Positions 1-64,000 of a stretch of DNA of 64,000 nucleotides are shown one piece after another (the stretch's first letter is position 1; every line of letters begins with the position of its first letter). The stretch comes from Orbicella franksi (Eukaryota). Location: assembly GCA_964199315.1 (NCBI GenBank), contig OZ116698.1, positions 11,842,001 through 11,906,000 on the forward strand. Direction: 5' to 3'. Both the position numbers and the translations under genes were made by a program. The notes beneath the pieces are model-generated. The model saw only the letters and a program-made list of their open reading frames with translations. It was not told where the DNA came from and did no database searches.

Positions 1-752
1 CGAAATATTAAACGATTGCTGTGTTTTATAAACATGCTATCTTAGGTTTTAATTTCTCTAAAATAGTATTGAAACCTAATACTGCATATGTTTCTGGGGT
101 AAAATACGTTGAAGAACTCTTCAAAACAAGCTGCTATTATTTAACAGATGCACTACTAGTACAGTGCCGCGTAGCTGAGAACGAAGACAAAGAAAACGGT
201 CGTGATACGCAGCGGAATAGAAACTGTAAACAAAGCGTTTTTGCCATAACACAGTTGAATCAAAAATCTTTTCATAAACTTCTGTTTAATGCCGAATTAA
301 GTATACCCCAAAATAAGTGGGGCTATAACGATGCTAATGCGAAAAAAAAAAAAACAAATCGCCAAATTCATTTGAAAGCGGTCTTTTCTTACGCAAAACT
401 TGCGTATAGGTAACATATGTTGCTCGATACTTGTTAACCACAGATGGTTAGACCTGACCATAAAGGAGACAATTTTCAAAGGCTTATCTCCTCAGTTTAT
501 ATCTGTGTAAAACTGCATCTTCTTCAATTAGAAGTTTTTTAATAGGGAGACATTTGTATTGTTATCATTATGAATCTACAGTTAGGCCGACACAGCGTAT
601 AATTTGCTGTTGATTTTCCCGTCCCCTAGTTGACTGAGCGAGGTTTTCTGACAAGTAGTCACTGAATGAATAACAGCTCTGATCCTGGAAGTTGGTTATC
701 ACTATGGTGTTTCAAAATGTTCGAGTTAGTGTACGAATAGCGACTGTTATAT

Positions 753-917
753 GAACCGGCTCTTAATGTGTGACTTCATAGCTCAATTGGTAGAGCATCG
801 CACCGGTATTCGCGGAGGTCTCGGGTTCGAATCCCGTTGAAGCCCTGATTTTTTCAGGCTTCTTTCCAATTGCTTAAATTGGAAAATTTACTGCGGTGAT
901 CATTCTTCACTTTCAGC
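753..917 (+). mobile_element. tRNA-derived SINE-like repeat (pseudo-tRNA head 772-845)
   Basis: A box TAGCTCAATTGGTAGAGC, B box GGTTCGAATCCC, acceptor-like gacttca/tgaagcc, T6 run at 849-854, non-tRNA tail; flanked by a 14-bp direct repeat agcgactgttatat (739-752, 918-931). Confidence 0.75.
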
Positions 918-2828
918 AGCGACTGTTATATTTGAAATATGTCAAAATCAACGTCGGCTGTCGTATTTTTCGTTTTATGACCTTAAAACTCTTAACTCAG
1001 TGGACAAAAATGACTGAAAGTGCATATGTTAACTCTAGTCTTCTGCCGGTCTCTTGCATAAAGATGGCAACAGAAACAATCGGAAATGCTCAGGCAAACA
1101 AATCCGTGTACATCCGAAAGAACACTTCACTGAAAGTAAGTGGTTTTCGTTTCTTGACACTGATGCAAAAAGAACAGGATTCCGGAACCAGTTGTGAAAA
1201 TTTGTCTGTTTTCTGAAGGGTAACGTTTTGAATCATGACTGACCACAACATGGCTTTCTCGTCCGTAAAACTCTAGACCTTAGCACTGATATAAACGGAC
1301 GAAAGGAAGTGAGGAAGGTACTTCATTTCTTACCACGAGGGGTGCTTATTCTATTGTAAATTCTTATCTGTTAACAGTAATGAGCAATCTTTGGAAAACC
1401 ATCACGTTTAATTTCCTGCATGGAATCGGATGTGTGGTAATTCCCTATTGAAATGACACACCGGAAAATGAATTTCTAACAATCGAAGCTTCACTCAGTG
1501 ATTGCTGATTTTCAAAGACAGGCAAGCATGAAAGGGTCAATTAGCGCGCAGAACAAAATGACTGCGATTTGAACGTGGAAGATTGAAAATTAATCAATGC
1601 GTTTTTCAAAAGAAACTGCCAGCCTTGAAAACTTTATTATCTCGAATTGATTTTTAAAGAACTGCGTCCTCAGCACGCACTAAATACAAACTGATGCAGC
1701 TCTGATGAACGCAACTGTTCCATCAGGTCTTAGCCGCAAATATTGCTTGGTTTCACGCTTTCATATCAAAATTAATGATTACAGTTTCTTTGTTGAAGGT
1801 TTCTGTCGATGTTCAATTTCCGGCCACAACAATATTTTGATGGGCTTAGACATAAAAAACAAAGCTTTGCTTTCCGTTTTGTTTTTATTCAGTGGTACTT
1901 CGTTTGAAAAATCTAAGTTCCACGTCGAGTTCGGGCGGCTTCATACATCATTTACCTCAGTCTGATAAAAAATGTTATTTGCATGTGACAATTTTTAGTC
2001 AAGGTGGCGGTGTATAGGTCTTACGTTTCAGGATAATCGAGTCCGAATTGAATGCTTTTGTTTCGCTAGCAGATCTCAATTCTTACATATTTGCTTTTAA
2101 CAATCCCTTTTAACTAGTGGCCAAGGTCAGATCATTTTCTGAGTTCTCGAAAACAAAACTTCAAGTTAATTTCAGTCCAAAATTTACCAACCTCAGATTT
2201 TTACTTGTTTTATTTTTCATTTCTTCACGAGTAATATTTTAACGGTGTCAGAAATACTGTCACTTTAAATTTGAGAAATGAAGAAGTGGCGTGCTTCCAG
2301 AAACAATGCTATTCCCGTTACATCTAGATATGGAGAAGTTGTTAACTTGTTCTTCGCGAGATCATGATGAAACCACTTTGTTTGGTTTCCATCGTGGCAC
2401 TTTAGGTATTAGTGCCTGAAAGTGTGTTTACTACTCAAAAGTTTAATCGTTTCAGTCACGAACTTGATTGTACTTTGAGAGGATCTCTGGAGTCGAACCG
2501 CTAGCTTAAGAGCTAGCGTTTAAATCCGTAACACACAAATATTACTCAGTCTTCAGACTCGGGCATTAGCGAGAATTGACTGAAACTTCGAAATGCGCGT
2601 TCCACATTTTGTCGTTTAGGAAAATTGCTAAAATAAATGCTTTCTCTCAGGAGTTTTCAGGTTTGGAATCAGTTTCAGGGGTCCTCAGTCGGTATTCAAA
2701 CAAATATTTAATACGAAGTTTCGTACAGGTTTATAGATAAAAGATCGACCAGAGGGATTTCGATTCAGTGTGTTAAATATATCATAATTCTAAGAACTGA
2801 ACTGTTAACCGTTCTTTGTATGCTTTAT

Positions 2829-3117
2829 CGTTGTTTTCTCTTCTTAAAAGACCACAGAATTTATAAAAATAAAGAAAACATTTCCCTGGAAAATCGCTAT
2901 ATCATTGTTTTCCCTGTTTAAAAGATCACAGAATTTATAAAAATAAAGAAAACTTTTCCCTGGAAAATCGCTATATCATTGTTTTCCCTGTTTAAAGATC
3001 ACAGAATTTATAAAAATAATATAAAACATTTCCCTGGAAAATTGCTATATCATTATTTTCCCTGTTTAAAAGATCACAGAATTTGTAGAAATAAAATAAA
3101 ACGTTTCTCTGGCAAAA
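2829..3117. repeat. Tandem repeat, about 74-bp unit, about 4 copies
   Basis: taaaaga(t/c)cacagaatttataaaaata...ccctggaaaatcgctatatcattgttttccctgtt recurs at about 2845, 2919, 2993 and 3067. Confidence 0.95.
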
Positions 3118-6100
3118 CGTCAATTCATGTACATCAGTCGCTTTATGACTTTTATAAGTGTGAAAAAAATTCAATTCAATTCCGTATATGAGAAATAATA
3201 TAGTTCCTGACTTGCAGTTAAGTAGATTTTAGAGCATGCAGTGGAAACTGGCGACTGCCTCGTTCCCTTCACTACGCCATTAAAAGATCATACAGTGAAA
3301 ATTTAGACGAGCGAAAAGATTCAGTTCAGTTAGGTTTTCTCAGTTTTGCGTGGAGGTGATGCGGATGTGAAATTGGACCGAGAGAGAGATGGCCGTATCC
3401 TTGAAAGTTAGCCACAGTTAAGGCGTTTCATTGCAAACAGTGGTAAAGTTTACATGAAAAGGGCTAATCAAGGAAATGCATGAATACTGAGGCATGAAAT
3501 AAATACATAATCTCACGGTTAGAGCCATAGAATTATAGTTTCCACACACCTGCACTAAACAAGGTGTGATGTTAAACTCAAACTTCACAAACTGCTGTCA
3601 TTTGTTTTGTGAGGATCAAACATAACATCAGTCGGATAACTTTTTCTTGTTTGATTTCCATACCCAACAGTTTTCTTAATATTTCGCCATTCATGTCAAC
3701 CACTGTCAATTTCATGCCAGATATAAATAATTTCAATTTCATTTTGAGCCACCATAATTAAAGTGGGTTTGATAACCAATTTTTCATCACTGTCCTTTTC
3801 ACCTGCTTTCGTAGCTAAACGCTGAAAAAGTAGGTCCTTGGCAAGGAATAGTTTGCTTTGAAAGACATTATTTCTAACTTAACTTTTTAATACAGTTGTT
3901 AACGTTTGTTTATAGCAGCTCTATAACGGTTACCGAGTAAAAAGTCTTTTAAGAGAAAGGGCGGCGTTTTGTAAGATCGGCTGCTGAGTTTCGTATTCAA
4001 CCACTGTGAAAAAGAAAGCCAATTAGACTGATAAATGTGACAAGCGGCGAAACCTTACATCATTGCGCTAAAAATGACTTGAATGCACATTATATTTCTT
4101 GACAAAACATTTGGTTATATTATTCAGTGACAGGTTTAAACATAGTTTTCTGCGCTTTCGTGCCACACGCTCTCTTTGTTTACTAACACTCTTTTGAAAT
4201 TACGGTAATTTAACTCGAAACATTATCAAGGCTGTGCCCCGAGGGAGTCAATCTTTCACAACCTTGTAGACTAAATACATATTTTGAAAAAGCTCTCATA
4301 TCGATATGCAAAGTGACATAATGATCCTAGAAGTTTTTTCAGCACGCATTGTTTTAGAAATAACTACTCTTTTATCAGTACTGTAGAACTAGGAAAAAAT
4401 TAAAAATCGGTAACAATTAATATGTATGTGCGCGTTCATATATTTGTTGTATGATCAAAAGAGGAGAAAACGTAAGATTCGCACCTGTTCAAGACTGCTT
4501 CATCGGCAAGGTCATGAGACACAAAATGCTAATTTACTGAAGATAGAGCTGATAATCCGGCCAACTAGAAGGCAGTCATACAGAAGAAAAGAGAATAATA
4601 AAGTCTCTTAATGTGTAAATGGTCTTAATGCAAGAAGGTATTATTTTCTCGAGTGCAACGTTTATACGCGAGGGTTAAAGTTATTGCTAAATGAAAAAGT
4701 ACTTTATGAAATGAAAAAGTGCTGTACTTCGAAAACTGTCCCGCAATTTAAAGTATACTGTATTGACAAAACGTTTTGTGTTCAACAACAGATCGATATC
4801 ACACCGACTTTCTGACATAAGAAGTTTATAAACACACAATTCATTTATAAATGACACTTATGGATCTTGGGAAAACACATTTCATGCGACGGCAAACGGC
4901 GTCCGAACCAGCGCCTTTCGAAAGTTCATACGCTTGCATGTTAAGGTGAGAGAAAACGAAAGCACTGTAACACGGTCAAAATCTGATGCCACCTAGCGGC
5001 CGAGTCATTTTTCTGTGGGGAACTGTACTGTGTTGTAATTGAAAGGCTTTTGTTTGTCATCGATCTCAGTTTAATTTCCAAATGCTTTGCAGTTTAATCG
5101 TTGTAAACTGAATAGTTCAACATCAGAATTAAACTCACTGCGGATGTGAATCTTAGTTTGCTGGAAAGATCTTCGATTATTTTTGATCTGAAAATCGGAC
5201 TCAATGGAAGGAGATACAGGCTGACGTATAAGGTTGACATCGCAAACATCACTGACGCTGTACATTGTGAATTACTGCGCTCATAGCGGATTGCCTTATT
5301 ATACTGACATTGTCAATATAATAAGCCAACGTGACATACAGCCTCAAGAGCTTTTAGGTTTTAATACAAACTTCCTTCTCGGCCTGTCAGGCTCAAACAA
5401 ATGCATCAACACAGAATGACTAGGATAATCAGTACGGCGTATAGTTCCTCTTGAAACGAAACCTTGATAATTAAAGTTGTTTTCACCGCTATGAAGGATA
5501 AAACCGACCTTCAGTACTAATAATTAATTTTCTTAAGAGTGAGTAAAAATGCGGTAAATTTGAGATAATTTCGCGCGGTTTAACATAGCCTTACAAATTC
5601 CTTGAGCAAATTTCAAATGCGATGGTATTTTAGATGAATGTGCGATGACTCATGGCGTATCGCAAAAACTTTATTAGCAGGGTTTTTTTTAAATATCCTC
5701 AGCCCACATGAATGCAGCGGGCATTTATGAGCTGTTTAATAATTGTGCCGAAAAAGCGCGAGTTCAAATTACTTATCCGGCTGGCCTTGGAAGTGACAGG
5801 GGCCCGAAAATTTATTTTATTGAGTCATCAATATTTCAGTCAGAATGTCATCAAAACTAATGAACTAATAAGTTAGTGTCAGTGACAACTTCATAAGTGC
5901 CCTATAGATTTTCACAGAGTATGAATTGTGTTAATTATGATTATTTACAGGATCGGACACCTTTTACAACCATCCAATAATAATTATTAAAAAAGAAAAC
6001 AACTTTGGACTCTTAAAGTTTCTTTCAAAGTCGGGGTTTATTAATCTTTTGAAATGAAAAAGCCATTCTCCTTTTTTTTTTTTTTACAATTGATTTATTC

Positions 6101-8629
6101 AATGTGTAAACTGGAAAGGATGAAAAGCGACAAGTCAAGAAATTCAGCTCAAGACACCTGAAGTTTTAGCAAAGCAGGTGCGCTGTTAGGCAGAAGAAAC
6201 ATCAAAGGAGCTGAATATCTTTGAGCCGAGATATTTTGACAAGGATATTTGTCGCCCACACGCAACTTTTTTGGACGCCACACGAGTGATGAGCGTTTTA
6301 TTAACGCAATTGACACATGTTTAGGGGCAGTGGCGATATCTGTTCATCAATGGAAACATTTTAACTCATGAATAGCGAACTACCCACACTATAAGCAAAC
6401 AAGGGCACCAAAAAACAGTCTGTCATCACTGTTTATCTGATTCAGACAAAAGTTCAGTCAATGGCATCAGTTTTCAAACGGGACGTGCTCTTTAAAAGAG
6501 TTTGTTAAGTTGGCATATAAAAGAAGCCTTGAATACATCTCGATCGACCTCGCGTATAACAATAAAAAAATATTTTTAGCCTTCATGGTCGTACGAGACA
6601 AAATTTCCTGCGATTTCAGTGAAACAAGGTTGCGAAAATAAGTTATGTTGGCGTAAAATTATACTCAATCTATATGAATAAGTTGGATGTGTGGCTCATA
6701 AAGCCACCCGTCAAAGTCTCTTTTCATTTTCAAACAGCATTTCAAGATTCTTAATTAGTTTATTTGTATTTAACCCATGGGCTTGTTTGGGTTACTGAAC
6801 TTACGGAAGTCTGTCCCCAAGCGCGCGGTGGTCGTTTTGAGACTAAGAATAAACATCAACAAACAGCAACTCAATTGGTGTTTATGTTTCAATAAAATGT
6901 GGTTAAACAGCTAGAACTAGCTTGGAGTTAGCTAGAAAGCTGAATTCGACTTCAGGATGGTGAATTGGAAATATGAACGCGGAAAATGTGGCACTATGTA
7001 ATGCCTCAGTTCGTTATAGCGCAAACGATCCGTAAACACAATGAGGTACAATGGAAAGCTGTCGTTCTTCTGGTATAGACAATCCCAAATGACCTGCGGT
7101 AGAGATACTACTTTTTGTTAAAAGAATAAACTGGCATTCTTATCTCGCGTTTTTAATGCGATAAATTCACCATGACAAAGATCTTCTAGTAAAGCTGCTA
7201 AACGGACCGATTTCGCTATGGATAAAGGGTATTTTTTTTGTTATGTATTTCTGATTCAGTTTCAACAGTTTTTTTCTGCAAAGCAGTTAAGAGTTACATA
7301 CGTTAGTTTGCTATGCTAACCGTGGATGATCATTAGTTTGTGTACACCGGCTGATAAACTCGTAAAAACTTTGAACAAAACAGTTTACTGAGTAGTGAGT
7401 TTTTAAATTAAGCGATGATCATGCCACCTCAAATACATTTGCCGCTTCGCTTAAGCTTAAGTACCTCGTCCCTAAATGAGATCTCTCACAGACAAAATGT
7501 GCTTTTATGTTATTGAAGGGGCTCCGGATTTACAAAGAGTTTCGAGAAATTCAGGGAATTAAGAAATAGATGAATGAGAGCACCTTTGTAAAACAGACAT
7601 GAACCCCAATATCAGACAATCGTTCTTGATTTTATGCTGATAAGACTGACAGATATTCAGACAATCAATTCTGGCGAAGCTTTCACGAGTCTGAACTGAT
7701 GAGCGTTTAGTTCTTGAGCCTGACTGATAACAATGCCTACAGAACGTCAGGCGACACAAAAGAGTATAAAAAAAGCAAATGACTCATATTGCGTCATCCA
7801 CTTTTCGCGGTGCTTTCGAAACCATCCACATCACAAGATGGTTAGTGCTTACTTGTGGAGGTCCTATACTGAACCAAAACAGAAAAAAACTAAAAACAGC
7901 TATACCCGACTGTTTGTGTTTCTCCCTTAAAGAACCTGACGGAACACGTAACAGTTAAAAATTCTCATTATGAAATTATATTCGTATATTCATGTCATGC
8001 TACCATTCGCAGCTGGAGGATGAAAAGTAACGACTTTAAAAAAAGAAAAAAGATGCCTGCTCAGAACAACAGTTTTTCACCATCATTTCTTATCAATGAA
8101 CTCTTTTTGAGCTAAAAGGTTAGACTTGAATAATAAGTGAAGAATTGAATATCCTACGCCAGCAGCTGAATTGGTTTCAATGTTCAACCGGACGTTTCTG
8201 TCCCATGGTCCCAGCTGCACTTTACTTTCGAAACTCCAAAAAGGAGATAACGTTAAAATTATTTTGCAATCGAGGGTCAGGTTTCGTTCTCACGCTGAAA
8301 GTTTTAGCCGCCCGGCGTTCGTAATGTTTCCCACTCACCCCTGCCCCCTTGTACGTATAATGCTTGCAGGTGTTACTTCAAGCTATTTAAATCTTTCTCT
8401 CAGTTAAATGTTATCATTTCTGTTCATTGTCTATCCCTTCCTGCGTTGTTTTTTGTATGTCTAAAAAACCAAATAAAAGAGTTCGATCAGACTGAACATG
8501 GTTGTCATCATTAAGAGTCTAATACAGAATATAAAGAGAGTCTAGGAAATTTCACTTGTTTCGCACATGACAGGCAGCTTAATCAGTGACCACTCGCTAT
8601 CATACGCCTGGGCTTAAGGATAAGGGGCG

Positions 8630-8740
8630 GAACGTGAGAATCTGGGCTCAAGGTTAAGAGCTTGAACGCGAGGATCTGGGCTCAAAGACGAGGATCTGGG
8701 CTCAAACGCAAGGGATGGAACGCGAGGATCTGGGCTCAAT
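8630..8740. repeat. Short degenerate tandem repeat (gaggatctgggctcaa x4)
   Basis: Four copies of atctgggctcaa with variable spacing. Confidence 0.8.
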
Positions 8741-11543
8741 GGCAAAACCTAGAACGTTCCCTGGACTCGTGATCTGATGCAACCGTGAAAGGCGTTGTCA
8801 AAACATCCTGCTAAAGGTCAACTCCCAACAGGCAATTGCAAAATGATCTAAATTCTTACCGATATTTCTTGTACCCAGAACTCTGGTCCCAGCAATTCAA
8901 AGGGAAGATAATGCTGTCCAGCGGATAAATAACTATCCAGTAATGGAGAGGGGGAGTCATTTATGATAGTGTCATCCACCCTTTGAACAACCGTGAAATG
9001 AGCAACTACGTACTCCATGAGAGAATATTGCCAACTACGCCACTTTAACCAGTTGAGAAAAATGCGATCTTCTTCTGTTGCTAATCAATCGTTTGTGGAT
9101 TTGGTTTAGTAATCTTTAGTTTCATTACCACTACAAAAACAGGATTCAGGATGGGAGGTGTCGCAGTGTGTTAAGTGACCAAACTCAAATTTCTTCTTAC
9201 AATACCAATACAATGTAGAGAAGAGGGTTTGACGAGAATATTATCGACTTCGACTTACCTACCAACGGATGGGCAAAATAGATCGCAAATTTAGGAAACC
9301 TGTCATGAACTGGAATCCCAGCCTTCCTCCTGATTGCTTCATGTTCCAGGTCATGTTACCATGTCACTGGGTGGGGTGCAAGGCCTGCTGCCTGAAATGC
9401 TTACCCTAATTCAGACAAAAATATGTGGTTTTTCTTCAGACCTAGCCCCAATATGAGTCCAATATCGATTCGTTACTCTACACCTCTAAAATAAGTACAA
9501 GTCAGTCTAAAACATGACCTCTGCTTACAAGGAAAGGCTGCAAATTCCAGATATTTATGGGGAAGCAAACTTGTTTCTTTTAAGCAGCACTCAACTGCCT
9601 ACCGAGGCCAATTGTTGCTGTAATCTTTGTATCGATTAGTTTATATATTTAAATTTTTATAGTCTAGTTTTTAAATTTCATAATCTAGTTTTTCAATTTC
9701 AAATTTTATAGTCTAGTTTTTGTACTTTTATTGAATAGATAATATATTTAAATTTTACATTTTAATTTTCAGTTAGCATACACGTTCACATTTAAACGAG
9801 CCCCAGGCTCACTGGTCAAATGTTTTTTTATTTTTTATTTTTTATTTTTTTAAAAAAAAGGGCTGAGTGCAAACCACCCCCTATTTCAGGTTAAGATGTT
9901 AAAAAAATCTCTGTCTCAATTCAACACAAAACAGCACCAAACCCTTAGGGATACACATCCCCTTATAGCGTATTTAAGGAAGGAGGGGGAAAGACAATGG
10001 ATTCTCATACGAACACTGCAGTCAGTGGCAGAACTTGGCATGACGTCCTTCCAGTCAAATTAGACTACACCTTGACATGGGACATGTCCCATTCGTACCC
10101 GTATTGAAAAGGGAGTAAAGCGCTATTATCCTGGAGCAACAGCCATGTTACCTGATGGCACAAAGACGTTACCTTGATACGAAAACCATGTGTCCAATTC
10201 TTACCCGTAGCCAGAAATCATGGCATCTTTATTTGAAGTCATCTAATGACGGAACGCTAAAACCGAGACAATGTCCATCATTTTGGGGCGCTATAATCTC
10301 CACAAGAAGGAAATGTCAAAGATATACAGTGAGACACTTCAGCTTTGGATGATCTAGAACTCGAGATAACTGTTAACGGAAATAACAGTGATAGCTCAAC
10401 ACCTAATGTTTTCAAGTTCAAAGTGCCTCTGCGATCCTTTTTGCAAAATCCTGTTTTGCACAGTGCAGGGACAGAAGTCTGATGCATCCGGTTCAACGAG
10501 GTGGAGATCGCATGTTATTTTACCTTTGAACTACCCTATTATGCACATTACATTCATGCCAGTAATTACACAATAGCAAATTTATTCCAATGACTAGTCA
10601 ACCTATTTAACAACTATATACAAAACAAACCTTAGTTTTAAGTTACTATTCTGTAATGTATGGTGTTTGCTGTCGTTTCCGACCAAACGACCACTGAATA
10701 CGAACTTGTGTTTAGCCTATGAACATGATTAAGTGGGTTGTAAGATCGCTTGAAATACATTGCCACGACGAGTTCGAGGTGATACCGTACAAAATCCTCT
10801 TTATGGCGGTTAACTCAAAATGCATGCGGTGTATAAAACGTTTTTATATAACTAGGGTAAGAAAGAAGCAACATCCTTATAGTAATATAATAATATACAA
10901 TTTTAATTTATATCCTGATTTGGGGTCCAAAAGGCTGCACTGTAATGTGAACTGTTACCAAAAAACATTTTCAGTTGAAAAATGAACGCTAGTTTGCTAA
11001 ACTAATATTTTACATAAGGGAATTTCGGGTATACGAAGCGATTTAAATGATGACGATTGTAATTCTTGGACTTTGCTAACAGAACGTTATTCTCCTTAAA
11101 GGATTATAACATAGTTCTCTTGGCGGTTATCGCAATTATCTTAGCATAAAACGAAGTTTTGGACTACTTTATCATTAATTTAGTTTGCTTTGTATATTTT
11201 TGAAGCTCTTAACTTGCCGCATACTTACTTGAATATAGTCTGTTGTCTCCTTCAATCTGATACAAAACCAATATCGATATATAATAGTCTGATGTTTGCG
11301 CTATTCCGTTCTCATTTGCAAGAATTCCTGGATGAAATAAGGTGTCAGTACTCGCAAACTCGTACCATGAAAGGCTATCTCTCAATAACGAACTCTAATG
11401 ATCTGATTGGAGCCCCGTGTCATAGTATCCAGTCCTAATTTGAAGGATTCTTGGGCAAAATGAAAAGCTTTCGTACGTAAATGAGCCTAATGACAGTCCA
11501 TAAACGCTGCTTATCATTCAACATAGCTTAGTTGTGATTATTA

Positions 11544-11785
11544 TTAAAGGAGCTTCGTCACGGTTTGCGTGCCTAAAAAACTTAAGCCTAAATTTCTGAA
11601 GTTTGTCGTTTGCAATCCGCATTAATCTTCTACGTCCTTAACCACTCTTGTTCCTTTATGGCTTATTGTTATCTGTTTGATGTTTTTCTATCTTAGTAAA
11701 CTATTATTTTCAGGTTTCCTTAAATTAAAAGGTACTTTAGTACCTGGCCAAAATATCTCAAAATACCGTGATTGAGCTCCTTTAA
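11544..11785 (+). mobile_element. TTAA-flanked MITE (Kolobok-like), copy 1
   Basis: TTAA|AGGAGCT...AGCTCCT|TTAA termini; the internal sequence is shared with the copies at 44268, 57941 and 37793. Confidence 0.8.
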
Positions 11786-12035
11786 ACTATAATATGTTGA
11801 TTTTAGTTGGGCTGCAAGGCATAATTCTGGTAGAAGAGTCAAGGTATCTGTTTGTATTAGTATGCGTTCCCTCTTACTTGCCAATTTCAGTGTAGATGCT
11901 TGTAATACAGGTCATGGACTGATATGGACAGAGTAATCCCTCAGTTACATATGGGCTTAGTCAAGGCGAATTTTGTAAGCGTTTTCAAGTCTATGCGCAT
12001 GATGAGGTGATCACATGCAAGGTTGCCGAGGATAT

Positions 12036-12853
12036 TTAACTTTCTACCTCGTGAGTGTACATGTGTCTTCTCAGATCAACTTTGCGCATGAACGATACGC
12101 CACATTCGTCACACGAGAAAGGCTGAAATCCTTTGTGCTTCCGACAGTGCGTGATCAGATTGGACGACTGACTGAACGACTTGCCGCAAAAGCTGCACTG
12201 GTGAGGCTTCTCTCCCGTGTGGATGTAGGTATGCTTCTTCATGTCAGACTTCTGGTGAAACCTCTTGCCACAGAACTGACACTCAAACGGGCGCGTGTCC
12301 GAGTGGATCAGCATGTGAGTTGATAACGTCGACGAGCGCTTGAAGCTTTTACCGCATGCCTTGCACTGGAATGGTTTCTTGTTCGAATGCACGATCATAT
12401 GCTGCTTCAGGCTGATCGAATTGTTGAAAACTTTCTCGCAGACCTGACAGCAATACAGCTGCCTTTTTTTTTCAGAACCAGTAGCCTTGGATTTGTCGTC
12501 TTTTTCAGCCTTTTCTGTTCCAGGCCTAATTACACAATTCATCTGCTGCTGACCATTTTCCTTCTGGAATTCATCGTCCGTTTGAGTGTTTCGTTTGCCA
12601 ACAGCTCCTGCGTTTGGCATCAGGACATTGTAATATCGATACGCCCCGGCTGCAGACGGTTGATTCTGGAGCCGTCTCACTTCTGCCCACTGCTGCATCC
12701 AGCGAGCAAATGCTTCTGATCCCGCGTTGTAAGATTGTTGACGGAAGTTCCAAAGGGGGAACTGTGGGGCCTTCCAGAACGGACCTTGGAGTCCTTTGGG
12801 GGAGGGAGAAGGGAATGTTGAAAGTAATCTCAGTCCTGTTTCCAATGGCATAC
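12036..12853 (-). CDS. gfi1: Gfi-A terminal zinc-finger exon (five fingers, equivalent to Gfi1 ZF2-ZF6)
   Basis: Part of ORF 12036..12875. Acceptor ttttcaag| at 12854-12855; five C2H2 fingers with TGEKPH-type linkers. Confidence 0.95.
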
Positions 12854-15800
12854 CTTGAAAATAATGAAGAAACAAATGAATGNNNNNNNNNNNNNNNNNN
12901 NNNNNNNNNNNNNNNNNNNNNNNNNNNNNNNNNNNNNNNNNNNNNNNNNNNNNNNNNNNNNNNNNNNNNNNNNNNNNNNNNNNNNNNNNNNNNNNNNNNN
13001 NNNNNNNNNNNNNNNNNNNNNNNNNNNNNNNNNNNNNNNNNNNNNNNNNNNNNNNNNNNNNNNNNNNNNNNNNNNNNNNNNNNNNNNNNNNNNNNNNNNN
13101 NNNNNNNNNNNNNNNNNNNNNNNNNNNNNNNNNNNNNNNNNNNNNNNNNNNNNNNNNNNNNNNNNNNNNNNNNNNNNNGATGGATGAATCATAGAATTAT
13201 ATAATTGAATGATCAATTATAGATAAACAAATAAATCAAAACAAATTTGACACATTGTTTTAAGCAGACTCTAAATATAACTTTGGGGAGAAACTAGTAC
13301 CTGAGCATATCGTATTGTATTCCATATCGAACCTTACTGACGGATGAACAAATTCAAACTGAAAACTTCACAGCTATATGTTTTTCTTTTGGCAACTCTT
13401 TACAGCTTCAAAGATACCTTACATTTGAATAGAATCGAAGCGGTAGCCGTTAAATTAATTTAAGAAAGGAAGCTCTCTTGATGCATGCATAGGATTATAA
13501 TCTGAAATTTGGTGTTATAGCACGAGAAGGATATGTAAAAGGCGAGAGGCTAGAGTAATCCTATCGTTTAACAATGATTTTTTCGAATTTCCTTGTGGAT
13601 GTCAAACTAGATTTGATACAATTTTCCTTCCTTCATGCTGGAGGAAGATTTAGTAAGTGAAAGAGAAGATATTGAAAGCAATCATTTCCTCTTGGTGTTT
13701 GCAATCCCCATTGAAAAGAAAGCGAAGAAAGCGGTCAAGTTTCTCTCACCAGTGGAATAAAACGGTGATCTGTTCTGCAGCTGGTAACTATTCACATCAT
13801 GACCAATGTCTTTGTTTGAACTTGACTCTTGACACGTGGTTTCCTCTTCGTCCACATCGTGTGAATTCTCGTCACTGCTACTTTCATCTAGAATAGGAAA
13901 AATGGAATGTAAAACTTTACTGTTCAGAAGAGTAACCGATGTCAATTGTAACCCTAATAGGACGTCTGGAGGTTCCGAAGTAATTCTTCACCAGAAAAAA
14001 AAAATATTTGAGTGGTAACTGAAACTAAAACACCGAAAAATCGGTCGGCTTGGCATTATAATAACCAAAACGATGAAATTCAAAAAAATCCGACCTCGGT
14101 TTGCGTTGTGAACGTTGTAAGCTTTCTTCAAGACTCTTTACTGAACTGTTCCGACTTGCCCTGCTTGGAGTTTTATGCCAAACTTACAGCCTTTGAAATA
14201 ATGAAAGCAACGGCTGACCAAGTTATTATCGATCACTCAGATTATAAAATTTTCAGTATACACTTTGTGTTGTCATAACCTGCATGCTTGCTTTGTATCG
14301 ACATTTTCGGGAGAAGTCAGGTGTTGGTGTCTCATGTTTAAGGATAAAATGGTGCTTCGAGCTTAGAAATTGATGAACTCGCCATTTTGATTCTGATTTA
14401 GCCTGTACTTGAACCCTCTTTGTAACTCGGGTGTTGATCCTGATTCTCTGGCCTAACACAGAGGCACAAATGAGTAATGTAGAACCATACGCAACTGAGC
14501 ATTCTGACAAGGTAATAAGACTCTAACGAATTGTCAAACATCATATCTAGGAAGAAAGATTTACTAAAAAATTGTTTCCGGGGACATCAGGCTGACAGTT
14601 AACGCTGTCTTTGTTAGCATGACGCGAAAAACAAGGAATACTGTTACTTTCCCTTTTGATGAGGTGCTAGCAGACTCCTTGGCTTACTCTTTAAAAGTTT
14701 GTTCACATGTCTCCACTTGTCTTCTGTCCGAGAATATACATGCACGTGGGCATATAGAGGCACGGCGAAGTTAAAGTGCTTTGGCCAAGAAAATATCGCA
14801 ACCCTTAAGCCCAACCAGCTTTCCAACCCGGTGATCAGAAGTCTAGCAGAATATTACGTCCGAGCGCATCCGACTCAAGAAGAGAGCAACAACTGAAAGC
14901 TGTTGTGGTTTAGTATCGAAGGAACCATAAAAGAATTTAGAGAAAACGTAAGCACTTTCGAAATTCCTTCATAACGAAGGACCTTTCAGGAAAGAAACAT
15001 TTCATATTTCACCTGCATTTCTCAGCAAAACTAGTTGAAACTCTTCGAAAAGCAGCTAAACTACTTCCTAAGAAAGGTTTCCCAAACAATTTTAGTCAGC
15101 TATGGCTACAAATCATTTTTTGGCAAGAGTTTCATTAAATTATCATCAAGGACAAACGAAAACGTTGGCGAAATATGAGAGCGTTTATGCACCAGTTCCT
15201 ACAACACTCGAGTTGCGCCCCTGTAGCAGGTGCCATTTAACCTCAGGTAAAGAGCTGTCAATAAACTGACCACTGCTAAACTTACCAAATATCTAAACTT
15301 TACAGAACGGAGCAATTTCGTTCATTAAATGTCGATGGATTTTGGAATTTTGTTCTTGTGTGGCTATGTAAAAACTGGGTATGGCGAAAATGGTTGATTT
15401 AGTTGGTCAAGAGAGACTTGGGAGAAAGGTATGTAAAGTGCTACTGAGTTATCAACTCCGGAGCCACTTTATACGACTGTTTATCATAACGATATTTTAA
15501 AATGTTTTGTAGGCCACCAAGTTGGGCATATGTTGGAATAAAAAACTGTCAGTTGAGTTTGGTAATTTCAAATGAAATTTCTGTTTCAAATCAGCAGAAA
15601 AAGTTTCCCACTCACAAGTCGAAGACTGAAAATTCTATTTAGAATACAACCAAGCAGCGAAACGAAAGAAGGAAATGGCACTGTCCATCTAGAAATAAAA
15701 CTTTTAAGCTTATATCTTATAGTTTCAGAACTCAAATTCGTTCTTTAAAAATGTCGTTTAAAACTTGAAGAAATGTAACAACACGCAAAGAAGATTGAGT

Positions 15801-16910
15801 GAAATATTCTCTGGATGTGTACGTTTAAAAGATTTATGAAATCGGCGAAATTTCCGTCAGAGACAGGGTGCAATGCCGGTAAAATAATGATTTGGTCTCA
15901 TTTGATTAAGTTACTCTTCGCAGTTTCATTCTTTTCTCAAACAAAACGGAGCTGAGGTAAATACTCCAGAACGGCTTTTGTCGTGATTTATATTCTATTT
16001 CTAAAAGGGCCCGATGGAAAGAGCCCGATCGTTAACGTGCTTTTAATTGTATCGCTAGAGTCAAAAGCAAACTTTGAGTTTAGATTCACTAGTAAAATGT
16101 TGGAGTTGAAAATTTACTCTTAAATGCCCTGGTAAGTCGTCTTGGTCCTTTTCAAATTCGCTATTGTTTAAAAGTTATTAAACTCCTTACCGGTTTGGGG
16201 TTGAACAGTATTGTTTTTTTCCTGATATTTCCACAGAAAGTTCAGTCCTATTCTTGCGACAAAATGTTTGCTTCTATTATGATTTTTTCCCGCAGAAATA
16301 AAATCTTATCAAGTTTTCCAGTTTAAACAGCGCTAAACGCCCAGATTGTAAACGTGTTTACGTGAAATCTACTTACTAGGTATGAAATATTATAAATTAG
16401 TCCAACAACTCATAAACTGCATAGATAATCGGTTGTATCCAACTCACGACGTTTAGTACTTATCGAGTGCAATATATTCGCTCTGATTTTCCGTGATTTG
16501 AAGACGGTATTCATTGCCATATGTGGGTTGAGTTTGTTGGTGGCTCTCGCCTTGCTCCGAGGGTTTTTCTCAGGGTTCTCCGGTTTTTCGTCCCTCCAAA
16601 AAAACTTAACATCTCCTAATTCCAATTCGAACAGGATAGAGGACCTGCATGAAAACCAGGTAAGGCTGATGTGGCTTCCTCTCTCAATATTGTGATTTGT
16701 AAAGCGAGAAGAGAAACGACTTCTACTAGATTTTAGTTTAAACCTGGAAGCCACCCAATGTTCTCCCTACAGATTACGCACCTTTTCAAAGTGTACAAAA
16801 ATGAAAAATCACATACCAGCTCGGCCAGCTTTATCTTTGTGCTCAAATCCGGCATCTTCGGTCTCCAATGTCGAAGAAAGATTCGGTTTTATAAGAAAAG
16901 ATTTCGGCAT
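12036..16910 (-). CDS. gfi1: Gfi1/Senseless-family SNAG + C2H2 zinc-finger repressor (Gfi-A), proximal-start model: join(16910-16817, 13887-13750, 12853-12036), 349 aa, 5 zinc fingers
   Basis: Exon 1 reads [13 protein letters not shown]... (SNAG) and ends G|gtatgt in phase 1. The 138-bp acidic exon has tag|...|gtgaga boundaries. The last exon carries [58 protein letters not shown], the diagnostic Gfi1 ZF3-6 sequences. Total 1050 nt, in frame to the stop. Confidence 0.88.
12883..13178. other. Assembly gap (296 N) in the last intron of Gfi-A
   Basis: Run of N. The flanks aatgaatg and gatggatgaat suggest a microsatellite. Confidence 1.
13750..13887 (-). CDS. Gfi-A internal acidic exon ([20 protein letters not shown]...)
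   Basis: Polypyrimidine tract and ttctag| acceptor, |gtgaga donor, 138 bp, phase 1-1, open frame. Confidence 0.8.
16518..16700 (+). mobile_element. 5'-truncated SINE-like interspersed repeat
   Basis: catatgtgggttgagtttgttgg...gggttctccggtttt... resembles the body of a common anthozoan SINE (pattern recall, not a search). Confidence 0.6.
16817..16910 (-). CDS. SNAG-domain first exon (MPKSFLIK...), proximal start of Gfi-A
   Basis: ATG at 16910, SNAG consensus MP(R/K)SFL(V/I)K, 94 bp ending G|gtatgt. Too short to appear in the ORF track. Confidence 0.85.
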
Positions 16911-19900
16911 TGCTTAACGAAGCTGCTCCTGAGGGTCGAAACTGAAGGGAAGTGGTCAAGGGAATGCTTGCTAGGGAGTGGTTCAGCGACACTATCAGTG
17001 TTTTCAATCACACGACGTCACATAATTAGGCAGAACTAGAGCTTACGACAACATAAACAGCTTATGACTCCATAAGAAAAGCTATAGGGGAACATTCAGA
17101 TAAAACCTTGACCTTGAACTAGAAAATAATAAAAAGAGGTAACTATACGACAGTGTACCTGATTCGGAGATCGTTTTTGGTAGAATGAAATAGCGCGAGA
17201 ACATTGATGCCTTCAAGACAAGCCAATCTAGTTCAAGCTGCCGAGGGGAAGAGGTCCGCATTAGAACTTGTTGTCTGCATGCTGTTATATAGATCAAGTC
17301 GATGAGAGAGTGAAATATCATAGTTTATTAAACTTGTGAGGGCTATTAAGCGTTGAGTTTATTAACATGTTCAATGTCTCAATCTGTTTCTATAAATCTA
17401 TTTGAATGTGAGTGGTTTTCACGCATTTTGAAAATCTTTCAGACGCCTTTCTAACGTACATGTCAAAATTAGGAAACGGCTGATTAAAAACGAGAACCTG
17501 AAATTCTTATTCAAAAAGTCTGAGAGTAGCAATTTTATTTATTAAAATGTCACACCTTAAAATTATATTCATTGCATAAGTTGTTGTCTTCAGGAACAGA
17601 GTAAATGACTGAAGTCATATAAGGATGAAGTTATGAAACGTTTAGTTTTGGGCGTCCCCCACTTTTGTACGCTAAGCACTTTCCCACAGGGAGAAAAATG
17701 TTCCAAAATACTTGTCGAAGACACGAAGACAGAATTTTTAAATTCGAAATCAGGAAAACGAAACACTAAGAAGTTGGCTTTAGAAATTTAAATCAGGGAG
17801 ACAAATACTGGAACTATTGTAGGCGAAATATTGCTAAACTGTTTATCGCACGGTTAAATAAACCTTTTCTTTTCAATTTTCTTTTGGGAAGGAGAAGAAC
17901 GAAAACAATACCCGGTGGAGGTTATCTGAGTCTAAATATTTTATTTATTAACGTATTACTCGAGAGAAAACGCATGTTATTCCTGCAGAGATCCACTATG
18001 CATATCAAAAGACCCAACTGAGCTGCTCAAGGCAGAATTTTGCCAATTATTCAATAGCTTGAAGTGTTCTTTTTTTCATCAACTGTTAAATTCTGATAAA
18101 ACGTAGAAGAAAATTTTTTTGTGAGTGATGTCGTTAAATTTACACAAAGAAAATGCTTGCCTCGTTAATTATTCTCTCCTCTCGACCAAAATTTTATTAG
18201 CAAGGCCAGGTCAGTTAAGCTTAAATTTCTAGAGCAGCGTGCTCCTTTTGTAAAATGACAAACCCTATAAAACTATAGAAATATGTCTCCATTATCACAC
18301 ATTTACACAAAAAAATCAGCTCCAAAGACTGGACTCGTTTAGATTTTTCATGATTTACTGGAAAGGTTTCAAATTGTGCCATCGCCCACGTCTGAACAGG
18401 TGCTGGACGGAATTGAATTTCCTCGCTCTTGTTTGTTTACGGATTTAACACACGCAGTGCATAATAAAAATTTGAAAAAAAAACAAATCACTGATCTTGG
18501 CAAAGGTCTTAAAAAACGTTCCTTTTTTCGCGAGAGAGCTTGTAAGGAGCAATTGTCTGTTTATTTACAAAAATCGATAGAAAGCTTCAATTTTAGGCCT
18601 TTCTTAGAAGCATGTCTCAGAAGACGTATGATTAAGTCTAATATATTTTGAGAAAAACGTCATGACTGAACTCGAGGTTTCTGTACTTAAAGCGTGTGAT
18701 TTTATTCACTCGAAAAGCAATCGCTAGTTAAGCGCAAGAATAAAAATCCTGCCCCTAATTTTTCTTACGTTTACTGCTATATTTTGCACACCTAGCAAAT
18801 TAAAAGTCATCATTAATTTTGTATCAGATTCCAGTGCTTTCTTTCCTCCAACCTACACGAAATTTGGAGAAAACGACGCGATTAAATGAACATTACAATC
18901 CTGGTGCAGTGGTCCTGAAAACAGTCTTACAAGAAAATATGTTTAGTAAAATGTATATTTTGAAGTTTTGAAATCCAAAATGAAAATCTAAATGAAACCT
19001 GATTGAGAGCAGCGTCATGTTGTATAATGGCAGCCAGCCAATATACCACTTTTAGTCAGTAAAAGCTTTTAATACTAGCCTACTGCAGGTGTAATCAATA
19101 GATTCTTAATAGATAGAACCACACAAAAGCGTTGTTAACAAAGGGCAAACTCCGAATAGGGAGTGACAATTTTTCTCAGTCGTCAATATTACATAGTTTT
19201 TCTATTAGTCACAGTGAGAATTTTGGGGGACATAAAAAGACGTCCAATGCAATTTACGACGTAAAAATACTCTAAATAGAAACTGATCAAGGTAACAAAA
19301 ATGCACATGTAGATTATATACCGAGCGTTTTGATAAAAATGCAAGGAGAAAATAGTTTCAGCCCAAGCTAGCCCATGCATAATACAGAGCACACCCCATA
19401 GACAGTCAATTGTCATGCAAGGCTAGTGCGCACTGCAAACATGGGTGTGGATAAAGTTAATATCATTTGACAGACTAATAAATGGCGAGGAAGGCGATTG
19501 AATTATTGCAATTTTAGGTTTTCAGTCAGTTTAGAGATGAGTTAGAACGTAAATGCACGTTTACCACTTCATTTGCACGCCTTAGAAGTAATCATAATAG
19601 GAATAGTTTCTAGCTAGTACCCCGCTGGTATTGAGTAATCACGAGTCCTTGAAGATCACAATAAAAGCGAGGCGTGCTAGCCAACTTCACTGAACTGAAT
19701 TCAGCTGCAAAGCAATAATGTCTAATAACTCAGAAGAGAGCATTCACCACAACCACACTAACATCAAGGAGCTTATTCATCGCTTTTTCTTCACTTTTGA
19801 CAGTTGTTGACGTAACAAGTTTTAAGAGAAAGTTTTTCCTTCCTTTAAGTCGTTTCCTGGCGTGATATATAACGTATAGCAGATTGCTCAAGACAGCTTG

Positions 19901-20209
19901 AATCAAGCATGCAAAATTTATTTCACACCTCGTTGAAATGTTCTTTTACTTTGTATATCCAAATAACGGGAAATATGATTTTGTCTAATGTAGATCTTGA
20001 CCAAATATCTGGCATCGTTCACTTAAACGTGCAGTTACAAACATACTGATTGAATTCAATGATTTTAATAACATTTTCCCACCTTTTTTGCCTGAAATAT
20101 AACTAGTTGTTTGACAAAAAAAGTCAATTAGAAACATATAAATTCAAATTCTGTACATAAATTTCTAAGCGTTTTGTAAGGTCCTGGTTATGGACTAAGA
20201 TCACTAATG

Positions 20210-20714
20210 CACTCTTCTTTATATAACAATATACTTTATAAGAATATCAATGCTGAAATTTTGCGAAATTTTAAGAATATTTTAAGAATAAACCTGAGGC
20301 TGAGATTTTGAAAAGAACATAATTTTGTGTGTTGAAATTTGCAAATGCAATACAATTAAGACTTATATCAGTGTTTTTCACTAAACCCAAGAAAATTTCT
20401 TCCTCTCCCTAAACGGTCAAACTAGCCAAAAAAACAACAAAAACAGCACTAGTTGCATGTTCGATGCTAACAACATTCCTACAAGAAGTTGTGTGAGCCA
20501 TATCAGGTTTTATTGCCTACAGCCTGGCTCCAAAATTACTTCAACGCCATCAAAATCATGATAGGACAGATAATCTAACGATATTTCGGCATAGCCCACT
20601 TTCTATTACTTTAATCTAAGAATATTCCCAAGAATATTTTCAGCCTGAAATCGGCAGAAATATAAGAATGTTCAGCTTGGGCCGGGAAAACAATAGTCTT
20701 ATTAAAAAAGAGTG
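20210..20714. mobile_element. MITE with degenerate TIRs
   Basis: cactcttcttt... and ...aaaaaagagtg inverted termini. Confidence 0.45.
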
Positions 20715-22586
20715 TAACTACACACTACATGTCAACTTTATAAAAGCTATTAGTTGTCATCTCATGACACGGAGAATTTTTTGCTTTCTCTTTTAATTTA
20801 GCTGTGGATAAACAAGCCCGAGATATTCCGGTTTGTAAGTTAAATTGCAATCAAAGTTGAACTAAGGATGAATATTCTAAAATGGCTAAAAAAAAGTAAT
20901 TAGCAAAATCTGTACAAACAGTGAAGGCTAAATGTTTTCATTAGTCCGGTGTGACGACAAATATTCGATTTAATGCCGGTGTGTTGGACCTGAATCTCAT
21001 ACGTGCACTGCTCTGCCAATTTCAAGTTTAAAGGTTGACGTGTTTTTGTCATGTTCGGTTATAAAATATCGACTATAAATCGTTTGGTTTGATGCTTGAA
21101 ATTCCAAATAGTGGCATCTGGATGATGTATTACGGTGTCTAATTGTATTTCTACAAATCACTAGCCCTTGATAGTAGCGCTTAACAGCTTAAAAGCTAAC
21201 CGAACTCAAATTGCCTAAAAGGTTTGTTATCGACTCGTATTGATATTCCTATTTTTGATGCACGACCATGGCGTTGTGTCCAAACTTAAGTAGCGTTGCT
21301 TCAAGACACGTTCATTTAAATTCATGCATAGACATATTTCTGTTTGGAAATTTTTTTTGCTGGAAAATAAAGACACGATTCAATTTTTCACCGTTACAAC
21401 TCGGAGCAGAACCGTACACCTTCAATTTGCTAGGATCATATCCAGTTTGAAGAGTCTTAGCAAAGATTCGCACCCCGGGTGTTTTTCAAAAGGGTTCACC
21501 CAACTTTCTGCCAAGGATACGAATCTAATACCGATTAGCTTTTCAGAGATTTACAATTCCCCTTGCATTTAATTCAGAAATGTAAAATTTGAAACAGATG
21601 CCTAACAAGCAAATATACTGAAAATCATCCAGTCAGAAAACAGGGCAATAATTTATTAGGTGTGGCCGTGTCAGCAAAAGAAAAAAAAACCTCTTAAGGT
21701 TGCGCAATTGTTTTAAAAGGTCCATTTTTAACCAGAGAGCAGGTTCCCTATTCAGCCGACTAAATGGGGTTTTCTTCTGAGCCACCCAATAACTGCACAT
21801 TACGCCAGCGTTGTATTCTAGATTGGGGCAGAACTAGTCTTTAGAGATTACCATGACACAACATAAAGCTTGTTAAGAAACTCCAAACATCTGAGCTCCC
21901 GATACACATCCCGTGTGCTTGAATTCGAATTTAAAGACTCCGAAATACAACTAATTCAGGTTTCCTCTGTTTAATTAACTTTGAAAGCACACCGGGTAAA
22001 CTATGCTGGAATTCAATTTAGATATGACGCTTCGAACATTTTATTGAACGCGCGAATCAGATTTTAATTCAATAACAAAAATGCTTGAAAATTGGTGATT
22101 TTGCACGGATTTGCAGCGTCCAAAAGAACTTCTTTAAAACTTGAAGATTTGCACTTCTTTGGAAAATCGTAGCACTTAAGAGGGGTTTAAAAGCGATTGG
22201 AACGTAAAGAGAACGTAGGCGGAGAAAAATCTCAAACACGATAATCAACATTTTGCCACCGGCCGACAGTAAACACTAAGTTTTGGCCGTAAAATCAAAA
22301 GAAATGTTTAGCTTCTTGCTGATTTCGACAATGTATATTCTTGCACACATAGAAAGTATTTTTTGATGTAAATAGCGGAAATCATTTTAACGAAAAATGT
22401 TTGCTTGATGAAAAGAAAGCTAGCAAGCCAAATTGAAACGACATATTCTGTTCCAGAGTTGGAAAATGCAACATTCAGTCACGCGCTCTATCTAGAACAA
22501 GTTGAAGTGTTTAGGTCTCGGGAATTGAAAGATTAGCTAAAAGAATAAGCAAATCCCGGGAAATACTAATAACTATCATTAAATAC

Positions 22587-23125
22587 CTTCGGAGTCCATG
22601 TTTGTATCGGACTCTGCAGAATCACAGTCATCTTTGGAAGTTTCTTGTAGCGCAATCTCGTCTTCATCATTTTTTGTCGCGGGTAATCCGCTAGGTTCAC
22701 CTTTTAGCGAGGAGGAATTTTGTTTTCCTACAATACCAGACAAAACAAAAATAGGCACATTATTTGAAAACCAGTTCAGTCCCAGATAATGTATTTCCGT
22801 AGACTAAGAGGTAAATCAACTGAGGATCAGAGTCGAAGAGATTTTTTTGAAAATTCATCTCTGAATTGCAACACGAATCACTCATGTGTGATACAGGCAA
22901 TCGCAAAATATGCTCTGAAATAAGGACAAAAATGGGATCTTTGACGCGTAGCAATGGCGGGTACCGGGAAAAGTTAAATGGAATTGTGCAAACCATAACA
23001 AAGAAAGCCCGGGTGAAAATCACAACCAGGTATTTACCTTGTTCATTTCTTGTCTCAACACCCTGGTGCGAAACATCGCTGGAAACTGCAGTGGGCTTCG
23101 TGCGCACAAGAAAAGCTCTTGGCAT
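22587..23125 (-). CDS. Second SNAG start module: exons 23125-23038 (MPRAFLVRTK...) and 22727-22587 (acidic). Distal alternative start of Gfi-A (394 aa model) or orphan paralog remnant
   Basis: SNAG motif at the start of ORF 22760..23125, donor G|gtaaat. The next exon has tgtag| and |gtattt boundaries, 141 bp, phase 1-1, open. It is frame-compatible with the exon at 13887. Confidence 0.8.
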
Positions 23126-25659
23126 TTTGATTTTTGTTCGTTTCTTGCTCTAATAAGGGTGGCCGTGTAGGTCCTCGGGTATTAACGGTACGTGCTGAAG
23201 AGAACAGGTCGTGCAATACGTGGGTTGTTTATCCACTCGTGAAATCTTTGCTGTAAATATTTGATACAAATGAAGATTGAACTTCACAGCCTAGGCTAGC
23301 ACCCTTAAGGCAGGTGTTTTGAGCTTGCAAATGGTCCAAGATGTAGTGCGGTTTCGTCCAATCCCACCTGCTTGATAACTACGCGCTTGGAAAGCTTGTA
23401 AATTGAGTTACCATTTACTTAAACACCGCGCGCGCACTACGGAGACACGTTCTGAAGGGTTCCTGGCTAGAGAACAGAAGTCTACGCCCATATGACTAGT
23501 GATGACCAGGGATATGTCCCATTGTAGCCGTATTTCGATTTTTCAATATCAAACAGTGCTTGTTTGTTTTGCTTGACTATAAATATGCTCTTGCGCGAGC
23601 TCCATTGTTGTGCAAATCCCGGGCGCGCAAAATGGCGCGCGCTCTTCATTATTTATTAAGCAGCACTTTTAGAATGGGAAAGCTAAACCGCGAATCTCGC
23701 AACCCGAGAACACGGATAATAACTTGCACTTTCATTGTTTACTTTTGAGACAGGCTTTATTCCATAAAGATTTAATAGCTAAAGATTATTAGAGTCTGTT
23801 TCTAGTGAGTGACGCCAGTGAAACCGAAGAAACTGTTTTCATGTTTGATCATGTTATTATATTGCTCCTTCGGTCATCTGTTTAGGATTTAACGAAACAA
23901 CATTGACAATTTTCCGTTAAATGATAGAATGTTTATTTTTATTCTTTAATACGCGGATGCGATACCCAGTAATTGATAACTAACTTTTACGCGTGTTTAT
24001 CTCAATCAAAATGAATTTCACGAGCCAGTCTCTGTGCCCACCTGATGCGGATGTTGTCACGTAGTTTGTTAAATAAATTTGAACTAGAACTGTTGAATTA
24101 TATTATATAATCGGATTCAAGTCACATCCCTTGATTTAAACATCCGCTGAACAGGTGGAGAAATCTGAATGATGGGCGCGTGCGAGTGCGCCAGGGCGGA
24201 CATTTAAGGCAGCAGGTCGACTGAACAGAGATTGTAAACCTTAGTCGTTTGAGTTAGCACTGTAGTTGGGTCAACACGGTTTTATCGACTGGCTTCTGTT
24301 TATGAAGTTCTTAGCCTGGCCAGGATGTGTACACATACCGAACAAACTGTACAATAAGCTTGTTATTAACTCTGTTTGTGGTATATTTGCCCCGCTGAAA
24401 GCTCATTACGAAAAGCTGGGTACGTGGACTCAAACCCCGCCAGTCCTAAATTCCTAGTTACGTATACATAGTAAAAAAATCAGTTCAGCCAGGTTGCTTC
24501 AGTTGTTAAAATAAACGTTCAGAATTATATTCGAAATTATGTCACAATGTTTCTGAAAAAAAATCTTTTTGCATTGTCATCAACGCACGTATTATAGGAT
24601 TGGGTGACAATAAATCACGTGACGGTCGGATATTGTCAGTGGGCTCTAATGATTAATGTTGCGAAAGTTTAGACAATGTCAGCACATCTTCCGCTCTTAT
24701 GCCACGATATCGAGGGAATATTGAGTGACTCGTTCTCTCATGTCGCTATTGCTTTTTATTTACTTTCAATCACAAAATCCTCCCTCAGCAGAGTGTGTTT
24801 TCTTACCATAAGAGGCACTCAAAGAGAATATTGTTCTGGTGAGGCATATTTCATAAGGATGGGGTACAACCGGACACAGTTGGCCACTAATTTCCGAAGT
24901 AAAATAAACAAGTTTTAGATTTATGCTTTTATTAGTTATACAAGTTATCTGGAACATAATTGGTACACGCTTTCAAAAAGTTAAGCGCTTCTCAGATAAG
25001 CAAATATTTATTGGTAACTACTCTAGTTGTTGTCAGAAACTGTGCACTCTGCAGAGATTAAATTTCTCTCTGTCTTTGTCGAAATTTTTGTTCAAAGTTT
25101 TCAAAATAAGCGGAATTTGCTACAATTGTTTATGTACTTTTTGCTCATGCGACTATTTCATAATATAACGTGTTACATTCTTATCAGAATGCGACTAGGT
25201 CTTAGCTTAGTTACATTGTTGAGAAATTTAATTCTTCGTATCTCTTGAACCCTTCTTCCAACTTGCAAAGTTGCTAGGGCTGATTGCCTCACGCGACAGG
25301 CTTACGACAAGTCTACAATACAGATTGTTTCGTGTAAATCAAAACTTCAATTCGCTTGCGCCTGCCGTACACGGCACAAAAATGTCGTTGGATTTTGAAC
25401 CATGTTTTAAAACCTTGGCTTACGAAAATGGTGGCAACTCAAACTATGTTTGAGATAGCCTGTTTAGCAGACGTTTCCTTTCCATTTTCCAGCGAGCGAG
25501 CGCGCCTGGGATGGGCAAAAAGGGAGAGAAGTGAGTGGAGAGGACAAGGGAAGTCGTATACAATTTTACACCAAGGGGCTCACTTCTCCAACGACGAGCA
25601 GGGTAGCTCGAGCATTGGGGCAGTGTCAGCGACTCGTTGCATGTATCTAAGGAGTATTG

Positions 25660-28600
25660 TTAATTTGGTGACGTGGACATGAGTACCGTCGGATCAAAAC
25701 AAAACTCTCCGTACGCCTTACGGTTGCTATGACAACTGATCCGGTGAACGTGACTGTGCCTCCTTAAGTCTACTTTGCGGTAGAATGCTCTACCACATGT
25801 CTGACAGGCAAACGGTTTGAATCCCAGGTGTTTACGGCTGTGAGTGATGAGATTGGAAGACTGACTAAAACACTTTCCACACTGGCGACACTTGTGGGGC
25901 TTCTCTCCTGTGTGCACAAGCATGTGTTTCTTCATGTCCGACTTCTGGTGAAATCGTTTGCCGCAATAATCGCAAGAAAATGGCCTGATGTCGGCGTGAA
26001 TCAGCATATGCGTGGACAGGGTCGAGGAACGCTTGAAATGTTTACCACAAGTCTTGCACTCGAATATCTTAACAGTAGTGTGCGTCTTCCTGTGTTGTGC
26101 AAGGCTGACGTAATGACTGAATGTCTTTCCGCACGTGGCACAGCCGTACGGGCGGCTACCCGCGTGTGAGCGCCTCACGTGTACCTCCAAGCCGTGTGGT
26201 GTGCAGAATATTTTCTGACAGGTGTTGCACGTGAACGTGTCATGAGAGTTGCTTTGCTCCAGCTCGTTTTCATGCTGCGCTTTCATGGTCTTTTCGAAAT
26301 GTTCATCTTTCTTGCTGAAAGTTGTTTTCATGTCTTTTGTAGAAGGTTTTCGTTCTGGAAGATTATTGCTTTTAAAACTGGGCTCGTTTAAAATCACTGA
26401 GGCATTGCGTTCTTTCACCCAATGTTTCTTTGACTCTTGAATAAGAAAGGGCAAGTGGCTTTCTTCAGGAACTAACTCTGTGAAGACACAGTGTAGATAT
26501 ACGTTACATATGCGTACTAGCTAAACGAACCAGACAAAAGTGTTAGCACGATTTCCACTTCTTTCTCATGTCACAATGTTAACTTCCCACCACAACAAAA
26601 TTTCCTAAAATGACAGCTATGAGAGATCCGTTCCAACCATGAGGAGGGAGTACGCTAAACTAATGTTTCACGCTCTAAAAATTGATATTTTCACGGTTTT
26701 ATTATTAAGTTAAGTAAAACACTGCGCTGTGGCTAATAATAATAAGGAGCAAGTTCAAGCACAGGATTCGAATATCAACTTGACGTTTCTGATAAGACTG
26801 ATAATCCTACTGCACGAAACAGGCAGTCATCATTTGATTGCAAACGAAAATAAGATAACTTACTTGACTTGTCTCACGCAAGCCTACCACATGATATTTA
26901 AGTTATATTGTTCTTGTTCACGTACTCCCCTACAGTGTAAATCTCGGTAATATTATTTCCCATCTAAGGCATCCAATCAGTCTTTTCGCTTTTTTTTTTA
27001 TTAATTCACTGATTATCATGATTTAACAACCATATGACGCAGTTACGCTTAAAATATCTTAAAATTCCAAGAAATAACTCTGGACTTAATTTGATTTAAA
27101 TTTGGCTTCCCTGGTGGGCCTCTCACCAATCTCCAGTCGCTTAAAAATAATGAAAAATTAAAAAAAACACTCTGTCAACCCGTCAACATCTCCGAAACAG
27201 AACCGACGATTTGAAACACACAAATAAGCCCCAACAAGTGGAATCATTGAATGAACATCAGTGACTGTCCAATGAACAGACTAAGATCTACCGAAAGGTA
27301 TAAATAAGCTGAAAAAAATTTTTTTAGCCCATTTTCTGTTACTAAACGTAGCTTAAAGTGAGGCAATTTTCTAAGATTTTCACTTTAAGATTGTGCTGCA
27401 TTGGGCAAAACAACTTTGAACAAAAAAAATGCCTCAAGGCAAATCCTTCATCGCTTTTCTGTTTTAACACGTCTCTTCAATTTCCTTTCGAACTTTACTA
27501 GAGGAATCGTTAAAACATCAATTGGCATGATATCAGCTTCAGGAGAAAAAAGAACTTCCACTGATCAAAAGGAATTGTTGGATCGGAAAAACAAGGCGTC
27601 GGCGAAGAAGGATAAAAATGGTAAACAAATTTCAAGGGAGTTACACCAAAGACTGGTTCACGCACCTTAGACCAGATTTCGAAGTTAATTGTAAGATGAT
27701 CAACATTTCTTATCACGAAATCGGAACGCATTCGTTCAGCGCCAAAATTTGTAAATTTATTCCATTCATTTTTCCTGAGGCCATGGGCTGGCATTTCCGC
27801 GACTTCCGATTGTAAAGTGGAATAATCAGACGAGTATTTTCCGTGTAGAGGAACATCGTTTTCCTAGTATGCCTAATAATGCGCAGGAACATTGATAAAA
27901 AGTAAACAGGGATTCATGTGCCTTCCTATGCCAGACAAAGCTGAACGCGAGTGATATTTTTCAAAATAAATAGTTTCAAAACTGACTGATTTTTGGAAGC
28001 AAACTCCGGAAAAGTAAAGTTGACAGCTAAGAAGTAGTCTTTCATGTTTGATATGAGCTTTACTTAAAAGTCACAGCTGAATTGGTACGTGTTGCTGTCC
28101 AATTGTTTATCTAACGATGCCTCGTGTACCACTGTTTAGATACTCTGGAGACAGAAGCTAAACAATTCTGTCACATCTTATAAATGCTCCTTCCAATTTC
28201 CTTCAACTTTTGCTACGCGACTTATGATACTTTCTTGTCAGAGTAGCTTGTTTTGCCAATAGTTCAACCGGTTAACGTCTTTAGACTTAATTAAACAATG
28301 CTTCTTCGAACTGGGGTCACGTAAGGTACAGATTTCGTTGTTTCTTCAGGCCCTTCATGTCTTAAAAACCAAATTCTTCCTAAAACAGATGATCAAAGTT
28401 TAAAATGAAAGTTTGAAGTTTGTTTTTTATCGTGATTTCTTTCAGTCGTCGCACGAAAACGATAATGGTGTTGTTATCTTCTAGCAAACAAAATCGACGA
28501 AATTTCCTCTGCATTGTTGGATCTTAAAGACAGTGCAATCTTTACCAAACAGGAACTGATTTCTCGCAGATTTTGTCGCAGCGATTTAAGCAACTTCGAC

Positions 28601-30011
28601 AGAGTGTCGCTGATAAAATGTAACTAACAATGTGCATATTGGCAACGCCTTAATGCGGTTTGATTCTTAACTCTTCCGAAATTAAGATCTATTAATGTGA
28701 ACGAGCACGTTTCGAAACTCGTGCGTAATATCGCAGCATTGATGAAGCAAATTTGCGATTGAATAATTCCCGGAGATTGAATGAATAGAGCAGGTGAAAT
28801 GAAACGTATGCTTCCTCTTTAATCACTGGCTATTTACTCAGTGAAGTTAACTCATTATGTAGATTAACTTCATTGAAAAGTAAATTCAACGAAATCCAAT
28901 CTTTGAATCTGTTGCCGAATATCTCAGTTCTCTTTCTTGCCCAAGAAGGGCCACAAAAAAATTGTTTTCATCTTCATGAGGGTCACATGTTCTATACAAA
29001 CCAAGTTCACATAATATTAGCAGGTAAATGTCGCGCTTATATTGCCCTCCTGTCGATTAAAATCTTCAATAGCACCGGAACGCTTCCTACAGCGCCAGGG
29101 CAAATACTAAATCAGAATTTTCTTTATGAAGCCAGCCATTGTCCTACAAATAAGAGTCACTTTTCACCTTTCTTCCCTGTTTTGTTTGCTTAAGCGCCGA
29201 TTGACTGAGGAAAATCTCATATCCGGACTTAATACAAATGAGCTTTTTGAGTGAACGTTCAAAACTGTGATTTTGCAGGAAATAAAATTTTCAAAGGAAA
29301 TCAAATTTCTTCAGTTCTCTCGGTCGGGTGTAAACCAAACATGGGACAAATGCAAAAAAGAAATACCAAAAGTTTAGAAAGCAAAGCAATGAATTATTAA
29401 ATGTACCGAAAAGAAAGAAAAAAAAGAAACCATATATTTATCCTGATCTGTACGTGTAGTTTTTTTTCTGTCGAATTTCTTGTGGAAAAGTTTTCGTTTT
29501 ACTTCTTAGTTGCAAATAGGTTGCTTAGTCTTAAACACGAATTTTATGAAAATTCTACACCGTCCGTATTTTGAAATAAAAATGTTTAAAGAAATAAGTA
29601 AATAGAGGCTGAACAAGTTACTCTGCAATGATTCGAAACGCAGCAACTATACAATCACGGCATTATTAGTCTTTTTCGTTTTGTTTTTTCCTTGAAAATC
29701 ATGCCAAATTCAGCACATTAAATAACTATTTTATGAGAGCAGTAAATATCCTCTTCAATGTAACGAATTAAAACCGTCCTTAGCCCGCCCAGAAAATGGA
29801 AAAATACGGTATTGCGTTTGTTAATTTTAAAGTAGCCTTGCCAAATCCGCGCCCGGAGAAGACATCTTTTTTCCGGCCATAGCAAAATCAATGCTTAAAT
29901 GATCACCAATGTACGCAAGATAACAAGATGATGTATTCTCTAACCTGGAGGCGCGCTTTCAGTGACATCCGCGTGTCCCTTACGGACTCGAACAAGGAAA
30001 GATTTCGGCAT
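25660..30011 (-). CDS. gfi1: Gfi1/Senseless-family SNAG + six C2H2 zinc-finger repressor (Gfi-B): join(30011-29945, 26435-25660), about 280 aa
   Basis: Exon 1 reads [12 protein letters not shown]... and ends G|gttaga. Acceptor ttattcaag| at 26436-26437. Fingers include [19 protein letters not shown] (Gfi1 ZF1 signature) through RKVDLRRH. Additional small internal exons are not excluded. Confidence 0.9.
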
Positions 30012-32654
30012 GATGTGATAAGAGCCCAAAACCTTAGGGTACAGTTGTTCGCTTGATTTTGTTCTGTTATGCTCCTCGTTGGCGATCGTGCAAACTGCGG
30101 AAATTTTGGCTGCTCGATGTGTTGACCTTGCGAGCCCTTGACTGAGTTTGAAGGCTGCTTCAAGCTGGCTATCAAATTTACTTCAATCAACCTGGGAGAA
30201 CAAATGTTACAGTAATTACACATATCAGCTGAACGCCTCCTGTTTTTTTATACACAGGCTTGAGTTGACTTCTGTTGTCCTATTGGTTCTCCCATCGCGG
30301 ATTGTCCCATGTTAATGAACTCGTCGCAACTGATTTGTGACTTATTTGGTAAAGAGAGGAAATTGAAAGCCAACTTGATTATAAAGATTAGCAACAAAGT
30401 GAGCTCAATTGTGATTAAAATTTTCGTCCAGCAAACTTCTTTAAACAAACGTCGTTTTGGAACCAAGCATTGCCTGCACGTTGGTAGCACGGGTTCGCGT
30501 GCTGTAAATTACTTCGGACAACTCCACGCTTAATAAGTCAAATTTCTAATAGAAAACAAAGTACATTGCTTAAGGTATTCTGTTGACTTCAGAGTGTAAT
30601 TTTAAAATTGGATTAAGGGTATGATTTTAATGAAACTTGTTAAATGGAGGCTGAAGAGAGTGACCCTTGCAGCTGAACTAAATGTAATTATATTGCAATA
30701 TCAATCCTGGTTTTATTCTTTAATTTTTTGGTTTTGTTTCATTTCTTGTGGTGTGAAAATGATATCTGTGAACTGTAAAGGAGACCGAACAACTAAATGT
30801 TAATATTTCTTAATATTTTCAACAATGATTCAGCTTTTCTCCGTACGAGTCAGTTTACTTTAGAGAAACAAAAAGAAAAGACAAACACACCAAAATGGGA
30901 GAGATTTACAATAAATAGCTTTCTCAGTTCAAATTTGTCACGCCAAGCGAATAAAAGATTTGCAACACCTTTTTACCCAAGTAGATTTAATTTATCTTTC
31001 TAGCTTACATACCAACAAGAAATTTAATTGTTTCATTAAAACCATTAGTTTTATCAGCACTTCGAGAACGTGCCAGTTTTTATCAGATAAAAAAATGAGT
31101 TCATGAAAGCGAGATAAATTTAATTCATAATTTCTATTTTGCGACGGTGATGAATTGAAACGCCGCGAGGGAAAGTCAATTAAAATGATGGAATGGTCAG
31201 ATCTGCGAGCACTGCTTTGTTAAAATAATTCTTGTGTTAATCGCGAAGGATGTTTTTATGATCTGTCGCGTCACTCATCCAGACTAGTATTGATATAGGT
31301 AATGAATCTGTGAGCAGAATATCTGTGATACGTACAAACATCACTTTCTCTTTGTTCAGAGTTGCTTTCCGCGCTATTTAACTGACATACCGCGTGAATC
31401 AGTGATTAAGTGATTTATTTTTGCTTTTAAACCCTTGCTGAGTTAACTTAAAAATTCATGCGACGGTTTTGAATGCGGCATTCATAAAAAAAAATTCTCT
31501 GCTTTTTTAATTTTTTGACGATTAATTCTGAAGTCTAATTACGAAAGGGAATTGGGTGCGGGAGAAGTAAACAAGGTGCAAAAAATGCCTTCTTATTTCG
31601 TGAAAAGAAATTCATGAAAAAGAAATTCATAACCCAATGTACGTTTTTACCAGTATTGTAAATAAATAGTAAGAATGAAGGAGAATAAAATCAGCTTTTG
31701 ATCAATTATTTGTATCGAGATTTTTTGTGACCGCTCGTGCAGCTTGTTTTGTTTCATTTTTGATACTATCATTTCGGGTACTTTATTACTTTGTAGAGCG
31801 AAAATGACCACAGTAAGCCATGACTATGACGCATTAGTCTCAAAATATATTTTAATCATTATTTGAGGGAACAGGGAGGGCTGGAATCCTTAGCTCTCAA
31901 TCTGCAAAAGTTTCTCTTCACAAGACCAATATTCGACCAAGCAGAAAAGGTGATGCGGTGGAGAAAGAAAACTATTTAGTTGATTACCAAAGCGATCCAT
32001 TAAGATTTTTGGCTGGGGACTCAAAGGGATAAAAAGAATCCAGTTTTGTTTTTCCTTTCGCGATGAAAGAATATAAAACTTTAAGCGACATTGAATTAAA
32101 CAAAATTAAATCATTATTTACTTACTAATTGAATCAGTATCAAATCAATTAAATTGCATTAGTGCAGAATCGTTTGGTTTTTGAAAAGCTGAATGAACAA
32201 TTAAATCCGGTATGCGATCATCTGTTTTTACGGACCTTGGTTTCTACATCATAACTATTGTTTTTTCTTCGAATTCAGAAAGAACACTTTTAGACAAATA
32301 TTGTACTGTTCATTGCAGTTAAGAATTTATTTTATTAGTGGTTTAAGTAATTTCTGTATGCCGACATATTTTCTCTTTTAAACGGGGGATTCTTATTTCA
32401 AATTTTACGTTTCTCTTGTCAATCTCCCTGATTAAATCAACCTTATTTTAGAGCAGGTTTTTTAAAGCAATGATTCAGAGCTTTTTAATATGGCAGCGCC
32501 ATTTGGGGAAGCACGTTGTGGGAATAAAGTAAGTGAGAGGATGTACCCAAGGTTTCAGTTCAATAAGCTGAGTAGATCAAAACCTGTTGAACAGGATCTT
32601 GAATTCACCGCCACCTACTGTCCATTATATGTAGATGATATAATTACAGTACTA

Positions 32655-33151
32655 CCGTGTGGCACGAAATTTTTGCGGTTCTAATTTTTTGCGATTCTTT
32701 CGGTTTTTTTCCGCGATCCGCAAAAATAGTTCCCGCAAATTTTTTTTCCGCAAAAAATTTACTCCAGTGGCGAAATTATACATAAAAACCTCATATGTAG
32801 AATCTAGTTGATGCCAGTTATGTAAAACGTCTCTTTAAATAAAACGATGAAATTGTCCACGGTACACTACAGGTGTAGCTGCTAAAAAGTTTACAGAAAA
32901 AGGATCGTTTGAAGGTACTATCAGCCACACTTGGCAAGACGTTATTTGTAATAGAGCGACTGATTACCGTGTAGTGTAATAAAAAAAACGCCGAATAACC
33001 AGCAAATAAACACGACTTTCTGAAAATCGCAAAAATTGATACCCAACTCGAAAAACGAGTCCTTCGCATTCGCAAAAATTAGCTCCCGCAAAATACAAAA
33101 ATATCGCCGATCCGCAAAATTAAACTCCCACAAACATTTCGTGCCACACGG
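32655..33151. mobile_element. MITE, Tc1/mariner-like (TA-flanked)
   Basis: TIR ccgtgtggcacgaaat / atttcgtgccacacgg, with TA on the left flank and repeated ccgcaaaa subterminal motifs. Confidence 0.8.
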
Positions 33152-35427
33152 TTCTCTAAACCAAAACACAGTGGTCCAAGGTCACTGATGCAAACAACTG
33201 AAAACATAACCTGCGAATAATCAAAGAGGCGTTACATTGCTTGCAATGCATGACGAGCATTACGTGAAGATAACGCATGCGCAGGAAGCGGGGCGGGAAG
33301 TGGAATTCGCAAGATGTTGTCTTCTGGTCCTCAGAGCTCCTTTTAGTCAGGAGCGCGACCTCTAGAGTCGAGCATAAAAAAGTCGGGAACTGGGAGAAAT
33401 ATAAGAGAAAAATTTGTTTTTTACTCTAGAAATAGCATAAAAAGGGTGATCTTTAATGGTAACAACAACAAACATCTAAAGAGCTTGTGAAACTTAGGTA
33501 ACTTGAGAAATTTTTTGGCTCTTTGGGTGTATTTTTCGAGGAGAAATTGGCTGGGTGGCAAAAGGGCTAATGAGCTCATACATTCTTTGTAAAATTTTGA
33601 GAAGTTTAAAGCCGCTTCACAGAAAAAGTATTCAACACATCGGGCTCAAATTACTTGGGACAGTTAATCGTGCTGTGCCCTTTCAATATTCAGAGCTAAT
33701 ATTTTGTAACTCCATCAGAAACTTTATCGCTTATGCTAATGAAGCAAATATTGTGAACAAAGATTCTCCTATAACATAGCATCAACAGCAGAAATAGCAT
33801 AGCATACAGCCTAACATAGGCCGAAGCTTTCTACCAGACTTCCACATTTAGACCTGTTTTCCTTTCATCGACTACATTGCGTCCTTCTTTTATCAATTCA
33901 CTTATGGAAATCACTGTAATCAAAGGAATCTTAGAAGCAGTTGAAATTTTGGACAGAAAACCTCTGAGCCATGTAAGAACTGTGATACATCGAGCATAGG
34001 CTCTAGGGTTTTAACGTAATCTTTGCCATGGCAACCACACAAGCAACGTTAGGCGCAATCAAAGTTGAAAAAGAAAAACTTTCATGTGCTATATTAAACA
34101 CAAAGAATTTGAACACTATTTGAACCATTTTACCCGAATTATTGTGTTGCGTTTTAAGTCTATAGAGTTCAGTAGGACGTCAACGGTTTTGCGGTTTTGC
34201 CAATGTATGTGAGAATGAAAGAATTCATAAATGCGACGCTCGGGGGTTGTTTTAACCAACTTAATTACTGCATCTTGTGATGTGATGACTAAAACATGGA
34301 AGCGTATTATTTTCAAAAGCGTCATAATGTGATAATGAGATTTACAGAAAATAAAAGTCCAACAAACAGTATTATTCTATCCGTCTGTGTGCGTAACACA
34401 CCTCAACATTCGCGCAGAATAAATAGTTCAAACATGTTTAAATTTTTCCAGATGAATTTTTTGACAAGTTAACGGTCTATTTGTCTGTCTGTTGTTTGCT
34501 TCTGTTATGTTATGTCTTGTTCCAGATGACTTGCGTATTTCTTAAGTGGTCATGTAACGGGTCTTTTTGTTCTGGTCTAGTGTTGTTTCTGCTGGCGACG
34601 CATTGATGCCGAAGATGATGTTTTAACATCTTTATTCTATTGTGTTATTGTGTCTTATAAATTTTTCTCGAAGAATCTTTTCGCATGTTTGAATAACGGT
34701 CTTTTGTGTTTTTGTTCATTGTGGTTAGTGAAGGATAAACTGAGCTTTCGCGCGTAAAACAATAGTTTTTCTTCATCCTATTATTTCCTAAATTTTCCAG
34801 ATGAAGAGTCTTTTGTCAAGTCCAGACAACAAACTCTTTGCGTCTCTGCCAATAAAATGGGACTCAAAAAAGGGCATCTTTTTAATTATTGTCTTCTGAA
34901 TATACATGTTTAACAGCTTTAAAAGCTTGATGAAAACGTTATATACTTACAAGGTATCAGCCTATAACCCTGATCGAATGTTTACCGACAGAGTCATTTT
35001 TTAAAGGCTTTCACGTGTGCAAATGGCTCGATAGCCAATGAAAATTGACGAAGCAGAAACCTCTCAAAAACGTGCACTTATTCTGTCGCGTCACTGCCAC
35101 CGGATATGAATGAAGGCGATCGTTTAATTTTCTACTCCTGTATTTACTTAATTCTAATCAATTGCTTTCGAAAACCATTGCCGGATGAAGTTTTTCCTAG
35201 CTACCGGACGGATATTTGAATAGATTTGTTAAATTCGGCGGTTCTGAGCGCTTATCTCTTTGTACTAAAAGAAGCCGGCTAAAATATCTGTTGATTCTTA
35301 ATGCTAGCAATTATACGATTTAAAGACGACCTTTGGTTCCAACGGTCTTGAGTCTAGTTGAAAACCATACTTAAATAACACTTGAGAGCGTCTCCGTTAC
35401 AGGCCGTTAGGTGTACCCAAGAGCCTT

Positions 35428-35434
35428 TATATAA
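35428..35434 (+). promoter_or_regulatory. TATA box upstream of the candidate peptide gene
   Basis: TATATAAG about 105 bp before ATG 35538, with a pyrimidine-A initiator-like site about 30 bp downstream. Confidence 0.4.
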
Positions 35435-35537
35435 GACGTAAACAGACTCCACGATTCTCAAACGTTGTATTGACGCCCAACAAGAACGTGCAACGCTCAT
35501 AAAGAAAATGTAACAGATATTACAGACGACTTCCACG

Positions 35538-35720
35538 ATGAAGAACATTCTTCTTATTGCTTTCCTTTGCCTGTTGCTTGGAATTTCTTTTCAAGGTTTA
35601 GAAATGCGACGGATGCCCCACTTAGAATGGAACTCGCGCGGTTTGCCCATGCAGTGGAGAAAGAGATCATCTACCAATAGCCACCGGAGCAAGATATATA
35701 GCGACTTTTATAGAAGGTAG
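35538..35720 (+). CDS. Candidate small secreted peptide precursor (60 aa)
   Basis: MKNILLIAFLCLLLGISFQG signal-peptide-like N-terminus; RR, RKR and terminal RR basic sites; A at -3; TATATAA at 35428-35434; AATAAA at 35851-35856. No family recognised. Confidence 0.5.
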   Translation: MKNILLIAFLCLLLGISFQGLEMRRMPHLEWNSRGLPMQWRKRSSTNSHRSKIYSDFYRR

Positions 35721-37642
35721 CTAAATTTGTCAAACGTTTTCTGTTTCAATGTTGTTCATCGGTACACTTCGGGTACTTTGTGAAAGGTTCAGGGTCAGTT
35801 AAAAATTTTTAGACAGTGAACTGATTGTCGTGTCAACTTTGCCTAACAGTAATAAAAAAACGTATCGGAATTCTTGCTTCAGACATAAAGAAAGAAACAA
35901 TCTTTCTCTGGCCAAAATACGGGAACTAACTTATAACTGTATTAGGATCAATCTCTCGATTACAGAGGTGCGCTCGGTATGGCCTTACGGTGTGTACGAA
36001 TATAGGGACTGGTAAATTAACCTTACAAATGAAACAAACAAACAAACAGTTATTCTAAAAAAAAGTCCTGAAATTCTGCATTTTAATAATATACTGATAC
36101 GAGTCAGGCCCAAATTAATCAAGTTGTCCAAATTAAACGCCCAGACAGCCCACTATTGTGCAAAAAATCGAAATGACTTGGTAACAAAGTTATTCACAAC
36201 AATATTCTGGGTTGGGTCCTACCCCCGGAGAGGAACGAACCCCATCCCCCTTCAAACTGAAGTTAGAAAGAAATATATCGATCACTCCCTTATAGACCTA
36301 CAGGAGTACAACATGTGGTCCTATCTCATCGTCTAACTGATAACAACAATGTCAAAAGTTATAGCAAACCCCATTCAATGGCAAAACCCTCATCGCCCTG
36401 GGGGCAATGACTAATTGAAAGATTCTAAAAAAAAGTCGCAAGTACTTAATCGTTGTACATTTCCTTTATCTTTCTTGCCAGTTCTAGACCCTACAGCTTG
36501 GACGCGGATGAAGACCAGCAGAATGATTTTCCACCTCACTTTCCTCGTCCGGGGAAAAGAACTGTGTATCCATAATAATGTTTGGAAGTAGAGATATACC
36601 TCTGCGGTTCAGAAAGAACCTCTGATGGCTTTTAGTACATAAGTTGACGTGCACGGTGTAATGTCACATACAGTCATTGCTCTTGCATTTTTTGGCACTT
36701 GTGTGTTATATAGTTATTTCGTCTGCATTCCCGATTTCGTTAATTTGACTGGATTGATTAGAAAAAAAAAACAGCCTTCCGTTCCTCTTTAGTTCGATTC
36801 CTCGATAACTCGGAACACTGGGATTAACTTCACTTTCTGTTAAAATAAACTGTAAATTCAATAAAAATGCGTCAAGCTACAGCTGTGTTATTATTGGCTA
36901 CGTTAGCCACAGTTGCTAGTTAGTCACAATGGCTAGATCAAAAAAAAGGCTGCGTCATAATTTCTCAAAGACTGTACATGCATATGCTGCCATCTAAACA
37001 TCTAAGTCTAAACATCGTTGAGCTCAAGCAGGGAACAGAGCGAGTAAGAGGCCAATAACTGACTAGTTCCCAGTCGTCTCTCAGAGTCAACCCCTGCTTT
37101 ATCACTTTTCCCCAGTCGACTCTCGCTCCGGTCGGAGACTCAGAGACGGCTGTGACCTGGATCAAAGGACAATGCCAGACGGAGCCGTAATAAGTGTTCG
37201 AGGTGGCTGGCAACAGCTTTCAACAATTTCAAGTAATGTTACAATACTGGTATCACGCAAATGCTCAATCATTGTCAAATTTGTTGTGGACATTTTCATT
37301 ATTGTGGTAGACCGGGTAGACAGTTGATCCGCCAAAGTAAAACTGATGAAAAGTGCGGGAAAATGCTAGTCAGCCACCTGAATTAAATTAAATTGATGTG
37401 CCCGTCTTTTGAGATTTTAAAGTATTGTCTTTCTACGATTATGTATATTATTTATGTAGCGTGAGTATCATTCTGGAAGCTTGGAATAGCAACTGATGAT
37501 CGCGCTATTGCGTGATGTTGTATGTCTCGATGGTCACGCAATGTATTATAGTCAGTCACGCAATTAACTTATTTTGTCACATGCTCCCCTTCACCGGCAA
37601 AGAACAGCTGTAAAGCTGCAGAATACTACTTGAACATATTTC

Positions 37643-37767
37643 GAGCAATTAAGGATTTACACTGCTCGTGATATTTGAAAATTTATTCAAATTACACACG
37701 CCTAAAGGCTTGTGTAATTTTGAGAGAATTTTCAAATACCACTCGTGGTGTAAATCCTTAATTGCTC
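37643..37767. mobile_element. Palindromic MITE-like repeat
   Basis: gagcaattaaggatttacac...gtgtaaatccttaattgctc inverted arms of about 40 bp. Confidence 0.8.
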
Positions 37768-37792
37768 TCGCATTCGTACGCTTACCTATACT

Positions 37793-38037
37793 TATTATCT
37801 CTTTGGTCTTTTTCTATCTCAGTAAACTATTATTTTCAGGTTTCCTTCATTTTAAAGGTAATTCATTTCACAATCACAATGATGTAATTTTCTCAGTCAT
37901 ATAATGATAAACCAAAGGGACAAGGATGGTTATAATTAAGGATGGAGAAGATTGACACGAATTGTAAACGATAAACCTTGAAAAATTTAGACTAAACTTT
38001 TCAAGATGCGAATCCGTGACGTAATGAGCTCCTTTAA
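37793..38037. mobile_element. Rearranged copy of the TTAA MITE family (forward fragment followed by reverse fragment)
   Basis: 37793-37862 matches the forward internal sequence; 37904-38037 matches the reverse strand and ends agctcctttaa. Confidence 0.65.
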
Positions 38038-38983
38038 TAGATCGTGAACGAGCAGTGTAACTTGCGGGTGAGTTCGTATCACATGCGTTCCCGCAGAAAG
38101 CGGAGGCCTATCTTTGGAATTTCCGTTCACTGATTACGTCACAAATGACACACATGAAATTGACTGACCAGGTTTCTATTGGCAATAAGAATGGCCTTGA
38201 ATTGGTGGACGCGTGTTACAGTCTACAAGTTGATAAGCCACATGACGTTGGCTTGCCTGCGCATTTAAAATCTGTCGTATACATTGCAAAAAGATTCGGA
38301 CGATTTTAATTTTGGACAAAAAAGTGTCCGAAAATGAAACCCTCCAAAATTTTTAACCGTCCGAAATATTTACAGTAGACTATCAAACTTTTAAATCGGC
38401 TCCAAAGCAGCTAGTGTTCTTTATGGAGTGAACTCTAGCTGAGACACTGCTTAAGATACGTAACGGCTTGATAGGATTTTTCTTATTTTCCCGTCGGTGT
38501 ATCTGTAAACCCTTGAGGCTGTAGTAAAACTATCGTTATCTCAGATGTTGTTTCAGTCTAAAAGGTGATTTGTAGGCGTAAATTTACGTTAGCTACGTTT
38601 CAGCAGTGTCCGAAACGTGGTAAATTTCTTTTGCTAATATTTGTGTTGAAAATATTCCCGCACACCTTATTTATTCGATCTCTAAAAGTAAAAGAAAGAG
38701 AAAAAAGCTACAAGCATATACAAATGAATAAATAACTTTTTATTCAATAGTTATTATAAGTCTGTCGTGATTCACCATGGGAATTGTTTAAAAAAATTAC
38801 AGTTATTGCTTACCGTTTAACGAAACGGCCCAGTGAAATTGTTTGATATAATATTTTCTCAAATATGATATTCAGTGAAAGAAGAAATCTTGTGCATAAA
38901 ATATTATAATATATTAAACATTTTTTGTCGTTTTCAGTGATAAATAACATTTTACATCAATTGTTATGAGCCTTCTTATTTTC

Positions 38984-41900
38984 TTACTTTTGCGTGTTAC
39001 GACCGCGATGCACGCTGGTACTAGCTTTTGTAGGTGATATCTGCAAACAAAGTTGTTTCCTGAGCACAATATATATTGAAAGTATGTTAATAACATCAAT
39101 TATAATCTGCAACTGTGTGCTTGAGATGCGCGCGTCAAATTTACAGTTATGGAAAATGTTTCCTATAAGAATACAGTAAACATTCGCATATAAGAACACA
39201 TGATTTCGTGGTTCAGGCTGATCTAGTTCTTATTTATCGGGTGCTTAGTGAGATATCAGCCTGAAGATGTTCTTAATATGTTCTTAAACTATGTTTCAGA
39301 AATACTACACATAAGATGTTATTAGCGGTTTGGTTACCATATTTTATTATAAATAAGTAGGAAAGTAAACAAATCCGTTAATCAATAAATAAAATAACAA
39401 TCTGTCAGGTAGTAAACTAGTTAACATTAACGAGTAGAAATGTAGCACTGGTTTCAACAGTTTTTAAAAATATTTCTTACAGTCATGCTAAACCAACCGG
39501 GGCCACCATAGTCTCGCAGCAACCATAGTTACATTGCTTTCTTACTCCGACACCCTCTCCCTTATTATACAAAAACATGTTTTATTTATCAGGCTGAACT
39601 GGTTCTTATATATATGGTGCTTTATGGGCCAAATTTCTGGGCCAAATTTCAGGGCCAAATTTCATGTTCTTAATCCATTTGTTGCTATATGCAGGTGTTT
39701 ACTGTATCACGGATATTTCGCATTAAAACACCTGATCTATTGTTAATGTCTAAACCACGTATTTTGGCCCCTACAAAATACTGAACGTTACATTGTAAGT
39801 TGGCTAAAAATGTAGCTTCCCTGGTAAAGAAAAAAAAGTGTTTACACCTGAAACATTAAAAAAAAACCGGTTAAAAGAACTCAGCACAGCATTTCTTAAT
39901 GACAACAATTCAGCACTTATAACTATTTATTACATACTGATCAGAGTTCATAAGAAAATGCCAGGTAATAAATAAATACGGTATAATTCAGCTTACCTGT
40001 ACGTTACTATCTTGTTTTCTTCTCATGCTATATTTCCGAATTCTGGTGGGAAAAATACAGGATTCGAGAAATCAAAATAAAAATGAGATTTATGGGTGTG
40101 ACAAAACACCGTCCAGTTTCTTAGTTTCAAGAATTTACGTTTAGGCTTCTACTCGTATTCTGACCAATAATTACTTTACTACACAACAGAGAGAACCTGT
40201 GCTCTGAAAACCATACCAGCCTATATTATATCAATACTCAGACTGTACCTTTTTCTTCCTTGATCAAATAGCGTAAATAGTGCTAGGACAATGACCTGTT
40301 AAGAAAACGAAATACACAAGTCACTATTACACTATAATGTTTTTGAAAATAATTCTTCTTTAGTTTGTATGGTACACATGACAGGAGTCAACTTTTTGGC
40401 GGACCACTCGGGCGAAATGGTAACTACCAACATCAAAGCGAAAAAAGGCCGTTTTGAAAGGTCACTGGAGGATCCCACTCGAAAACTTTAGTCTGAATAC
40501 GACAGCATTCATAACGGTCGGACTCTCTGGCCATTGAGCGGAGGAGAGGCTAATGACGAACTAAGTCATTTATTAGGTTCATAAGCGGCCTACATGAGCT
40601 GCGTACTGCAAAGAGCAGTAATGTAAAAGGCGTACGTTACTCAAGTATTTTGATAACGATTTTGGATAAACTGTCTTAATTAAATTTTGTCACCAGCATG
40701 GGACTACACAAAATTACAAACTTGGGTGGTTTGTTATCTTCATTTCATATTACTGGATAAAGAAATATCAAAAATGCCGGCACAAGGTGCCACTTGTCGC
40801 TGGCAATGTCGAGTCTTGAACATCAAGTCCCTACATGCATCTAGTTATTTCTTTGAATTCAAACTTCTCAGAATGTGCAGAGCTTACCTGAAATCCAAGA
40901 ATTCCAGCCAAAACCTAAGGAGTGAGAGAAACAAACCGGGGAGTAAGGTGTTTTTTAAAAGACAGAATATTACTCAAAGCACGCTACTTCGTTGAGGTTA
41001 CGAAAACGGAACGTGGAATATAGGGAATGCTGCATAATGTGCTTCTGCCTGATTGCCGGCTATCTTTATCCTAGTCAATTTACAATGTCTTTCACTATAC
41101 GCCTTTGTTTTCATCGTTTGCTATTCTTTATGGAGTAGAAATACTCCTGGCTACGATACGTAACCGACACTGGCGTATTAAAAAAACAGCTCTCGAGATG
41201 TATGTGCGAGTCACCCTGCTGTGAGTGCAGAGGTTTGATTCGAAATCTGTAACAGCCAATGAAGAGTTGACGGCACTTACCACTGTTGACCACTCAAACG
41301 ATACATAATGTTCCGTCAGTCCACTGACCGTGGGTCCTAGAAAAGCACTGGTGAATAAAGAACGTTACAAAGATTAGAAAGTAGAAAAATGAAATCATGA
41401 CCATGAAGGACTCTACAGAATATGACTTGCCAACTTACCCTATGCTTGCCATGGCATTGAAAATCCCAGAGAGCACCCCATGAGTAGTAATGTCATCAGG
41501 CATTCCGTGTTCTCTGTAAGGATACAACAGCGAAGTGTAACAATTTTCATACCACACTTAATCGCAATAACTGATTAGTCACGGGCACATGTTAACCGTT
41601 CTAGCAACGATGATAACTAGCAGCTGCATAGACGCAGCTAAACTCGCGTCTGCTTAAATCTGGAGGAACCGGCACAGGTCTATTCAATGTTTTCAAGATT
41701 TTTGTTTCGAAGCAGTCTGCTTGCAGCACATCATTGAGTTCACTGGTGTGGCGGTGGCCGCCCATGCACGAACGGCCCATGCATGAACAACCTGGCTGAA
41801 ATAGGCCTCAAAGCAGCCATGGGTTTCACCTGGAGGGAGGATGCTTAGCAGTGTGTTCAGCCACACTGTATGCTTAATAGTGGTTGAGATATTCCTATTT

Positions 41901-44900
41901 CATTATTAAACCCTTCGCGTAAACTTACTATTGTTACAATATGTGCAATCTAATTTCCTTCCATTCTGAAAAAATATTTGCGCTGTGTTTTAGATCAAAG
42001 ACGGTATAAATACCTTGCCGTTTCCAGCATATCTGGCATACAAGGCACTTGATATGCACTGATGGCAATACCCAACAAAGCCATCGATACACAAACAAGC
42101 CACACCTTCCTAAAAAATACAAGACAAAAAAAAAAGGAAATGATATATCGAACAAAATAATGACCCCTGAGCGAGACTGTCAACAGGGAGTCAGCGGGAA
42201 CCTTAGTTTGGTATTTCTAATTAAATCTGTTCAATAATAATTTTCAGTCAACTGCAAGTGATTTTTTCACATTTCTCGCTGGCATGCGAGCGCGATGTTT
42301 CTACTGGCTGCCAGATGAAGTAGTAGTCTATCAGTTTGATTCTCTTTTGGTGAAATGATTCCTGAAAACAGAGCGTAGATGCATGTCTGATTATTGATCT
42401 TAACCTTTTCACCAATCGCTGGCCAATTGGTTGTACTTAGTTGAACATAGTTGTCACTACCGAGGACGATGATTTATATATCGCCAATCACCATTTGTTT
42501 TCCCCATTGCTGTTGTTTTGTTTCTCCAATTAACTCAGTGTAATGCGGCGTAATTTTAATAAGCTCGTCAAAGACAAACTCAGGTTGATATTAACTTGAA
42601 GAGCTGACGTTTCGAACGTCGGTTTTGGAGACCATAGCTGACCATTCTCTAGATTATTATGCAGTCAAGAATGGCACAAGTACCACAAACGTTATCAAGA
42701 CGACTGCCAAGTCAACTTCGCGTCCAGCTAGTTACTTAACAACTTCAATGTCGAAAGGCGCGCGCTCAGACAATTGTCAGTTGTTTTCGGGATGTTGACG
42801 CGAGGCATCTATAATTTTCGCTACATCTAGGATGAGCGTCACTCTAACCTTTGAGGAAGAAACGTAATAAATGGTGCTGGAGCAAGCAACAAAACGCCCA
42901 CGATCACAAAAACTGCACCTATTATGATGACCACGCGTGGTTTACCCTGCAAAAAGGAGGTAAGGTTCAGTAAGGGAGATACATGTAAAAGTGACAAGTT
43001 TATTATTGAAGTATTGCACATCTCGCATAAGTAGTAGAAGCCCTTTAAGCCCAACTGGCTCGTAGCTCCCGGTGCTTACTCCGGTTTCTTTAGCATTGAA
43101 TCACCTAGGGGTATTGCTACTCCTTTGGGATAACGACTCGCCGGTACCTATACTCGCTGCACGATCATGAGTGAAGAGAGGCACTGTGAGACTAGTGTCT
43201 TGCTTAGCACAATATTTCCGGCCAGGGCTTGAATCCGAACCGCTCCGCGGACCGGAGTCCAGGCCACGAACCATTAGGCCAATGCACCTCCTACAGGTCG
43301 CATTACCTCTCGACATACTCTTCAAGATAAACAGCTAAAAGAAGAGGAAGAGGAAGAACAACACTAACAAAAGGATTCAGTACTTACCGTCTTATCGCAC
43401 ATCCATCCCACCAAGGGTGCAGAGATAGCGTAACAACACGCCGAAAGAAGAAACAACAAGCCAACTTTACTAGGGCCTAAACCAAACTAGAAAATTAAAG
43501 CCAGTGTTAATGGTCTTTCAATGATTTCAAACAGTAGGAACGTATAAGAAACAGTACAGAAGAACGGATGATCACAAACTTCAGTACTGAACACAGCCTA
43601 TCTGAATTGCAGCCTGCCCACGTGATATTGTGCGTATTCCGTAGTTAAGCCTGGTTCTCCTTAGTATGCCTCTGATGCCAAGTCGTTATATTGTGCGCAG
43701 TTCGCCGTTAAGCCTAGTTCTTCTATACCTCTGATGCAAAGTGACAGGGTTAGGGTTTAGGGTTACATTTGACGCAGCCTGTACTGACTTTTGGTCCCGG
43801 TGACTATTCGGTGGCGAGGATAAACTTCAGTGTTCTCAGCAGTTTTGAAAAGGTGATTAAAGATAAGTAACTAGCGGCTACATAAGATTATACATAAGTT
43901 TGTTTTTCTAGACAAGCGTTGTATATTCAAGCCAAAACACGCCGCTACATTTGTCTTGACAGATAGTGGAAGTCCACCTGTTACTGCCTTCTAAGAACGC
44001 TGCAAAGTGCTCGAAACCTTCACGCTGTCTGTTATCTTGAAATTGATGGCTTCGGAGTTCAATTTACCGCGGGTATCAGTGTCTGCGTACTGTTTGTACG
44101 TTTTACACTACATAGTCTTATTGCCGGCATGCTGGAAATGAAACTACAAAATACCTGTAAAGTTGAGCACATGGGCGGCGCTCATCACTTGGGAGGCTGC
44201 TCACTTGCACTGGGTGCAGGATTCAAGGTAGAATCACACGTAAGAACAAGGCTTTCAAAGAGAGTCCTTAAAGGCGCTACCTCACGGCTTGCGCATCTTG
44301 TACAGTTTAGCCTAAATTCTTCAAGTTCGTCGTTTAAAATCCGTGTTTAACTTCTCCATCCTTAACCATACCTGTTCCTTTATGGTTATTATTATCTCTT
44401 TGGTGTTTTTCTATCTTAGCAAACTACTGTTTTCAGGTTTCCTTCAGTTTAAAGATAACTTTGTACGTGGCCAAAATACCTTGACTGAGCTCCTTTAAAG
44501 CCCCGTCCACAATACGCCGGATAAATTTGAAAACGGTGTTTTCAATCTGAAAACACACCTAATGTTTTCCGTCCACACTACTTCGGAGAAATCTGAAAAC
44601 GCAACTGACAATCGGCGGTCATTTAAGATTTCATTTTGTGTTTGAGGAAAACTTGGGCAGGGAAATTACAAGATTATTGGGACGGAATCGTGTTTGAGAA
44701 GCTTCGTTTTCAAAATGTTTCAGTCCACACTTAAACGTAAAGCCGGCGTTTTCAAATTACTCCGGTTTGGAGGGCGTTTTGGAAAAGCTCCGTCTTGGTG
44801 ACGGATTAGCGTGGACGGTGGCCTAAACGTAGAAATAAAGCTGCGTTTTCAAGTTACTCCGGCGTAGTGTGGACGGAGCCTGAGAGATTCCTCTTAAAGA

Positions 44901-47900
44901 AACCTTATGTGTGTCATAAACTGGGTCTGACTTGATCTCCTCTATTAAATAACTGCCCAAAATGCTCTGCTCCAGTTTACAACAAAATGTTACAGGCTGA
45001 AAACACACACTTTGTCACCAGCCTGCATATAAACAGTGCCTGTCAATGCCATGCATTGATAGTTCACTTACTTTCTTCATATATGGTGCAAACGTCGGAT
45101 CTAAATAGCCCAGTATCAGTCCTGATACAAGAATAGACAACCCTGATAATGACAACAAAAAATTGAAATTACATGTTTATATGCGCTATTCATATGTAAT
45201 ATTTAGTGTATAGTATAAAAAAGCTGATGGCAACTCAGTCTTGTGCATAGAAACACTCGTTTTACCTAACGAACACCAGCAGTGCAGATTTGTGAACAGA
45301 CAGTTACTAAAGGATGTGGTGTGCATATCAACACATGTACCTATCATGGAAATTCCTGGAATCTTTGTTGCCTGTAGTAATGATCCAGAATTCGTCTCTC
45401 TCAGGAAATCTGGAAAAGCGCAGTCAGACTTTGTGTTTACTTAAATAAATTAACACACAGTCACCTGATTTTGGCAACATCCTATTCATTTGTCAACAAA
45501 ATGGTGTTCAGATCAATGAGTGTGCTACTAGTGTTACAGAAGGAATTTCAATCACCACTGTAGAAGGTACAATAAAGCAGCCCTTGCAAAGACTGATGAA
45601 TTGAGAATGCCTGATGACACCATTTCAACTGAAAGTGGAGGGGAGATTGGGGGAGGGGGAGAGAGGAAAAGAAGATGCTGCAAAGGGGAGGGAGATGAGA
45701 CAAGAGAAGAGGAGGAGGAGAAAAGGGGAAGGGGAAGACAACAGGGGTTGAAAAGGTAAGGAAAATGAGATGAAGAAGAGAGAAAAGGAGGGAAAATGGT
45801 GTAAAAGAGAAGGAAAAAAGGTGGAGTAGGGAGATGAGAAGAAAAAAGAAGAGAGATGGGAGCAGGAGGTTTAAAATTAAGAGAAGAAAGTGGAAAAGGA
45901 GAATGGGAGGAGAGTTGAGAAATAGAACAAGGGAATAAGATGTGAAACAAAAATGAAATTAGAAGGCAGTAGAGAAGAAGCCAGGGAAGGGGAGAAGGGG
46001 AGAGTTAAGAAGGGAGGGAATGGAAAAGAAGATGAGGAAGAAAAAGGGGAGGGGGTATGGGGGAGTGAGGTGAGATGGAGATATACAAAGGAGTTACAAG
46101 GAAAGAAGCAGCGGTTAAAGCCAGTGAGTAATTGCAACTGAAAAGGGAATTGAACTATGCTGAACTCAATCTCATCAAAAGAATACTTACTCTCATCTTT
46201 TGGCAAAATGACTAAAACCACAGGGAGAATGGACAAAAGAAGACCACCCATCACAATAAATGGAAGTTTAAATCCTCCTGCCTGAAATAAAATTAACACT
46301 GAAATGTCTGCCAGTAGGTAGGGGAAGTAACAGTAATTAATGCTATAATTAATAATTATAATTATAATTAATGCACTGAATCAATTCATCTGACTCACTG
46401 AATAAAGGATTCCACCTAAGGGAGGCCCTAACATGAAGCCAAGCCCAGTGAATGTTTCCATGGCTCCCTACAAAATACAAAAAATATCCTAGAACAGCAG
46501 CAATAACATAGAATAGTAGAACCCCTGCTTTACGGCCATCCTGTTAATACGGCCACCCCATTAATACAGCCACTTTATTCGGGCCCAAACAAAAGCTCAG
46601 TCAGTCATTTTCTTATTTAAAGAACCCCTTTAATATGGCCATCCTGTCAATACAGCCAGATTTTTGTGACCCGTTGGTGACCAGATTAACAAGGTTCCAC
46701 TGTACAGGGAATTTAAAGAATACAATATTTGTAATGACTTATATAAGTTAACATGAAAATTGGAAAAAAAAAAATTGGGGAGCCAAACTGCTACCAATAA
46801 GAACTTGAAGCAAAAGCATAATAATTTATCTTCTTCCAGCAATTAACTAACTTTGTGGCAAGTACATAAATGCAAACACCATGCTTAATACAAAATATAT
46901 TTAGTCGAACCTCCTCTAAAGGAGAATTCTTAATGGTAAAACATCCCATAAGCAGACTCTTAGTCATGAATGGTCCCTGGTACCAGGTGAGTCACCTTAA
47001 TAGGAAGTTTGATAACACCTTTGTCACTTTTGGCAAGAGTACATTACATTGATAAACTGACAACATTTTGGCATGTTTGGGCATGACAAAGGAGAACCAG
47101 TCCTTACTTGAGTAGCCTTTACATACCGTCACTTTTCCAATATTGGTACCAAATTCTCCAGCCACAATTGCAAATGAGGCAGTATCTGCAGCAGCCCCAC
47201 CAAGTGCTGTCACAACACGAAGAAGAAAACAGAACACCACAAAAACTGTGCCTTTAGGAAGCATTGATACAAATCTAAAAAGGAAAGCTCAGAGTAAACA
47301 AAAGCATTTATTAATTAGAAAAAAAGTTGGTGGCTGGAATATTTAATTAAAATTCTTTATCATTAATCAGAACTCAATGGAGTTTATTTAGCATTGTTGT
47401 CTACTTTTGTGCCATTCTGTCATAAAAGGAAGATATTGGTTTAATGCAAGGCTCTGTTAGCACACTCTGCCTGTAAAAAGTCCTGTACCTTTTTATTATT
47501 ATTTTACTCAGCAGGAGACAGGATTGTGCACTGTCCAATCTGTGTTATCACTGTAAGTTCCAAAGTCTGCTCAGTAATAAAGGCTGTGTATGAAACTGTG
47601 AATACAAATTTGGACATATGTACACTTATCATGCAATATTAGTTAGGATTTTAGGGTGATGGTGTAGTTAGGAGAAACTAACTAAACTAAAAAAAAAACA
47701 TCTGTCCAGTTGTTCACGCAAGTAGATTTTCCTGCCAGGCAAAGAAGCTAAGACTTGCCTAGGGTGGGCAAAATTTGTGAGCTTATTGTCCTAAGGGCAA
47801 GCTGGAATTCGATTATTTGTTTAAACCCCAACTAAGGTGTAAATGAAGCCTTGCAAGACTTTTTAAATATTGAAATAACAGGACAGTGGTTGCATAACTG

Positions 47901-50900
47901 AATTACCCAAATAATATCTGTGACCCAGAGCACAGGAAAAGTCCTGCCGTCAGAGTGAACTTTGGACCAATAGTTGGAAGCTAAATGTTGTGGAAAAAAA
48001 ATTAAAGTAGGTTCAGTTTGAGTAAGATGTATTAAATTTAGTAAAAGAGTCATATGACTAAATGATATGGTTTTTGAAATACAGGCTCCTGCTAAATTTA
48101 AATTAGAAATGAAGTAAAGTTTATAAAATCAGCCAACCATTCATGGTTACTGGTAGACATGATCCTGTAGGTTTTAGATATGCTGATTTAAATCTGCCAA
48201 TTTTTCCTTCTTTACTTGCAAAAGGTCCTAACAGAGTGGCACCACTAGGTGTCTTGACTGAAATTATCATAGCTAAAAATACTGAAAACTTTCTGAACCC
48301 TTTCTGGATTGCATTCCAAAATTTCTTTGTGTGCTGCTACACTAAACTTTTTCTTGAATGTATCTTCATAATATTAACCAAGTACATAAACCAAGTGCGT
48401 AATTACATCCAAACATTAGACTCACCAAGACTCCTATTAATGGTGCCACTACAAAAACCACCAAGGGATAGATTCCAAAGATAAGACCAATCATGGTACC
48501 TGACGCACCCATCTCTTGAGCCTGTAATATAAAGTGGAACCCCATTAATCCGGTCAACAATAGACCACAAAATATGGCCGTATCAACAGAGTGACCATGG
48601 GGTTCTTTGAATAAGAAATTGACTAACTGAGCTTTTGTTCTGGCAAGTGTAGAGGGGCTGTAATAACAAGGTGATCATATTAACAAGGTGGCAGTAAGGT
48701 GGTGTTCTAGTGTAAAAAAAACACATCTAGTGGAAGAATTTTGTAGTTCATTGTAAAAGACTTGAAGGCAGGAGTATCACAAAGTTCATTATATGCAAAT
48801 ATTATCATTCATGAGAGGAAATAGACCCTAGTGATCTCCTTGACGGATCTTTGGATAATTTGTTGCGGTCCAGTCATTACACTTTATACTTTTTGTTTTC
48901 ATTTATAATTTTCTAGTGTTAAATTATGGTCAAATATTCCAATATGTAAGAATCAAAGGAGAAATATTATAATAAAATTAATATTGTTATATAGCTGGCG
49001 TTTTTTCTGCTACAGCACACCCATTCATAGGCTAGTTCATGGTCAAATGACATCTAACAATGAAACTGTTTCCCACACCCAAATGCCATGAGTGGGCAAC
49101 ATTGCAAAAACTATGACGTCAAACGGGAAACAGTTCACTGCTACCCATGAAATGTTGACTGCTGTTGCATGTCATTTATCAATAAGGTGATTATTTGTTT
49201 TCCACCAGTTTGACCCACTTGTTTTGCTATATAACATATCACTTAATGACTGGTCCCTTGGGGAAAAGTGAAAATTCACTGTTCCCCTCAGGACAAAATC
49301 CACTGATCTCTCAAGAAGTCTCTTTGAACAAACTACAAAGATCCTCAAGGATCTTTGCTCAGATCTTTTCCAAGATCTTTAAAATCTCCTCGCTAAGGTC
49401 TTTTAACCACTAAAATGATCTTTGAAAGAACAGTCTTATAATTGGAACTCTTTGAAAAATCTTGCAAGCCATAAAGATTGTGCACCATTTTCAACCAGGA
49501 ATGATTCTTGAAAAGGACCGATGTTAGTGTCTGCAAGATGCCTTGAGGGAGGGAGGAAGTTGCTGGGTGACAACTGTTACAAACACTCAGGCTGTTTTAG
49601 GAAAACAGCAAAATTGTGCCAGAAACCTAAAAAAATTGCTAGGTATTTTGAAACTTCTCCAAAAATCTACTGGGTGGCTAAAAAAAGGTATTAAGCTTAT
49701 TAATAATGGTAATAGGACTGAGTGGAGTCCAATTCAGTCTGTAATCATACGAGTGATTAACAAAATCGGACGACCGCGAAGCGGGAGTCCAATTTGTTAA
49801 TCACGAGTATGATTACAGACTGAATTGGATGACACGATTTCCTGTTACCAATTAATCAAAACTATGACAAAATTCGAGAAACGAACAAACCATCGATTGA
49901 TCACTGAACGATTAAACGTCGTTATGAATGTTGAAAAACACAGCAGTTTACTCAACAAAGTGCACTGCAACAGCGTGCGCAAAATGACACCTACTGTCCA
50001 ATTACAAGCATGACAATTAATACTCCAATCAGGCTGCTGATAGCCAATCACGTTCGAGAATTTTGTTATAGTTTTGATTATATGCAAAATTACATTGAAA
50101 ATACTCAGAATTGTCATGGCAATAACTTGTTACGTTATACTCCCCATCCTCTTAGTGGGCACAAAAAAAATGTGGGCGGTACCTAAGTGGCAAAGAGCAT
50201 GGCACAGAAATGGTGAAAGGAGTGCTTTTGGCACAGTGACAATTGAAGTTGGGGAAAATACATAAGCTAAATTAAAGTGTGTTAGGCCCAAAAGTATTTT
50301 CAATGATATGATCTTTGTTGGGCATTTTGCTTTCTTGGAACAATTCAACTGTATGGCTTGAGTGACCGGGGATTATCTTGCCATGACAATCTTTCTTTTG
50401 TACTCCAGCACACCTGTTTCTTATTAACAATTAGATTATTCGCTCTCGATTTCTATGAGGTGATAGTTGATGAAGCCTTGCTGGTAGAATTCCACTAGTA
50501 TACTAATGCAAATGCTGTAATCTGATTATTGCACACTATCAGCCATAAGTGTGCAGTGGCTTGGTTTGGTCGAAAAAAATTGCAACGTTTCCTCGTTTCT
50601 CCGAAGTTTTGAAAGAACAGTTAGAAACAAATAGATAATCAAATAGCTGAGAAGACTAAGAGGAGGGAATTTTCGGTTTCTTGAACTAAAAAGCTCGAAT
50701 TATTTGACAGAAACTGATAAGCGCGTGTACACAACTGCAAATGTCAAATTCACAATTCAGTCCGTGTAAATTCTCTAAAGGAAGCGTGAAGTTTAATACT
50801 AAGAGCAGAAATAATTGGAATCGTTGTTTGAAGCAAATTGCAGTTAGAATTCTACTAAAACAATTAGATTATTCGCTCTCGATTTCTGAAGCGATAGTTG

Positions 50901-51475
50901 ATGAGGCTCAAAAAGTTTGAACATTTGACAGAATTGTGGTCGTTTCGCCCGAAAACCAGTTCGCCCGATGCCAATTTTCCAGGACTGACAGTCAATCCGC
51001 CCGGACTGTTAGCTGCGTGGTCAAGGGATTAAGAACGAGAAATAAACATGTTACGTGTAAAAATTTTGTTTCAATTACTGTATGCCCACAAGGTTGTCTT
51101 TTTCGCTCGCCAGGCTTCTGTAAAGAAAGTAGAAATTTTAAGAACATCTTTCGTTGGAACTTTAAGTCCAGGCGCACTGACATCGGGCGAATAGTCGTTT
51201 CGGGCGAAAGGATTGGTTCCCAAAAGTTTTACCTCGCCGGGAAAGAAGGGAGACAGGATCGCGAATGACGCAGTAGCGGCGAAGTAAACAAGGCACAGGG
51301 CCACCAGAGTAAATTTTCTCCTTGCGGTGTTCCAGATTCCATCTCCTGCTCCGCCATCAGTACCACCCGGTGAAGGCTCCTTGAAGAAGTCATCGGAATT
51401 ATACGACGATAAACTGGAACGCTTACTCAGGTTGACACTTGGAACACGAGAATAACTGGGTTTTCGTGTTGCCAT
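38984..51475 (-). CDS. SLC18B1: MFS transporter SLC18B1-like (vesicular polyamine transporter family), 17 exons, 490 aa: 51475-51233, 48521-48426, 47980-47907, 47274-47127, 46467-46399, 46281-46191, 45409-45341, 45142-45072, 43486-43388, 42946-42849, 42109-42014, 41513-41439, 41347-41281, 40914-40888, 40295-40249, 40042-39997, 39040-38984
   Basis: All introns are GT-AG with matching phases; the total of 1473 nt ends at a stop. Motifs ILSPFFPGEA..GAS, IGPKF, ETFTGLGFMLGPPLGG, LPFIVMG, GYLDPT, GMPDDITTHGVLSGIF and AFLGPTVSG parallel the SLC18B1 sequence as I recall it. Confidence 0.9.
43055..43292 (-). mobile_element. tRNA-derived SINE in an SLC18B1 intron
   Basis: Minus strand: A box tggcctaatggtt, B-box-like ggattcaagccc, followed by the gcaagacact...ctcacagtgcctctc central domain typical of CORE/V/Meta-like SINEs. 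Confidence 0.75.
44268..44498 (+). mobile_element. TTAA-flanked MITE (Kolobok-like), copy 2
   Basis: TTAA|AGGCGCT...AGCTCCT|TTAA; homologous to 11544-11785. Confidence 0.8.
44499..44880. mobile_element. MITE, PIF/Harbinger-like
   Basis: TIR agccccgtccacaatacgccgga / tccggcgtagtgtggacggagcc, flanked by taa/tga; internal gaaaacg/cgttttc repeats. Confidence 0.75.
45636..46082. repeat. Polypurine (G/A-rich) low-complexity tract
   Basis: About 450 bp almost entirely G/A on the plus strand. Confidence 0.95.
46513..46704. mobile_element. MITE, Tc1/pogo-like
   Basis: Termini tagtagaacccc / ggttccactgta; internal ttaatacggcca repeats. Confidence 0.65.
49702..50075. repeat. Interspersed repeat with a long internal palindrome
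   Basis: gtctgtaatcatacgagtgattaacaaa...tttgttaatcacgagtatgattacagac inverted arms. Confidence 0.7.
50936..51214. mobile_element. MITE in SLC18B1 intron 1
   Basis: tttcgcccgaaa..ttcgcccgatg / catcgggcgaa..tttcgggcgaaa inverted termini. Confidence 0.7.
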
Positions 51476-51495
51476 TGTCGCAGGGCATTGCCGGT

Positions 51496-53111
51496 CACAG
51501 TGATATGTGTATCCCCGTGATATGTGTATCCCCGCACACATATCACTAGTGATATGTGTATCCCCTCCAAAATGGCGACCAGTGATATGTGTATCCCCCA
51601 CCCCCCTCCCCTCCACTTTAAATAGCAATATCCTCCGTAAAAGCGCTCTCGTCGTCCGGTCGCTCACTGGACGAACGACTAACCCAAACAGACTTAAAAC
51701 AGAAATCTCTATTTTTGAATTTGAAAAAGCTTACGTATCTGCTGCTGGAATTGTGTTCTTGATCCTAATTGATTTTCTGCGAGCAGGATATAATGAATTT
51801 AAAGTGGAAGACCAAATGGATCTAGATATATTTCAATTTGAGTTTCTCGGCACGGGATTTCTAGGACGATATTAATTGCGCGGTACATTCTCACCCCTCG
51901 AGTAACGCAGATTCTCCACTGTTCATCGCCTTGTTTGCATCTGAATTATTCGTGGAGTGAAACACGTATCACTGCTTCGACCCGCTCTCCATAAAATGAT
52001 TAGTGGCACTCGTGTATCCCCTGCACCCCCTTTTAAGTTCGACTTTTTGTAAGATATGTTAAGTCTCAAGCTGTATACATTGCTATACTGCGAATATTGC
52101 TAGCAAGTTTCATGATAATCGACGTTTACTCTTCGGCAGTTAGCCTAAATAACGGCTGTCTTCAGGGGATACACATATCACTACGCCATGTAATAATTAG
52201 TGATATGTGTATCCCCCGCATGCGGTCGTGTACAACCGAGGTCAGTGAAACTCCAGTCCCAAGCTATGAATAAATGCCGGGTGTGAATATTTCTAGCAGG
52301 TCAGTTTTGACAATGCAAATGTAATGGGCATTTTTCTTCTTGGGTAGAAAGCCAATATAACAGCTGTGTCCATGGGGATACACATATCACTAGTTCATGA
52401 AATAATCAGTGATATGTGTATCCCTTATTATCCCGTGCACGCGTGCACGTGTTTTTAGTGGAATTATCGAGTTTCAAACTCCAGTAAACCCAAGCCGTGT
52501 AAAAACGTCGGGTGCTAATATTGCCTGCAGTTTTGACAAGGTTGATGCGCTGTATTACAACAGTTGTGTTTATGGGGATACACATATCACTGCGCCATGA
52601 AATAACTATAGTGATATATGTATCCCTTGCACGCGATTTCAGTTTAGATATTTAGACATTCGAGTTGCAAACTCCGCAAACCTCAACCTGGGTATAAACG
52701 TCGTCGCGAGTAAGCAGCCAGCACGTTTCGGCAATAATTGGCCCTTTTCTTCGATCAGGTAGATAGCCAATCTAACGGCTGTGTTTAGGGGATACACACT
52801 GAGATCACTGCGCCATAAAATAATTAGTGATATGTGTATCCGCTGTTCGAAGTTTTAGTCAGATATACAGTCGAGTCGGTTGGAACTCAACCAAACTCAA
52901 GAAATCCTAATCTGGTCCGTTGGGCGCGAATTCATTTCTGGTTTCTCCTACTCTTTACAGCGCTCGTTGGAACCTCGCAACCGAGTCGCCATTTTGTTCG
53001 TTGAATGCCCAGGCGCGTATCAGTGTTTTGTGTATCCCCACGGGGGATACACATATCACTGTGATATGTGTGCGGGGATACACATATCACGGGGATACAC
53101 ATATCACTGTG
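51496..53111. mobile_element. Non-autonomous DNA transposon, 1.6 kb, with perfect 51-bp TIRs and an internal hairpin array
   Basis: 51496-51546 is the exact reverse complement of 53061-53111. About 15 copies of GTGATATGTGTATCCCC occur in both orientations. No transposase ORF. Confidence 0.9.
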
Positions 53112-54044
53112 ACACCGGTATGTGCAGAGGACTGGAACGAAAGAACTTTTGACTCGTCACGCATTCCTCTCCAAGGGGTGCGTGACGAGCCAAAAGAATG
53201 TCGGCGCTGGGTTTTTTTGAGACTGCCTCGCGAAACGCATAGCGGGGAGGGGCGTTGCGTGAAACTGTAAAAGTACTAGAACCTGAAGTAAACCTTTTTA
53301 GGAGCGTGGATAGTAACTTGGCAGTAACGTTTCTAAAGTCAGGGCGGCTGCAAGTCAAGGCGGTATTCTGTGAAGGTTACAGTATTATTGTGGGTGTGAC
53401 AAAGGGCAACTGGCCTAGTTACGCGTGCGAGTGTTAATTGAGTACTGTTGAGTACCACCTTGCTTCGCAAACCGAAAGAGCGATTTTCTCGAGTTTCGTT
53501 GCAGGCTAGATTTGGATTGGTTTATGACACACTACAGCCAAGATTAAATTGACCGGATATATAGATACACGCCGAAGATCCATAGCGTTCTGTGAACTCA
53601 TACACACAACTCACTAGCCCCTGATTAACGCAGGAATCAGAAAACCATATGAACTAGAGTGGGTGGGGAATGGATTGGGCCGCTCAACAAACGAGAAATA
53701 AAGAAACAGGGAAGAAAAAATTTCCGCGCAAAATTTTTTTATGGGGATAGGAGGGGAGGAGAGAGAAAAAAAAAGAGAACATTGAAGCTCGGCGATCCCA
53801 CTGAGAGATAAGGGAGGAGCGAGGGGGTTATGGAGGAAAGAAAAAAGATGGAAGCGCCATAACGTTTTTCATTCTATCTTCTCTTTCAAAGAACTGCATG
53901 ATCGACAAATGCAAAGTTAAGTCTGAAGTCTGTAGACAAGGAATACAAGAGTTTTAATTACTTTTTTGATGCTATGTTGCACTTTGTTGAAATACCGGTT
54001 TCTACAAAGTTCGCTGTAGCATGAAACAGTTCAATCAGTTTTAT

Positions 54045-55501
54045 TTAGACTAGGATAGGTTTGGCAACAGAATCTTTCCTGAGATACCAGATCTCATTAT
54101 GGCGATTTATTGGTTTAAAAGGGCTGTCGTAGCCAGCAGTGAAAAACACATCCTTTCTGAACGTGTCACCAAGCCCATCTTTAACAAGGTCCTCGCCCAA
54201 CTCTTCGGAATACTTCTGAACAAGATCAAGGTCCGAGTAACTACCATACACCTTAACATAAGCAGTGATCGCTGGTAAGGTTGAGATAAAAACATCTTCC
54301 TCAGTGGGGGCTGCTGGATCAGCTTGATCCTCAAAAGGAACGAAAAAGTTGATAGTAAAGTTATTTTTGCAGAAGGGACCCTGCCCTGGCTGAATTTCCA
54401 CTGCAACTGGCGCTGTCATGGGGATTTTCGTCTTTTTCACGTTTGCACCCCCAATGTACTTGAACAGGCGCATAAAACCCATTCTAACTGCGTCGTCATA
54501 CTCATAACCTGGCAACACAAAACAATGAAGGTTGGAATGCGTTTAGAACGTTCTCTGACAGCAAAAAACATGTATTATCCGGGTCCTTCCTTCGCCGCGG
54601 TATCGCATACATGAGAGAGGGTCGTACAGGGGTATTCTCGTGATGCGTGATTAGCTGACTTAATTTTCTGTGAAGCGTGAATTTAGGAAATTTATTCTTC
54701 GTAACTCGTGACCTGAAGGTCCTGAAGGTTTTGCGTGACCCGTGAAGAACCTGAATCACTAACCGATATTCGTGATTTTACCACTCTATTTTACGTGATT
54801 TCCAGACACAAGTCCTCCGAATGGTTGGAGTCGTCTATCGAGAGTGACTTAGGTATGCGATTTGCAATATGGAGCCTTGACTTAACCATTCGCGATTTTA
54901 CTTTCTTCAAACACTGCCTGGAGTGTAAGAACAGGTCATTAAAAAGAGTATCTTACTTCCTTAATTTCGTGATTCGGGAAAACGAATTTTTTTTTCTCCG
55001 TGATCCGTGATCCTTTATTTCTTCCATTCGTGAACCGTGCCAGAGACGACCCCCACTCCCTCCCTGTGCGACCCTGATGAGACGATGTAGGCGGCCGCTT
55101 ACATGAATCAAAAGCGTATCGAAATGCCTTTCCGCGACTTGTCAAGGTTCTTCTCTTTCTTCCTATCTGTTTCAGTCGATTTTAAGCTAAATTTTAACCC
55201 TTTGAAATTTTTACACGTTACTCGGTAGTGCATCACTCAGTTTTCGACCGTTTTGTCTAGCTGGATATAACAGGAAAGAGTAAACCGCTGAAACAAAAAG
55301 AACAAATTTCCTACCTGCTACTACTGTTGACGCCCACTTGTAGGGCGTTGGATAGGAACGGACTTCATATTTGTCAGTCTTATTGATGGTGTTAAAGTGC
55401 GGGCATTCAAGTCCGTTGCAGAATTTGGGTTCGTCCGAGGTTGGTTTGGCTTCACCAAAAGACAGTGCCGCAAGTGCTAGAACAGCGAGTGTGATCTGCA
55501 T
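54045..55501 (-). CDS. Secreted SOUL/heme-binding protein family member (SOUL-A): join(55501-55315, 54508-54045), 216 aa
   Basis: Signal peptide MQITLAVLALAALSFGEA; FCNGLECPHF..YEVRSY, GFMRLFKYIGG.N, IPMTAPV and AGYDSPF...RHNEIW SOUL motifs; phase-1 GT-AG intron. Confidence 0.92.
54617..55076. mobile_element. MITE with 6-bp target-site duplication in the SOUL-A intron
   Basis: TIR gagggtcgtacaggg / ccctgtgcgaccctg; ATGAGA on both flanks (54611-54616, 55077-55082); many cgtga motifs inside. Confidence 0.8.
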
Positions 55502-56815
55502 CTGAAAACAATACAAACCAGGTCAGTCGGACGGAGGACTTTCGTAGACACGCTGTTTTCAAGCGGCCCAAGTATAGACTGTTGATTCAATAGCGCGCTT
55601 TGTTGTTACGCAACGAACGCCTTTTATATAATAGACTTTGTACGGGAAATTCATTATACAATAATGACTTTATGTGATTTTGACATATTTAGGACTAAAC
55701 AAAGTCTACAGAACGTTCGTTGCATACCATCAAAGCCCCTATTGAATCAACAGTGACATAATGCATACCTAAGCTCTTTTGCTCAAAAGATCCCTGAGGA
55801 CAGAAACGCGAACGAACTGTTCGTTGGCGTTCTTCCCTGTGGATTTTCGAGCAGGAAAAGAGAGACTACTGACAGTCAAGAGCTTGCGCGGCCTGTGTTC
55901 TATTTTTCAAAATACACTCCGCACGAATTACGTAACTGTATGACGCATCCGCGCTCTTCTCTCTCCGTATCCCTTGTTCTACAGGCTATAATTAAGGGAG
56001 ACTGAGACATAAAAAAATCCAACAATTAGATCTCAAATGCCATTGCTATAAATTTGCTCTCTTATAATATGCTAATCCTAATTTATTGTTACTTAAGTAT
56101 AAACAAGTCAGCTTTTGCCCTACTGACGGAGCTTTTAGAACCGGGAAAACGAATCGGAAAACGTACACTCCAAACATTTGCGGAGAACGACTATAATAAC
56201 TAGCGTTAAAAATATAATAGTAGATTGAGGCCTGATTAGGGGGGTCTGAGTATTCCACAGCCCGTTAAATATCCCGCATCCCGTAATTAAATCCCAGTAC
56301 GTTGCAAAACTTAACAATTATCATAGTCGATGATGATTTTTATCTAATCTTAATATCCCGTAACTTTTTCGTCCAAACATCCTGTGTCCCACTAACGTTT
56401 TATAAAAATATCATGTATCCTGAAAAAAAATTAAACCCTAATAGGGCCTAGATTAGCATGCTCGTCCTTTGCAACTCTACAATCAAGAGATACAGTAGTA
56501 TTGACAGTGTTACGCAACTGATACACAAATATCTAACCTCCTTGAATCTGAAATGCCTCTGCAATAAATTTAACTCGTTCTCTTTCATAACTGACTATAG
56601 TCAATTCGCTCACACTGAGAACAGTTACAACCGAAGTCAACTCTGCAGATACGAAATTTCGTGATTACTTACTGCATGACTTACTGCAAAATTATATAAT
56701 GCGAAACATTTATGCATAATTTGTAATAGTTAACAAAGAATTCTTTTGCATTCGGAAGTTCATTAGCACTCCTCGAAAAGTCAATAAAAGCTAAAAGCTG
56801 TCTTACTAATCTTAC

Positions 56816-56916
56816 CTTATAGAACAGTTCTCAACTGGAATGAAACGTTACTCGGCTGTCGAGTTTTCCGCTCCTTATCGTGAGTGAGTCCCGGTGCTGT
56901 TGTTCCAGGGTTTATA
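56816..56916 (-). promoter_or_regulatory. Putative TATA promoter and non-coding first exon of SOUL-A
   Basis: TATAAA at 56916-56911, Inr-like TCACT about 31 bp downstream, donor AAG|GTAAGA at 56815; acceptor ttttcag| directly before ATG 55501. Confidence 0.5.
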
Positions 56917-57642
56917 AATATTGCATGTTTTGTAATGTGTCATGTGATTTCAAACCCATCTCAACGAAAAACGTGACTTCGCACGTGGCGGTAAGTTCGT
57001 TCGTGACCAACCACACGTGTTTTGGAATTTGAGGAGATATTTTTGTTGCTGTGATCGTCTTTTCGTGAAAGCGTACAAAATATTTAAGTCCGTTTGTAAA
57101 TTTCACGCCGCCAAGAAACAAGAAAACTGTTATCCACGATATGTATAAGCTATGACATAAGTTTTGGAAAATTAGGAATGGAAGTGGATCAGGAACACTC
57201 GGAACAAGCCCAGAATATCTTTAATGTCATCGCACCCCCGCGACCCGGGAAGGGAAGAAAATCAGGCTGCCAATCATGAGTCGGCATAAATTGAGGAGAA
57301 ATATAAGAATCGACACGCTTTTTACAGGAACTCTAGCTCTCTAGGTAAATTCCAGTCCTCGCTTCCTACAATATGCGAAACAACAACATCAAATTTACTG
57401 TCAGTAGTGTCAAGTTTTAAAATGATGAGTCACGTTTTTCGGGGAACGTTTGTTTAATTCGCTCGTGTTTACCTTATTGTATATTTGGATCAGTCATAGC
57501 TTCTTAGATAGCTGAGAACCCGCAAGCGGATGCGGAGAATATTGGCAACAGCAACTCGGTGGAGCTCATTTTGCTCACGTCACTAATCACCTAATATTCG
57601 TTCGCTACACGAAGATAACGACAACTAGGACTACGAAGAACT

Positions 57643-57828
57643 TAGACTGCGAGCAGTCTCTCTTTTGCTTGAAAATTCGTGGGGTAGACCGCAAAACAAG
57701 TACAGTGAGCGTGCGAGCGTTGACTGCGAGCGTGTCTACGCCGCCCGCATGTCACGCTCACACGCTCACTTGTTTTTCGTTCTCATGTCCTCATGGATTT
57801 TCATACAAACGAGATATTGCTCGTAGTA
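57643..57828. mobile_element. Degenerate palindromic MITE
   Basis: tagactgcgagcagtctctc...gagatattgctcgtagta inverted ends, with internal gagcgtg/cacgctc arms. Confidence 0.6.
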
Positions 57829-57940
57829 AATTAAGGTGAGCTGTTCAGCTGCGGGCATCAAGTTTTTCTCCGCGAAATCCTGCTTTTAGAAACGAGCCTA
57901 TCGAGTGTTTGTCTGAGAGATCACGTTGTGTACGGATTAC

Positions 57941-58180
57941 TTAAAGGGGCTCAGTCACGGTATTGAGTTATTTTGGCCACATACAAAATTACCTTTAAAT
58001 AGTAGGAAACCTGAAAATAACAGTTTATTAAGATAGAAGAACACCAAAGAGATAATGATAAACCGTAAAGGAACAAGGATGGCTAAGGATGGAGAAGATT
58101 AACACGGATTGCAAACGAGGAATTTGAAAAATTGAGGCTAAACTTTTCAATATGGGCAAACCGTGACGTAGCTCCTTTAA
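57941..58180 (-). mobile_element. TTAA-flanked MITE (Kolobok-like), copy 3, opposite orientation
   Basis: TTAA|AGGGGCT...AGCTCCT|TTAA; reverse complement of the copy-1 interior. Confidence 0.8.
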
Positions 58181-59373
58181 ATCTAGTAGCGCGTGCTTTC
58201 GAAACCTTTCGTTTTTGAGCAGTTTGATTGATATTAATAGAAACAAAGTAATCTCAAAATCTGCGATTAAGATAACAGCGGTTTTACTGGTTGTGCCTGT
58301 AAAACGGTAGTAAAGGCCAGTTAAGGCCTTGGGCGTGTTCCTGTACCATCTTCATATATTTCTTTATTACTTTCCCGCATGTGTACATATATGTACTTGC
58401 GGGACTATTTTATGTAATGTTTCTTCAGGTTTTGCCCTAAGCTCTATCCTATATTAATCGTCGCGTTTTTTCACGCCCCGCCCTCACAATCCAGCTTGGA
58501 ACTGGTGTTTTGAGCTCCGCGATCTGCTCCGCGGAACTACCTGTTCTGCAGGCTAGATGTGGGTTGTGTGATATTTATGGCCTCCTGCTACAATTAATTC
58601 AAGCAATCGGAATCTTAAGAACTTGCCCTAAAAATGAAGGGAGTCGTTGTAAACACGTCGATTACTCAATACGCTTACGCTTCTCAAATCTTAAGTAGTA
58701 ATGGCCTTTTGATGGAGAAAGCCGTAAGCTTGGCTTATCGAGTAGGAAACGGTCAGCAACATTTTAATTTGCCATTTTGGAACTGGTACCTCTTGGGAGG
58801 GAAAATGACAAAAAGGAGATTCTGGTACTTCGCTAAATGTTAGACCAGTACACTCATTAATGTTATAGAGAAGCCCCTCCCCTTGGTTTCAAGCCCTGTA
58901 GTCAGTTTTCATCTGCATCGACCCATCTATCCCCGACTTCGTAAGTTAATCTAGCCAGTCATCAACAGCTAACAGTTTGGGTAATTAATGGTATATTTTT
59001 TTATTTCAAAAGCTATACACAAAGTTGAATGAGAAACAATACTAACGACAAAAAACGAGAAAATTAAGGCATGCGTGTAAACTACTCTGTACCCGTGTAT
59101 GACAAAACTGAATAGTCTGCAGGTAACGCATGAAGATATGTTGTTCAGCTTGTTGTTATGAAACTTAGGTCCGTAGTGCGTACATGTGGGGCTTACAAGT
59201 TACACTTGTAATTAGACTAAAACTAAATTATCTTGAAAGAGAGGCACGAAGATTTTCAGGTTAACATAAGTCTGCAGGTGACACGACATAATGATAAGGT
59301 GTTTCATTTGTTGTTAAGAAAAATCTTTCAGCGTATATATCTTTTGCTATTTAGTACAACAATCGTTTATAGT

Positions 59374-61833
59374 TTACAGGGTCCCGACTTCTTCCTCGAT
59401 TGGGTTTTGCTTTTTGCTAATGAGCCATATTTCGTTGTGTCGGTTTAAGAACTTGCAGGGGCTGTCATAACCAGCTGAATAAATTGCATCGGTACGGTAA
59501 TCCTCCTCGCCCAGGCCATCCCTCTTCAGAGATTTCACCAGCTCATTGTAGTGTTGCTCGACCCTCTTCATGTTTGAATAGCCCCCATACACTCTGACAT
59601 AGGCGCAAAATGGCTGGAAGACAGTCAGGTGGACACTATCCTCTGACGGAGCAGGGGCATCTTTCTGATGCTTGAAGGGGACGAAGAAGCTCATGGTGTA
59701 GTTGTTCTTGCAGAAGGAATCGGATTCTGCGACTGGTTGGATTTGCATTGCTACTGGCACTGTCATCTTTATCTTCATTTTTTTCGCGTTTTTACCATCG
59801 ATGTATCGGAAAAGCCGCCAGAAAGCAGTTTTACTGGCTTGTTTGGATTCTTCGCCTAGTAACCAGACAAAAAAATACATGATTTCACTAACGATAATAA
59901 TCGCATTATGTGTTCAACAAGAGAGGGGTTTTACTAGCAATGTAGGCATGACCACATGCTCTTGATATAGGTATATTCGCCCCCCCCCCTCCCCTACCCT
60001 ACACCCGATGAGGCTACATTTTTTTGAGCTGTTTGGTCTGAAAATAACCATGGTTTGAGGGAGCAACAGTGTGTATTAACATAAGCGCATTGACCTACTT
60101 CAACGAGCTTTTCATACGACGAATTGAAAAAGAATGGATTGTTCTAGCAGGACGGGGTATAACCATTCGCTTAGTGAAGTTTACGCGCGGTTTTAGCGCG
60201 AGATGATTCATCATTGAAAACCCCCAATTTCTATTCTATTTCCTGACAAAGGAGCTTAAATACTCTAATTAACACTTCATCCTTTTTAATGCAAAATGCG
60301 GCAGTACTTCAATTAGAGGCTTACCTGTGACAGTTGTGGAGACCCAGCGATACCGCTCAGGATAACATCGCAAAGTGTAGTCCGTCGCTTTCAGCTTTAC
60401 TTCATAGAAGTCCGGACAGTCGTTTGAGCCACAGAATGCCGGCGACGATTTGTTCACGGATGTTTCAGTAGAGGGCTCGGGGGATTCTGCTCCTGGTTTG
60501 ATAAATGGAAGCTTGGACATGACTTTTTTTGTCATGGAAAGAAAATCAATATCTTTGAATGACAGTTTACCACATATCTTTCCAAAGTACTTGCCAAACG
60601 TTGACTGAGCTTTCTCGTTTTCAGGAAGAGGAGCCGGGTTTTGCCTTTTACTAACGAGCCAGATTTCGTTGTGTTGCTTTACGCTCTTGGGGTCGTTATA
60701 CCCGGCGGAATAGATCATATCTGTACGGAAGTCATCACCAAGACCATTCGTCTTCAGATCTTCCACGAGGGCTTTGTAGTTTTCTTCAATCATGGTGATA
60801 TTAGAGCGACCTCCGTACACCCTGACATAGGCGCAAAACGGCTGCACGACTGTCAGCTGGACATCTTCAGCGAACGGAGCAGGGGCATCTTTCTGATGTT
60901 TGAACGGGATGAAGAAGCTCATGGTATAGTCGTTCTTGCTGAAGGATTCGGTTTTCGTGTCTGGATGGATTTGCATTGTAACTGGCACTGTCATCTTAAT
61001 CTTCATTTGTTCTTCGTTGTTACCTTGAATGTAACTGAAAAGTCGCCAGAACGCGGTTCGACCGACTTGTTTGTAGTTGTTGCCTATAAAAGAGATGACA
61101 AGGACACATGACTTCAAAGGCAAACATATTATGTTAAATAACCCTGGTATTCACCAGCGATGCAAGCGCGCGTACGAGCAAGCTCAACCTGCCCATTCTC
61201 GTCCCCAGAGCCTCCGTTCTTCGGGTCTCCTGAAAACACTTTAAAACAAGTAGCATTGGGGACGACAATGTTCCGTGCCCATTCCTGATGCGTGATTAGT
61301 TGCACTGATGTCCCAGGAAACAATTCAATATTAACGGCGTACTTTTAAAACGTATTTCGTTATATGTAGCAAAAGCAAAAATTTGAAATCAAAATCGATC
61401 GATCAAAATCAAAATCGATCTGCTCAGCTCCAAGAAAAAAGGGGTTAAGACACCCTTAGAATTTATACCCTCTCTCGTTCTTGTATAAATACAGTACAGA
61501 TTATGGCCAAATCAAAACCTCACCAGTAACAGAGGTGGAGACCCAGCGATACGGCTTAGGATAACATCGCAACGTGTAGCTTGTCGCGTCTTGCTTCACT
61601 TCATAAAATTCAGGGCAGTCGTGCGAGTCACAGAATGCTGGAGGTGATTTCTTAGCAGATGGTTCAGCATAGGGTGTCGCGGATTCAGCTCCTGGTTTAC
61701 GAAATGGAAGCTTGGACATGACTTTTTTGGCGGTAGATGGAATATCAAGTTTACCAAATAACGTGCCAAGCTTTGGAAATCTGGCCTCTGTAGAGACCAG
61801 GAAAACCACGAGTAGTAAACCAACCACCTTCAT
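59374..61833 (-). CDS. Secreted two-domain SOUL/heme-binding protein (SOUL-B): join(61833-61524, 61083-60325, 59855-59374), 516 aa
   Basis: Signal peptide MKVVGLLLVVFLVSTEA. Two complete SOUL motif sets (AFWRLF.YI.G.N, KIKMTVPV, SAGY, HNEIW), with no stop between them in ORF 60269..61123. Two phase-1 introns at homologous positions. Confidence 0.88.
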
Positions 61834-62708
61834 CTATAAAGAACATCAAAGTGCGTTAGTCGACGCGTCAACTGAAGCAGGAGCTTTAACCTGAGGGACC
61901 GTGAGGTGCCGGGGAAAGCCGCTGTTGACAAGGACCATTGCGTGAGGAACCCAAAAGCTGTCCCTCCGATAGCCCTAGCTCGGGTGAATTAATATTTCAA
62001 ATAAGTCATCTAAGGGTTTTCATGCAATGGATCACGAAACGCATGACACGATAGCCGAGTTAAACCCGGCGTTTGTTCGAAGCCGCACTCAAAACCTAAA
62101 TCACACTCATCCGTGCTCTTGATTGTATAACTGAAACATTTTTTTTTTGTTATACTATTTTTCATTGCTATGTCACGTTATGGTCAATTTATAGATGCTT
62201 GTGAGGGAGAGTCATCGGTTTATTAAATGATCTTTGAAGCCCGGAAATTTTCCCGCCCTCCATACTGTTTTCTGTTTTCCCTTATATGCTGCTGCAGTTA
62301 TGCGGGTTACGCAGGAACTGAACAGGAAAACTGTATATCGACTAACCAGCTCAAGTAATGCTATAAAGATGGCTAGTGATTATAAACAAATCACAATTTA
62401 AGTTAAGAAGCAAGCTATTCAAACATTGTTCCCTCCAATATCCACCTCGACTCCATACAAGAACCCAGTCACCTTTATAACAGTAAACTAACAGTGTTCG
62501 TTATGGATTACGTAACTTATTACGCATTCAACTATAGAAGGCCGGCCGGAAGAAGGACATCAGCTCTTTCGCTGCCGGTAAATTGCTTAAATGGCTTAGG
62601 TCGACATCCTCTGGAATTATTACCGGAGCATCTTCAACTTCAGTACTTCTAGAATAAAAGTGCTTAAGGCCGAGGGTAACAAAAACTTTTGTCTTAGTTT
62701 GTACTCAC

Positions 62709-62787
62709 CTTGAGTGACGTTCGCTTGTTTTCTCCTCTCTGACACTGGCGTGTAAAGACTTTGAACTGCACACTGACAAGATTTATA
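62709..62787 (-). promoter_or_regulatory. Putative TATA promoter and non-coding first exon of SOUL-B
   Basis: TATAAA at 62787-62782, donor AAG|GTGAGT at 62708; acceptor ctttatag| directly before ATG 61833. Confidence 0.55.
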
Positions 62788-63690
62788 ACAAAACGTCACG
62801 TGACACTTCCCGGGAGAATTCCGGCGCACGTGCTTGAGCGACTTAATATTGAATTTCTTCGGGTTTTAATTTTCTCATAACATTTACGTGCACATGGACA
62901 CAACAGACAGTCTTTTATAAGCTTTTCACTGAGAATATGATAGCCAGGCTAAAGTCATGCATGCAAGCTTGTTTCGGTAGAAAACAATCTTTTAAAGTTT
63001 ACTTGAAAGATGAAGAACATACCAACACATTAAATAAATTGGCGATACAAGGTCATACGGTCTTGAAGTCTTAAGTGAAGATGCACATTCCAAGTCACTG
63101 CCATTTGATGGCCTGGATCACGCGAAACCTTCATTCTCACGCTCCCTCTCACGTTATTTAATTGAAATGTTACGTAATTTCATGACAAGGCAACTTTTTC
63201 ACTTACCATGTCAACACTAATTCAATGCGTTGCTTGTTATCTATATCTGCGATCGTTTTACTGTTTGTCCAAAAGTGGTCGCGTGCCCCCTTAAATTTAA
63301 GGTGCAAACGGCACGTGTCGCTAGCTGAAAAGTATACGTCCATGCGTCGATATTTTCTTCGGCGATATTTTCTTAAAATTCTGTTACCCTCTTAGAATAG
63401 GATAGCAAGGCTGGAGTCATGCAAAAATGATCACCCAAGGGTCAAAAGCTACTTGATACGAAGCTACACAATAGGGTTCTCCTATCCCGCCATCTCGACT
63501 CTTTTTTTTTGCGAAATCCTGCCATACCAATAGTCCCCATACGGAACGTTACTCTTCCGAAACAATTTCTTTTCAAATCTGTTCTTTCAACAAATAGAAT
63601 TTGATGGTCCTGCTGTGCTAGTTCATTGGACGTAAAATATTTCCCCTCTGAGGTTTTTCAATGAAACTTACTTCAAGCTCTCCACAGGTC

Positions 63691-63860
63691 TTAAGGGAGC
63701 GTTCATTTTTTATGAGGGAGGGGGGGGGGGCTGGTGAGATTTGGGAAGCACCATTTAAAAATCGCATGACCCCCCCTCAGCTTACCAATTTTTTCACGTG
63801 GCCCACCCCCTTATAGCGGTCATTTTTTGGGATGACCCCCCGCCCCCCCAAAAAATTGAA
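63691..63860. repeat. G-run/C-run-rich interspersed repeat fragment
   Basis: A long G run near 63720 followed by several C runs; probably the end of a transposon. Confidence 0.4.
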
Positions 63861-64000
63861 CAAGCAATATTTAGATTTCAACTTTTTTAATATTTCTCTA
63901 TTATCCCCCTACTTCACGTTTTGTGCTCACTGTGAAGACAATATTTACAATCCCTATACTACAGAGAGCTGTTGTTTGAAAAACAAATCAAATGAAAGAG

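Follow-up and report, generated by a model that had tools for sequence, protein, structure and literature searches.

A Gfi-type gene of the coral Orbicella franksi with two alternative SNAG-coding first exons

Results

Three SNAG starts and two zinc-finger exons are present at the locus

The DNA analysed here (the window) is a 64 kb stretch of AT-rich animal DNA from the coral Orbicella franksi, and all features of the two genes under study in it, called gene A and gene B below, are located on its minus strand (Table 1). A six-frame scan of the whole window with the pattern MP[KR][SA]F[LM][IVL][KR] revealed exactly three SNAG starts, all on the minus strand: MPKSFLVR at 30011, MPRAFLVR at 23125 and MPKSFLIK at 16910. 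The mean number of matches over 300 shuffles of the window sequence was 0. As read from the sequence, all three of these heads end in phase 1, while a tblastn search with coral, anemone and Nematostella Gfi proteins returned two Gfi-type finger exons in the window, at about 26.2-25.7 kb and 12.9-12.0 kb. The observation of three SNAG start exons in phase 1 set against two zinc-finger exons had been made in the first-pass annotation, and both the motif scan and tblastn confirm it; the coordinates, phases and protein lengths given there were also found to be correct upon direct reading of the sequence. The possibility raised there that a finger exon might be missing between 16911 and 22586 found no support, as tblastn with Gfi proteins gave no finger-exon match better than E ~1 in this interval and behind both heads a single finger exon is likewise present in the Oculina, Stylophora and Acropora loci.

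Table 1. Features of gene A and gene B in the window (positions counted from the first letter of the window)
Feature	Position	Strand	Evidence
Gene B SNAG head	29945..30011	-	sequence, motif scan
Gene B six-finger exon	25660..26435	-	sequence
5' UTR of the long-form first exon, minimum extent	23126..23496	-	L001 bases 1-464 against 23496-23033, 98.9% identity
E1a, first coding exon of the long form, MPRAFLVR, 29 codons + 1 nt, phase 1	23038..23125	-	sequence, L001
E2a, acidic and Ser-rich, long form only, 47 codons, phase 1 to 1	22587..22727	-	sequence, L001
Conserved non-coding block, candidate core promoter of the short form	17005..17052	-	alignment with other corals
5' UTR of E1b, minimum extent	16911..16943	-	run X1 record 7, unbroken over 16817-16943
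E1b, first coding exon of the short form, MPKSFLIK, 31 codons + 1 nt, phase 1	16817..16910	-	sequence, run X1 joint
E3, acidic exon common to both forms, 46 codons, phase 1 to 1	13750..13887	-	sequence, L001, run X1
Assembly gap within the E3-E4 intron	12883..13178	.	L001 and run X5 contig splice across
E4, last coding exon common to both forms, five C2H2 fingers and stop codon	12036..12853	-	sequence
3' UTR, minimum extent	10394..12035	-	L001 bases 739-3192 against 12854-10394, 99%

Gene A belongs to a cluster of Gfi genes. Gene B is a two-exon paralog located upstream of gene A, open for 280 aa and bearing six fingers. A whole-genome search revealed also a third, complete and canonical Gfi gene (gene C; C1:11837993-11840983, plus strand), which consists of a head encoding MPKSFLVKKR, an exon encoding RPFDIVNL and a finger exon. 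It is located 1-4 kb to the left of the window and is convergent with gene A, its finger exon lying about 1 kb beyond the window edge. This finger exon was considered as a possible partner of the minus-strand heads and ruled out, as it is on the plus strand and has a SNAG head of its own. The cluster thus holds four heads versus three finger exons, the surplus head being E1b, and the motif MP[KR][SA]FL[VI][KR] stands at the extreme N-terminus in both gene A heads as well as in those of genes B and C. The finger core typical of the family (KRSSTLSTH, HQKSDMKKH, SQSSNLITH) is present in gene A, with five fingers versus the six of the canonical C-terminal array, of which fingers 3-5 are highly conserved; on sequence grounds, gene A is a divergent Gfi paralog without one N-terminal finger.

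Gene A has two heads and one finger exon. E1a is 88 nt long with its donor GT at 23037, E2a is 141 nt long and matches three database proteins (P0003, P0121, P0203), E1b is 94 nt long with its donor GT at 16816, and E3, of 138 nt, provides the acceptor for both heads. GT..AG is found at every junction, E1a, E1b, E2a and E3 all end in phase 1, and E4 ends at the stop codon. Joined in the order E1a, E2a, E3 and E4, the exons form an open frame of 394 aa (the long form), and E1b, E3 and E4 form one of 349 aa (the short form). Both forms bear the same five C2H2 fingers, and the long form has a spacer which is longer by 45 residues and is largely acidic, rich in Asp, Glu and Ser/Thr.

The run of N in the E3-E4 intron stops 27 nt short of the E4 acceptor AG (12855-12854). 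Two RNA contigs join 13750 directly to 12853, namely L001, described below, and a contig of run X5, which reaches the end of E3 and continues with the first 30 nt of E4 (its loose end being at 13748); the gap thus conceals no coding exon, and the reading frame is unbroken. In Acropora, Stylophora and Oculina the corresponding intron measures 152-493 nt and contains no exon. The gap is harmless to both gene A reading frames.

Both first exons are spliced to the same acidic exon

The transcripts described in this section are those of the window species or a sibling species. The long form is represented by L001, a contig of 3192 nt from a JGI metatranscriptome, which shares about 99% identity with the window. 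It maps as 23496-23038, 22727-22587, 13887-13750 and 12853-10394 and skips E1b. It has a 5' UTR of at least 371 nt and a 3' UTR of 1.6 kb. The prediction that the exons at 23125 and 22727 feed the downstream gene in frame via 13887, giving 394 aa, was thereby borne out, junction 22587|13887 included. In L001 we observed an additional base within an A-run of E2a, because of which the protein called from this contig (P0001) starts out of frame; the protein of a second JGI transcript (P0203) agrees with the window.

The short-form junction was searched for in four RNA runs over 13179-19000, and one exact joint 16817|13887 was found, whose intron ends read CT..AC on the plus strand and thus GT..AG on the minus one. 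The joint is carried by a 151-nt contig of the polyA run X1, which proceeds unbroken from 16943 through E1b and then continues with 20 nt of E3. Its depth is 2, while the E3 contig of run X1 has a depth of about 10, and the short form looks like the minor form in this run. With this single joint and the open frame of 349 aa, there is support, if thin, for the proposed in-frame splicing of the exon at 16910 to 13887 as well.

The introns are empty in runs X1 and X5, and thus these libraries are not contaminated with DNA. Run X10 covers the introns too, and in that run mRNA is inseparable from pre-mRNA or DNA. In run X23, about 1.5 billion letters of raw polyA reads contained zero reads on E3 or E1b. 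E1b with 80 nt of upstream sequence (words up to 16990) is present in 14 RNA runs from about nine studies; these include one single-cell run and, from the study to which X1 belongs, another four polyA runs. No mRNA with both heads was found among the few transcripts available or among the database proteins read. Upstream, L001 reaches 23496 and the E1b contig 16943, both being minimum extents, and the RNA words extend to 16990.

Both forms are found in other stony corals

A protein search with E4, combined with a listing of its clusters, revealed two length classes in every coral genus sampled. Long proteins, starting with MPRAFLVR followed by GKQNSS, were found in six genera (Oculina, Stylophora, Pocillopora, Porites, Montipora and Acropora), in a coral closely related to the window species and in two further coral transcript sets, one of which (a JGI sample) has also the short form. 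Short proteins, in which MPKSFLI(K/R) leads directly into E3, were found in Oculina (X2), Stylophora (X4), Pocillopora (X3), Montipora (X2) and Acropora digitifera (X2), and also in Porites, Montipora and the JGI coral sample, there as Logan or JGI contigs 1.4-1.6 kb in length. Contigs of this length are too short to be genomic and thus represent spliced RNA. A protein search restricted to the N-terminus of the short form (P0005, residues 1-74) recovered no protein other than its own query, an uninformative outcome given that short isoforms lie concealed within clusters. In Oculina, Stylophora, Pocillopora, Montipora and Acropora both forms are NCBI isoforms of one gene; such isoforms are model predictions, here backed by the Logan and JGI transcripts. 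The orthologous NCBI genes (Acropora digitifera, Montipora foliosa, M. capricornis, Stylophora pistillata, Pocillopora verrucosa, P. damicornis and Oculina patagonica) resemble gene A in both head types, in E3 and E4, in exon order and in the upstream paralog. Unlike in these coral models, the only exact database protein of gene A in the window genome is an E4-only record of 271 aa (P0002), and judging from this one record both heads appear to be missing from the gene models available for this genome.

The genomic layout is conserved. The loci of Oculina (L004), Stylophora (L003) and Acropora (L005) have exactly three SNAG starts each, and the exon order is, as in the window, B-head, E1a, E2a, E1b, E3, E4. 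The distance from E1a to E1b is 5.1-6.4 kb in these three loci and that from E1b on to E3 is 1.9-3.0 kb, the window being alike. One finger exon stands behind both heads in the chromosome-level Oculina locus, and also in the loci of Stylophora and Acropora.

The two heads are under purifying selection

Conservation and dN/dS of both heads across corals had been proposed as a check, and on both counts E1a and E1b are kept, with ratios below 1. E1a is 88 nt long in all four coral genomes compared, and its MPR.FLVR is invariant in 12 species. The length of E1b is 82, 82, 88 and 94 nt in the four genomes, all differences being multiples of 3; its MPKSFLI is invariant in 8 species, while residues after position 14 are poorly conserved. 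In these 8 species, which span Robusta and Complexa, the E1b start codon, phase 1 and open frame are kept too. Pairwise dN/dS ratios (Nei-Gojobori), based on small counts, range from 0.11 to 0.22 over the first 18 codons of E1b and from 0.2 to 0.7 in E1a. Purifying selection on both heads is thus indicated by their coding sequence.

A further conserved element was found 95-142 nt upstream of the E1b ATG. It contains CCAAT-like and TGACG motifs, has 85% identity to Stylophora over 48 nt, and can be followed in a four-species alignment (A1), where Oculina and Stylophora conserve it and Acropora does so in part. Such a block fits a separate candidate promoter of E1b.

E1b is most likely an innovation of the stony-coral stem

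The anemone orthologs in Exaiptasia (L002, P0029) and Actinostola (L006, P0025) follow the same plan of four exons and lie next to a Gfi paralog, but, unlike gene A, they have a single head, MPRSFLVR. A second SNAG start was absent from the E2-E3 intron and from the rest of the 20-26 kb examined in these two genomes, one of which has scattered masked letters. In Exaiptasia a convergent zinc-finger neighbour occupies the same position as gene C. As the anemones have only the MPRSFLVR head, E1a would be the ancestral one, and E1b most likely arose once the lineage had separated from Actiniaria but before Robusta and Complexa diverged, that is in the stony-coral stem.

With regard to the donor of E1b, its first 14 nt are identical to the B head and match the C head at 13 of 14 positions; this match is too short to name a donor, and its bases are largely dictated by the amino-acid motif. 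In the first-pass annotation it was suggested that the head may have been captured from a third duplicate which lost its fingers; tblastn found no relic finger exon of such a duplicate in the window, and the flanks of the four heads show no similarity beyond the SNAG codons. One may speculate, with considerable doubt, that, as SNAG works only at a free N-terminus, a new promoter within gene A could be kept only together with a SNAG exon of its own, that E1b was born in the stony-coral stem by head copying within the three-gene Gfi cluster, and that the two fixed variants (MPRAFLVR and MPKSFLI[K/R]) became cell-type-specific repressors differing in corepressor affinity.

Discussion

Two start regions probably feed one DNA-binding domain

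It is highly likely, in our opinion, that gene A encodes a five-finger Gfi/Senseless-type repressor transcribed from two start regions 6.2 kb apart. Transcription from the distal start would give E1a (MPRAFLVR), E2a, E3 and E4, and hence the protein of 394 aa, while the proximal start, located inside the E2a-E3 intron, would give E1b (MPKSFLIK), E3 and E4, and hence the protein of 349 aa. The start site of E1b is placed provisionally, by the contig end and the conserved block. Because E1b would be a first exon and the one full-length long transcript available skips it, each gene A protein is predicted to carry exactly one SNAG, at the extreme N-terminus, in front of the same finger domain. The two forms differ in SNAG variant and spacer length, and would also differ in promoter. 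Mutually exclusive first exons, each with its own SNAG, deploying one finger domain, were what the first-pass annotation had envisaged, and this mechanism is supported by both junctions, by three coral genomes and by both isoform types in six coral genera and two further coral transcript sets.

The position of the motif is of importance here. The N-terminal proline of SNAG enters the substrate site of LSD1, mimicking the histone H3 tail (PMC13316430). As binding occurs via this N-terminal proline, a transcript started internally must encode the motif anew in its first exon if a working repressor is to result. This is what E1b provides, and an internal start could thus still make a working repressor. 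Both heads would presumably recruit LSD1/CoREST, and the two promoters may serve different cells or stages.

Alternative explanations

One can also imagine that both heads are real, with promoter choice being secondary, and that it is the SNAG variant and the acidic spacer which tune corepressor affinity or protein stability. We consider this less likely than not. On one hand, the MPRAFLVR and MPKSFLI(K/R) variants are fixed for each head class in all species, and the additional 45 residues of the long form are rich in Asp, Glu and Ser. On the other hand, conservation of the block upstream of E1b argues that regulation matters too. The two ideas, of protein differences and of two promoters, are not mutually exclusive.

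It is far less probable that E1b is a decaying orphan head of a lost duplicate, unused or appearing in RNA as splicing noise only. An orphan paralog head had been offered as an alternative in the first-pass annotation, and the low depth of the junction contig, the varying length of E1b between corals and the poor conservation past residue 14 would all suit it. However, a decaying exon would not be expected to keep its ATG, MPKSFLI, phase 1 and open frame in 8 species of both major stony-coral clades at a dN/dS of 0.11-0.22, nor to have a conserved block upstream and spliced short-form transcripts in Porites, Montipora and the JGI sample. As E1b keeps its frame, start codon and phase across Robusta and Complexa and is spliced to E3, we reject this alternative. 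The least probable idea, that E1a/E2a and E1b are two separate genes, one of which has its finger exon missing from the assembly (e.g., in the N gap), is prompted by that gap and by the excess of heads over finger exons in the window, but the gap is located in the intron that directly precedes E4 and is spliced across by two RNA contigs, no third finger exon was found on the minus strand by tblastn, and in the loci of Oculina, Stylophora and Acropora, too, one finger exon serves both heads.

Comparison with known systems

Vertebrate GFI1 and GFI1B are LSD1/CoREST repressors. Gene A resembles them in the N-terminal SNAG, and its E4 finger region shares 73-76% identity with vertebrate Gfi-1b in an alignment which takes in about half of the E4 query, while the number of C2H2 fingers is five versus six. 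Unlike the vertebrate genes, gene A has two alternative SNAG-coding first exons; to our knowledge, the alternative first exons of GFI1 and GFI1B are non-coding. Choice of promoter sets the N-terminus of a C2H2 factor in OVOL2 and Ovo-Shavenbaby, where one promoter drops a repressor motif and the activity changes; in gene A, by contrast, both promoters would keep SNAG. Related first exons with their own promoters, spliced to common downstream exons, are known from UGT1A and from the clustered protocadherins. Gene A differs from these in having only two first exons and in that the repeated unit is a short N-terminal motif and not a whole domain.

In the literature that was searchable, no paper was found describing SNAG-coding alternative first exons, or such an arrangement in a cnidarian Gfi gene. 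Both isoforms are already present in the NCBI models of six coral species and alternative promoters are commonplace, so that no major question is opened by a dual-promoter gene which is otherwise ordinary, although it has an unusual detail. A practical correction concerns the window genome, whose gene models apparently lack both heads, while the assembly gap leaves the coding sequence intact. For coral and cnidarian developmental biology, the isoform pair can be traced in single-cell data. Above all, gene A offers a clean natural case of a motif bound to the N-terminus constraining the evolution of promoters: the second promoter would have been kept along with another copy of the motif, and all stony corals examined have preserved this pair.

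The start of the long-form head may be constrained at the nucleotide level

The first exon of the long-form head of gene A, E1a (encoding MPRAFLVR), is followed by an intron whose first ~33 nt (GTAAATACCTGGTTGTGATTTT...) are identical in Oculina and near-identical in Stylophora and Acropora. Moreover, the synonymous rate of E1a is unusually low, with dS of 0.10-0.51, versus 0.6 to saturated for E1b, the exon of the short-form head. This pattern suggests constraint at the nucleotide level, as might be imposed, for example, by a splicing or regulatory element.

The 3192-nt JGI metatranscriptome contig L001 represents the long form, and alignment of its bases 458-601 with window positions 22729-22587 revealed one base more in the A-run of E2a (the second exon of this head) in the transcript; therefore, the protein called from it, P0001, begins out of frame. 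A second JGI transcript protein, P0203, matches the window, and the extra base is probably a transcript assembly error or a polymorphism. In other corals, isoforms lacking SNAG at the start, or using an inner E2a acceptor, have been modelled (P0125, Stylophora X3; P0152, Pocillopora X4; P0148, Pocillopora X2).

Conserved and repeated elements lie in and near genes A and B

The intron of gene B, the upstream paralog of gene A, contains a conserved block of ~0.6-0.8 kb, in which no convincing reading frame was seen. This block may act as an enhancer, or it may belong to an exon or RNA that is not yet annotated. In gene A, the intron directly downstream of E1b bears a short dispersed repeat whose summed contig depth reached hundreds to thousands in three RNA runs, with many loose ends, and a copy of which (79.5% identity) occurs elsewhere in the Oculina locus. 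The two further window copies of a ~235-nt element of the gene A 3' UTR show about 80% identity.

Features in and beside the window
Feature	Position	Strand	Remarks
Conserved intron start after E1a	23037-23005	-	cross-coral comparison
Gene B intron block	28652-29420		70-80% identity with Oculina, Stylophora, Acropora
Short dispersed repeat	16515-16693
3' UTR element	about 11550-11785		copies at 44268-44499 and 57941-58180
Third Gfi gene, canonical	C1:11837993-11840983	+	loci L007 and L008; outside the window, 1.0-4.0 kb to the left of its base 1

A third Gfi gene lies beside the window

In the sea anemone Actinostola, the upstream Gfi-like neighbour (L006, 5812-7110) is called as one product of 393 aa. 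The 10 kb of sequence fetched upstream of the gene A ortholog contained no SNAG start.

On the coral contig itself, the third Gfi gene carries a SNAG head of its own (MPKSFLVKKR...) as well as an RPFDIVNL exon, and its finger exon shares 76-82% identity with the Gfi-1b-like proteins P0057 (Porites lutea) and P0094 (Pocillopora damicornis) and with three further transcript proteins. This gene is convergent with gene A, which makes the region a three-gene Gfi cluster.
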